A stretch of DNA of 40,435 nucleotides from Chloroflexota bacterium (GTDB lineage: Bacteria > Chloroflexota > Dehalococcoidia > SZUA-161): assembly GCA_034189725.1 (NCBI GenBank), contig JAXHUK010000026.1, positions 1-40,435 on the forward strand, written 5' to 3'. A program made the position numbers and the translations under genes. This document shows positions 1 to 40,435 of this stretch, in pieces (position 1 is the first letter of the stretch; each line of letters starts with the position of its first letter). The notes beneath the pieces were generated by a model. It was not told the origin of the DNA, made no database searches, and saw nothing but the letters and a program-made list of their open reading frames with translations.

Positions 1-1
1 T

Positions 2-181
2 GCCCTGAATGTAAACAACGACCTCAAGCCCTTCTCCTACATTCACGCCTGTGGTATCGAGGATAAGGGAGTAACGTCTATGCGGCAGTTGTTGGGGCAT
101 GAAGTAGATCGTGAAGATGTGATACGCAGTATGATCGATCATTTTTCCCAGGTTTTCGATATGTCAATTATCGAGCAGTAG
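2..181 (+). CDS. lipB: 3' end of an octanoyltransferase (LipB-like); partial, enters from the left edge
   Basis: The frame is open from the window edge to TAG at 179-181. The translation ...HACGIEDKGVTSMRQLLGHEVDREDVIRSMIDHF... resembles LipB C-termini. It sits directly upstream of lipA. Confidence 0.6.
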   Translation, partial: ALNVNNDLKPFSYIHACGIEDKGVTSMRQLLGHEVDREDVIRSMIDHFSQVFDMSIIEQ

Positions 182-203
182 TCGCTCTATAACGAGGAGC
201 ATT

Positions 204-1133
204 GTGGTATCCAGAGAACATCCGTCATGGCTTACACAAAAAATCCCCGATTTCTCAGTTTTCCCAAGAATTAAGGGGTTGCTGGATACAGTGTCCTTGC
301 ATACTGTTTGTGAAGCCGCTCAATGCCCAAACCAGGGCGAATGTTTCGCCTGCGGAACTGCCACCCTGCTCATCATGGGGACTATCTGCACACGCAACTG
401 CACTTTTTGCGCCATCAGCAAAGGACACCCTTTACCATTGGACCCAAACGAACCACAGCATGTTAGCCGGGCAGTGACTTCATTGGGTCTGAAGCATGTT
501 GTTATCACGTCGGTTACGAGAGACGATCTGCCAGATTGTGGTGCCGGGCACTTTGCCAGAACAGTAGCTGCAATTCGACAGGGTAATCCTGGAGTAACCA
601 TAGAGGTTCTCATCCCCGACTTTCAAGGTAACGTGGGGTTGTTGAATATGGTTGTCGAAAGCTCCCCCGATGTTATCGGGCACAATGTAGAAACCGTGCC
701 CTCACTATATCCAGACGTACGCCCAAAAGCTGACTATGATCGCTCCCTCGCTATCCTGCGGGCAGTAAAGGCTAGGAATCAGAACATCGTGACTAAATCC
801 GGTTTTATGCTGGGGCTTGGCGAAAGACACGACCAGGTACTACCAGTGATGAAAGATCTGCGTTCAGCAGGGTGCGACTGCTTGACTATAGGGCACTACC
901 TTTCTCCTTCACCCCAGCATCACCGCGTGATGAGGTATATTACCCCTTCTGAATTTCAGGAGTATCGCCTTACAGGTGAAGAGATGGGGTTCGGTTTTGT
1001 AGCCTCAGCTCCTTTTGTACGCAGCTCATTCAAGGCTGAGGAGATGTATCGATCGATAGCTGCGAAGCAAAGAACAGATAGCAATAATTTCCGGGAATTC
1101 ACTGTTGATCAACTTTCAAGTCGAATGGGTTAA
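204..1133 (+). CDS. lipA: Lipoyl synthase (radical SAM)
   Basis: 309-aa ORF with both LipA cysteine clusters (CEAAQCPNQGEC and CTRNCTFC) and length typical of LipA. Confidence 0.95.
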   Translation: MVSREHPSWLTQKIPDFSVFPRIKGLLDTVSLHTVCEAAQCPNQGECFACGTATLLIMGTICTRNCTFCAISKGHPLPLDPNEPQHVSRAVTSLGLKHVVITSVTRDDLPDCGAGHFARTVAAIRQGNPGVTIEVLIPDFQGNVGLLNMVVESSPDVIGHNVETVPSLYPDVRPKADYDRSLAILRAVKARNQNIVTKSGFMLGLGERHDQVLPVMKDLRSAGCDCLTIGHYLSPSPQHHRVMRYITPSEFQEYRLTGEEMGFGFVASAPFVRSSFKAEEMYRSIAAKQRTDSNNFREFTVDQLSSRMG

Positions 1134-1154
1134 GGGGTAGCCTGTACTCATCAA

Positions 1155-2051
1155 ATGGTTGAACAGAATATGAATGAAGTCAGACAGATAATTCGAATTA
1201 CCCTTTGGGGACTGTTTCTCAACTTAGTCCTCGCAGCACTTAAAGTGGTCGTCGGGATTGTTGTGAGTTCCGCTGCACTTATCGCCGACGCCGTTCATTC
1301 TCTGTCCGACGTCTTCAGCGATATAGTTGTCCTGCTGGGTGTCCGTCTCTCATCACGGCCTCCTGATAAAACCCATGCCTACGGTCACGGAAGATATGAA
1401 ACCATGGCGGCTTCTGTCATCGGAGTGATGCTCATAGGAGCAGGTCTCTTCTTTATCTGGGATGCGTCGTATTCCCTCTACCGGGGTGAAGTCAATATTC
1501 CGGGGTATCCCGTAATCATAGTAGCTCTCATTTCGATCCTGGCTAAAGAGGGGATCTATCAAGTTACCCAGAGAGTTGCCCGCCGTACCAAGAGTTCGGT
1601 TCTCTGCATCAACGCCTGGCATCATCGTTCCGATGCCCTTTCATCGGTGGCCGTGCTCATTGGGGCAATCACTGGATTATTCGGATGGGGCCACGGTGAC
1701 CAGTCAGCAACCATCGCCGTTGGTATACTGATAATCATAGTAGGAATCAACGCCCTCAGGAATACCTTCACCGAGCTAAGCGAAGCATCTATTCCCACTG
1801 ACGAACAGGATGTGATAGTCGAGGCAATTCAAAGCGTGCCCGGGGTCAGAAGCTGGCACTATCTGCGCACCCGACTGGTGGGACGCGAGATATTCATGGA
1901 CGTCCACGTGCAGGTAGATGCCAGGCTCTCCGTGGCTGAAGGACACGCAATCTGCCACGCCGTCGAAAACGCCATCGTGGGAGCTACAGACCGTTCTATT
2001 AATATAGTTGTTCACTGTGAGCCGGAGTCGGATTCCCCTGAAACGAACTAA
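1155..2051 (+). CDS. Cation diffusion facilitator (CDF) family metal efflux transporter
   Basis: 298-aa ORF with several TM helices. It has CDF-type motifs HSLSDVFSD and DKTHAYGHGRYE, plus a C-terminal cytoplasmic domain. Confidence 0.9.
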   Translation: MVEQNMNEVRQIIRITLWGLFLNLVLAALKVVVGIVVSSAALIADAVHSLSDVFSDIVVLLGVRLSSRPPDKTHAYGHGRYETMAASVIGVMLIGAGLFFIWDASYSLYRGEVNIPGYPVIIVALISILAKEGIYQVTQRVARRTKSSVLCINAWHHRSDALSSVAVLIGAITGLFGWGHGDQSATIAVGILIIIVGINALRNTFTELSEASIPTDEQDVIVEAIQSVPGVRSWHYLRTRLVGREIFMDVHVQVDARLSVAEGHAICHAVENAIVGATDRSINIVVHCEPESDSPETN

Positions 2052-2351
2052 GCGTAATCTGGTTGAGAATAACGCCCAGTAATTAAAAGGCGAACTCAGC
2101 GCACAAGAGTTTATCGACAATCAAAGGTGCTCAGTGGTAGAATAGCTAGCAAGTTCAATGTGATTATCTTCTGAACTTCATCAATAGTAGGGATCAGGAG
2201 CAGTAGCTATCAAATATGCCATCATTCATCAGACACCACAATGTAATACCTTTCTGAGGTACAACAGGAAAAGGCCTCTTTCAGTTACCGTACATGAACA
2301 AAACGTTGTTAATCGGAAATCTAAGTTTGTAAGGTAAACAGGGGAGGACAT

Positions 2352-2432
2352 TTGGCTAACTATAACAATCGCTCGCTATTCAGCGAATACTACCTGGAGC
2401 AACTGGTGGGCGAAGATTCGCATTGGAGGTGA
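2352..2432 (+). pseudogene. 26-codon stub resembling the N-terminus of a type IIG/type I-like restriction-modification methyltransferase
   Basis: TTG start preceded by GGGGAGGA. It translates to LANYNNRSLFSEYYLEQLVGEDSHWR then TGA. The N-R-x-LFS-x-YYLE...W pattern is typical of N-termini of large RM enzymes, but here the frame ends after 26 codons. Confidence 0.35.
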
Positions 2433-2438
2433 GAAGAA

Positions 2439-2678
2439 ATGAGATACCAGGACCGAATTGCCATAGACCCTGAGATCATGCACGGCAAGCCAGTTATCAA
2501 GGGCACCCGAATTCCCGTCTATATCGTGCTCAACCTTCTGGCAGGCGGACTTACGTCAGAAGAGGTGCTGGGAGAATACCCTGACCTCGCCAATGAGGAT
2601 ATCCTCGCGTGCCTGGAGTATGCTGCCGAACTAGCACAGGAAGAGGTGGGAATCCTTGAAGCAGAAGGAATTAGATGA
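2439..2678 (+). CDS. DUF433-family small DNA-binding protein (antitoxin-like)
   Basis: 79-aa ORF with IDPEIMHGKPVIKGTRIPVYIVLNLLAGGLTSEEVLGEYPDL, matching the DUF433 pattern. Its stop overlaps the next start by 4 nt. Confidence 0.85.
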   Translation: MRYQDRIAIDPEIMHGKPVIKGTRIPVYIVLNLLAGGLTSEEVLGEYPDLANEDILACLEYAAELAQEEVGILEAEGIR

Positions 2679-3058
2679 GCCTTAAGCTCCTGCTCGATGA
2701 AAATCTACCTCCCCGGGTTGCTACTGAGTTGCGCCAACAAGGTTACGATGTCATGCACCTGAGAGATATGGGCATGAAAGGATGCAAAGATTCGGAGTTG
2801 ATAGCCTTTGCTCGAAAAAACGAGCGTTGTCTGGTCCCCTTAGATGCTGACTTTGCTGACCTTCGTCACTTTCCATTGGGCAGCCATACCGGTATTATTC
2901 GATTAAGGATTAGGTTCGCACATTCAAACATCGTTGTTGGCGCTCTGCGCTCCTTGCTGCCGAAACTTGACCATGTTCCTATGAAAGAAGGTGCTTTAGT
3001 GGTGAGCGATGGCAAGCGGTATCGGGTCAAACTTCCAAAAGAGTTACAACAAGAATGA
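2675..3058 (+). CDS. DUF5615 (PIN-like / Mut7-C-like) putative toxin
   Basis: 127-aa ORF starting LKLLLDENLPPRVATELRQQGYDVMHLRDMG, with DSELIAFARKNERCLVPLDADF. This is typical of DUF5615 partners of DUF433. The starts and stops are translationally coupled. Confidence 0.8.
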   Translation: MSLKLLLDENLPPRVATELRQQGYDVMHLRDMGMKGCKDSELIAFARKNERCLVPLDADFADLRHFPLGSHTGIIRLRIRFAHSNIVVGALRSLLPKLDHVPMKEGALVVSDGKRYRVKLPKELQQE

Positions 3059-3089
3059 ATATCAGGGAAATCTTCAGCGAATTGCTTGA

Positions 3090-3197
3090 CTTCATAGATA
3101 CCCATCTACCCCGAAAGCCAAACTCATCGACCAAATAGTCTACAAGCTCTACGGATTGACTGAGGATGAGATAGCGGTGGTGGAGGGTAGGGCTTAG
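3090..3197 (+). pseudogene. Stub resembling the extreme C-terminus of an RM methyltransferase/type IIG enzyme
   Basis: A short frame ends ...KLIDQIVYKLYGLTEDEIAVVEGRA then TAG at 3195-3197. The ID-x-VY-x-LYGLTEEEI-x-VE pattern is the classic C-terminal tail of such enzymes. An in-frame stop lies only about 35 codons upstream. Confidence 0.4.
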
Positions 3198-3237
3198 TAC
3201 ATTCCCCTAGATGCTCAAAATGGTAATCGTCACCGGA

Positions 3238-4032
3238 CTACTCCTGATTCTGGAATGACCTCACCGCCAGAACTCCCATGACGAGGCCAAACAGAGCGAT
3301 CACCACCACATCGAGGATGATCGGCATGCGATAGCCAAAGAGGTGTATGCCAAACATGGCTGATTCCTGTGACCCCAGAATCACCTGACGCATGGAATCA
3401 ATCCCGTAGGAGACAGGATTGACTTTAACTGCCGAACCCAGCCATGCCGGCAACGCTTGCGGGGGAAACATCGCCGGAGAGAGGAAAAGCAAGGGGAACA
3501 GGAGCAACTGCGCGACCAGTTGAAATGCCTCCATGGTCTTTATCCGCGAGGCGATAAGGAGCCCCATCATATTGAGGGACAATGCCATGATAAACATCAG
3601 TATGATGAGCAGGAGCACATCGATGAGAGAAGGGCTGACATTGGCAAAAGGGATAAATATCAGCATCACCATACCCTGGATGGTGGCAATCGTCGCACCC
3701 CCCAGAGCTTTACCAATAGCTACCGAGGTACGATTGACCGGAGCAACCAGAACCTCTTTGAGAAAGCCGAACTCCCTGTCCCAGACAATGGAGACCCCCA
3801 TCATGATGGAGTTGAACAGCACCACCATGCCGATGATGCCCGGGTACATGAACTGGATGTAGTCGAAGCCTTCGTCGCCGAAACCGCCCATCATACTGGA
3901 TGCGATCCCGGTACCGAACACGACCAGGAAGAGGAAGGGCATAATAAAACTGGTAATCAGCCGGGTCCTGTCCCGCCAGAAGCGGAGCAGGTCGCGATAC
4001 CAGATAATGTAGACCGCTCTAAGATCGTTCAA
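3238..4032 (-). CDS. ABC-2 type transporter permease
   Basis: 264-aa polytopic membrane ORF. It overlaps the stop of the upstream ATPase gene by 4 nt. Confidence 0.9.
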   Translation of the reverse strand: MNDLRAVYIIWYRDLLRFWRDRTRLITSFIMPFLFLVVFGTGIASSMMGGFGDEGFDYIQFMYPGIIGMVVLFNSIMMGVSIVWDREFGFLKEVLVAPVNRTSVAIGKALGGATIATIQGMVMLIFIPFANVSPSLIDVLLLIILMFIMALSLNMMGLLIASRIKTMEAFQLVAQLLLFPLLFLSPAMFPPQALPAWLGSAVKVNPVSYGIDSMRQVILGSQESAMFGIHLFGYRMPIILDVVVIALFGLVMGVLAVRSFQNQE

Positions 4033-5024
4033 TGGAACTTACCATCCCTGCCTCTGGCCTGACGCACCGCCCATTGCATCCGCATCGCTGCCTCCCCACC
4101 TTCTCCCTCACGTATCTCATGCCCGGTGAGCTTTACGAATACATCATCAAGCGTCGGTCGGCGCAAACTTATGCTCTGTAGCCCGCTCTCAAAGTCCTTG
4201 ACCAGAACCGGGATGAACTCTTCTCCGTTTCTCACTTCGAAAAAGACACCCTCGCTATCTCGCTGAGCTTCGATATTGTACTTCCGGCGAATTTCCATCA
4301 GTGCCGATTCGGCGTTGTCCGTCTTCACGGTAACGATATCCCCACCAACCATCGACTTCAAGGCTTCCGGGGTATTCAGAGCAACTATCTTACCATGGTC
4401 GATGATGGCGATCCGATCAGCAACGTTAGCCTCATCCATGTAATGTGTCGTGAGGAAAATGGTGATATTCTCCCGCCTCCTGAGTTCGAGGATGTGCTCC
4501 CAGATATGGTTACGTGTCTGGGGATCGAGACCGATAGTAGGCTCATCGAGGAAGAGCACCTTGGGATAGTGCAACAGACCGCGGGCGATCTCCAGGCGGC
4601 GCCTCATCCCCCCGGAGTAGTTCTGCACCGTATCCTTGCGCCGCTCCCAGAGGTCCACCATCTTCAGTATCTGCTCGATGCGGTTCTTGCTCACATCCCG
4701 TGGGATGCTGTAGACACCGGCGTGAAACTCGAGGTTCTGTAACGCGGAGAGCTTGATATCGAGGCTGGGGTCCTGGAAGACCAGGCCCAGGGACTTCCGC
4801 ACCTGTGTTCGCTGGCGCACCACATCGAATCCATTGAGGATCGCTGTCCCGAAGGTCGGCCTCATCAGGGTACAAAGGATATTGATCGTGGTCGTCTTCC
4901 CCGCTCCGTTGGGACCGAGGAAGCCGAAAATCTCGCCTTCTACGACTTCAAAGCTGACATCATCCACCGCCACCAGGTCGCCGAATCTCTTTGTGAGGTG
5001 TTTCACCTCGATAATATTGTTCAA
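4029..5024 (-). CDS. ABC transporter ATP-binding protein (DrrA-like, with C-terminal extension)
   Basis: Walker A GPNGAGKTT, signature YSGGMRRR and Walker B LFLDEP. 331 aa. Confidence 0.93.
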   Translation of the reverse strand: MNNIIEVKHLTKRFGDLVAVDDVSFEVVEGEIFGFLGPNGAGKTTTINILCTLMRPTFGTAILNGFDVVRQRTQVRKSLGLVFQDPSLDIKLSALQNLEFHAGVYSIPRDVSKNRIEQILKMVDLWERRKDTVQNYSGGMRRRLEIARGLLHYPKVLFLDEPTIGLDPQTRNHIWEHILELRRRENITIFLTTHYMDEANVADRIAIIDHGKIVALNTPEALKSMVGGDIVTVKTDNAESALMEIRRKYNIEAQRDSEGVFFEVRNGEEFIPVLVKDFESGLQSISLRRPTLDDVFVKLTGHEIREGEGGEAAMRMQWAVRQARGRDGKFH

Positions 5025-5049
5025 TCTTTATTCCGAAAATTACATTGTT

Positions 5050-5158
5050 TCATTGCGAGCGTAGCGAAGCGATCTCACTCCCCCCGCCACCGAGATTGCT
5101 TCGTCTCTCCGCTCCTCGCAAAGACAGTAATGAATCCCTGTTTTCATCCTTCGTGGTG
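5050..5158. repeat. Palindromic intergenic repeat element (MITE/REP-like); its right part is copy 1 of a 65-bp repeat
   Basis: cattgcgagcgtagcgaagcgatctc is an imperfect inverted match to gagattgcttcgtctctccgctcctcgcaaag. Positions 5094-5158 recur at 7679-7743 with 3 mismatches. Confidence 0.75.
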
Positions 5159-5223
5159 CCATTAGCTGGCATGGGAGTTTTCCTTATTCTGAAGAATACT
5201 TACAGGTATATTGTACTTCATTA

Positions 5224-6642
5224 TCAGATTATAGGCAAAGAGAACGAGAACGTGCTCCCCTTGCCCATCTCACTCTCAACCCAGATGCTGCCTCCGTGGA
5301 GCTCGACCATCTGTTTAGCGATGGCAAGTCCCAATCCGGCACCACCCTTTTCACGCGGCCGGGCATCATCAACCCGATACAAGCGATCAAATACATGCGG
5401 CAAGTGTTCCTTAGCTATGCCTTCGCCGGTATCGGCAACAGATACCAGTATGTGACCCGCATCAACCGGGTAGCCATCTCTACCAGGCGCAGTGGTCACG
5501 GTAACCACGACACTGCCACCCGAAGGGGTATGGCTCAGCGCATTGTCAAGAAGATTGGCGACAACCTGCTCGATTCGCCTGCTATCTACCATAACCGAAG
5601 GTATCCCCCCGGTTATGTCCGTCGTAAGGCCGATGCCCTTCTCCCGTGCCATAACCTCAGCCTGTGAAACCCGCCGCTGTATCAGTTTTGCCGTATCTAC
5701 GGATTCAACCTCCAGCTTCAATTGACCTGATTCGGCAAGTGCCAGGTCACGCAGGTCAGCCACCAGCCGGGTGAGCAGCGCTGTTTCCTCTTTGATCGAT
5801 TTGAGATTATCCTGATCTGGCTCGTATACCCCATCGAGCATAGCGTTCACAGTTCCCTCAATAATTGATAGCGGCGTGCGCAGCTCATGGGCGATGTCGG
5901 CAAAGAGCCGCTGACGGGCCTGCTCGCTGCTATCGAGACTCGCTGCCATGGAGTTGAATGACTCGGCCAGGTCACCAAACTCATCCTGCGATTCGACTCT
6001 TACCCTGTAAGCCAGGTCACCACTGGCAATACGGGCTGCTCCGTTCTTCAGACCCTGGATCGGCCTGGTAAACTGTCGTGTCAATAACAATCCCAGCACA
6101 ATAGCCACGAAAACCGCCACCACGCCGGCTATCAACAACGACCTATTCACACGTTCAAGCAGTTCCTGTTCCTGCACATCTTGAAAGAATAATGGGGTCT
6201 GAGGTGAAACAGGGCCACCCATCATAGGGCCACGCCCGCGCATCATAGATGAAGACAAGAGGTAGAATTCACCCACCTCATCGCCGGAGACGAAGATGTC
6301 ACGTGTTGATGCCGATAATCCCACTCTTCCGGTAGTCAAGCCCAACCACTGCAAATCCGTATCGCCGACAACAACACCGGAGCTATCCGCTAACACCAGT
6401 CGCTCACCACGCATCATAACGAGGCCATCAAGCAGGTTCTGCACTCCCGTCCAGCTGCCATTATTCTCGTAGAACCAGCCAAGCCCCTCTTCGATTTGAT
6501 CTATATAGTTTCTTCTGCTTTCGAGAACGTAGCTGCTGAATTCACGCGCAGCCCCACGGTTCGTCAGGTATGCCGTGAGACCCACAGAGATAACCACAAC
6601 CGCAAGAAAGGCAAGGGCCAGCTTCCAGCGCAAGCTACGCAT
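5224..6642 (-). CDS. HAMP-domain sensor histidine kinase
   Basis: It has an N-terminal TM, a periplasmic segment, a second TM and a HAMP domain. The H-box is [12 protein letters not shown] and the HATPase motifs are DNALSHT, DTGEGI and [11 protein letters not shown] prefer ATG at 6642, which overlaps the RR stop by 8 nt. The ORF also stays open back to ATG at 6669. Confidence 0.92.
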
Positions 6643-7330
6643 CGGTATCTCCCCCAAGTTTGTAGCCAACTCCCCGTACCGTTAGTACATACCTCGGCCG
6701 ATCGGGATCGGGCTCCACCTTCTTGCGCAGATTCTTTATGTGGCTATCTATCGTACGCTCATAGCCCTCATAGGCATCACCAAGAACTCGATCCAGCAAT
6801 TGGAGGCGACTGAATACACGACCCGGAGCCTCAGCCAAGACCTTAAGAAGCTCGAATTCAGTAGGAGTGAGTTCAATGAGCTCATTGCCACGCCTCACCT
6901 CATGCCGCTCCAGATCGATACTCAATTCGGCGAACTCGACAATCTTTCGTTTTTCGGATGTGCCCTCTACACGGCGCAGGACTGCCCTCACCCGCGAGAG
7001 CAGCTCTTTGGGATTGAACGGCTTGGTAACGTAATCATCCGCCCCCAGTTCGAGGCCAACTATTTTGTCCGTATCCTCATCGCGAGCCGTCAGCATGATT
7101 ATCGGCACCTTGGATTCCGCGCGAAGCGTGCGACATACGTCCCAACCTGAGACCTCGGGGAGCATGAGATCGAGAATGATAAGGTCAGGTGATTGGCTCC
7201 GAGCCATGGTAAGTGCTTCCCTTCCATCGTAGGCAACGACGACCTTGTAGCCATCCTTTTCCAGATACGCCTTCACGATATCAACGATCTTCTTTTCATC
7301 ATCAACGACAAGTACCTTATTTCGCGCCAT
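6635..7330 (-). CDS. OmpR/PhoB-family response regulator
   Basis: REC domain (VLVVDDEKK...[14 protein letters not shown]...KP) plus a winged-helix output domain ([21 protein letters not shown]...VRGVGYKL). I prefer ATG at 7330. The ORF stays open back to 7357. Confidence 0.93.
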
Positions 7331-7477
7331 GAGAAATCCAGTCCAATCTGCCTCCAATCATTCACTGGTGGGCAGTAGCCGTAGATATTTAGTCTGCACC
7401 AATTCTCGCTTCCCCAGGGATAATTGTCAAACAGTCACTACATTCCCGGAAAGCTTTTCGCTTTTTCAGACTCCTGG

Positions 7478-7497
7478 ACTCCTGCTTTCGCAGGAGT
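7478..7497. repeat. Short perfect hairpin repeat unit (actcctgc-tttc-gcaggagt)
   Basis: 8-bp perfect stem. It is part of the intergenic palindrome cluster upstream of the response regulator. Confidence 0.6.
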
Positions 7498-7507
7498 GAC
7501 ATTACCA

Positions 7508-7614
7508 TGTCATTCTGAGGGAGCACTTCGGCTTCGCTCAGTGTAAATTCCGCGACCGAAGAATCTCCCCGTATTATAAGAGCAGAGATTCTTCGCCTGT
7601 AGCTCAGAATGACA
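7508..7614. repeat. MITE-like element of about 107 bp with 12-bp terminal inverted repeats
   Basis: tgtcattctgag (7508-7519) matches ctcagaatgaca (7603-7614). There is a nested inner inverted repeat, gaagaatctc and gagattcttc. No credible coding capacity. Confidence 0.65.
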
Positions 7615-7678
7615 TAGGGGTATGTGGTGGGTAGCCTGGAGCATCCACTCCAGCGTTATCGGATCCTTACGCATCCTG

Positions 7679-7743
7679 GATTGCTTCGTCGCTCCGCTCC
7701 TCGCAAAGACAGTAATGAATCCCCGTTTTCATCCTCCGTGGTG
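7679..7743. repeat. Copy 2 of the 65-bp repeat (direct orientation relative to 5094-5158)
   Basis: gattgcttcgtcgctccgctcctcgcaaagacagtaatgaatccccgttttcatcctccgtggtg differs at 3 positions from 5094-5158. Confidence 0.85.
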
Positions 7744-7760
7744 TCGATGGCAAATCGGCG

Positions 7761-7792
7761 TGGACGATTCCTGCGAAAGCGGGAATCGTCCA
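7761..7792. repeat. Hairpin repeat unit (11-bp stem tggacgattcc / ggaatcgtcca)
   Basis: Perfect inverted repeat around a 10-nt loop, in the same palindrome cluster. Confidence 0.6.
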
Positions 7793-7845
7793 GTAATAAA
7801 TAGTGCGCTTGAACGCCAACCACCACATCCTCCTTTTAGTAAGCA

Positions 7846-7874
7846 AAGAGGCGGCCCCGAACGAGACGCCTCTT
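7846..7874 (-). terminator. Possible intrinsic terminator downstream of the 7953-8795 gene
   Basis: 8-bp stem aagaggcg / cgcctctt with a 13-nt loop. T-rich stretches flank it on both strands. Confidence 0.35.
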
Positions 7875-7952
7875 CTTTCTACCGCAGGAGCAGCACCCTG
7901 CTGAGACTGTCATTATGGAGAGCCACTCCTGCGGGTATCTTTCAGCCAGTAT

Positions 7953-8795
7953 CTACCTGAGGCCATTTCCGCAACCACCCCGCGGACCAAATTGCCCCAT
8001 GTGGTTAGGGCCAAAGCCCTGCCCAGGATTACCGGTACCAATACCGGGCTTGCCTCCAAACGGGCCAACCTCTGTGTTATTCAAAATGCCGGAGACATTC
8101 TCCTGAAACCGTTGCATTTGCGCATTGACCCTCTGCTGCAGGGTTTCCTCTGCCCCAGCAAGCACCGTATCTGTCAACGTCTGTTCGTCGACACCCTGCG
8201 CTGCCGCTATCTCCACCAGGCTCATGCCCTCCAGCCGCTGCTCCCTGATCTCCTCAGGACTCAGTCCCAGCAACTCACTCACCGCATCACCCCAGGCTCC
8301 CATCCCCAAGGGGCCAAGCCCACAGTGTCGAATCCGGCGGGGACCGAAATCTGTACTGTTCAATCTATCGGAGATATTCTCCTGCATCCGCTCCAGTATA
8401 GCGTCAGCTTGCTCCTGGGTGATAACCCCATCGCTTACATTCTGCTGCAGGGCTTCCTCTGCCTCAGCAAGCACTGTATCAGTCAACGTCTGCTCATCCA
8501 CACCCTGCGCTGCTGCTATCTCCACCAGGCTCATGCCCTCCAGCCGCTGCTCCTTGATCTCCTCAGAACTCAGCCCCAGCAGATCACACACCGCTTCGCC
8601 GCATCGTATCACACCTGGCCCTTCGAAGTTTCGACCCTGATGAAGCCCGGCACCCCATCGGTTCTCAAAGGTACCATCACCTTTTTGAGGGGAATCAGCG
8701 AACGCTGCACTGCTAACGAGGCCAACGACCAGAGCCACAACTACAAGTATTCCCACTCCAGTCCACAGCTTGAATTTCTTACTCATCTCGTTCAC
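7953..8795 (-). CDS. Secreted or membrane-anchored protein with two copies of a helical module of about 50 aa and a Gly/Pro-rich tail; function unknown
   Basis: N-terminal signal/anchor KFKLWTGVGILVVVALVVGLVSSAAFA. The module LLGLSxEEIxEQRLEGMSLVEIAAAQGVDEQTLTDTVLAxAEExLQQ occurs twice. The C-terminus is GPFGGKPGIGTGNPGQGFGPNHMGQFGPRGG. Confidence 0.8.
   Translation of the reverse strand: MNEMSKKFKLWTGVGILVVVALVVGLVSSAAFADSPQKGDGTFENRWGAGLHQGRNFEGPGVIRCGEAVCDLLGLSSEEIKEQRLEGMSLVEIAAAQGVDEQTLTDTVLAEAEEALQQNVSDGVITQEQADAILERMQENISDRLNSTDFGPRRIRHCGLGPLGMGAWGDAVSELLGLSPEEIREQRLEGMSLVEIAAAQGVDEQTLTDTVLAGAEETLQQRVNAQMQRFQENVSGILNNTEVGPFGGKPGIGTGNPGQGFGPNHMGQFGPRGGCGNGLR
8132..8594. repeat. Intragenic duplication: about 154 bp at 8132-8285 repeated at 8441-8594
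   Basis: The two DNA segments are near-identical and offset by 309 bp (103 codons). They encode the duplicated protein module. Confidence 0.85.
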
Positions 8796-8841
8796 CTCCT
8801 TTCTTTGATACTATGAAGTTGTCCTGCAACCTCATAGTTGT

Positions 8842-8896
8842 ATGATAGAACTGATTTGTGAAGTTAGTATGGAGAAATACTGCTTTTTCTGTGTAG
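8842..8896 (-). promoter_or_regulatory. Candidate activator-dependent promoter: conserved box plus -10 TATCAT (copy 1)
   Basis: The minus strand reads CTACACAGAAAAAGCAGTATTTCTCCATACTAACTTCACAAATCAG-TTC-TATCAT. The first 26 nt are identical to 13111-13136 on the same strand. Confidence 0.55.
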
Positions 8897-9034
8897 ACCC
8901 ATTGCCCTCCGTTGAATGAGCCTGGAGAACAACAGGCTCGCAATGGCCACTGCAACTATGCTCAGAAATTTCCCCTTCATCGGTACATCCTCTTCCGGGA
9001 TACGCAGGAGTGTATACTCCAGCACACCCTTGTA

Positions 9035-9520
9035 TTACTTCCGCATGAAATTGGGTATCATGTAGACGGCAGTAGCCTGAATAGTCCCATCCTCTTGCTG
9101 CTCTCCGGAGACGGTAACGTTCTCGCCTACCGATACGTCACCCAGGCTGCCCTCGTTCACCGTCTGGAAGAATGTGCTATTACCTGTGAGAACACTGATA
9201 CTACCTTCAAGTGTAGAGAGTGTTATCACACCCTGTTCAACACTCTCTACCGTTCCCATAGTTCCTGCACCACCAGAGAATCCACCCATATTGGGCAAGT
9301 TCATACCTTCCTGGCTACCAATACTTGCTCGCCTCGAGGAATCTTCGATTTGCTGTCCAAATGGAGAGGTGAACTGGCTCATCTGCTCACGCAACTCCAG
9401 GCTCGCTTCCTCCCTGCCCTGTTCCTTTCCCATAGCCACGCCTCCAACGAACACCCCACCCACAATACCTCCCACAACAATAGCTGCGATCAGAGAGACG
9501 ACAAATGCACTTCGCATCAC
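9035..9520 (-). CDS. Membrane-anchored DUF5666-like (OB/beta-barrel) protein
   Basis: N-terminal TM FVVSLIAAIVVGGIVGGVFVGGVA. The C-terminal pattern is GTVESVEQGVITLSTLEGSISVLTGNSTFFQ...VGENVTVSGEQQEDGTIQATAV. It is the last gene of the efflux operon. Confidence 0.75.
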   Translation of the reverse strand: MMRSAFVVSLIAAIVVGGIVGGVFVGGVAMGKEQGREEASLELREQMSQFTSPFGQQIEDSSRRASIGSQEGMNLPNMGGFSGGAGTMGTVESVEQGVITLSTLEGSISVLTGNSTFFQTVNEGSLGDVSVGENVTVSGEQQEDGTIQATAVYMIPNFMRK

Positions 9521-9532
9521 AGGTATACCTCC

Positions 9533-10783
9533 TTATTCATAGCCCAATGCATCGATAGGATTAAGACGGGCTGCTCTGTATGCCGGGTAGAGGCCGAATA
9601 CAATACCGACACCTGCTGCAACAGATACCGCCAGGATAATTATGTCGAGAGAAAGTACCGCCTGCACAGCCATGCCACCGCCCATACTCACCCCCGACAT
9701 GAGCTGCGAAATGCCAAAACCGGTAAGCACTCCGATTCCTCCACCGATTAAACTGATCGAAGCAGACTCTACGAGGAACTGAAGCAGAATGTCCCGCCGC
9801 CTGGCTCCTACTGCCTTTCGTATACCTATCTCCCTCGTCCGTTCGGTGACCGATACCAGCATGATATTCATAACCCCGATACCACCAACCAAAAGAGATA
9901 TGCCGGCAACAGCCCCCAGGAAAAAAACCATAGTATCAGTGGTCTCCTCAACAGCCTCTATGGTCTCTTGCATACTGGTGATGGTGAAATCATCCTCACC
10001 TGTAATCTCGTGGCGTTCCCTGAGGATAGCAGTAATCTGTTCTATCGCCGCATCAGTTTCCTCTGTCCTTACCACCTGCACGTTGATAGTGGAAACAGTC
10101 ATTTCACCCGAGGCAGTCCGTGCTGAGGATAACCGGTACTGTACTGTGGTAATGGGAGCAAATATCATGTAGTCCTGACTGCCAAACCCTGCACCACCCT
10201 TGCTCTCCAACACGCCTACTACCTCAAATCGGCGACCGTCTATCTTGATAGTCTGGCCGACAGGGCTGATGTCATCAAAGAGCGTCTCCGCCACATTACT
10301 GCCGAGCACTGCTACCATAAATCTTCTTTCCAGATCGTATGACGAGATGAATTGCCCCTCAGCTAACGCTACATTACGCACGTGTTCGTATTCCGGCGTC
10401 ACACCTGCAATCTGGCTATATGTGTTCTTCACTCCTGCCACCACTTGGGCAGAAACCTGTGCCTCGGGAGCCACAGTTAATACCGAGGGAGCCAATGCAG
10501 TATCCAGCAGGGCTTCAGCGTCCTCCAGGGTCAATGTAGTGGCGCTTCCCTGCGCTCCCCTGATCCCCGATTGCGAAGCTGCGCCCGGGCTAACGAACAG
10601 CAGGTCGGTGCCGAGAGACTCGATATTGGACGTGATTGCTGCCTGGGTGCCTTCGCCAAAGGACATCAGCGAAATAACCGCCGCTACCCCGATGATGACT
10701 CCGAGCATGGTAAGGGCAGAACGCATCTTGTTTACTGTTAGCGCCTTCAGAGCGGTGCGCACTACTTGAACCGCATTCATCAA
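9533..10783 (-). CDS. MacB-type ABC permease (MacB periplasmic domain + FtsX domain)
   Basis: 416 aa with an N-terminal TM, a large periplasmic domain and a C-terminal FtsX-like module of three TM helices. It overlaps the ATPase gene by 4 nt. Confidence 0.9.
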   Translation of the reverse strand: MMNAVQVVRTALKALTVNKMRSALTMLGVIIGVAAVISLMSFGEGTQAAITSNIESLGTDLLFVSPGAASQSGIRGAQGSATTLTLEDAEALLDTALAPSVLTVAPEAQVSAQVVAGVKNTYSQIAGVTPEYEHVRNVALAEGQFISSYDLERRFMVAVLGSNVAETLFDDISPVGQTIKIDGRRFEVVGVLESKGGAGFGSQDYMIFAPITTVQYRLSSARTASGEMTVSTINVQVVRTEETDAAIEQITAILRERHEITGEDDFTITSMQETIEAVEETTDTMVFFLGAVAGISLLVGGIGVMNIMLVSVTERTREIGIRKAVGARRRDILLQFLVESASISLIGGGIGVLTGFGISQLMSGVSMGGGMAVQAVLSLDIIILAVSVAAGVGIVFGLYPAYRAARLNPIDALGYE

Positions 10784-11496
10784 CTCCCTCCCTGTACTGA
10801 GTCTTTTATACCGGCGTACTGTTGTGGCCTCACCTTTTCATCGACAATCTGACCGTCCCTGAGAGATATGATGCGTTGCGTATGGTCGGCTATCTCCTGC
10901 TCGTGCGTCACCACCACGATAGTAATATGGCCTTCTCTGTTGAGATCCTCGAGGATCGTTATAATGTCATCGCTTGACTGGCTATCCAGGTTACCTGTCG
11001 GCTCATCGGCGAGGATGATGGCGGGATTATTGACCAGAGCACGTGCGATAGCTACCCGCTGTCGCTCTCCTCCCGAAAGCTCAGAGGGTTTGTGAGACGC
11101 GCGATGGCCCATACCCACCCTCTCCAGGGCGTCCAGAGCCCGTTTTCTGCTATTACGCCCATTCCCGTAGAGCAAAGGCAATTCCACATTGGCCAGCGCA
11201 GACGTGCGAGGAAGCAGATTGAAGCTCTGGAATACAAAGCCTATTTTCTTGTTCCGTATCTCAGCCAGTTGCGTTTCAGAGAGGCTACTCACCTCTACCC
11301 CATCGAGACGATAGAACCCGCACGTCGGTTTATCGAGACAGCCCATGATGTTCAAGAGGGTGGATTTACCGCAACCGGAGGGGCCCATGATGGCTACCAT
11401 CTCCCCTTCCTCGATACACAGGCTCAAACCCCTGAGCGCCGGGACCTCTATGCGCCCTGTCTGATATGACTTGATGATTTCATCGATCTCAATCAT
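10780..11496 (-). CDS. ABC transporter ATP-binding protein (MacB/LolD class)
   Basis: Walker A GPSGCGKST, signature LSGGERQR and Walker B ILADEPTGNLD. Confidence 0.93.
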   Translation of the reverse strand: MIEIDEIIKSYQTGRIEVPALRGLSLCIEEGEMVAIMGPSGCGKSTLLNIMGCLDKPTCGFYRLDGVEVSSLSETQLAEIRNKKIGFVFQSFNLLPRTSALANVELPLLYGNGRNSRKRALDALERVGMGHRASHKPSELSGGERQRVAIARALVNNPAIILADEPTGNLDSQSSDDIITILEDLNREGHITIVVVTHEQEIADHTQRIISLRDGQIVDEKVRPQQYAGIKDSVQGGS

Positions 11497-11568
11497 AGTT
11501 ACCGATCTCCCTGTATAGCGAACAGATGCATCTATCCATACTCAACATGCTGCATCCATAAACCCTCG

Positions 11569-13029
11569 TCATGGGAAGCCTCTTCCACCACCTGGAAAGC
11601 CTCCTCCCGGCATCATGGGCCCGCCACCAGTGATGACACTCTCTGTCGCACCGGTTGCGGCAACCTCCACAATTACCACATCCCCCTCCTGGAGACCCTC
11701 CACGACCTCTGTCCACTGGTAATCACTTGTCCCTAAACTCACCGCTCTTACCTGTGGCTGGCCATCGACCAGCACGGTAACCCTCGAGTTATCCGTGGTC
11801 CCGCTTATCGCATCATTCGGCACAAGAAGCACGTCGCTGACCGCTTGAACCACTATCTCCGCGGTAGCACTCATACCCTCACGGAGTTGAATATCGGAGG
11901 GCACTGTGAGGCTGATAGTAACGGGGTACTGGACGATCCCTGATTTGACCTCAGCAAAGGCTGATAGTCTGACTACCTCGCCAGAAAGCTGAATGTCTGA
12001 TAGTGCATCCAGAGAAATGATTGCCTGTTGACCTAGCTCCACGAGTGGGACATCGATCTCATCGACAACAGCGCTCATTTCGATGACGGAAGTATCCACT
12101 ATCTCCACAATCACCGTATTCGCGTTCACATCGTCACCGGGTGCAGCATCATCATTCACCCTGGCTATTACACCATCGAAAGGAGCCAGCAGGGGATAAC
12201 CATCACTGGCCATTTCCAGTTCCTCCAGCGCATCTTCCAGCTTGCCTTTCGCGCTGGCTACCACGCTTTCCGCCAGTTCGATGTCGAGGGGATCCACAAC
12301 CTCCACCATGTCCGCCAAATCCTCCTCAGCTTCTTCCAGATTCCGTTCGGCATCGTAGATGGCGTTTTCCGCATCCTGTTTGACGATCTCCAGGTTGAGA
12401 ACTTTTGCTTCATGATCACTATACGCCTTTTCCACCTCCTCATAGCTCACCACACCATTCATGTACTGATTCAAGACATCAAAGCGAACATCAACAGCCT
12501 CGTCTAATTCGTACTCGGCATTTTCGATATCGAGGAACGCCTGTTCCTGGATATTTAATAATCTCTGGCTGGCTCGTTCAACGGCCTCTTCGGCATCAGC
12601 GATCTCCGACTCGTCGTAAGGATTCAGAAGATCCTCAACGGCATCCTCGGCATCACGTAGAACAACCCTGGCGCTGGCCACTTCTTCCTCCAATGATAAG
12701 ATGAGGGTAGTTGTGCTTTCGAGCCTTGCCAGCACATCACCCTCCTTGACTAAGTCATCCTTCTCGACGTTCACCTCCTGAACCGTCCCCCCGCTGTCGA
12801 ATGTGAGTTGCTCACTGGTGGAGTAGACGAGGCTACCACTGGCGAAAATCGAATTCGTCAAGTCACCATATGCTACCGTGGCGAGCTGAGCATAATCGGT
12901 ACTACCCTCCGATAATTCAGGACTGCTCATCCAATCATAGATACCATAGATTCCCCAGGCAACACCAATAGCCACTACCAGCAGTACTACCTTCTGCCAC
13001 AATTTCAATGTACTCAATCCCTTAAACAT
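11569..13029 (-). CDS. HlyD/MacA-like periplasmic adaptor (membrane fusion protein) with long coiled coil and Gly-rich tail
   Basis: It has an N-terminal TM, lipoyl-like and beta-barrel segments flanking a long acidic coiled coil, and a GGGPMMPGGGFPGGGRGFP tail. I prefer ATG at 13029, preceded by GGAGGG. The ORF stays open back to 13083. Confidence 0.85.
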   Translation of the reverse strand: MFKGLSTLKLWQKVVLLVVAIGVAWGIYGIYDWMSSPELSEGSTDYAQLATVAYGDLTNSIFASGSLVYSTSEQLTFDSGGTVQEVNVEKDDLVKEGDVLARLESTTTLILSLEEEVASARVVLRDAEDAVEDLLNPYDESEIADAEEAVERASQRLLNIQEQAFLDIENAEYELDEAVDVRFDVLNQYMNGVVSYEEVEKAYSDHEAKVLNLEIVKQDAENAIYDAERNLEEAEEDLADMVEVVDPLDIELAESVVASAKGKLEDALEELEMASDGYPLLAPFDGVIARVNDDAAPGDDVNANTVIVEIVDTSVIEMSAVVDEIDVPLVELGQQAIISLDALSDIQLSGEVVRLSAFAEVKSGIVQYPVTISLTVPSDIQLREGMSATAEIVVQAVSDVLLVPNDAISGTTDNSRVTVLVDGQPQVRAVSLGTSDYQWTEVVEGLQEGDVVIVEVAATGATESVITGGGPMMPGGGFPGGGRGFP

Positions 13030-13081
13030 GTTTCCCTCCGTCATGCTCAGGAGCAGTCTGTTCATTCGATATATCACGCTC

Positions 13082-13136
13082 ATTGTACGGCTGGATTGTG
13101 GAGATATTGTGGAGAAATACTGCTTTTTCTGTGTAG
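13082..13136 (-). promoter_or_regulatory. Candidate activator-dependent promoter: conserved box plus -10 TACAAT (copy 2)
   Basis: The minus strand reads CTACACAGAAAAAGCAGTATTTCTCCACAATATCTCCACAATCCAG-CCG-TACAAT. It contains the direct repeat TCTCCACAAT twice with 11-bp periodicity over the -35 position. Confidence 0.55.
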
Positions 13137-13240
13137 TTCTGCGAACCCAGAAACCGGACTACGTAAGCACCACACTCAGGCAATGCGATCTAGCTAATCA
13201 TCAATGTTTCAGGATTAGGCTGGATACTGGATAAAGGTTG

Positions 13241-13274
13241 GCTAGAGGGTCAATAAGCAACGATTTAGGAAGAG
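13241..13274. repeat. Left copy of the direct repeat bracketing the ATPase-DUF4435 gene
   Basis: gtcaataagcaacgatttaggaagag (13249-13274) is identical to 15533-15558. The flanking gctag is also shared. Confidence 0.85.
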
Positions 13275-13328
13275 ATACATATACTGCACCGATCGGTGTG
13301 CTGATAAGAGTTTTCCCTTGGATTTTCT

Positions 13329-13357
13329 TTGACAAGTGGCTGAGAATGCAATACAAT
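13329..13357 (+). promoter_or_regulatory. Near-consensus sigma70-type promoter (TTGACA-17-TACAAT)
   Basis: TTGACA at 13329-13334, a 17-nt spacer and TACAAT at 13352-13357. It lies about 85 nt upstream of the 13443 start. Confidence 0.6.
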
Positions 13358-13442
13358 TCCACTGCTTACTACACTAATATGAAAGTTAATGTTGGGCTTT
13401 TGCCCTGTGTGTCATTGACTCAACGATTGAGGAGAGTAATGC

Positions 13443-15260
13443 ATGAAAATAAGATCCATGGAGTTGGTCGACTTTAGCCCAATCAAGCATCTGCAGATTG
13501 ATGACATGGGAGACACGATAGTCATTGCAGGGGCAAACGGTTCAGGAAAAACAAGGTTGAAAGATGCAATTGTTGCTACATTGGAGGGCAATGCCTTGAT
13601 GAACATGGTAATAGAAGCAACTAGGTCAGAAGAAGAGGATGAAAAGTACTTCAATGGAAAGACTATCAAGATAGAGAAAGGTATACAGAATGATGTTTTG
13701 AATAACTACATAAACAGCCGAAAGTCTGGTGCGGGGCGATACGTTGGTTCTTTGGTCCAAATCGATTCCAATAGAGACGTAGAGAAGCTTTCATACAACG
13801 CTGTCAATTGGCTAGGAGGCGACCCAGATGACGTAGAATCGGCTGGCAAATTCTACTTCAGTCCTTTCATAAACAGATGGCAAGACTTCGTTAATTACAT
13901 TCATCAGAAAACAGCTGCCAGAGATAAGAAAATTGCTGAGGCGGTTAAGGCAGAGCCAAGCAAGATTGGCGATGAGTGGCTGCGAGAACATCCGGATCCA
14001 CTTGACAAGTATAAAGATATCTTCAAAAAAGCCTTGCCGGGCAAGGAGTTGATGAATATTGATCCAGCAAGACCTCGCGAGTTTCGGTATAAGGACGAAT
14101 CGGGGCAAGAATTGAATTTCCATAGGCTAAGTTCGGGAGAAAAGGAAATAGTCAGGGTTCTATTCGATGTTGCAAGAAAAGACATTCGACATTCCATTGT
14201 GATTGTGGATGAACCAGAACTGCATCTGCATCCCACACTTGCCTTTCAGTTGATCGAATCCCTGAAAGCCATGGGAGACCACACGAATCAATTCATATTC
14301 CTAACTCATTCATCGGATTTGATCACAACGTATTACTCGACTGGCGATGTGTACTTCATTGATTCACTCCAAGATGGCACAAACCAAGCACATCGCTTGA
14401 AGGACCTAGTCGATAAACGTCAGGATCTAGTCCCTCTTATTGGCCAAAACATAGGTCTCTTTGCTGTCGGGAAGAAACTTGTGTTTGTGGAAGGTGAATA
14501 CTCAAGTATAGATCGCCTGACCTATCAGAGAATTGCGCAAACAATAGACCCAGAAATCAGAATAATCCCAGCTGGGTCAGTTCTCAACATAATTACCTTA
14601 AGCAGCATAGAAGAGCAGATCAGACAATCGATATTCGGAATTGAACTATATATGGTAAGGGACCGTGATGGTCTTGAATCAAAACAGATCGCATCGTTGG
14701 AGAAGAATGGCAGGATTAGGTGTCTGAAGCGACGACATCTAGAGAACTACTTCCTAGATGAAGAGGTCCTATTTGAAGTAGCGCAGAAGCTCTACACCAC
14801 CAGCAAATTCCCCAACTTGTCACAAGAGGTGATAAAGAACAGCATACTGAAAATAGCTCAAGGTTCGTTGGGTTACAACATATATAAAAACTCAAAAGAG
14901 TATCTGATGCTCAATCATTTTCTAAAGGCACCAGCAGTCAAGTCGGTGGAGCAATTGAGCGTGGATGAGATCAAATCCACAATAGTTAAGGAGATCACGA
15001 ACAATGCAGAGCAGATGGCATCAGGGCTCACGCGAAGCTTTGTCGAAGACTGGCTAAACAAAGAGGAAGCCGCTCTGAATAACAAGCTCACGAATGGTCA
15101 ATGGATAAACGATTACCAAGGGAAATACATATTCAGCAAAGTATGCGCAGATGTCCTGAAAGAAGATCAAACTAAAGTTCGACATGCCTATGTGGACATT
15201 GCCCTAACTAGCAAGCCAAAAGCAATTCAAGATATCATTGACATCTTCAAGGGAATGTGA
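13443..15260 (+). CDS. Fused ABC/AAA-type ATPase + DUF4435 (TOPRIM-like) protein; PARIS (AriA-AriB fusion)-like defence candidate
   Basis: Walker A GANGSGKT (about 13528-13555), signature-like LSSGEKE, Walker B IVIVDEPELHLHP and H-loop FLTHS. The C-terminal half has KLVFVEGE (14481-14498) and VRDRDG (14655-14672), then RRHLENYF, which matches the DUF4435/TOPRIM pattern. By eye the region is more A+T-rich than its neighbours. Confidence 0.7.
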   Translation: MKIRSMELVDFSPIKHLQIDDMGDTIVIAGANGSGKTRLKDAIVATLEGNALMNMVIEATRSEEEDEKYFNGKTIKIEKGIQNDVLNNYINSRKSGAGRYVGSLVQIDSNRDVEKLSYNAVNWLGGDPDDVESAGKFYFSPFINRWQDFVNYIHQKTAARDKKIAEAVKAEPSKIGDEWLREHPDPLDKYKDIFKKALPGKELMNIDPARPREFRYKDESGQELNFHRLSSGEKEIVRVLFDVARKDIRHSIVIVDEPELHLHPTLAFQLIESLKAMGDHTNQFIFLTHSSDLITTYYSTGDVYFIDSLQDGTNQAHRLKDLVDKRQDLVPLIGQNIGLFAVGKKLVFVEGEYSSIDRLTYQRIAQTIDPEIRIIPAGSVLNIITLSSIEEQIRQSIFGIELYMVRDRDGLESKQIASLEKNGRIRCLKRRHLENYFLDEEVLFEVAQKLYTTSKFPNLSQEVIKNSILKIAQGSLGYNIYKNSKEYLMLNHFLKAPAVKSVEQLSVDEIKSTIVKEITNNAEQMASGLTRSFVEDWLNKEEAALNNKLTNGQWINDYQGKYIFSKVCADVLKEDQTKVRHAYVDIALTSKPKAIQDIIDIFKGM

Positions 15261-15285
15261 AATCAACGACAAATAGTCACACAAC

Positions 15286-15305
15286 AAGTCGCTCCAGAGC
15301 GACTT
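15286..15305 (+). terminator. Hairpin downstream of the ATPase-DUF4435 gene
   Basis: Perfect 8-bp stem aagtcgct / agcgactt with loop ccag, 26 nt after the stop. No U-tract follows. Confidence 0.35.
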
Positions 15306-15524
15306 CACTAGCTAGCTTGATTGATTAGCGTTCAGCGGCAAAGTTGAGTCTTGTTACTGGCAATCGTATTCTTGGCAGAGCCGTGCATCGGCTCAATAAG
15401 ACCTCTATTTTGCACAATTTTTTCACTACTTCGCCTTCATATCTGTGAATACGGCTTCATTCCTTTCCCACAGTTTTGCTGCCCACTTAAATTGTCGGTA
15501 ACCCGTATGTTACTCGGACACACT

Positions 15525-15558
15525 GCTAGTGTGTCAATAAGCAACGATTTAGGAAGAG
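15525..15558. repeat. Right copy of the direct repeat bracketing the ATPase-DUF4435 gene
   Basis: 15533-15558 is identical to 13249-13274. The following cgatcggt is also shared with 13290-13297 after a 15-nt indel. Confidence 0.85.
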
Positions 15559-15581
15559 CGATCGGTAGGATGGGTTGCGTG

Positions 15582-15610
15582 TTGACAGCATGGTACTTCT
15601 ATACTATAGT
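15582..15610 (+). promoter_or_regulatory. Near-consensus sigma70-type promoter (TTGACA-17-TATAGT) for hicBA
   Basis: TTGACA at 15582-15587, a 17-nt spacer and TATAGT at 15605-15610. It lies about 70 nt upstream of the hicB GTG. Confidence 0.6.
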
Positions 15611-15682
15611 GGAATTACCGTTAGGGCGTAGACTATCCTCGATTTCACCCCTATACTGTCATAGCAACACTGGGAGGCATAG

Positions 15683-16000
15683 GTGCAAACGCAAGGGTAT
15701 GTGATTCTCACCTTTGAATTTCGTAAAAGCGGCAGGCGATGGACTGCCTATTGCAGAGAGCTTGGCACGGCAACATTCGGGCGATCCCTTACCGACGCTG
15801 AGAATAAACTAGACGAGGCAGTCTTGCTACACTTAAACACCCTTGAAGATGTCGGAGAACGTGAACGGTTCTTCAAAGAGCACGACTTAAGGTTCTATGA
15901 GCACAAGCCCGCAAAGAATACTACCATAAGCGTGCCCCTCAACGAGAACATCTTAATCCGCACGCGAATCCAGCCCGTACGAGAGTTGGTTCCTGCCTAG
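15683..16000 (+). CDS. hicB: HicB-family antitoxin
   Basis: GTG start 5 nt after GGGAGG. The translation YVILTFEFRKSGRRWTAYCRELGTATFGRSLTDAENKLDEAVLLHLNTLED fits the HicB N-terminal fold pattern. Confidence 0.75.
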   Translation: MQTQGYVILTFEFRKSGRRWTAYCRELGTATFGRSLTDAENKLDEAVLLHLNTLEDVGERERFFKEHDLRFYEHKPAKNTTISVPLNENILIRTRIQPVRELVPA

Positions 16001-16009
16001 TATCCGCTC

Positions 16010-16264
16010 ATGTATACCAAAGTTCCTGCCATTTCTGGCAAGCAACTGATAAGGCTCCTACAGAAAGACGGCTGGAACATCGCAAGAAAATCCAACCACG
16101 GCATTGCCCTCACTAAGTCTTTCGCAGATCGCACCAGGGTCACAGTTGTTCCCAGCACGCGTGCATCCCTCGATACTGGTACACTAGCAGCTATCCTTGG
16201 CCCAAAACAAACAGGTATTGCTAAAACAGGCTTACTCGAACTCATCAACAAGTACGGGTTGTGA
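16010..16264 (+). CDS. hicA: HicA/YcfA-family mRNA interferase toxin
   Basis: 84 aa containing ISGKQLIRLLQKDGWNIARKSNHGIAL...VTVVPSTRASLDTGTLAAIL, which is the HicA/YcfA pattern. Confidence 0.8.
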   Translation: MYTKVPAISGKQLIRLLQKDGWNIARKSNHGIALTKSFADRTRVTVVPSTRASLDTGTLAAILGPKQTGIAKTGLLELINKYGL

Positions 16265-16414
16265 CGATCATAACCTATTATCTTTCCCGTTCGTGGTAAG
16301 ACCTTACCCCCTTCTGAACCCGCATATTCAACTTCGGTGCTATTTCTAGTAGAATAGAACAAACGCACCTGGTTGGTTGACCAACGGCAATTGACGAAAA
16401 TCCGGGATGAAGCG

Positions 16415-18991
16415 ATGCCCTCAGCAATGACACCGGTAAGAAGCCAGTATCTCAAGATCAAGCGAAGCTATCCCCAGGCTATCGTGTTCTTCCGCCTGGG
16501 CGATTTCTACGAGACCTTCGACGATGATGCCAGGCTGGTCTCCAGCGAACTGGAGATCACGCTGACCTCCAGAGAGATGGGCAAGGGACAGCGCTACCCT
16601 ATGGCAGGCATCCCCTACCACGCCCTGGACAACTACCTGGCGAAGCTCATCAACAAGGGCTACAAGGTAGCCATTTGCGAGCAGATAGGCGAGCCCAAAG
16701 AGGGCAGGGGTTTGGTCGAACGGGATGTGGTTCGGGTGGTCACCCCGGGCACTGTGGTCGAGGCCAACATGCTCGAAATGAAGGCGAACAACTACCTTGC
16801 CGCCCTCGTCATCGAAGGCGAACAGGCAGGGATAGCCTACATCGATATTACAACAAGTGAATTCGCTACCACGCAGATTCCCGCTGAAAACGCCCCGCTC
16901 GAACTGGAGCGACTCCGACCATCGGAGGTACTCGTTACCCAAAGTTCACAAATCCCCCGATCGTGGCTCTCAACTCCAGCAACGCAGTTAGACGATCAGT
17001 GGTTTGAGCTGGACACGGCACGACAAACCCTGCTCGATACATTCGGAGCATCCTCCCTCGAAGGCTACGGCTGTGCTCACCTCCCGCTGGCGATACAAGC
17101 GGCAGGTGCCATTATTCACTATCTGGAGCAAACCCAGAAGGGTGCCCTGGGGCAAATCAATAATCTCGCTACCTACTCCACCGAGTCCTTCATGATCCTG
17201 GATGCCCAGACACGCCGCAACCTGGAGCTCTTCCAGAGCGGCCGCCTGGGGGTAACCGCGGGGTCGCTAGTGTCCGTCATCGATCTCACCAGGACACCCA
17301 TGGGAGGAAGATTGCTCAAGAGGTGGATGGGACAGCCCCTCCTCGATATACCGCAACTGGAGCAGCGCCAGCAAGCTGTAGCCAGCCTTCATTCGCTGCG
17401 GCGGATCGAGGTGATCGGTCTCCTCAGCAAGCTCAGCGATATCGAGCGGCTGATCAATCGCGTGCGGTCAGACATCGCTACGCCCAGAGAGGTAGTATCT
17501 CTACGGCTCAGTCTGGAGCAGGTTCCCCGGATGAGGGCTGTACTGGAAGAGGAGGAAACGTTACAGTGGCTCTACTCCGAACTCAAGCCCTGTGACGATG
17601 TCATAACATTGATCTCACAAGCTATTGTGGACGCTCCCCCGGCTACCGTGGGCGGTGGCGATGCGATAAGGAATGGCTTCTCCAGCGAATTAGATGAGCT
17701 TCGCTCGGCTTCATCAAACGCCCGCAGATACCTGGCAGACCTGGAACGAACCGAGCGCGAGAGGACGGGGATCAAGTCGCTCAAGGTAGGCTACAACAAG
17801 GTATTTGGCTACTATATCGAGGTCACCTCACCTCATACCCACCTCGTCCCCGAAGACTACATACGCAAACAAACGCTGGTGGGAGCGGAGCGCTACTTCA
17901 CCCCCCAGCTCAAAGAGTACGAATCGTTAATTCTCAATGCCGAGTCCAGGATTGCGGAGCTGGAAACCACCCTCTTTCGCCAGGTATGCCGCCAAATCGG
18001 AGGGTGGGGCGAGCGCATCCTGGGTATTGCCGCTGCCCTGGCCCAGCTCGACGTCCTCTCTACATTCGCCGAGGTAGCCGCCAGATATGGCTATACCCGC
18101 CCCAGGCTGACCACAGATGATTCGATAGAGATCGCTGGAGGACGCCATCCTGTGGTAGAGCGAGCGCTGGTCGACGAGCAATTCGTGCCCAACGATGTCT
18201 ATCTCTCCAATCAGGACGCCCAACTCATCATCCTCACCGGCCCCAACATGTCAGGGAAGTCGACCTTCCTGCGCCAGGTAGCTATCATCGTGCTCCTCGC
18301 CCAGATCGGCAGCTTCGTTCCCGCGGACTCAGCCACTATAGGGCTGGTAGACCGTATTTTCACCAGGGTTGGACTTCAGGACGACCTGGTCACCGGGCAA
18401 TCGACATTCATGATCGAGATGGTGGAGACGGCCAACATACTCAACAACGCCACTTCAAAGTCGTTGATCATACTGGACGAAATCGGGCGCGGGACATCGA
18501 CCTACGATGGACTCTCCATTGCCCAGGCGGTGGCGGAATATATCCACAACCACCCCCGGCTTGGCGCAAAGACGCTCTTTGCTACTCACTACCACGAGCT
18601 TGTGGGGCTGGCCAACTTCCTGCCCCGCGTGAGAAATTTCAATGTCGCCGTATCGGAGGAGGATGGCACAGTGGTCTTCCTGCGTAAGATAATCCCCGGG
18701 GGTGCCGATAAAAGCTACGGCATTCACGTAGCACAGCTCGCAGGTTTACCCCGAGCAGTGGTACATCGCGCCGACGAGGTTTTGGCCGACCTCGAGAATC
18801 ATACCGAGTCAAAAGGGGCACGAAGCGCACAACGCCCCAGCCGCCGTGAGAGGTCTCCCTCAGAGCAACTGCCCCTCTTCGGAGAAAAATCCCCCGTACT
18901 GGACGCCCTCCTCAAGCTGGACGTCTCCTCGATGACTCCTCTCGAGGCCATCACCAAGCTCTACGAGTTGCAGCAAAAGGCCAGAGAATAG
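16415..18991 (+). CDS. mutS: DNA mismatch repair protein MutS
   Basis: The N-terminal mismatch-binding motif is TPVRSQYLKIKRSYPQAIVFFRLGDFYETF. Walker A is GPNMSGKST, and DELGRGTSTYDG-type and ATHYHEL motifs are present. I prefer ATG at 16415. The ORF stays open back to TTG at 16373. Confidence 0.96.
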   Translation: MPSAMTPVRSQYLKIKRSYPQAIVFFRLGDFYETFDDDARLVSSELEITLTSREMGKGQRYPMAGIPYHALDNYLAKLINKGYKVAICEQIGEPKEGRGLVERDVVRVVTPGTVVEANMLEMKANNYLAALVIEGEQAGIAYIDITTSEFATTQIPAENAPLELERLRPSEVLVTQSSQIPRSWLSTPATQLDDQWFELDTARQTLLDTFGASSLEGYGCAHLPLAIQAAGAIIHYLEQTQKGALGQINNLATYSTESFMILDAQTRRNLELFQSGRLGVTAGSLVSVIDLTRTPMGGRLLKRWMGQPLLDIPQLEQRQQAVASLHSLRRIEVIGLLSKLSDIERLINRVRSDIATPREVVSLRLSLEQVPRMRAVLEEEETLQWLYSELKPCDDVITLISQAIVDAPPATVGGGDAIRNGFSSELDELRSASSNARRYLADLERTERERTGIKSLKVGYNKVFGYYIEVTSPHTHLVPEDYIRKQTLVGAERYFTPQLKEYESLILNAESRIAELETTLFRQVCRQIGGWGERILGIAAALAQLDVLSTFAEVAARYGYTRPRLTTDDSIEIAGGRHPVVERALVDEQFVPNDVYLSNQDAQLIILTGPNMSGKSTFLRQVAIIVLLAQIGSFVPADSATIGLVDRIFTRVGLQDDLVTGQSTFMIEMVETANILNNATSKSLIILDEIGRGTSTYDGLSIAQAVAEYIHNHPRLGAKTLFATHYHELVGLANFLPRVRNFNVAVSEEDGTVVFLRKIIPGGADKSYGIHVAQLAGLPRAVVHRADEVLADLENHTESKGARSAQRPSRRERSPSEQLPLFGEKSPVLDALLKLDVSSMTPLEAITKLYELQQKARE

Positions 18992-19003
18992 CAGTAACGA
19001 CAG

Positions 19004-19033
19004 CACGGGGGTGACTGAAAAGTCACCCCCGTG
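19004..19033 (+). terminator. Strong hairpin after mutS
   Basis: Perfect 13-bp stem cacgggggtgact / agtcacccccgtg with a GAAA loop, 13 nt after the mutS stop. There is no clear U-tract. Confidence 0.55.
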
Positions 19034-19169
19034 CACTATACGCAACATCCCTCCACCGCATCCACTACGCTAATCGAATACGACTAATAGAGGAGGAATC
19101 CCAACCTTACAGCAGCAATCGCTGACAAAAGCGCTTTCCTTACTAAAGAGGTAGCATCCTACGTTTGTT

Positions 19170-19676
19170 CTACCTTGCAGCGCAAGCGAGAGCTTCAACA
19201 GGGCCCTTAGACGGCTTTATCTCAAGATGCAATTCGTCAAGCATCTTGTTCCGTAGTATTCGCAGGCTATTCTGAAGCTGTTCCTGTTCCTCTTCCGACA
19301 AATCGGACATGACATTGGTCATCAAGGATTTGTAAACCTCTACTCCTGGGTCGCAGAGTTCCCTGCCCTTATCCGTAATCTTGATCTCAGTATAGGGCTG
19401 CCCCTTTCGTTTCGGGATCCTTGTTACCAGTCCGTCCTTCTCCATTCGATTGAGTAATCCGGCTATGGTCTGGTTTTCCCGGAACATTAAACGAGCTATC
19501 TCTGCAGGAATTAACGGCCCAGGGTAATCCCTGCAAGCCCACAGAACGGTAGCCTTCTCGGGCGTTAGGCCAACCTTGGCTAATTTAGCCTCAGCGACCT
19601 TGTTTATCGCCGTCCAAGTTTGGCTGAGCACCGACCATGTGGTCATAGCTGTTTCATTGAACCGAAGCTCGTACAT
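19170..19676 (-). CDS. MarR-family transcriptional regulator
   Basis: Winged HTH pattern LTPEKATVLWACRDYPGPLIPAEIARLMFRENQTIAGLLNRMEKDGLVTRIPKRKGQPYTEIKITDKGREL. ATG at 19676 is preceded by GGGAGG. The 5' ORF extension to 19838 looks non-coding. Confidence 0.88.
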   Translation of the reverse strand: MYELRFNETAMTTWSVLSQTWTAINKVAEAKLAKVGLTPEKATVLWACRDYPGPLIPAEIARLMFRENQTIAGLLNRMEKDGLVTRIPKRKGQPYTEIKITDKGRELCDPGVEVYKSLMTNVMSDLSEEEQEQLQNSLRILRNKMLDELHLEIKPSKGPVEALACAAR

Positions 19677-19940
19677 CCAAATACCTCCCCCGTGACTCCT
19701 TGTTGAATTTTTTAAAATAGAGCCATAGCCTATTATATCATACTGCTTGATAGCAAGCAACGACCATCGGATATTGGAATCAGAGATAATTGTACTATTC
19801 TCTGACCACCTGATAGGATCGTACGAGCAATGTAGCAACTATACGGAACAGAACAGTATCGAAGAAATGTAGGTATAGTAAAGGAATATAAGCAAACGGT
19901 ACGTTGACTTTCCCCAGGAAATTCCATAGTATTATTACAC

Positions 19941-19987
19941 CAGTACGATAGTATCAGTACGATAGTTCAGCGGTAGTGGACACCACT
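19941..19987. promoter_or_regulatory. Candidate operator elements in the marR / DUF5658 divergent region
   Basis: The 12-nt direct repeat cagtacgatagt occurs at 19941-19952 and 19955-19966. The palindrome AGTGG-ACA-CCACT lies at 19975-19987. Confidence 0.3.
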
Positions 19988-20020
19988 GCCATAACACTAC
20001 AGTACTAAGGTCGTGAAACT

Positions 20021-20383
20021 ATGCACGCCAACGAAGAATCAGCTGTGATTCGGGAAAAAGCGCAAAATAAGCAGGTTGGCCTGATAAGAATAGCCCAATT
20101 CATGGCAATTCTCTGGGTTATTCTGTCACTCGCTGACGCCGGTATTACCTACATTTGCCTGAAAGACGCCACAAATATAGAAGGAAATCCTTTTGCCAGA
20201 GCATTACTTTCACATGGTGAGGCACTATTCTATGGGGCAAAGCTAGCTATTACTCTTGGCGTGGGGGCAGGCTTTCTGTGGCTATCAAACAGGACACCGT
20301 ATTTGAAGTTAATGATCGTCTGCCTGACACTGCTACTGGTCATGTTTACCGCTGTGCTGGTTAACAATATACTGCATCTATAA
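20021..20383 (+). CDS. Small integral membrane protein, DUF5658-like
   Basis: 120 aa with 3-4 TM helices. The motif ADAGITYICLKD...IEGNPFARAL is typical of DUF5658. Confidence 0.7.
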   Translation: MHANEESAVIREKAQNKQVGLIRIAQFMAILWVILSLADAGITYICLKDATNIEGNPFARALLSHGEALFYGAKLAITLGVGAGFLWLSNRTPYLKLMIVCLTLLLVMFTAVLVNNILHL

Positions 20384-20430
20384 TCACGAAATGAAAACCT
20401 CTACGTCACACGTTGTGTCACGGAACCAAT

Positions 20431-21327
20431 TCAGCAACCAGGCGTTATCCCAAAGTCCACAGCGACTTTTTTCACATCCTCAAGCAATGAATATACATCA
20501 ACATTTGGCAACTCGCGCACAATCTTCCTGAATGGGTCATCAGTGCTCTCTTCACTCTTAAAGATATCCAGTAGATCATCAATACCATCACCGTTTTGAG
20601 AGTCCGGGGAGGATGACATGTCTACCGCCTCGGAAGCTTGGCCCTCTGCTTCGGCGGGTGGAGCAGGGTCCATCAACGCGGCATCGAAAATATCGTTTTC
20701 CGCTTCGAAAGGCGAAGCGGCATTGTCTATAAGCCCCGGATCAAATCCCTGGCTTCCTGCATCATAACCAGCCGGTGGTGCTATATCCCCAAGCCCCGGA
20801 GCAAATCCCTGGCTTCCTGCATCGTAACCAGCCGGTGGTGCTATATCCCCAAGTCCCGGGGCAAATCCCTGGCTTCCTGCGTCATAACCAGTCTGAACTA
20901 CAGCATCCTGAAGCCCCGCACTTTGCCCTTGTGCCACAATAGCATCTTGTGGTGCACTATCTACCACGTCAAGCTCTACCTGGCCATAAACCTCGTCTCC
21001 ACCCAGAGATATCCCTCCCAAATCCCCCGCCATCTGTCCGTGTTCTCCGTTAGCCGGTTCCTGATTTATCGCCTGCGGCTCAACAATGCTACTGTCGTAA
21101 CTGCCTAACTCAGCCATTGATAGTTCTGAAAACGATACTGGGATTCTCTCGTCCGCTTCGTCTCCAAACTGGCCAAGCTTCTTCTCTCCTGCAGCGAGGA
21201 ATTTTCCTACAGGATCAACCTCATCGACGACGGTGCTTCTATCACTTCTGCTTGAAAGTAAAGGGCTTTTCCACAACCGCCGCACCGATTGCAAACCACG
21301 TTGTACCGGTTCTAATTCTATCTTCAT
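20431..21327 (-). CDS. Acidic, low-complexity protein with three 20-aa tandem repeats; unknown function, downstream of arlJ
   Basis: 298-aa ORF containing (PP)AGYDAGSQGFAPGLGDIA three times. It is very D/E-rich with a C-terminal DDLLDIFKSEESTDDPF...LLEDVKK segment. The start codon is uncertain. Confidence 0.6.
   Translation of the reverse strand: MKIELEPVQRGLQSVRRLWKSPLLSSRSDRSTVVDEVDPVGKFLAAGEKKLGQFGDEADERIPVSFSELSMAELGSYDSSIVEPQAINQEPANGEHGQMAGDLGGISLGGDEVYGQVELDVVDSAPQDAIVAQGQSAGLQDAVVQTGYDAGSQGFAPGLGDIAPPAGYDAGSQGFAPGLGDIAPPAGYDAGSQGFDPGLIDNAASPFEAENDIFDAALMDPAPPAEAEGQASEAVDMSSSPDSQNGDGIDDLLDIFKSEESTDDPFRKIVRELPNVDVYSLLEDVKKVAVDFGITPGC
20731..20893. repeat. Tandem repeat, 60-bp unit, about 2.7 copies (intragenic)
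   Basis: The units start at 20731, 20791 and 20851 with only a few substitutions and an exact 60-bp period. Confidence 0.9.
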
Positions 21328-21665
21328 GCAGGATCGCTCTACCTAGCTAGTATAGTGGAAAACACGTAGCTCAGCCTGTGATACCTCAATAGAGAAGGAC
21401 ATGGATTTCGCTGTTCAACCATTGCTGCAGGTTTACCGAATGTGTCATTGTGTATCTACCACCCTTGAACAGTAACACATCTACACCCATGTCAACAATG
21501 CCCAAATCGGTATCAACATATGAGGGAAATCGTACTGAGCGATATACAGGACGAAAGAACATTGATTTCGGCATGGAGTAAGGGCAAAATGAGTACGTTA
21601 GTTTACCAGCGTATAGGGAGGTAGATGTACCAGCCGTTGAACAGGGTGTTTGACTCTAACATCAG

Positions 21666-23189
21666 CTACATAGCGGACATCGAACCGAATATGCTGTCTG
21701 CAGCGATGGGTACTACAACCATCACTGCCCCGGAAGAGCCTAGAGTCAAAGCGAGGAAACTAAAGAATTTATACTTATTGCCACCATCAGCGGCGGCGGC
21801 GGCGAACGCAGTCGTCAGTGACAGGACGATTATACAGGGGAGAACGACAGTTTGCAGAAACTCAATGCCCTCAAAGCTGAATGTGAACATATTACTCGCC
21901 ATTTCCTGTGCTTCAACAACACTTTCCGTGTATACATTTTCAAGTACTTCGCCGAACATCAACAATACCTGCACCACGAATGACAGCAAACCGACAATAG
22001 CTATATGCATAGCAATAGCCAGGTACCCAAATGATGCCGACACCTGACTCCTCTTGGCACGTAGAAAATCAAGCATGGTTGCTACTATAGAGGAGCGAGA
22101 CCCTACCTCCTCGGGATCGCCACCCAACCTGTTAGCATCATTGAACATCTTCACACTTCGGTATACCGTTTCACTGCCTGTCTCCAGAGAAAAGCGCTGC
22201 CAGCATATATCGGGTTGCAGCCGGGAGTCCAGCCTGGCGCTTAGCCTCGTAACATCTGCCGCCAGGTTCGCTGTCGACCTCAGGTCCAACCTGCTCAGAG
22301 CAGTAGAAACTGTTAATCCGATCGCCGACGCCACGTTCCCCAGTGACCTCAAAAAGATGCTAATATCAGCATCTTTCTTCTTCACCGCCTTGTCAAATAA
22401 CATACCAGCTACACCTACAGGAAACATGAGTGCTGATGAGATAATGAGAGCCCATCCTATCCCCATTCCAGCTACCAAAACAACGATAAAACCGATGGCG
22501 GCTGCAGGTAATAGAATTCGAGCCAGCCGACGTGTCCTCTCGTAGCTAGTACAGTACCAGGCGGGATTATGGACCCTCACCTCCTTGGGTGCTACCCTGA
22601 AAATCATCCAGGATCCCATTGCAGCTACACAAATAGTAACACCAACGATTATGATGGTGAATGATTTTGCTACCGGGTAGATAAGCATGGAGACCGCAGC
22701 AACCATCACAATCAGGGCTGCAGACACAATGAGGGAAGCATAGCCTTCAGTCCACTTCCTCAGCGATTCCACATCGCGTTCATATTCATTCTGAAATGAC
22801 TCGGCCTGTATCTTTGCCTCCTGAGCCAGGAAGTCAGCCTCTGCTTCTCCTGAACCGAGGGAGCTCGCAAGACGCAACAGTAGACTTTTGACCACATCAT
22901 TATCAGCGGATTCTCCCACGAGACGACTGGCCACAGCATAATCATATCGCATTTGCTTCGCCAGGGTGTGGATATCCTCAAAATAGTGCGCTGAGGTACA
23001 GGGGAGCTGACTGGCAAACTCAAATATCTGGCTGCGTGGAATACCTGCTGCAGCTATAGACGACATATATGCCAGTTGGTAGAACAGGTCAAAACTGAGA
23101 TAGTCACTACCTGCAATGCCTTTTTTAAAGGACTCTTCTTCAGAAGAGTCCTTCCTGCCGCGCTTTAGCGAGAACTTTGAGAAGTTCAT
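21666..23189 (-). CDS. arlJ: Archaellum membrane platform protein ArlJ/FlaJ (T2SS-F/TadC superfamily)
   Basis: 507-aa polytopic membrane protein with two cytoplasmic helical domains. The N-terminal FDLFYQLAYMSSIAAAG motif is typical of FlaJ. It overlaps the arlI 3' end by 50 nt. Confidence 0.8.
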   Translation of the reverse strand: MNFSKFSLKRGRKDSSEEESFKKGIAGSDYLSFDLFYQLAYMSSIAAAGIPRSQIFEFASQLPCTSAHYFEDIHTLAKQMRYDYAVASRLVGESADNDVVKSLLLRLASSLGSGEAEADFLAQEAKIQAESFQNEYERDVESLRKWTEGYASLIVSAALIVMVAAVSMLIYPVAKSFTIIIVGVTICVAAMGSWMIFRVAPKEVRVHNPAWYCTSYERTRRLARILLPAAAIGFIVVLVAGMGIGWALIISSALMFPVGVAGMLFDKAVKKKDADISIFLRSLGNVASAIGLTVSTALSRLDLRSTANLAADVTRLSARLDSRLQPDICWQRFSLETGSETVYRSVKMFNDANRLGGDPEEVGSRSSIVATMLDFLRAKRSQVSASFGYLAIAMHIAIVGLLSFVVQVLLMFGEVLENVYTESVVEAQEMASNMFTFSFEGIEFLQTVVLPCIIVLSLTTAFAAAAADGGNKYKFFSFLALTLGSSGAVMVVVPIAADSIFGSMSAM

Positions 23190-24924
23190 AAAAGTCGGTC
23201 ACTCCCTTGTCTTTATGGAGTTTTTCTAGTATCCTCTGCCTTCTCTCCACCGATGAATAGATTTGCCACTTGCGGTTGGATGGGATTCCATGCTTTGGCG
23301 CGAGCTTCTCTTCCAATAAAAAACTGTTCTTGTTCCCCACAAACTCGAACGTATCGTTCACTGAGTCCCAACGAAACACCTCGACAAAGGAGAAAATGTT
23401 GTCAACAGGATCATAACCTACGATTTCACTGATACTGGTTGCACGCCGGCCCTTTTTACCATTGGGCAACTTGACAGCGTTTTGGCATACCACCACGTTC
23501 AAATTGTCCATATAGGTCTTGGATACATTGATCGGAGGTCCGGTGAGACGCTGAATCAGTTTCTCAACATTGGAAGCGTGGAACGTACTCATCACCTGAT
23601 GGCCTGTCTGCATTGCGCCAAAAGCGATATTCCCTTCCTCGCCACGTATCTCACCTACAATTATTACATCAGGGCGCTGCCTCAAAGCAGCCTTTAATAG
23701 CTCGAACATGTTCACATTAGAAACTTTTTCTCCTGGTGCGGGATTTTTAGCTACCTCTCGCAGCCAATTCGAGTGAGGGACCTGAAGCTCCGGTGTGTCC
23801 TCTATGCTTATGATTTTGTGATTCGTTGGCATAAAGGCAGTCACTGCATTCATCAGTGTAGTCTTACCTGAGGCGGTCTCCCCAACGACAAACACATTCA
23901 TACCATCCTCGATCACCATGGAAAGATACGCAGCCATCTCATAGTTCAGGCTACCGAATTCAATAAGCTCCATGACACTTAGTGGCGTATCCGCAAATTT
24001 TCTGATGGTGAAATTGCTGCCACGCCTTGAGACCTCCCGACCAAAGACAATGTTAATACGAGAGCCATCAGCCAGAGTAGCATCCACGATCGGACTACGC
24101 AGCGTAACCGGTTTTTTTATCGACTCGGAAAGACGAAGCACAAACTCATCCACATCATCATGGGTTTCAAATGTGATGCATGATTGTACGCTCCTGAATA
24201 TCTTATGCTCAACGAATATGCCACCGACTCCGCTGCAACTAATATCCTCAATGTTAGAGTCTTGTATGAGCGGCTCCATGACTCCCATCCCCACCTTGTC
24301 TCTCACAATGATGTACTTTAACGCTTCAAGTTGATCGGGGGACACCTCGACCTTACTCTTTTTACTTATGCCTTTCCCCTTCTTTCCTTTCCCTTTTCCT
24401 TTATCACCTTTTCCACTACCATCATCATCTGCCGTAGATAAACTTGTGGAAGTACCATTACGGTGCACTGTAGTGACCTTATCTATCAACCGCAGAAGAC
24501 ACTCGGTTCGTTCTTCATCAGATTTTACATTGCTCAGGGCTTCAGCTTCATCGACCAGCCTATCCTCTACCTCATGAAGCACTACACTCATGTCCTGATT
24601 CATTCCCGGTTCAATCGGGATATAGAAAGGTCTGCCACCGCTGGAGTCGGAGTACATGTGAATGAAAATCTCTTCCCCGACAGGGAAGATAAGGTTAAGT
24701 TGCTTACGATCACCATCAGACCGCTTGAGCTTGGATACGTACTCCGGGACCGCTACCTCATCGAGTGGTACCTGACACAGATATTCCCAGAGATGCTTGT
24801 ACTTCTGGCTTGCCGTCTGCATCTCTTCAGGAAGCAAGAGAAACAACTCATCACTTTCATCCGGCATGCGCCTGGCATTACCTGCATCGTCGTTTTTCCC
24901 AAATGGTACTACAGTCCTTGGCAT
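23140..24924 (-). CDS. arlI: Archaellum assembly/motor ATPase ArlI/FlaI (T2SS-E/VirB11 superfamily)
   Basis: Walker A VGETASGKTT, Asp box IISIEDTPEL, Walker B RQRPDVIIVGEIRGEE and His box TGHQVMSTFHA. The long N-terminal domain matches FlaI architecture. Confidence 0.88.
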   Translation of the reverse strand: MPRTVVPFGKNDDAGNARRMPDESDELFLLLPEEMQTASQKYKHLWEYLCQVPLDEVAVPEYVSKLKRSDGDRKQLNLIFPVGEEIFIHMYSDSSGGRPFYIPIEPGMNQDMSVVLHEVEDRLVDEAEALSNVKSDEERTECLLRLIDKVTTVHRNGTSTSLSTADDDGSGKGDKGKGKGKKGKGISKKSKVEVSPDQLEALKYIIVRDKVGMGVMEPLIQDSNIEDISCSGVGGIFVEHKIFRSVQSCITFETHDDVDEFVLRLSESIKKPVTLRSPIVDATLADGSRINIVFGREVSRRGSNFTIRKFADTPLSVMELIEFGSLNYEMAAYLSMVIEDGMNVFVVGETASGKTTLMNAVTAFMPTNHKIISIEDTPELQVPHSNWLREVAKNPAPGEKVSNVNMFELLKAALRQRPDVIIVGEIRGEEGNIAFGAMQTGHQVMSTFHASNVEKLIQRLTGPPINVSKTYMDNLNVVVCQNAVKLPNGKKGRRATSISEIVGYDPVDNIFSFVEVFRWDSVNDTFEFVGNKNSFLLEEKLAPKHGIPSNRKWQIYSSVERRQRILEKLHKDKGVTDFYELLKVLAKARQEGLF

Positions 24925-24933
24925 AGTTAACCT

Positions 24934-25644
24934 TTACGCCCTCGCTTTAGAATACGGTATCACTTTAATGCCCCACCCCGGCTCAACATCGAACGAGATA
25001 ATATTACCTGTGCTTTTCTGAGCCCCCCGCACCTTGGATACCTCCAATATTTTTATCATCTTGCTCCCCATAGTCTCCATACGTAATCTCAGGTGAGCAT
25101 CACACATGGAACCGATCCTGACCATGACATTCTCATCAAAAGCATAAGAATGAGCGACACAGACAACGCTCATCCCTTTATCACAAAGCCCTTTACAATC
25201 CTCAAAAAAGGTGAGAACTTCCTCTGTAGAAGCATGCGTCAAGAAGTAGGTGATGGAATCGACTATCGCTAAATCAATGCCCTTGCCGGAACAACTATTG
25301 AGTATGGGCAGCAGTCCTTCATCCAGATTTCGTCTCGTTTTCTTCGTATCCAGGGGATATATTCGCAATCGAGTTAACAGCAGGTAATCCAGAACATCCA
25401 GGTTAAGGCTCTGCATCTGACTTACCAGGCTCTTCATCGTATTCTCAGTAGTAAACACCATAACTCTTAAACCTAACCGCAGTGAGCCCCAGATCATCTG
25501 CTGGGTCAGCACAGATTTACCAGAATCAGGCTGCCCTTCGATGAGGCACAATGACTTCAGCGGTATTCCTCCGCCCATCTTTTTATCCAGTTCATCATTC
25601 CCTGTCGAGAATGTTCTGACATCCTCCGTTTTTAGCCCGCCCAT
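24934..25644 (-). CDS. arlH: ArlH/FlaH KaiC/RecA-like ATP-binding protein
   Basis: 236 aa with ELDKKMGGGIPLKSLCLIEGQPDSGKSVLTQQM, a KaiC-like Walker A. It lies immediately upstream of arlI, as in archaeal loci. The RBS is AGGAGA. Confidence 0.82.
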   Translation of the reverse strand: MGGLKTEDVRTFSTGNDELDKKMGGGIPLKSLCLIEGQPDSGKSVLTQQMIWGSLRLGLRVMVFTTENTMKSLVSQMQSLNLDVLDYLLLTRLRIYPLDTKKTRRNLDEGLLPILNSCSGKGIDLAIVDSITYFLTHASTEEVLTFFEDCKGLCDKGMSVVCVAHSYAFDENVMVRIGSMCDAHLRLRMETMGSKMIKILEVSKVRGAQKSTGNIISFDVEPGWGIKVIPYSKARA

Positions 25645-25653
25645 ACCAGTCTC

Positions 25654-26175
25654 CTAACCTTGAAACTGCGCCGAGACTACCACACCATTAGGACTGGACA
25701 GAATCACTCGATTGATGGTGTCCACCCCCGGTGATGGATTCAATTTCAATCTCATCAGCGCTACCTCGCCGGGATTGAGGATATCCGGCTCAAATACCTC
25801 CGGATCCTCTGTAGTATCATCCGCGTAGATGGTTATAACCGCCCATTCGTTATCAGAAGGAATGCTCTCCTCTGTATATGAAAGAGAGCCAACGTGGTAG
25901 GTCGTATTTCCATAATACTGAACCAGAACGTCCCATTGGGAAAACTGGGCAAGATGTACCTTGCCAACGTTCTGAACCAGCACATCTACAAAAGGCGCTG
26001 TGTTATTTGCGTTAACTATATCGATATCAGTCCTGAGTATATCCTCTGCTTTATCCGTCATTAATTTCCAGGATTGACAGGTGGAGTCCAGAGAATCAAA
26101 GGATACTTGGGACCAGGACACTACCGCCACCATCATCAAGACCACAACAAACAGGGTTACCAACACATTGCTCAT
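25654..26175 (-). CDS. arlG: ArlG/FlaG-like protein (N-terminal TM + archaellin-like beta domain)
   Basis: 173 aa with a single N-terminal hydrophobic helix VLVTLFVVVLMMVAVVSW followed by a beta-rich domain. The F/G assignment rests only on the Euryarchaeota-type gene order F-G-H-I-J. Confidence 0.55.
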   Translation of the reverse strand: MSNVLVTLFVVVLMMVAVVSWSQVSFDSLDSTCQSWKLMTDKAEDILRTDIDIVNANNTAPFVDVLVQNVGKVHLAQFSQWDVLVQYYGNTTYHVGSLSYTEESIPSDNEWAVITIYADDTTEDPEVFEPDILNPGEVALMRLKLNPSPGVDTINRVILSSPNGVVVSAQFQG

Positions 26176-26180
26176 TTGCT

Positions 26181-26696
26181 TTACATACTAAAGTAATAAT
26201 CATCGGATATCCCATTAGGAATGAGAACCTTGACATTGTATTCACCGGGCGATAATGTTTCATCGTAGCTAACCTCTATCATCACGGTCGTTGCAGTCCC
26301 CCACTCATCCCCATTCTCTATTTCCTCATCCCAGCGAGGGTATTCACCATCAGCATAGTCGACATGAGGAATCCAGGCCCAAACTGTATCGTTGCCGCTG
26401 AGAAGAACGTCGCAACGCTCGATATCATCCACAGGTTCACTGCCAACATTCTTCACCCAGATAAAAATATCGAAGTTGCTATCCTCGTTAGTATCCTGCC
26501 ATTGCCCGTCGTTATCTAACTCTCCTGCAGCATGAATGATCTCGATATGACTTCTGATGCGTTCGTTCATCCGTGCAGAGGCGCCACCCAGCGCCCCGCT
26601 AGTCGTCGTAACCGCTGGATACACCGCATTGATCACCAGCGTCACACATACTACAGCAGCCACTACCAATAAAATCGTGGTTAATGCTTTATCCAT
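26181..26696 (-). CDS. arlF: ArlF/FlaF-like protein (N-terminal TM + archaellin-like beta domain)
   Basis: 171 aa with the N-terminal helix ALTTILLVVAAVVCVTLVINAVYPA followed by a beta-rich domain. It overlaps the upstream gene by 8 nt. The assignment is by synteny. Confidence 0.55.
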   Translation of the reverse strand: MDKALTTILLVVAAVVCVTLVINAVYPAVTTTSGALGGASARMNERIRSHIEIIHAAGELDNDGQWQDTNEDSNFDIFIWVKNVGSEPVDDIERCDVLLSGNDTVWAWIPHVDYADGEYPRWDEEIENGDEWGTATTVMIEVSYDETLSPGEYNVKVLIPNGISDDYYFSM

Positions 26697-27651
26697 GTTT
26701 GGACTTCCCGCTGTTTAATCCACCATTGAGAAGCTGCGTAACCACAACTGACTCCAGGGCTCCACTACGATAGCGCAGCAAGCTATCCAGCTCAATAAGA
26801 AGCTGGATACTAGCAGATGCTGACATATCCTCATTCTCGGGAGAATCCTCGCCCCGGTTGTTGTCACTGTAGAGGTCAGCCAGCAGCAGCATAGTCTGTT
26901 TCAAGCGTGATGGAACATTGCCCGTTATATCATATATCTCCACCACCTTAGTTACCCTGCTTTTACCAACCTGATTGACAGCACGTGACAGCCACTGTGC
27001 TAACACTGATACCGTTAACAGATCAATAACTTGATCGTCCCCGGTCTCTGAAGGGCCCCCATTTCCACAGCTACAACCAGAGTCAGGTTCACCCTGTTCA
27101 TTCAAGCTATCAACTAAACCAAGCTCCAGGAAATTTGATCCTGATCCGCGACTGCCCTTCTTAGCAGTCACACCCAAATCTGTTGGCGGCGAGACATCTC
27201 CCGGACTTTGCGCGGACGGTTCATCAATACCACCAACAAAACCTGGCATCACAGGAATAACCGATGGCATTTGAGCAGCTTGTGGTGGGATTGCAATCTC
27301 CCCAGGAAAATCCATCGCTGGCATTTGAGCAACCTGGGGGGGAACTCCACCACCCAAATTCATCGCCGGCGTTTGAACAACCGGGGGTGGAGCAATTCCA
27401 CCACCCAAACTCGTATCCAGAACTACGGCGGGTTGTCGCTGCCCCAAGGCGTCTGCGGCACCGGTGGCACCTGAAAGAGGTCCAGGTGCTGATGAGACTA
27501 TGGTACCACTACTATCCAAGGGAGGAATGTAGGGATACCCACCACCAGTAGCCAGTGTATCCTTAATATCGAGCAGCACCGACTGTATCTGGTTCTTAAG
27601 CACCTTCATTTCCTCTTCGAGTGCCTCGATTCGCTCTTCCATGCTGCCCAA
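26689..27651 (-). CDS. ArlC/D/E (FlaC/D/E)-like archaellum accessory protein
   Basis: N-terminal coiled coil MEERIEALEEEMKVLKNQIQSVLLDIKD. A central Pro/Gly/Met-rich degenerate repeat has PPxxAQMPxx three times. The C-terminal region LLTVSVLAQWLSRAVNQVGKSRVTKVVEIYDITGNVPSRLKQTMLLLADL resembles the FlaD/E domain. The start is TTG at 27651 or ATG at 27642. Confidence 0.6.
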   Translation of the reverse strand: MGSMEERIEALEEEMKVLKNQIQSVLLDIKDTLATGGGYPYIPPLDSSGTIVSSAPGPLSGATGAADALGQRQPAVVLDTSLGGGIAPPPVVQTPAMNLGGGVPPQVAQMPAMDFPGEIAIPPQAAQMPSVIPVMPGFVGGIDEPSAQSPGDVSPPTDLGVTAKKGSRGSGSNFLELGLVDSLNEQGEPDSGCSCGNGGPSETGDDQVIDLLTVSVLAQWLSRAVNQVGKSRVTKVVEIYDITGNVPSRLKQTMLLLADLYSDNNRGEDSPENEDMSASASIQLLIELDSLLRYRSGALESVVVTQLLNGGLNSGKSKHG

Positions 27652-27670
27652 TCCTGTTTCTTAATACCAT

Positions 27671-27713
27671 GGAGGTCGCTGCGGGGACGGCTGACTGGGT
27701 GACAGCGACCTCC
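27671..27713 (-). promoter_or_regulatory. Intercistronic stem-loop between archaellin and accessory genes (attenuator, terminator or processing site candidate)
   Basis: Perfect 11-bp GC-rich stem ggaggtcgctg / cagcgacctcc with a 21-nt loop. It lies in the 98-nt gap between the arlB stop and the next start. Confidence 0.45.
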
Positions 27714-27749
27714 TAATCAACTCAAGCACGTATATAAGTTACAACCTCG

Positions 27750-28364
27750 CTAGTTCAGAATCATTTGATTGTCGAGGTTGGCCGGGGTTGTCCTCTCAAT
27801 GACGAGTGTGCTTCCTACCTGAGGCATAACCTCAATGGTGAAGGTGTGATACGTCCCTATAGTCTCACCAACACCTGTCAGATCCACCGTGAGCTTGAAC
27901 ATCTCACCCGCTTCCAGCAGTTCATCATTGTCTCGCTTGCCCAGCTGCGTCTTGCTCCAGGCCAAGTCATATGCGCTTGCACCCTGGCTGGTGTAGGATA
28001 TAATGGCAACGTTGGAGCTACCAGTGTCAGCTAGCCCATCACTGTCAATATCATTGGGACATGTAAGGTCGATCGCCTCACCCTTAAGGGCATTGGTTAC
28101 AGTGAACGTCACATTGCCAACTGCAGTTGCATTGGCTTGCTTGGCGGCTACTACACTACCGACCAGCTCCAGCGTAGATCGAGTCTCCTCAATTCCTGCG
28201 TAGATGGCCTCCTGCCCCTTCTGGGACGAGAATATCCCCGCTGACAACACCGTGTACGCAAAGACCGAAGCAACTACTACGAATGCAATCAAAATGATCG
28301 CCGTCTCCAAGCCAGTGATGCCCCTCTCATCCCGCTGTGTCTTCCCCATGAACTTTTTCAACAT
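27750..28364 (-). CDS. arlB: Archaellin (archaeal flagellin ArlB/FlaB) with class III signal peptide
   Basis: ATG at 28364 follows AGGAGG. The N-terminus MLKKFMGKTQRDERG-ITGLETAIILIAFVVVASVFAYTVLSAGIFSSQKG matches the conserved archaellin prepilin-like N-terminus. The ORF stays open back to 28418. Confidence 0.88.
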   Translation of the reverse strand: MLKKFMGKTQRDERGITGLETAIILIAFVVVASVFAYTVLSAGIFSSQKGQEAIYAGIEETRSTLELVGSVVAAKQANATAVGNVTFTVTNALKGEAIDLTCPNDIDSDGLADTGSSNVAIISYTSQGASAYDLAWSKTQLGKRDNDELLEAGEMFKLTVDLTGVGETIGTYHTFTIEVMPQVGSTLVIERTTPANLDNQMILN

Positions 28365-28450
28365 TTGTTGACCTCCTGTAATTTTTTCGGCCCACATATT
28401 CAGTATGGCAACCTGCATGTGGCCTCTGCAGACTGCATCTGATATCCTCT

Positions 28451-28720
28451 TTAGTCCTCAACCATGCCTATCACCTCCCCTTGACCTTCACTTTCCCTCG
28501 TCTTATCGTAGAGAAAGGCCAAGACTTCTTGTTCCCGGTATCTCCAATCGCCACGACCCCCCACCTTATAGGCAGGGAGCTTTCCGCTTCGACTCCAGCG
28601 CCTTACTGAGCTGACATGCACCCTGAGAAAGTCTGCAACTTCATCGCATGTCATTATCCGTTTATCTTCCCGCTGATCTCTACCAGTCTCTTTATTTGTT
28701 CCACTCTCCAACCTGCTCAC
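28451..28720 (-). CDS. Excisionase/MerR-like helix-turn-helix DNA-binding protein, first gene of the archaellum operon
   Basis: HTH pattern MTCDEVADFLRVHVSSVRRWSRSGKLPAYKVGGRGDWRYREQEVLAFL. Candidate starts are GTG at 28720 (after GGGAAGGGGG), ATG at 28654 and TTG at 28759. Confidence 0.75.
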   Translation of the reverse strand: MSRLESGTNKETGRDQREDKRIMTCDEVADFLRVHVSSVRRWSRSGKLPAYKVGGRGDWRYREQEVLAFLYDKTRESEGQGEVIGMVED

Positions 28721-28976
28721 GGCATCGCCCCCTTCCCACCTACTGTAGTACTCGAGCAATAAAACGGGTTGTTCTTAAACTGCATCTTACCTACTTTTAC
28801 CTGACTTCCAGACCTCAAAGAATAGTTCATATTTGACCAGAGAATACGAATTCGCAACTTTAGCGAGCAATAGGAAACTTTCTAGAGCAATCATATATTC
28901 TGTACCCATAAGGAACAATCACCCAACTGTGCAGAGCGGGAAAGTAAATAGTCATGTCTATTATGCTGGTACAAAT

Positions 28977-28989
28977 GTACTATAGTACT
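28977..28989. promoter_or_regulatory. Perfect 12-bp palindrome GTACTATAGTAC containing the ATAGTACT box
   Basis: 28977-28988 is self-complementary. ATAGTACT (28982-28989) recurs at 38214 and 38244 upstream of the paralogous HTH gene. TAGTACT also occurs at 28746-28752. Confidence 0.4.
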
Positions 28990-29692
28990 CCAATCGAGCG
29001 TATGTATATGGTGAAAAAGACACTGAAGGGGAGGCTCATCGGAGACAGTGGGCTATTACTGTAATTGCAAATCCACGAATGCATTCAAGGATTAAAATCC
29101 CGCCCACCAGCGAATTCACTGACGGTCATATTCTCACAGAGTAGGCTCTCTTCGAGGAGGTACTCGATGAACCCTTTAAGATGTGTATTCTCCTTTGCCA
29201 TACTACAATCCATGAACTCTGTAGAACCAAGAGGCTTCAGTTCATGTACTCGATCGTACTCCTGCCTGGCCGCAGCAGGCTTGAGTTATCTGCACAACCC
29301 ATTACCTTCAGCCGTATGATGCGACTGTCCCCAGGGCGACCCTATGCAGGCATGGATACTGTTTACTTCGTTACACTTCCTCTCACCATACTCTGTGCCA
29401 TATCCCTCATCGCCTCTAAAAAAAGTGCTATCAGCGCAATGCCTTTCAGAACTTCTTCCAGGTCAATCGCAGTTTTCGACGAACTACTGCGCTTGACGTT
29501 TCTCTGATGGGGGAATAATCAGCCCTTGAATTCACTCGGGGTTTGCAACAGTTACTTCTCCTACATTGTCCGGGATGATTTGTACCCAGGCCAAGCCCTA
29601 GATTAATTCAGCAACGACACGGAACTTTTCCCACAAGATATTAGTCTCTATAATAGAATAGAAATGATCGAGACTCTTCTTGAAGAGGTACC

Positions 29693-32068
29693 ATGAGGGT
29701 GAAACTACTCATTTCCCTGATAGTAACTGTGGCGGTTCTGCTCAGCGGGTGCAGTGGCACACAGCTCGCGACCCCAACCACCCTTACCGTGCCCTCGGTA
29801 GCAGCCGGCGATATATCCAACCCAAAGCTGGCAATGGCCTCATCGTACAGTCTGGACGGCTTCTCCGTCACTTTAGACGCCCCTTCCTATTCCCTACCTC
29901 TTACATTTACGGAAATCACAAACCACCAGACTATAGACTCTATATTCCAACTGAACGCAAGCCAGCGCCAACGCCTTGAGAGCAACGGATTTGTGGTAAT
30001 ACCCTGGCATGGCGACAACATAGTAGAGCCCTACAACTATTTGAAGCAACAAGATGTGCCTATCTTTGTCACCTCGGACACCTTGCTCCACCTGTACCAC
30101 ATACAGTTCAACGAGACACTCAAACGCATTGAAGAAGAGGAGTTCTTTGATCAGATACTCGACTTGAGCAAGGCGATGCTGGAAAGCTCTATCGAGGATT
30201 ACGAGGCTTTTTCTGACCCCGACCTCAAGGAAGCAGCAAGGAGAAACGCAGCCTACTTCGCTGTAGCCTTGAAACTGCTACAGACGCCAACCGAAGGCTA
30301 CGACGAGCAGAACGAGAAAGCCGAGGTTAAGAGGTGGAATGAGGAGAATCCCTGGGACAAGAAGGAGTTCGTGCCTATAAGAACGGTGGCCTTCGATGTC
30401 CCAAACTGGGTCGAGAACGACGTGGATAGGGAGATCAAGAACATCGAGGCGCACGAGGGATTTGCTCCAAGCGCTATATTCAATTCAAGTACAGATTGCT
30501 TGTGTGATTTCCCTGGCTGTTACTGCGAGGACTATTCCCAGTACGTTCCCAGGGGTCACTACACCAGGAGCGAGACGCTCAAGAGGTACTTCAAAACGAT
30601 GGCGTGGTACGGCAGGATGGCTTTTCTGGTCAAGGGTGGTGAGGAGGCCCTGACAATCGAAGAGGATGCCAAGCTTTCCACCATCCAGGCAGCTTTGATC
30701 TCCATTCACTTGCCTGCTGTAGCGGTTAATGGAGTCACCGCACAGGAAATCTGGAGCCGGATTTACTCGGTAACTGCATTTTATGCAGGCACCGCCGATG
30801 ATCTCACTCCCTACGAGTATCTCAGCGCCATAGAGCACGTTTTCGGCACCGAGTTTCAGGCATCTGAACTGGCGGATGAGCAGAAACTACTTAACTTCAA
30901 GGCCGAGCTAGCTCAGATGAGAAACCCCGAAATCTATGGCGGCTCAGGAGTCTGTGTTATATACCCACCGATAACCAAGGAGAAGCTCTATGAGTGTCTG
31001 GCCAAAACTAAGGGAATGCGGCTTATGGGACAAAGATTTATCCCCGACTCCTACATGTTTCAGAATCTGGTCTCCCCGGCTGTTGGCATGTACGTCGGCG
31101 ACGGCGAGCCGTTCACCATGAAGTTTACCCTCGCCGGACCAGCCAGAACACTCCCCAGGGGGCTGGATGTGATGGCTGTCCTGGGCTCGGAGCGAGCTTA
31201 TGAAATACTGGTGGAAGAAGGTGATACCGAATACCAGGGAGAAGATACAAGCTATGATAAGCAGTTGGCACTGCTCAGTGATGAATTCGCTGAATTCGAT
31301 GTCGCAGATTGGAATCGAAACCTGTACTGGGCCTGGCTCTACGCCCTGAAGCCATTGTTACAAGAATTCGGCGATGGATACCCGACATTCATGCAGACCC
31401 AAGCCTGGCAAGATAGAGCATTGCAGGTATCTCTGGCATCCTGGACCGAGCTACGGCATGACACCATACTCTACGCCAAACAGAGCTATACGCCCCTTTT
31501 GAAAATCTACAGTGAGCCTACCCCCAAACCAGTTGTGGGCTATGTGGAGCCTGTCCCCGAATTCTACGCCAGGATGCTGGCACTTACAAAGATGACCCGG
31601 GAGGAACTTGCCCAGCTCGATACCCTGACCGCAGCGGAAAGCTCACGTCTGAAAGACCTGGAGAACATCCTGGCAAGGCTAATCGATATCGCCAAGGACG
31701 AACTGGAAAACAAAGAGCTTGATGAGCAGGATTATCAATTCATCAGGAGCTTCGGGGAACAACTTGATTCCATCGTCTCCGGAGTGGAATCAGCAGGCAA
31801 GGAAACGACCATAGTCGCCGACGTCCACACCGACACCAATCCGCCGAGCGAGGTTCTGGAGGAGGCTGTGGGCTACGTTGACCTTATCCTCGTGGCATAC
31901 ATGGTCCCCGACGGCAGGGTCATCGTCGGCGCTGGCCCCGTTCTCAGCTATTACGAATTCAAACACCCTCTGGATGACAGGCTCACCGATGAGACATGGG
32001 GGGAGCTGTTGGAGCAAGGGAATCAACCGAATAGGCCGGCATGGGTCGGGAGCATGTACGCAGAATAA
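29693..32068 (+). CDS. Large lipoprotein, DUF3160-like; function unknown
   Basis: Signal peptide with lipobox LLSGC. 791 aa with internal motifs (DTLLHLYH, YSQYVPRGHYT) that I associate with DUF3160. Confidence 0.75.
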   Translation: MRVKLLISLIVTVAVLLSGCSGTQLATPTTLTVPSVAAGDISNPKLAMASSYSLDGFSVTLDAPSYSLPLTFTEITNHQTIDSIFQLNASQRQRLESNGFVVIPWHGDNIVEPYNYLKQQDVPIFVTSDTLLHLYHIQFNETLKRIEEEEFFDQILDLSKAMLESSIEDYEAFSDPDLKEAARRNAAYFAVALKLLQTPTEGYDEQNEKAEVKRWNEENPWDKKEFVPIRTVAFDVPNWVENDVDREIKNIEAHEGFAPSAIFNSSTDCLCDFPGCYCEDYSQYVPRGHYTRSETLKRYFKTMAWYGRMAFLVKGGEEALTIEEDAKLSTIQAALISIHLPAVAVNGVTAQEIWSRIYSVTAFYAGTADDLTPYEYLSAIEHVFGTEFQASELADEQKLLNFKAELAQMRNPEIYGGSGVCVIYPPITKEKLYECLAKTKGMRLMGQRFIPDSYMFQNLVSPAVGMYVGDGEPFTMKFTLAGPARTLPRGLDVMAVLGSERAYEILVEEGDTEYQGEDTSYDKQLALLSDEFAEFDVADWNRNLYWAWLYALKPLLQEFGDGYPTFMQTQAWQDRALQVSLASWTELRHDTILYAKQSYTPLLKIYSEPTPKPVVGYVEPVPEFYARMLALTKMTREELAQLDTLTAAESSRLKDLENILARLIDIAKDELENKELDEQDYQFIRSFGEQLDSIVSGVESAGKETTIVADVHTDTNPPSEVLEEAVGYVDLILVAYMVPDGRVIVGAGPVLSYYEFKHPLDDRLTDETWGELLEQGNQPNRPAWVGSMYAE

Positions 32069-32197
32069 GGCCCGACCCGCCGCTGCCCGAAAAAATGATC
32101 TCACATAACGCAGGGACCCTACTGAAAACCCTGAACGAATTCGGGGATAACCATCGCGTTCAGTATTCTAATTTATCGGATATAGTTCGGAAGTAGC

Positions 32198-32929
32198 ATG
32201 TCAACAACGCCTTTACTCAAAGCACTAACCGATACCGGGATCGGCTCCCGACGTTGGTTAGCAGATGCTATACGTCAGGGTAGAGTAACAGTGAATGGCG
32301 ATGTCGTTGAAGACTTCCGCCACGAGGTAGCTGTAGAAACAGACCTTATCTCTATAGACCAGCGACAGATCGATCTAAAACCACAGAGGTCAGTGTATCT
32401 GCTGCTTAACAAACCCAAAGGTATTGTGTCCACCACGCACGACGAGCGAGGGCGCAAGACGGTCATCGACATCCTGCCTGAGAAGTACCGCCATCTGAGG
32501 TTATATCCCATAGGACGCCTGGACAAGGACAGTACAGGGCTTTTGTTACTAACAAACGACGGAACAATAGCGCACCGCCTCACTCACCCCAGTTTCGAGC
32601 ACGAGAAGGTCTATCTGGTTTCTGTCAACGGAAAATTGAAGGGAACCGAAAAACAGAGACTACAGCACGGTATTAAACTGGAGGAGGGCATTACCACCCA
32701 CAGTGCTAACGTGGAGGAAGTGAGATTACCGCCATTCAATTACCGCATAACACTACACGAGGGTAGAAAGCGTCAGATACGCCGCATGTTCGCCAGTCTA
32801 GGTTATCGCGTCTTAGCTCTCAAGCGGGTCAGCATGGCGAACATTCAACTGGGCGACCTTCCAGAGGGAAATGTACGTCAACTTAGTCAACACGACCTGC
32901 AGTCGTTGCTCGATGATATAACTGATTAA
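32198..32929 (+). CDS. rRNA pseudouridine synthase, RsuA/RluB family (S4 domain + catalytic domain)
   Basis: N-terminal S4-like region, then the catalytic motif YPIGRLDKDSTGLLLLTNDG and a C-terminal GRKRQIRRM motif. Confidence 0.92.
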   Translation: MSTTPLLKALTDTGIGSRRWLADAIRQGRVTVNGDVVEDFRHEVAVETDLISIDQRQIDLKPQRSVYLLLNKPKGIVSTTHDERGRKTVIDILPEKYRHLRLYPIGRLDKDSTGLLLLTNDGTIAHRLTHPSFEHEKVYLVSVNGKLKGTEKQRLQHGIKLEEGITTHSANVEEVRLPPFNYRITLHEGRKRQIRRMFASLGYRVLALKRVSMANIQLGDLPEGNVRQLSQHDLQSLLDDITD

Positions 32930-33052
32930 AAGGAAAAAGGTTATCTCGATACACTCGTATCGGTTCAGGATGGCGGCCACTATTTCAAATGAACTATAAC
33001 AGGATAGTGCGCAGGAATCATAGATTACATACTATAGCTGACAGGCGTTATT

Positions 33053-33730
33053 CTATCGTTTTTCTGCTTGTCGAGGCTCACTACTATCTTCATTGCTCGA
33101 TGGATCAACCGTTTTACCGCCAAAAAAGCGGGACAGTATACTAGTAACCCCTTTCACAGAACCTTGCGAGGTTTCCTCTTTATTCATAGCAATCTCTTCC
33201 TGGCACGGCTGACGTACAGATTGCAACTCGGCCATAACCGCCTCCTCACGTAAGCGGGCCTCAGAAACTTCAGCATGATACTTCTGTATCTGGCCTTCTT
33301 GCCTCTCAATCTTTTGCTCCAAACGAAGCTGGTATTCCTTATTCTGCATTAATAGTCTCCGTCTTTCCAAAGCCCTTTCCACTCTTAACGCAAGATCATC
33401 GAGATTAAACGGTTTCGGTAAATAATCATAAGCACCAAGCTTCATAGCTTCGACAGCAATCTGCAAGTCAGCAACCGCAGTCAACATAACAACAGCAGTA
33501 TCAGGATGATCAGTCACTATTTTAGGCAGCGTCTCTATCCCCGATAGCCCCGGCATCTTGATATCCATAATCACCAATTCGAAGTCCTTCATGAAGGCCT
33601 TCCAAATAGCCTCTCTACCATCAGATGCACACTCACAGCTATACCCTTCTGCCTGTAATTTGCGTGATAGTATATCCCTTATCGGCTCTTCATCATCAAC
33701 TATCAATATTTTTCCTCTCGATTGGCTCAT
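33053..33730 (-). CDS. Stand-alone response regulator (REC + coiled-coil C-terminal region)
   Basis: REC motifs ILIVDDEEPIRD, VIMDIKMPGLSG and YDYLPKPF. The C-terminal 90 aa or so are coiled-coil/low-complexity with no recognisable output domain. Confidence 0.9.
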   Translation of the reverse strand: MSQSRGKILIVDDEEPIRDILSRKLQAEGYSCECASDGREAIWKAFMKDFELVIMDIKMPGLSGIETLPKIVTDHPDTAVVMLTAVADLQIAVEAMKLGAYDYLPKPFNLDDLALRVERALERRRLLMQNKEYQLRLEQKIERQEGQIQKYHAEVSEARLREEAVMAELQSVRQPCQEEIAMNKEETSQGSVKGVTSILSRFFGGKTVDPSSNEDSSEPRQAEKR

Positions 33731-33756
33731 TCTATCCTCCTGTAACGTGAACCACC

Positions 33757-36700
33757 TCAGACCGCTCGGACTATGCGCTGTTCTCCCAAAACCAGGGGAA
33801 TATCTACAACAAAGGTTGCCCCTTTGCCTAGTTTGCTCCTCGCATATATATGACCACCATGCTCCTGGATAATCCCAAAACAGATACTGAGCCCCAGACC
33901 TGTCCCCTTCCCCACCTCCTTGGTGGTAAAGAAGGGATCGAATATTCTATCTCGGTCATCCTCCGATATGCCCGGACCATCATCGGCAAAGGTCACGCGT
34001 ATCATCTTGCTCATCTTCTGGGTTTTGATGGAGAGCTTGCCTCTCTCCCGGAACTCAGTGATCGCCTGTTCAGCATTGGTGATAATGTTGACAAAGACCT
34101 GCTGCATCTGATGGAAATCGGCCATTATCATTGGTAGCTCAGGATCCAGTTCCGTCATCATCTCGATATTTTTACCTCTAAGACGGTACGAGTGAAGTTC
34201 CAGACTCTCCAGAATTGCTTCATTTATCGAGATGAGGCGTTTATTGGGTTTCTCTCTACGGGCAAAGGAAAGTAACTTGCCGGTGATCTTAGTAGTACGC
34301 TGAGCCTCTCTGTAGATTATATTCACATCTCGCTTTATAGACTCATCCACATCATCCCTCGCGGTTAAAAACTGAGCGAATGCTTGTACCGCAGTAAGCG
34401 GATTATTCAACTCATGCGCGACACCTGCGGCCAGCTCACCAACGGCAGCCAATCGCCCTGCAAGTTGTAACTGCTCTTCCAGCCGCTGTCTCTCTTCCTC
34501 GGCCTCTCTGCGTTCAGTGATATCACGTGTCACTCCCAACATCCCAACGGGCTTGTTCGCTTCATTGCGCAGAAGCGTTACTTTTACTTCAGTCCAGATC
34601 GTTGAACCATCTTTGCGAAACTGCTCCACCTCTAGCACACGCGACCTGAACAGGTCCTTATCTTTCATCTTTTCTATGGCGGCTTCTTCTGCAAGAACCT
34701 TCAGGGCATCTTCAAGTGATCCCGGGGGCAGCATTCCCTCTAACCTTAACGCCAACGCCTCTTCAACACTGTAACCCAACAAACGTGTAATCGAGGGGCT
34801 AAAATAGGTAAATCGCAATTTCATATCACAGATCCATATCACATCTGTCACATTCTCGGCAAGCAAACGGTAGTGCGCCTCACTTTCCTGCAAAGCCTGC
34901 TCAGCCTGCTTTCTCTCGGTAATATTGCGGAAATTGACAATTATGCCATCAACCTTTTTCTCATTGAGCAGATTACTTCCAACACTCTCGATCACCCGCC
35001 ATGTACCATCTTTATGCAAAAAACGGCCTTCCGTGGTTACGGCCCGCCCTGGACTATAGGCAAATCCACGGAAAACGCTCCTAAACAACTTTATATCGTC
35101 CGCATGAAGTAATTCAATCACTACTCTGCCAATTAATTCCTCAGCTTTATAACCCAGTACTCGTTCGACAGATGAACTGACATAGCGGACGATCCCCTTA
35201 TCGTTTAAAATCGCAATAGCATCCAGAGAGTTCTCAATAAGCGCCCGGAAATACTCCTCGCTTTCCTTCAGCGCCTCCTCCGCCCGCTTGCGCTCTGTGA
35301 TATCTCGGGCGATTCCAATGAACTCAACTTTTTCTCCCTGTCTAACCCTGTGAAGGGTTACTTCAACAAACGCAATCGTCCCATCTGGCTTATTAAGCTC
35401 AATCACCTCTCTATCGGGGTCCATTCCCCCAGCGCTAACCTCTACCATCTGCAACGCCTTCGCCAGATGGCACGGAGAAATGATGCCGAGGTTCTGAAAA
35501 CCACTCCCAAGTACTTTTTCTCTCTTATATCCAATCATGGCTTCCGTCGCTTCGTTTATATACAATATCATCCCGTCAGAATCGCAGACAAATATAGATT
35601 CAGGGCTATTCTCCATATAGGTCTTCAGCTTTTCCTCTGACTCTCGAAGCGCTTGCTCCGCCTGCATACGTACCACTGCTTTGCCAATCTGGATAGCCAT
35701 AATCTCAAGCGCCTCACGCGCAAACATCGGCAACTCGTCTATCGTATAGGATGCAGCGTTTAGAGAGCCAACAACCCTATCCTCATCAAATACCGGAATG
35801 ATACTGATAGCGCGCAATCCCTCTTGTCGCTCAGCCTCGGCCATATTGACATCCAGATTATCATGCCTGGTATGAACTGGTTTGCCCTCGTTAACCAGAC
35901 GTGCATTGTCCGAATCTGCACTAAAGCGCGTTGCGGCGTCTACAAAAGCAGCAGGTAATCCTTTATGAAATACGAGTTCGAAATCCCCCGATGTCCTGTC
36001 AACAAGATAGATACCGCCGCAATCCATATCCGAAACATCAAGAGCTGCCTCCAGACAAAGACGTAGTCCGTCACTAAGCCCACTTGCAGTATTAAGTGAC
36101 ATATCCAGATCGCGTTGCACCTGAATCAAATGCTCCGCCCTCTTGCGCTCTGTCACATCGTGCAAGTTGATTACAATACCTTCCACAGCCGGATTATTGA
36201 GCAAATTGTTCCCATTCACTTCAAGAGTACGCCACGAACCATCTCTGTGCATAATACGCGCCTCTACGTGTATAACAGCATCTTCATTGTGAACTAACTG
36301 CGTAAATCTGGTGGTTGCCACATGAAGATCATCCGGATGAACATGTTCAAATATACTGCAGCCCAAGCGTTCCTCCGGTATAAATCCCAGCATACGTACT
36401 ATGGACGGGCTTTCGTAAAGTATGTGCCCTTCGGTGTCTACAAAGAGCGTGGCATCCCATGAGTTCTCAATGAGTGCACGGAAATACTGCTCCTGTCGAT
36501 GCAATTTACTCTCCGCCTTCTTGCGCTCAGTGATGTCCTGAATTATGACTATCTCTCCAAGTATCTTCCCATTTGGCCCTTTGATCCCTGATGCCGAATA
36601 GGTACAAGGTACCTTCTCCCCTCTACCATTCACCAGCTCCAATTCCATAGCTGACACTGATATACCAGTTTGTAGACGATTTTTCGATCGTTCCAGGGCT

Positions 36701-37854
36701 ACAGGTTCAAACTCCGACGACAGCCGACCATACTCCTTAATAAGCGTTTCCAAAGACTTCCCCAGTATATCGTCTGGTGTTACTCCATAGAACTTGCAGA
36801 ATGCCTCATTGACATAACTGAAGGTAGTGTCAGGATTGATGGTGAGCACTATATCAGGCACACTATCCATAATGGATTCAGTATACGCTTTCTCCTGTAA
36901 CAACCGCTCCTCAGTTTGCTTGCGCTCAAGAGCATTACTGATGATTCCTGAAACGACGCGAAGCAATGACATCTCAGCATCGCCCCATCCCCCGGTTTCC
37001 GTGACATTATCCAGCCCGATGATTCCCACCAACCTGCCATCATTATGTATCGGCAACATCAAGATCGACTTGATATCCTGCTTCTCAAGCATTACCCTCT
37101 CAAGATCCGCCTCATCGGGTAATTTGGAGACATCCTTAATATGAATCACTCCATTTTCATATATCCCTTCTTGTAACCAGGTAAACACCTCTGTGGGAAT
37201 GCCCTTGAGGTTCTCAATTTGCGCACTTACGCCTTCAGCACACCATTCATGAGTATTGTCTACCGTTATGCCATCTTCATTTATAAGAAACACATAAGAA
37301 CGGCCTGCCCCGCTCAATACGCCGATGTCGGCAAGCGAAGCATTGATAGCACCATCAATATCCGTGATACCAGTGAACCGGGTGGAGATGCGGGAAACGG
37401 TCTCTTCAAATTTTAGCTTATGCCGAATGACCATTTCGGCTATTTTTTGCTCTGAGACGTCACTGGCTATCACTCCGAGACCGTTATCTATCTTGAATGC
37501 CTTGAGATTCACGTAGAATGTAGGAAACTCCAGATTGGGAAGAATGTTGTCAACGGCAAATGGCCTGCCGGTTTTGATAACGTCGAGTAATCTACCATGC
37601 AATCCCGACTGTTTAACAGCAGGAATTATGTCAACCATATTCTTTCCAACGAGGTCTTCCCTCCTTACCTTAAACAATCTCTCAGCTGCAGAATTTATAC
37701 TTATGAAGTCAAGGTGCTCATCCAGTAAACCGAACGCATCCATAGATGATTCCATGAAGTAGCTGAATCTGGGCTTTAGCCTGTTCGCCAGTTGAGTCAA
37801 AGGTCGTGGAAATTCATTGAGTACGGTTTTGCTTCTTTCTGCCATGTTCTGCAT
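33757..37854 (-). CDS. Giant cytoplasmic multi-PAS/GAF sensor histidine kinase
   Basis: 1365 aa with repeated PAS-boundary signatures (DITERK/DVTERK/NITERK at least six times) and GAF-like blocks. The H-box is GVAHELNNPL and the HATPase motifs are DDGPGI and GTGLGLSI. The start is uncertain (37854 or 37845) and overlaps the upstream HTH gene. Confidence 0.92.
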   Translation of the reverse strand: MQNMAERSKTVLNEFPRPLTQLANRLKPRFSYFMESSMDAFGLLDEHLDFISINSAAERLFKVRREDLVGKNMVDIIPAVKQSGLHGRLLDVIKTGRPFAVDNILPNLEFPTFYVNLKAFKIDNGLGVIASDVSEQKIAEMVIRHKLKFEETVSRISTRFTGITDIDGAINASLADIGVLSGAGRSYVFLINEDGITVDNTHEWCAEGVSAQIENLKGIPTEVFTWLQEGIYENGVIHIKDVSKLPDEADLERVMLEKQDIKSILMLPIHNDGRLVGIIGLDNVTETGGWGDAEMSLLRVVSGIISNALERKQTEERLLQEKAYTESIMDSVPDIVLTINPDTTFSYVNEAFCKFYGVTPDDILGKSLETLIKEYGRLSSEFEPVALERSKNRLQTGISVSAMELELVNGRGEKVPCTYSASGIKGPNGKILGEIVIIQDITERKKAESKLHRQEQYFRALIENSWDATLFVDTEGHILYESPSIVRMLGFIPEERLGCSIFEHVHPDDLHVATTRFTQLVHNEDAVIHVEARIMHRDGSWRTLEVNGNNLLNNPAVEGIVINLHDVTERKRAEHLIQVQRDLDMSLNTASGLSDGLRLCLEAALDVSDMDCGGIYLVDRTSGDFELVFHKGLPAAFVDAATRFSADSDNARLVNEGKPVHTRHDNLDVNMAEAERQEGLRAISIIPVFDEDRVVGSLNAASYTIDELPMFAREALEIMAIQIGKAVVRMQAEQALRESEEKLKTYMENSPESIFVCDSDGMILYINEATEAMIGYKREKVLGSGFQNLGIISPCHLAKALQMVEVSAGGMDPDREVIELNKPDGTIAFVEVTLHRVRQGEKVEFIGIARDITERKRAEEALKESEEYFRALIENSLDAIAILNDKGIVRYVSSSVERVLGYKAEELIGRVVIELLHADDIKLFRSVFRGFAYSPGRAVTTEGRFLHKDGTWRVIESVGSNLLNEKKVDGIIVNFRNITERKQAEQALQESEAHYRLLAENVTDVIWICDMKLRFTYFSPSITRLLGYSVEEALALRLEGMLPPGSLEDALKVLAEEAAIEKMKDKDLFRSRVLEVEQFRKDGSTIWTEVKVTLLRNEANKPVGMLGVTRDITERREAEEERQRLEEQLQLAGRLAAVGELAAGVAHELNNPLTAVQAFAQFLTARDDVDESIKRDVNIIYREAQRTTKITGKLLSFARREKPNKRLISINEAILESLELHSYRLRGKNIEMMTELDPELPMIMADFHQMQQVFVNIITNAEQAITEFRERGKLSIKTQKMSKMIRVTFADDGPGISEDDRDRIFDPFFTTKEVGKGTGLGLSICFGIIQEHGGHIYARSKLGKGATFVVDIPLVLGEQRIVRAV

Positions 37855-38128
37855 CCCTTCGTGATGTAATATGTTCGTTCACCCTTGTACCTACAGGAAT
37901 TTTTATACCCTCAACGTCCGAGTATGAACTACTGGTAGATTCATCCAGAAAGCGCAGAACATCCTCGGATTGGTACCTCCTGTCACCTCGGGATCCGACA
38001 CGGTAGAATTTCAGCATTCCCTTATCGCTCCAACGCCTCACAGTACATATGCTTACCTGCAAGAAGTCAGCCACCTGGCGCGTCGTCAACATACTGTCGA
38101 GCGATGTCTTGTTAACAGTCTGCTTCAC
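37814..38128 (-). CDS. Excisionase/MerR-like HTH DNA-binding protein, paralog of 28451-28720; first gene of the kinase operon
   Basis: LTTRQVADFLQVSICTVRRWSDKGMLKFYRVGSRGDRRYQSEDVLRFL matches 26 of 48 positions in my manual alignment to the other HTH. The start is GTG at 38128 (7 nt after GGGAGG) or GTG at 38137. Confidence 0.78.
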   Translation of the reverse strand: MKQTVNKTSLDSMLTTRQVADFLQVSICTVRRWSDKGMLKFYRVGSRGDRRYQSEDVLRFLDESTSSSYSDVEGIKIPVGTRVNEHITSRRDAEHGRKKQNRTQ

Positions 38129-38211
38129 CAATCTCACCTCCCATATTTATAACGAACTAGTGGATACCTACAATAACCTATCAAACATTAGCACACGTCA
38201 TATCATGTACA

Positions 38212-38321
38212 CAATAGTACTTTTTTACTGTTACCACCAATCAATAGTACTTAAGGGTCATTCTCATGCTGTATTCTTATATCCCGCTTCTGTGTTACAT
38301 ATCCTTTTCAAATTAGTACTA
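38212..38321. promoter_or_regulatory. Three AGTACT-core boxes in the divergent control region
   Basis: CAATAGTACTT occurs at 38212-38222 and 38242-38252, 30 bp apart. The palindrome TAGTACTA lies at 38314-38321. Confidence 0.4.
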
Positions 38322-38538
38322 TTTTCTCATTCCATAGACAACACAAGGGTTATTGATAACCTACTCTAAGCTCTGCTAAGCTGCATTTAGGGTACAAATA
38401 TTCCCTGTATAGCAGAATAGGGCAGTCAACCAGCTCGTATGCTCATTTTATTTTAGATAACGGGCATTAGTGATCGAAACCTGTAACAAGGCACGTTGCT
38501 GTTCTCGATAAACTAATCTGTATCAAGAGAGAGGCAGA

Positions 38539-40435
38539 ATGACCGAATCCAGAGGAACCATATTGATCGTGGATGATGAGGAATCGATCAGGGAAGGTAT
38601 TTCGGCAAAATTGCGTTTGGAAGGCTTCAGTTGTGTGACCGCAGCCGACGGCAAAAAAGCCCTGGAAACCGCGTCCACGCAAGATTTCGATATAGTCTTA
38701 CTTGACGTAAAGATGCCCGGCATGTCCGGGCTTGATGTGCTTCCGCGAATCGTCACCGACTATCCCGATACCGCTGTGATTATGCTCAGTGCAATGGTTG
38801 ACACCGAATCGGCTGTCGAGGCCATGAGGTTAGGGGCATACGACTATATTACCAAACCTGTGGCTCTCACCACCCTGACTATGCGGATAGAGAACACTCT
38901 GGAACGTAGAGGATTATCATTAGAAAGGAGAAGCTACCAACGCCGCTGGGCTGACATTGTACTCCAGCAAAGCGAAAAAACGTACAGGAGTCTCTTCGAA
39001 TACGCACTTGACAGCATGGCTGTTGTTAATCCCGACGACATGAGAGTTCTCCTATGCAATCAATCCTGTGCCAGATTATATGGATTCGCTTCTCCTGACG
39101 AAGTAATCGGATTGAGTGTATTCCACTTCGTGCATCCCAATAATAGAGAGCAGTTTCTCAGTGTTATCGAAGAAGTGCTACACAAGCGACCAAGCGATAC
39201 ATCCAGCAGCGACACGCATCAGACATATGAATCACTGTCAATGAACAATAGTGGCCAGGAGATGTGGATAAAAACTGCCGCTATAAAAGTAGATTATCAG
39301 GGAAGCCCAGCAGTATTGATCTCAGCTTGCGACATCACCGACCGTAAACGTGCAGAGGATGAGACCATCCGCACCATCAACTACCTTGATGCAATCATCA
39401 ACTCGGCCACTGATTTCTATATCGCTACATCCGACCTCAAAGGATCTATAACGTCCTGGAATAAGGGCGCTGAGCTCATTATGGGGTATGCTGCTGACGA
39501 GGTTGTGGGCAAGATGAATGTTTCACAACTGGTATCACAAGAGGCAGTGGCATCAGGAGTCTTAGGAAAAGGGGCAAAAAACCTCCTGAAACAGGGTAGT
39601 ATTACGGTTGAGACAGAATTCTCGAGGAAGGACGGGCAAGTATTCCCGGCACTCCTCAACGTGACGCAACTTAAAGACGGGCATGGTACCATCATGGGAA
39701 CGCTGGCAATTGTGCAGGATATCACCGAGTACAAACATGCAGAAAACAAGCTGCGACAAGAGAAAGCATACACAGAATCCGTCGTGAGCAGTATACCCGA
39801 GATGGTCATTACCATTGATGCCAACAGGAATGTCACATACGTCAACGATGCATTCGCTCACTTCTTGGGAGTAGACCTAAAGGTCCTCAAGGGAAGACAA
39901 GTAGATCAACTAATCACAGAGTTTAATCTAATCCCACCAGAGTCAGCAGCTATAATTATTGAGAGGATAAAACAGCGCCTGCAAACCGGTGATCAAATCA
40001 GCAGCGTGGAACTGGAGATGCAAAACAGCGAAGGTGAAAAGGTCCCGGTAACCTATTCGGCATCAGGGATCAAAGGCCGTGATGGCGAGGTGTTAGGCGA
40101 GGTAGTCATCATCCAGGACATTACCGAGCGCAAGAAAACAGAGATAGAAAGAGAAGGCCTGCTGAACGAACTGGAAATGTCCAATGGAAAACTGAAACAG
40201 TCAAATCAGGAGCTTCAGGATTTCGTCTACATTGCCTCCCATGACCTGAGAGAGCCTCTACGCAAAATATCATCCTTTGGCGGGATTCTCGTCAAATCGC
40301 TGGAGGGCAAATTGGATGAAGACCAGCAAGAAAACTTTAGCTATATGATAAACGGGGCTAACCGCATGCAACAGATGATCGATGCTCTCTTGCTCTACTC
40401 TCGAATTACCACTAGAGCCAAACCATTCAGCATTG
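38539..40435 (+). CDS. Hybrid REC-PAS(x3-4)-HisKA sensor histidine kinase; partial, runs off the right edge
   Basis: It is not in the ORF track because no stop is reached. ATG at 38539 follows AGAGAGAGG. The REC domain is TILIVDDEESIRE...LLDVKMPGMSG...YDYITKP. The PAS boundaries are DITDRK, DITEYK and DITERK, and the H-box is FVYIASHDLREPLRKI. Confidence 0.88.
   Translation, partial: MTESRGTILIVDDEESIREGISAKLRLEGFSCVTAADGKKALETASTQDFDIVLLDVKMPGMSGLDVLPRIVTDYPDTAVIMLSAMVDTESAVEAMRLGAYDYITKPVALTTLTMRIENTLERRGLSLERRSYQRRWADIVLQQSEKTYRSLFEYALDSMAVVNPDDMRVLLCNQSCARLYGFASPDEVIGLSVFHFVHPNNREQFLSVIEEVLHKRPSDTSSSDTHQTYESLSMNNSGQEMWIKTAAIKVDYQGSPAVLISACDITDRKRAEDETIRTINYLDAIINSATDFYIATSDLKGSITSWNKGAELIMGYAADEVVGKMNVSQLVSQEAVASGVLGKGAKNLLKQGSITVETEFSRKDGQVFPALLNVTQLKDGHGTIMGTLAIVQDITEYKHAENKLRQEKAYTESVVSSIPEMVITIDANRNVTYVNDAFAHFLGVDLKVLKGRQVDQLITEFNLIPPESAAIIIERIKQRLQTGDQISSVELEMQNSEGEKVPVTYSASGIKGRDGEVLGEVVIIQDITERKKTEIEREGLLNELEMSNGKLKQSNQELQDFVYIASHDLREPLRKISSFGGILVKSLEGKLDEDQQENFSYMINGANRMQQMIDALLLYSRITTRAKPFSI

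Follow-up and report, generated by a model that had tools for sequence, protein, structure and literature searches.

Does a gene in which an ABC-type ATPase and a Toprim-like nuclease are joined in one chain encode a self-contained form of the anti-phage system PARIS, or another of the single-chain ATPase-nucleases? To our knowledge, how PARIS works is understood for no system but the two-protein one of E. coli, where defence depends on AriB release and dimerisation, and every detection tool, again as far as we know, classes single-gene fusions as PARIS. The question is raised here by an ATG-initiated open reading frame of 605 aa, on the plus strand at 13443..15260 in the ORF listing of a 40,435-nucleotide contig from a Chloroflexota bacterium (the whole of this stretch is referred to below as the window). 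A first-pass annotation, made from the letters alone, had taken the product for a fused PARIS (AriA-AriB)-like protein, and the motifs on which it relied, GANGSGKT, LSSGEKE, IVIVDEPELHLHP, FLTHS, VFVEGE, VRDRDG and RRHLENYF, are all in the translation. Their positions and those of other features of the locus are in Table 1.

Layout and conservation of the chain

Table 1. Features of the fused gene and its flanks (coordinates in the window)
Feature	Position	Strand	Basis
Whole gene: single-chain ABC-type ATPase + DUF4435/Toprim-like nuclease, fused AriAB type	13443..15260	+	ORF, PADLOC match, homologues
N-terminal ABC/SMC-type ATPase head, aa 1-300	13443..14342	+	Pfam AAA_15/AAA_21, PDB sequence and Foldseek matches
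Walker A / P-loop GANGSGKT, aa 30-37	13530..13553	+	G30, N32, G33, G35, K36 invariant
ABC signature-like motif LSSGEKE, aa 229-235	14127..14147	+	conservation
Walker B + D-loop region IVIVDEPELHLHP, aa 252-264	14196..14234	+	conservation
H-loop T288-H289, inside FLTHS (aa 286-290)	14304..14309	+	invariant in near and distant homologues
Toprim-like core, aa 344-440	14472..14762	+	AF2 secondary structure; PADLOC AriB; DUF4435 in homologues
Predicted catalytic Glu E350, in VFVEGE (aa 347-352)	14490..14492	+	conservation
Predicted metal-binding DxD D407-R408-D409, within VRDRDG (aa 405-410)	14661..14669	+	conservation
E434-N435-Y436 within RRHLENYF (aa 430-437), predicted third acidic active-site position	14742..14750	+	conservation
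All-helical C-terminal domain, aa 441-605	14763..15257	+	AF2 model
34-nt direct repeat, left copy	13241..13274	+	repeat search
34-nt direct repeat, right copy, upstream of hicB-like/hicA pair	15525..15558	+	repeat search
Promoter-like site TTGACA-17-TACAAT upstream of gene	13329..13357	+	11/12 consensus positions; consensus match alone
Promoter-like site of hicB-like/hicA pair	15582-15610	+	11/12 consensus positions
Two-gene module: 105-aa ORF (15683-16000) in antitoxin position + hicA (16010-16264)	15683..16264	+	HicA profile

The ATPase head, in which Walker A and the signature motif are separated by a short insert, is followed by a short linker, then by the Toprim and then by the helical C-terminal domain. 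In the AF2 secondary structure the Toprim-like core has the topology beta-alpha-beta-alpha-beta-alpha-beta, with strand 345-349/350 terminating at E350 and D407-x-D409 directly after strand 402-406; in the model, the placing of E350 where strand 1 ends and of a DxD directly after strand 3 is as would be expected for a Toprim.

How widely are these features shared? Public data hold at least 780 homologues, counted as clusters at 90% identity, the top 120 of which are 59-83% identical to the 605-aa protein. Invariant in 113 homologues are, in the ATPase, G30, N32, G33, G35, K36, L229, S230-E233, E235, D256-E257 and H289, and, in the nuclease half, E350-G351, D357-R358, R406, R408-G410, R431, E434 and Y436, with D407 conserved in at least 90% of them; since they are invariant across so many proteins, the motifs are not there by chance. 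The five Walker A residues are also invariant in distant fusions, and down to 20% identity the same holds for S230 and E233 of the signature motif and for D256-E257-P258, H261, L262 and P264 of the Walker B/D-loop region. The acidic residues of the nuclease half, among them those singled out earlier, are likewise conserved among homologues to 20% identity, D357, D407, D409 and E434-N435 being invariant, canonical fusions included, and E350 near-invariant, with one Asp substitution among the distant relatives. The most variable part of the protein is aa 500-560 (entropy 2.0 bits over aa 501-560 vs 0.31 over aa 229-300), and this stretch of the helical domain is a candidate specificity module.

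PARIS fusion or OLD-type enzyme

With the full protein as query the top match, the best of 127 families, is the fused AriAB of PADLOC, PDLC02981 (1.8e-54, 183.6 bits), and the fused PARIS-like assignment is supported by it. For AAA_15+DUF4435 fusions Rousset et al. 2022 set a fusion-HMM threshold of 80 bits (PMC9122126), which the score on PDLC02981 exceeds, on the assumption that the DefenseFinder model and PDLC02981 are one HMM. Single-gene AriA-AriB fusions are, as had been stated at the outset, known, being an explicit part of the PARIS definition (PMC9122126; PMC11464382); among the papers searched for a characterised fused PARIS, only statements that fusions exist were found. Pfam finds AAA_15 (2.3e-16, 60.9 bits; cut-off 32.1) and AAA_21 (2.9e-16, 60.9 bits; cut-off 27) in the full protein, and so the AAA_15/AAA_21 ATPase by which a PARIS fusion is recognised is present, with Walker A, signature, Walker B and H-loop all intact.

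For the C-terminal half, where a DUF4435/TOPRIM profile had been anticipated, the expectation was borne out in part. Neither Pfam DUF4435 (PF14491; gathering score 27 bits; E<=10) nor Pfam OLD-like_TOPRIM (PF20469) matches the 605-aa protein, full or as its C-terminal half, so that of the HMM searches proposed earlier those for the ATPase came out above their cut-offs and that for DUF4435 failed in the protein itself. Against PADLOC, the C-terminal half alone matches only AriAB (2.3e-24) and AriB (1.8e-5), and of 24 close homologues 4 match Pfam DUF4435 (best 5e-9), as do 7 of the 16 members of a longer sister clade; OLD-like_TOPRIM has weak matches in 3 of 24 homologues, at E>=0.024. A member of the longer clade, P0251, matches PDLC02981 end to end (3.8e-203, 675 bits) and exceeds the DUF4435 gathering score (31.5 vs 27 bits). 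A search of 1.84 billion proteins with the C-terminal half reaches P0251 at E 4.7e-8, and hhalign aligns the 605-aa family with the longer clade end to end (probability 100%, E 4.4e-72, 556 columns).

With the PARIS single-gene fusions (AriAB; 'PARIS_I_merge'-type in DefenseFinder; PDLC02981 in PADLOC) the protein has in common an identical domain order, AAA_15/AAA_21 ATPase, DUF4435-type Toprim and helical tail, as well as end-to-end profile-profile homology, an identical catalytic motif set and the stand-alone character of the gene. It falls short of the fusion model of 694 positions by about 100 aa, since it lacks two inserts that lie between Walker A and the Q-loop region; the early remark that it is compact for a fusion is right with respect to that model but not with respect to the other fused PARIS-type proteins compared here, of 504-570 aa. 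From the canonical fusion P0251, to which it is 21% identical, it differs also in its score on PDLC02981 (184 vs 675 bits), and, compared with canonical PARIS fusions in general, the 605-aa proteins are their own tightly conserved fixed-length clade, with DUF4435 undetectable in the window protein. The AAA_21-type fused AriAB (PDLC02982), e.g., Campylobacter pCNZW441b1 WP_216681622.1 (524 aa) and a 504-aa protein of E. coli 64A:C, have the same fused architecture and motifs, and in tblastn aa 24-450 align with them at about 23-27% identity, but they are 80-100 aa shorter and of a different fusion subtype (PDLC02982 is matched at 7.3e-19 by the window protein vs 3e-126 by the Campylobacter protein).

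What is shared with the two-gene PARIS of E. coli B185 (AriA, 464 aa, + AriB; PDB 8UX9, 8V45-8V49) is an ABC ATPase with AAA_15/AAA_21 signatures and, on the nuclease side, a Toprim in which a Glu is followed by a DxD/E pair and another Glu, the spacing in AriB resembling that of E350, D407/D409 and E434. AriB is a tRNase with active-site residues E26, D30, D88/E90 and E122, of which E26 when mutated inactivates PARIS (PMC11464382), and from order and spacing we infer that E350, D357, D407, D409 and E434 are the equivalents of E26, D30, D88, E90 and E122. AriA exceeds the ATPase half in length by about 160 aa, and neither sequence profiles nor Foldseek match the 605-aa protein to the AriB chain. 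PDB sequence searches with the protein and the family profile match UvrA, PtuA and AriA, the last at 9.5e-6 with the protein and 6e-8 with the profile; with these and the C-terminal-half profile as queries only ATPases are found, the AriB chain being unreached even at E<=10.

The comparison of predicted structures, also proposed earlier with AriA/AriB and OLD nucleases in mind, gave its best full-length match among the latter and no AriB match. In Foldseek the best full-length match of the full model is the OLD-type ATPase-Toprim effector of retron-Eco8 (9LPA_B, E 4e-11), and PtuA, RecN and SMC heads are also matched; as ATPase heads dominate these matches, the full model is uninformative for the nuclease half. 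The domain-only AlphaFold model (pLDDT 85, pTM 0.79; Toprim core pLDDT 51-81, helical domain 88-98) matches nothing in PDB at E<=0.001 (best E 0.26, AriB outside the top 50) and nothing significantly in BFVD (best an RloB-like protein, E 0.13), and the helical domain has no structural match in either collection. Foldseek is weak on small alpha/beta cores, and given this together with the low confidence of the Toprim core, the miss of AriB is a failed detection, not a demonstrated difference.

Could the protein then be an OLD-type single-chain ATPase-Toprim enzyme which nicks or cleaves phage or host DNA, and not tRNA? One chain encoded by a stand-alone gene is the Class 1 OLD architecture, Vc OLD is a DNA nickase (PMC12392090), and, besides the top full-length structural match and the few weak OLD-like_TOPRIM matches among homologues, NCBIfam retron_eff_Eco8 (8.1e-12) and PADLOC Old (1.3e-13), GajA (4.5e-13) and ATPase-Toprim_I-B (5.8e-16) all give profile matches. 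However, those of OLD, GajA and Eco8 span mainly the ATPase and the first Toprim strand only (aa 217-375), the restriction of the C-terminal half to AriAB and AriB tells against them, DUF4435 does far better than OLD-like_TOPRIM among homologues (5e-9 vs 0.024), and the founding OLD protein is itself now reported to be a tRNA nuclease (PMC12445682). An OLD-type DNA-cutting enzyme is for these reasons unlikely. The OLD family at large (P2 OLD, Class 1 Vc OLD, the retron-Eco8 effector, GajA) also has the ABC ATPase and then the Toprim in one polypeptide, but the Toprim half of the 605-aa protein sides with DUF4435/AriB and not with OLD-like_TOPRIM, the reverse transcriptase and ncRNA of a retron, a helicase and a GajB partner are all lacking near the gene, and no counterpart of its C-terminal helical domain was detected. 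Among specific assignments, the marks of OLD Class 1 were not found (no PF20469 match; PADLOC Old match confined to aa 237-326, i.e., ATPase), nor were those of the retron Eco8-type effector, or Class 3 OLD (no RT ORF nearby, no Rfam match; retron_eff_Eco8 44.5 bits vs cut-off 250), and of Septu PtuA (NCBIfam 57.7 bits vs cut-off 500; no adjacent HNH gene; PADLOC PtuA matches ATPase-only). Septu, Gabija, MADS and AbiL were rejected, their profile matches being limited to the shared ATPase and their partner genes absent.

The islet and the distribution of the family

The A+T-richer, repeat-bracketed islet that had been described is real. GC is 0.425-0.434 across 13001-15500 vs 0.51-0.58 either side, and the copies of the 34-nt direct repeat on both sides of the gene are 32/34 identical with an exact 26-nt core, where none was expected in 100 shuffles. 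In the contig of the closest homologue, conservation extends into the 5' leader, from about 13390 on. Of the hicBA module that was said to adjoin, hicA stands, with HicA_toxin PF07927 matched at 9.8e-7 (29.2 bits vs the Pfam cut-off of 27), but the 105-aa ORF upstream of it has no HicB profile (Pfam, NCBIfam) or PDB match, and a HicB identity was dropped. The hicA module belongs to the same low-GC islet as the ATPase-nuclease gene. The islet contains no tRNA and no integrase, and an Rfam scan of 12800-16500 for a hidden RNA partner (e.g., a retron ncRNA or riboswitch) gave no match. Being absent from all 90 loci compared and from the metagenome collection, and lying in an islet free of tRNA and integrase, the repeat was rejected as a mobile-element end; duplication on insertion, or a shared operator, are candidate origins for it.

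That repeat element and an 11/12 promoter-like site are upstream of both transcription units, and both units are within one low-GC islet, so might the gene belong with the hicB-like/hicA pair, or some other unrecognised partner, in a larger system whose co-regulation the 34-nt element marks? Against this, no conserved neighbour of the family gene was found across the five phyla examined, and no HicA/HicB beside homologues in Nitrospira, Paracrocinitomix, Methylobacter, Marinimicrobia and a fifth lineage; with the repeat absent from the 90 loci and the metagenome collection and no Rfam RNA found in the islet, a larger system is very improbable. In the five phyla the neighbours are often integrases, resolvase, transposase or RHS genes, and conjugative plasmids, as well as a temperate Oenococcus phage, carry relatives.

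Across Chloroflexota, Nitrospira, Gammaproteobacteria, Bacteroidota, Marinimicrobia and a Pacearchaeota bin, pairwise identity is 53-66%, unusually high for a defence gene, and 65 of the 113 homologues are exactly 605 aa long. Both could be taken, as could the resemblance of the ATPase to UvrA, RecN, RecF and Rad50 heads, as signs of a conserved cellular ATPase-nuclease involved in DNA repair or RNA processing and not in defence. But such high cross-phylum identity, where synteny is lacking, argues for horizontal transfer and against the vertical descent of a housekeeping gene, the distribution is patchy, the context is different in every genome, often with integrases or transposases adjoining, and GC is 8-15 points below that of the surroundings. 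The gene is also absent beside mutS in 33 related Chloroflexota, though as evidence of acquisition this is weak since MutS identity to the closest of these genomes is only 69% and synteny is lacking there even in the transporter operon. A housekeeping role is hardly credible in the face of all this, and the gene is a candidate for a horizontally acquired defence gene in a Dehalococcoidia-like Chloroflexota chromosome.

Proposed control of a tethered nuclease

Defence-gene finders in current use already pick up the family to which this gene, well conserved but uncharacterised, belongs. As to what it does, the best explanation, and one that we consider likely, is a stand-alone single-chain PARIS-family member, i.e., an AriA-AriB fusion of ATPase head, DUF4435-type Toprim and helical domain, which would work as follows. 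In the uninfected cell the tethered nuclease would be kept off by the ATPase head, which is probably dimeric or in a higher oligomeric state. PARIS is triggered by anti-restriction proteins (Ocr, Ptr1/2), and by analogy the phage-derived cue would be an anti-restriction or DNA-mimic protein; either the ATPase half or the variable helical domain may sense it, and the nuclease would be switched on in cis by ATP binding or hydrolysis. In two-gene PARIS an AriA hexamer sequesters AriB, and on triggering AriB is released and, once free, dimerises (PMC11464382). Sequestration, release and dimerisation as described there are impossible in the 605-aa protein as its halves are covalently joined, and because the AriB-release step cannot apply, activation is probably in cis, on the analogy of P2 OLD, which is covalently linked and an ATP-activated tRNA nuclease under cis control (PMC12445682). 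The putative two-metal Toprim site (E350, D357, D407/D409, E434) would then cut host nucleic acid, the likeliest target being tRNA, in its anticodon arm, as for AriB and P2 OLD, with the outcome that translation would be stalled and the infection aborted.

A bolder form of the PARIS-fusion reading is possible but rather doubtful. The compact clade of 605-aa proteins may have a mechanism of its own as a self-contained variant of PARIS, cis-activated by ATP-driven rearrangement or oligomerisation and nearer to P2 OLD than to AriA/AriB, with aa 500-560 setting trigger or substrate specificity, and with a very recent pan-phylum spread. If that were so, one successful cassette would have spread with its length nearly fixed, which would account for the about 60% identity between Chloroflexota, Bacteroidota and a DPANN archaeal bin, and its target would be universally conserved, e.g., the tRNA anticodon arm.

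The annotation of this genome gains a practical but ordinary result. With its homologues in at least 780 clusters (90% identity), a stand-alone gene and an invariant catalytic set, the 605-aa clade is a convenient model for how a tethered AriA-AriB stays off and is turned on, and for whether its target is still tRNA.

ABC ATPase and Toprim-type acidic site, both intact in one chain

All of the motifs that the first-pass annotation had quoted are indeed present in the translation of the ATPase-nuclease ORF (see the table). Pfam assigns aa 27-294 to AAA_15 and AAA_21, at 60.9 bits each and far over the cut-offs, and PDB sequence searches matched solely ABC/SMC-type heads (UvrA, PtuA, AriA, OLD and Rad50). 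For the full-length AlphaFold model (mean pLDDT 81) the best and longest Foldseek match was the OLD-type ATPase-Toprim effector of retron-Eco8 (E 4e-11), followed by Septu PtuA, RecN and SMC heads. Septu, Gabija and retron effector identities were rejected, as their partners are absent and the profile matches end at the shared ATPase.

How well are the residues of the two halves kept? Across 113 homologues that share 59-83% identity with the query, the ATPase half has invariant Walker A residues, S230-E233, D256-E257 and H289, and the nuclease half invariant E350-G351, D357-R358, R406/R408/D409/G410, R431, E434 and Y436. An alignment of 11 sequences extending down to 20% identity, with canonical members of both fusion models included, leaves G30, N32, G33, G35 and K36 (Walker A), S230, E233, D256-E257-P258 and T288-H289 invariant in the one half and G351, D357, D407, D409, E434 and N435 in the other; E350 has a single substitution, to Asp, and the acidic residues proposed earlier are thus conserved. 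In the AlphaFold models the strand 345-349/350 terminates at E350 and D407-x-D409 directly follows strand 402-406, so that by prediction they sit where the Toprim Glu and DxD are expected. The order and spacing of the acidic residues resemble the AriB active site (E26, D30, D88, E90 and E122; Burman et al., PMC11464382), though the residue-to-residue mapping is inferred. The ABC ATPase and the Toprim-type acidic site are both intact and belong to a single chain.

Features of the islet, the ATPase-nuclease protein and the rest of the window
Feature	Position	Strand	Remarks
34-nt direct repeat	13241-13274 and 15525-15558		32/34 identical, exact 26-nt core; flanks ATPase-nuclease gene
Sigma-70-like promoter match, 11/12	13329-13357		downstream of left repeat copy; ATPase-nuclease gene
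ATPase-nuclease ORF	13443..15260	+	ATG start, 605 aa
GANGSGKT	aa 30-37		
LSSGEKE	aa 229-235		
IVIVDEPELHLHP	aa 252-264		
FLTHS	aa 286-290		
VFVEGE	aa 347-352		
VRDRDG	aa 405-410		
RRHLENYF	aa 430-437		
Sigma-70-like promoter match, 11/12	15582-15610		downstream of right repeat copy; hicB-like/hicA pair
105-aa ORF	15683-16000	+	antitoxin position, just upstream of hicA
hicA toxin gene	16010-16264		Pfam, above gathering score
Archaellum-like cluster	20431-28418	-	
T2SSF/FlaJ-like protein	21666-23189	-	archaellum-like cluster
T2SSE/FlaI-like ATPase	23140-24924	-	archaellum-like cluster
KaiC/FlaH-like ATPase	24934-25644	-	archaellum-like cluster
Archaeal flagellin PF01917	27750-28418	-	1.2e-23
DUF3160 protein, 791 aa	29693-32068	+	4.6e-208
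Multi-PAS/GAF histidine kinase, 1365 aa	33757-37854	-	response regulator adjacent

The nuclease half and DUF4435/AriB

The DUF4435/TOPRIM profile anticipated for the C-terminal half was not found by Pfam in the protein itself, either at full length or with the C-terminal half alone at E<=10 (DUF4435, OLD-like_TOPRIM), and a profile of that half did not reach solved AriB in a PDB sequence search; its support comes from PADLOC, homologues and hhalign. Four independent lines of sequence comparison connect the predicted nuclease half to DUF4435/AriB. PADLOC ranks PDLC02981, its model of fused AriAB, first of 127 matches to the full protein (1.8e-54), and the C-terminal half alone matches AriAB (2.3e-24), AriB (1.8e-5) and nothing else, by which Toprim type membership of OLD Class 1 was rejected. 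When the C-terminal halves of 24 close homologues were scanned singly, Pfam DUF4435 was present in 4 (best 5e-9) and OLD-like_TOPRIM matched weakly in 3. An exhaustive phmmer search of that half against 1.84 billion representatives gave 236 clusters only, the full-length matches being nearly all of 600-700 aa and having the domain around residues 300-600; among them (E 4.7e-8) is P0251, a member of a longer fused clade, which aligns with PDLC02981 over the whole model (3.8e-203, positions 1-693 of 694) and exceeds the DUF4435 gathering score (31.5 vs 27 bits). Finally, aligning the 113-member family by hhalign with 16 aligned members of the longer clade, 7 of which have DUF4435, gave a probability of 100% (E 4.4e-72) over 556 columns covering both halves. 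Together with the PADLOC result this end-to-end alignment bears out the proposal of a fused PARIS (AriA-AriB)-like candidate, and homology to fused AriAB is evident.

By tblastn, aa 24-450 are tied to plasmid-borne single proteins named 'DUF4435 domain-containing protein' by PGAP; a 524-aa Campylobacter relative matches PDLC02982, the AAA_21-type fusion model, at 3e-126. Another match was to a fused protein encoded by the temperate Oenococcus phage phi9805 (KF147927.1 / NC_023559.1, 36707-38146; 24.5% identity over aa 8-568); it is annotated merely as an 'ABC transporter' protein, and fits phage-borne carriage of PARIS-type fusions. A separate observation concerns E. coli 64A:C (NZ_CP134663.1; 3536-5050 of the fetched locus), where a 504-aa fused ATPase-Toprim relative, without annotation in the PLSDB table, has PDC-M01A, not AriAB, as its best PADLOC match; the record, 4.9 Mb in size and entered as 'plasmid unnamed1', looks like a mislabelled chromosome.

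A model of the nuclease half alone was confident overall (pLDDT 85, pTM 0.79), with values above 90 in the helical domain and of 51-81 in the Toprim core, but had no significant Foldseek match in PDB (best E 0.26, AriB outside the top 50) or BFVD (best an RloB-like protein, E 0.13), which leaves fold-level equivalence to AriB unconfirmed. The same databases yielded no structural relative of the large C-terminal helical domain (aa 441-605).

The islet and the spread of the family

The A+T-richer, repeat-bracketed setting described at first pass holds: GC is 0.425-0.434 over 13001-15500 vs 0.51-0.58 in the flanks, and the direct repeat, whose like was found in 0 of 100 shuffles, stands on both sides of the gene. 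Each copy lies 24-55 nt from a downstream promoter-like site. The repeat, absent from all other fetched loci and from the metagenome collection, either arose by duplication during insertion or serves as a common operator. Of the adjacent hicBA module HicA stands, but HicB does not: the 105-aa ORF has no such support in Pfam, NCBIfam or PDB sequences, only DUF7387 at 0.003, and so is perhaps an unclassified partner of HicA. The islet contains neither a tRNA gene nor an integrase or Rfam RNA. The host is a Dehalococcoidia-like Chloroflexota (closest MutS 69%). Neither the ATPase-nuclease gene nor hicA is beside mutS in any of 33 related Chloroflexota loci, but as synteny is wholly absent there, this is weak evidence of acquisition. 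Outside the islet the window is ordinary chromosome; the DUF3160 and kinase/regulator genes are ordinary chromosomal genes, so it is not a defence island beyond 13.2-16.3 kb. An archaellum-like cluster lies in this otherwise Chloroflexota contig.

Clustering at 90% identity gives at least 780 groups of homologues; members of the top set are 53-100% identical to one another (median 64%), and a length of exactly 605 aa is shared by 65 of 113. Source names include Chloroflexota, Nitrospira, Methylobacter, Marinimicrobia, Paracrocinitomix (Bacteroidota), Thiodiazotropha and one Pacearchaeota bin. The protein from that 'Candidatus Pacearchaeota archaeon' bin (605 aa, 61% identical) either reached a DPANN archaeon by transfer between domains or is a contaminant of the bin. 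Neighbourhoods in five lineages have nothing in common (a Fic protein; a CHAT-TPR protein; integrases, resolvase and RHS genes; a Mu-type transposase region; housekeeping genes) and the non-coding flanks are usually 200-600 bp, so the gene stands alone; its distribution is that of a horizontally mobile one. On the closest homologue's contig ~60 nt of 5' leader and ~30 nt downstream are conserved. On two independent Nitrospira contigs (L001, 1555-2667; L003, 2150-3262) a Fic/DUF4172 protein precedes the homologue, perhaps as a further toxin or defence gene at that site.

A compact PARIS fusion and how it may act

Under a published operational definition, single-gene fusions found by an AAA_15+DUF4435 fusion HMM count as PARIS (PMC9122126), and the 605-aa protein is, as judged from its sequence, such a fusion. 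It is a divergent, compact one: P0251, a canonical fused AriAB, scores 675 bits on PDLC02981 and the 605-aa protein 184, and ~100 residues of the longer clade, two inserts between Walker A and the Q-loop region, are absent from its family. In two-gene PARIS AriB is sequestered by an AriA hexamer until ATP-dependent binding of Ocr or Ptr1/2 frees it, whereupon it dimerises and cuts tRNA-Lys, tRNA-Thr and tRNA-Asn in the anticodon stem (PMC11464382, PMC12409363). That hallmark, nuclease release, is impossible where the nuclease is tethered. Instead the ATPase head would hold the tethered nuclease off, a phage cue and ATP would switch it on in cis, and cleavage, most likely of tRNA, would abort infection. 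The covalent ATPase-Toprim protein P2 OLD, in which ATP hydrolysis activates cleavage of tRNA anticodon stems (PMC12445682), is a precedent on the tRNA side; the rival target is DNA, which a Vibrio cholerae OLD of Class 1 nicks (PMC12392090). Within the family, sequence varies most at aa 500-560, a stretch of the helical domain (entropy 2.0 bits vs 0.31 in the signature/Walker B region). That the protein represents a compact PARIS variant with a distinct mechanism, switched on in cis and owing its specificity to that segment, is a tentative and rather doubtful suggestion. Single-gene PARIS fusions are known as a class; the remaining interest is that no characterised fused PARIS protein was found in the literature searched, that the 605-aa clade carries a helical domain without structural relative, and that its conservation across phyla is striking.

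Follow-up and report, generated by a model that had tools for sequence, protein, structure and literature searches.

An arl2-type archaellum gene cluster in a Dehalococcoidia-related Chloroflexota genome

Does a run of archaellum-like genes on a bacterial contig specify a genuine archaellum, and does it belong to the chromosome in which it was found? This question was raised by contig JAXHUK010000026.1 of the Chloroflexota metagenome-assembled genome (MAG) GCA_034189725.1, whose 40,435 nt are the window analyzed here. Reports from 2023-2025 described archaella in Chloroflexota and demonstrated that they function (Lim et al. 2023; PMC12488501). Archaellum clusters occur in 243-244 of 3,780 Chloroflexota genomes surveyed, and for Litorilinea aerophila swimming was shown and a 2.7 Å cryo-EM structure of the filament obtained (PMC12488501). 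Since such archaella are already published with structure and motility, this locus is a further case of a known phenomenon.

Gene order and identity of the archaellum components

As originally predicted, the minus strand between 21666 and 28759 carries eight co-directional ORFs, none of them interrupted. The tiny gaps and overlaps claimed for them exist from p320, the gene in the ArlC/D/E slot, to arlJ: coordinates give overlaps of 8 nt (p320/arlG) and 50 nt (arlI/arlJ, similar in relatives) and gaps of 5 nt (arlG/arlF) and 9 nt (both arlF/arlH and arlH/arlI). The first two junctions are wider, with 32 nt between the upstream helix-turn-helix (HTH) gene and arlB, or 86 nt with the corrected arlB start, and 98-107 nt between arlB and p320. 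Profile HMM searches identified archaellin, ArlG, ArlF, ArlH, ArlI and ArlJ.

The pre-archaellin ArlB, the filament subunit (27750-28364, minus strand), matched PF01917 (E 1.2e-23) and the N-terminal domain model TIGR02537 of NCBIfam. Its maximal ORF starts at 28418; judged from orthologues, the true start is likely 28364 (M19). Cleavage of the class III signal peptide, MLKKFMGKTQRDERG, is predicted just ahead of I34, numbered on the maximal ORF. In the alignment to the top PDB match, 9I5H/9SIE/9SII (E 5e-36), this Ile falls on the first residue of the mature chain of L. aerophila archaellin; entries 9SIE and 9SII were deposited for the L. aerophila archaellum with PMC12488501. The expected archaellin N-terminus, RG followed by ITGLETAIILIAFVVVASVFAYTVLSAG, is present, with I34 at the predicted mature start. 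The locus holds a single archaellin copy, compared with 2-5 in relatives. Directly upstream of arlB lies a gene (28451-28759, minus strand) for an HTH_17/excisionase-BldC-like small DNA-binding protein (PF12728 HTH_17, E 1.5e-14), also similar to TIGR01764 and the BldC family in NCBIfam. Only L001, L004 and L017, the closest loci, keep it there, and its product is probably a clade-specific transcriptional regulator. A paralogue of this protein is encoded at 37814-38137.

The stator genes had been called ArlF-like and then ArlG-like, an assignment that profile matches to the PDB reversed. The upstream gene (26181-26696, minus strand) encodes the stator filament protein ArlG, with a TM helix at the N-terminus followed by an archaellin-like beta-sandwich (NCBIfam ArlG, E 5e-12; PF01917, E 1.4e-8), and its family profile retrieved FlaG from the PDB (5TUG/6PBK, E 2.4e-11) and no FlaF. 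The downstream gene (25654-26175, minus strand) encodes the stator cap or envelope-binding protein ArlF, composed of an N-terminal TM helix and an Ig-like domain (PF22201 FlaF_Ig-like, E 9e-5); here the family profile matched FlaF in the PDB (4P94/4ZBH, E 3.6e-12) and FlaG far more weakly (E 0.013). The two proteins are paralogous (hhalign 97.6%). The proposed order of HTH, archaellin, C/D/E slot, F, G, H, I and J thus stands except for the stator pair, which runs arlG then arlF, that is, in the arl2-type G-F order and not in the F-G layout regarded originally as Euryarchaeota-type.

Of the motor genes, arlH (24934-25644, minus strand) encodes the KaiC-like ATP-binding regulator of ArlI, identified by NF004723 FlaH (282 bits, cutoff 194) and by its top PDB match, FlaH 4YDS (E 6e-42), while the NCBIfam equivalog model scored 206 bits, short of its cutoff of 215. 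Its Walker A, GQPDSGKS, bears out the predicted KaiC-type P-loop, and Walker B reads LAIVDS. The hexameric motor/assembly ATPase ArlI (23140-24924, minus strand) passed the NF058587 FlaI equivalog cutoff (647.9 bits, cutoff 550), while TadA reached 157 bits and the NCBIfam bindosome/TadA/VirB11 models 175 bits at most; membership in bacterial Tad or type IV pilus families, named in advance as a refuting outcome, is thus not what these scores return. Against PDB entries, ArlI scored 409 bits with FlaI 4II7, 284 with the archaeal GspE-like 2OAP and 143 with bacterial CpaF. The full secretion-ATPase motif set foreseen for it was found, namely Walker A (GETASGKT), Asp box (IISIED), Walker B (VIIVGEIR) and His box (GHQVMSTFH). 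The platform protein ArlJ (21666-23189, minus strand) is polytopic, as predicted, and matched NF004703 ArlJ/FlaJ (E 2.2e-111) over positions 23-501 of the 525 in the model, with 373 bits under a strict cutoff of 570; PF00482 T2SSF also matched.

Prepilin peptidases are usually encoded outside archaellum clusters. None of the PibD/PilD type was found in the 40-kb window, and the claim of a complete archaellum holds accordingly for the structural operon and not for its processing enzyme. Judged from sequence, the locus is a genuine, intact archaellum cluster of the arl2 type, comprising arlB, an ArlD/E-slot gene, arlG, arlF, arlH, arlI and arlJ.

Two genes for proteins with disordered linkers

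The soluble protein p320 (26689-27642, minus strand) was placed in the ArlC/D/E (or ArlX) slot by position and sub-threshold Arch_fla_DE similarity. Its maximal ORF (26689-27651) encodes 320 aa, and orthologues make 27642 (M4) the likely true start. An AF2 model features an N-terminal coiled-coil helix (residues 2-34) and a C-terminal five-helix bundle (211-309); the middle is a ~175-aa disordered Pro/Gly-rich linker carrying in-frame tandem repeats. The protein itself had no match in Pfam or NCBIfam, and neither fold nor sequence neighbours were found in the PDB. Within its family (853 clusters at 50% identity), Arch_fla_DE was the only recurring model, sub-threshold each time (2/13 and 1/40 members), and the family consensus reached 17.3 bits (E 0.0045; GA 21). 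Members occupy the same position in the archaeal (Methanotecta) loci L025, L026 and L039. The ArlC/D/E-like label originally given to 26689-27651 was hence not confirmed, its basis being this position and similarity; p320 is probably a divergent ArlD/E-like cytoplasmic scaffold.

Downstream of arlJ, a further minus-strand gene (20431-21327) encodes an acidic protein of 298 aa (pI 4.05; NCBI hypothetical protein MDY6892324.1) that has no Pfam or NCBIfam match. Its N-terminus is helical and contains a DPVGxFL motif, its ~190-aa disordered linker has three 20-aa tandem repeats, and its C-terminal motif of 45 aa (DDLLDIFKSE...LPNVDVYSLLEDVKKVA) is conserved; a low-confidence AF2 model likewise has helical termini and a disordered centre. 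An ORF bearing this motif lies directly 3' of arlJ on the same strand in 21/21 Chloroflexota loci with sequence there. The motif HMM scored E 1e-15 to 2e-19, including the held-out L010 and L023, and E 1e-8 in the distant L041/L042, whereas no other among 5,929 ORFs did better than E 2.8. Co-transcription with arlJ is uncertain in this genome because the spacer measures 338 nt, versus ~4-35 nt in relatives. The protein is probably an additional lineage-wide accessory. The published accounts of Chloroflexota archaella consulted, PMC12488501 included, do not mention the gene; its product may be an as yet undescribed candidate accessory of these loci, and the gene may be the one new item in this locus.

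Genomic context, origin and function

The source being a MAG, archaeal and bacterial DNA could have been joined in one contig during assembly or binning. The cluster lies mid-contig, however, with bacterial-type genes on both sides, as announced originally (MutS domains I-V, LipA, an OmpR-type two-component system, MacB/HlyD, a DUF3160 lipoprotein and a pseudouridine synthase). Its gene order is shared by ~20 Dehalococcoidia/Chloroflexota MAGs, the nearest being SZUA-161, Kmv37 and binchicken MAGs, and flank synteny (HTH, DUF5658, RsuA, RR, HTH2) extends to L001, L004 and L017, which come from independent assemblies. Dehalococcoidia contigs as long as 2.1 and 2.8 Mb carry close ArlI homologues. 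In GC, GC3 and codon usage the cluster cannot be told apart from its flanks (codon-usage correlation r = 0.87 between arl genes and flanks; 0.90 in the flank-versus-flank control), and the nearest archaeal ArlI is just 52% identical, as opposed to up to 73% for Chloroflexota homologues. We saw no sign of the assembly join that had been named beforehand as refuting; syntenic bacterial flanks and matching codon usage indicate that the contig is not chimeric, and the artefact is effectively refuted. No tRNA, integrase or flanking repeat was found at the cluster. One related locus, L040, is degraded by an IS insertion and is without arlI/J.

The horizontal transfer proposed originally is upheld by the archaellum-specific family matches and by the recurrence of cluster and bacterial flanks. 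Methanotecta, which have the arl2 order, are the proposed donors of Chloroflexota archaella (PMC12488501). Consistently, the archaeal Ca. Methanospirareceae contig L025 has an identical gene order, including a p320-family gene between arlB and arlG, with identities of 52% (ArlI), 51% (ArlH), 37% (ArlJ) and 39% (ArlB), and a neighbor-joining tree placed it among or beside Chloroflexota lineages. It is very probable that this arl2 operon of a Dehalococcoidia-related chromosome has been passed down vertically within that lineage since it was acquired long ago from Methanotecta-like Euryarchaeota.

With gene identities, order, conservation and native genomic context established, the homologous systems of archaea and L. 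aerophila suggest how the products would work. A peptidase of the PibD/PilD type, with its gene at another place in the genome, would cleave pre-archaellin after RG; an ArlI hexamer on the ArlJ platform, modulated by ArlH, would spend ATP on filament assembly and then on rotation, and ArlG and ArlF would form the stator, which has to hold on to the bacterial wall. As ArlCDE or ArlX in archaea, p320 would act as cytoplasmic scaffold; the HTH protein probably regulates transcription, and the post-arlJ protein could be a tether close to the membrane that docks onto a motor component through its C-terminal helices.

The same genes might instead build a type IV pilus, archaeal-type or Tad-like, that does not rotate and serves adhesion or uptake, since the type IV filament superfamily includes ArlI, ArlJ and archaellins; two Anaerolineales genomes are reported to have gained an archaeal pilus-type locus in a second, separate transfer (PMC12488501). 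This is highly improbable, given the ArlI equivalog score, the joint presence of the archaellum-specific ArlH, ArlF and ArlG, and an archaellin closest to the L. aerophila archaellum subunit. Nor does the presence of a cluster guarantee its use, because no filaments were seen on cultured SAR202 strains that carry such operons (PMC12488501). An intact cluster that is silent, conditionally cryptic or heading to decay would also fit the single archaellin, the enlarged post-arlJ spacer and the fate of L040. Against this, all eight or nine ORFs run to full length, their catalytic motifs are intact, translational coupling is tight, ArlI is strongly conserved across lineages (52-73% identity), and L. 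aerophila itself seemed non-motile until grown on soft agar (PMC12488501). We favor an operon predicted to build a rotary archaellum and consider disuse unlikely.

Comparison with known systems

The Tad pilus (CpaF/TadA, TadB/C) is likewise an archaeal-derived bacterial type IV filament system with a related ATPase fold. It was rejected as an identity for this locus, where FlaI outscores CpaF, ArlH/F/G are present, and Flp pilin, a TadB/C pair, secretin and TadZ are absent. Euryarchaeal arl1 clusters (Haloferax, Methanococcus, Pyrococcus) share the core ArlH/I/J motor, the ArlF/G stator and a soluble cytoplasmic accessory slot, filled there by multi-domain proteins without TM segments (PMC8978795). 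They differ in their F-G order, Pfam-recognisable FlaC_arch and Arch_fla_DE and CheF adaptor, whereas here the order is G-F and p320 falls under the Arch_fla_DE threshold; CheF is reported absent from Chloroflexota. Methanotecta arl2 clusters (L025; Archaeoglobus cited in PMC12488501) have the same order, p320-family gene included, in a host of the other domain. Archaeal p320 relatives are shorter (~210 aa), with linkers rich in Glu/Lys/Gln instead of Pro/Gly, and the archaeal post-arlJ protein, also acidic (147 aa), has no detectable homology to the bacterial family (E 7.6; hhalign probability ~1%).

Unlike published Chloroflexota archaella, this locus has no pilN or pilO-LysM nearby, a single archaellin and an HTH_17 gene upstream, and its host is Dehalococcoidia-related whereas L. 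aerophila belongs to Caldilineales. With L. aerophila and the SAR202 'Ca. Lucifugimonas marina' it nevertheless shares the component set, the arl2 G-F order, a peptidase outside the locus and the monoderm Chloroflexota host phylum, and its ArlB has the same cleavage site as L. aerophila archaellin, before I-T-x-L-E-T-A-I.

Composition and gene order of the archaellum operon

Eight co-directional ORFs on the minus strand make up the archaellum cluster (21666-28759), as the original prediction described: an HTH_17 gene (28451..28759), arlB (27750..28364), a gene for a 320-aa protein in the ArlC/D/E slot (p320; 26689..27642), arlG (26181..26696), arlF (25654..26175), arlH (24934..25644), arlI (23140..24924) and arlJ (21666..23189). 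The tight spacing attributed to the whole set holds for the core genes, with an 8-nt overlap of the p320 gene and arlG, gaps of 5, 9 and 9 nt, and a 50-nt arlI/arlJ overlap that recurs in relatives, but not for HTH-arlB and arlB-p320, where gaps of 32-86 nt and ~100 nt, respectively, are ordinary intergenic distances.

Profile searches supported the proposed identities of the archaellin and of the motor proteins. The archaellin matched PF01917 (84.6 bits; GA 29.5) and TIGR02537 (34 bits; cutoff 20), with the bacterial archaellum of Litorilinea aerophila as its best solved-structure match (9I5H/9SIE/9SII, E 5e-36). Its predicted RG N-terminus is also in place: I34, directly after 'RG', lines up with the residue at which mature ArlB of L. 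aerophila begins. Orthologues set the real start of arlB at M19, which results in a class III signal peptide of 15 residues. ArlH was recognized by the FlaH subfamily model NF004723 (282 bits; cutoff 194), with FlaH 4YDS as the closest PDB entry (E 6e-42), and scored 206 bits with the equivalog model, just below its cutoff of 215. ArlI exceeded the cutoff of the FlaI equivalog NF058587 (647.9 versus 550 bits; next model, 175 bits) and retains the Walker, Asp-box and His-box motifs, all intact. ArlJ aligned nearly full-length to the FlaJ model NF004703 (E 2.2e-111), and FlaJ models were the only ones to match it; its score of 373 bits falls short of the strict equivalog cutoff (570), and it is 37% identical to the archaeal ArlJ of L025, a Ca. 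Methanospirareceae locus.

The two genes between p320 and arlH individually score under the NCBIfam equivalog cutoffs for ArlF and ArlG, and were assigned with family alignments for which ~20 related loci supplied the sequences. For the upstream 171-aa protein, the family profile matched FlaG crystal-structure sequences (E 2.4e-11) and showed no FlaF match, whereas for the downstream 173-aa protein it matched FlaF crystal-structure sequences (E 3.6e-12), with FlaG at just 0.013. The order is therefore arlG-arlF, and the F-G, 'Euryarchaeota-type' layout first proposed has to be abandoned: coordinates and F/G identification together reveal an arl2 organization, with arlG before arlF and an accessory gene between arlB and arlG. 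None of the window ORFs scanned encodes a prepilin or pre-archaellin peptidase (PibD/ArlK or PilD), a gene that normally lies outside the archaellum locus (PMC12488501). These data identify the locus as a genuine and intact archaellum operon of the arl2 type, in a bacterium related to Dehalococcoidia.

Relation to pili, to archaeal loci and to the host contig

We considered whether the cluster could instead encode a Tad, type IVa pilus or type II secretion system. With the corresponding models, ArlI reached 157 bits for TadA (cutoff 373), 66 for PilB and 61-67 for GspE, and this identity was rejected. Against solved structures, ArlI scored 409 bits with FlaI, 284 with an archaeal GspE-like ATPase and 143 with bacterial CpaF, and neither an Flp or major pilin nor PilM/N/O or a secretin is encoded in the window. 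The L025 locus shares the arl order of the window, and its ArlI is 52% identical to ours, as near as distant Chloroflexota lineages are to one another. In a neighbor-joining tree rooted on Nitrososphaerales, of limited sampling and bearing no support values, the Methanospirareceae ArlI fell among or beside the Chloroflexota sequences; this placement is consistent with the published sister relationship to Methanotecta, of which it is no independent test. A further archaeal ArlI homologue (L026:11273-15085) is 1270 aa long and carries an intein (weak Intein_splicing match), which interrupts the ATPase domain close to the equivalent of window residue 440.

An archaeal operon amid bacterial genes could also reflect a chimeric assembly. 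The flanks are bacterial, as originally described, with MutS (domains I-V), LipA, an OmpR-type two-component system, MacB/HlyD, DUF3160 and a pseudouridine synthase, and the exact ArlI sequence is deposited as MDY6892326.1 of a 'Chloroflexota bacterium' MAG. The gene order arlB-p320-arlG-arlF-arlH-arlI-arlJ is shared by ~20 Chloroflexota/Dehalococcoidia MAGs that represent GTDB species (ArlI identity 48-73%), and the nearest loci all belong to Chloroflexota/Dehalococcoidia MAGs. In the nearest relatives (L001, from SZUA-161; L004; L017), synteny extends to the flanking HTH, DUF5658, RsuA, response-regulator and second HTH genes, and Dehalococcoidia contigs 2.1 and 2.8 Mb long carry close ArlI homologues. 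The arl genes agree with the flanks in GC, GC3 and codon usage (r = 0.87, versus 0.90 in the flank-versus-flank control). No tRNA, integrase or Rfam element was detected and no direct or inverted repeat flanks the cluster; a mobile-element or RNA account of the borders was therefore dismissed. Sigma-70 promoter and terminator scans performed no better than on shuffled sequence. The archaellum cluster is thus native to the contig and not a chimera. Recurrent gene order, syntenic flanks, megabase contigs, matched composition and the lack of border elements collectively fit an old, ameliorated and now vertically inherited acquisition.

Several neighboring genes and related loci deserve mention. 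A paralogue of the HTH_17 gene upstream of arlB (37814-38137, minus strand) adjoins a gene for a 1365-aa multi-PAS/GAF histidine kinase (33757-37854, minus), beside which lies a response regulator with an unassigned C-terminal half (33053-33730, minus). In L004, a second HTH and a response regulator likewise adjoin the archaellum locus, and the paralogue, kinase and regulator may constitute a regulatory module for the arl operon. A long ORF that runs off the contig end (38512-40434, plus; 641 aa or more) opens with what resembles a receiver domain of response regulators and probably encodes a hybrid sensor kinase, which would bring the two-component systems near the archaellum locus in the window to three. 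A small DUF5658 membrane protein is encoded at 20021-20383 (plus), just beyond the gene that follows arlJ, a position that it keeps in L001, L002, L004, L005 and L017; in the distant L041 its gene sits ~4.5 kb upstream of arlB, a co-occurrence that could reflect shared ancestry or a functional link. Beside mutS, a low-GC island (~0.43) encodes a 605-aa fused AriA/AriB-like (PARIS) OLD-family ATPase (13443-15260, plus; PADLOC AriAB, E 1.8e-54), followed by two small ORFs that by eye resemble a HicB/HicA-type pair (15683-16261, plus); this is likely a defense island. Two further small adjacent ORFs of 81 and 127 aa (2433-3055, plus) look, by eye only, like a DUF433-type antitoxin and PIN-like toxin pair. 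Among the related loci, L040 has a DDE transposase insertion that separates its archaellin genes from the p320-family gene (2749-3804 and downstream) and lacks arlI/arlJ after arlH, and is a decaying bacterial archaellum cluster. L017 contains the HTH-arlB-arlB module twice with identical scores (211-2022 and 2780-4591), attributable to a recent tandem duplication or else to a repeat in the assembly.

Two candidate accessory proteins

The soluble p320 occupies the slot of ArlC/D/E in Euryarchaeota or ArlX in Thermoproteota, and such genes have been termed arlCDE homologues in Chloroflexota (PMC12488501). The protein itself had no Pfam or NCBIfam match, a PDB sequence-profile search with it found nothing, and NCBIfam models returned nothing relevant on 40 family members. 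Its orthologues are built alike, with a coiled coil at the N-terminus, a Pro/Gly-rich linker that is hypervariable, and a C-terminal domain of ~110 aa that is conserved. An AlphaFold2 model from a 40-sequence alignment shows a helix (residues 2-34) and a five-helix bundle (211-309), both confident, with ~175 residues of disorder between them; Foldseek retrieved generic helical bundles alone for this model (E > 1) and no significant PDB neighbor. Exhaustive profile searching expanded the family to 853 clusters at 50% identity. Across its members and consensus sequences, Arch_fla_DE was the sole recurring Pfam family, collinear and always sub-threshold (best, 17.3 bits; GA 21); FlaC_arch reached E 0.31. 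Two word-indexed profile searches mostly recovered close relatives annotated as 'hypothetical' and devoid of Pfam domains, plus one JGI entry named FlaD/FlaE. Archaeal ArlC/D/E sequences were also sought by tblastn of ArlI against PLSDB, which delivered pilus/Tad-type ATPases alone (at most 65% query coverage), and the archaeal GTDB loci L021 and L022 proved to be near-identical short Nitrososphaerales contigs. Members of the p320 family lie between arlB and arlG in the archaeal loci L025, L026 and L039, and p320 was therefore inherited together with the cluster. p320 is probably a very divergent ArlD/E-like scaffold, representing a family of the arl2/Chloroflexota lineage that is large yet missed by standard Pfam and NCBIfam models.

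The ORF directly 3' of arlJ on the same strand (20431-21327, minus) encodes an acidic, largely disordered protein of 298 aa (pI 4.05), with no Pfam or NCBIfam match and labeled as hypothetical at NCBI (MDY6892324.1). Its family is kept at that position in 21 of the 21 Chloroflexota loci with sequence there (L001:11183-11905, L004:13226-14068, L011:10426-10914, L041:14388-15023 and others). These proteins combine a short, membrane-proximal, basic or amphipathic N-terminus, replaced in some lineages by a TM helix, with a hypervariable, acidic or Pro-rich disordered linker (three 20-aa tandem repeats in the window) and a conserved helical motif at the C-terminus. An HMM of this ungapped 45-aa motif, built from 17 loci, detected all of its loci, including two held-out ones, at E 1e-15 to 2e-19, and the distant L041/L042 lineage at E 1e-8; the next best of 5,929 ORFs scored E 2.8. 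A single-sequence AlphaFold2 model of low confidence (pLDDT 47) lends weak support to helical termini and a disordered center. The gene lies 338 nt from arlJ in the window versus ~4-35 nt in relatives, and its operon membership is therefore less certain here. In-frame tandem DNA repeats give rise to repeated peptides in the disordered linkers of both proteins, with three 60-nt units up to 97% identical in the post-arlJ gene (20731-20910) and units of ~48-54 nt in that of p320 (27262-27412); linker length appears to change quickly in the two proteins.

An acidic 147-aa protein of like position and composition follows arlJ in archaeal L025 (6784-7227), and neither the motif HMM nor hhalign gave significant evidence of its homology to the post-arlJ family. 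Scanning metagenomes with archaeal ArlJ retrieved no additional archaeal loci, and a scan with the archaeal p320 subfamily recovered 12 contigs, none of them, like L039, long enough to reach arlJ. The post-arlJ gene goes unmentioned in the papers on Chloroflexota archaella consulted here. Positional and motif conservation make its product a candidate conserved accessory, and there is a real possibility, in our view slightly short of an even chance, that it is an undescribed, Chloroflexota-wide archaellum component. If so, it would show, alongside the divergent ArlD/E-slot protein, at which points the machine was adapted to the bacterial cell. More speculatively, it might be a tether or adaptor docking onto the motor (ArlH, ArlI, ArlJ or p320), and in that case might serve as a bacterial substitute for functions given in Archaea by CheF or the polar cap.

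Comparison with known bacterial archaella

The archaellum has long been regarded as an archaeal hallmark, which makes bacterial archaella a striking example of an entire machine passing from one domain to another. Archaellum operons were reported in SAR202 isolates in 2023, and complete clusters have since been counted in 243-244 of 3,780 Chloroflexota genomes (PMC12488501, Nature Microbiology, 2025), a survey that may already include this MAG. The same study described the arl2 order both in Chloroflexota and in the proposed Methanotecta donors, inferred transfer from the latter, determined the filament structure of L. aerophila at 2.7 A and demonstrated archaellum-driven swimming in L. aerophila alone among these bacteria (PMC12488501). 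Follow-ups from 2026 addressed envelope anchoring, for which a minority of genomes have PilN and PilO-LysM, and the co-distribution of bacterial archaella with F1 chemosensory systems. The central claim of a horizontally acquired archaellum in a bacterium is therefore correct yet not new, given the published surveys, structure and swimming. Experimental backing for the inter-domain transfer dates from 2023-2025, and the present locus contributes only one more example, from a Dehalococcoidia lineage. What retains interest is the unrecognized ArlD/E-slot family and the conserved post-arlJ gene, without a description that we could find in the literature; both bear on published open questions about motor scaffolding, anchoring and signaling coupling in bacteria without CheF. 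As local features, the locus encodes a single archaellin, whereas its relatives have 2-5, and has no pilN/pilO nearby. The HTH_17 gene upstream of arlB is a trait that it shares with its closest clade only.
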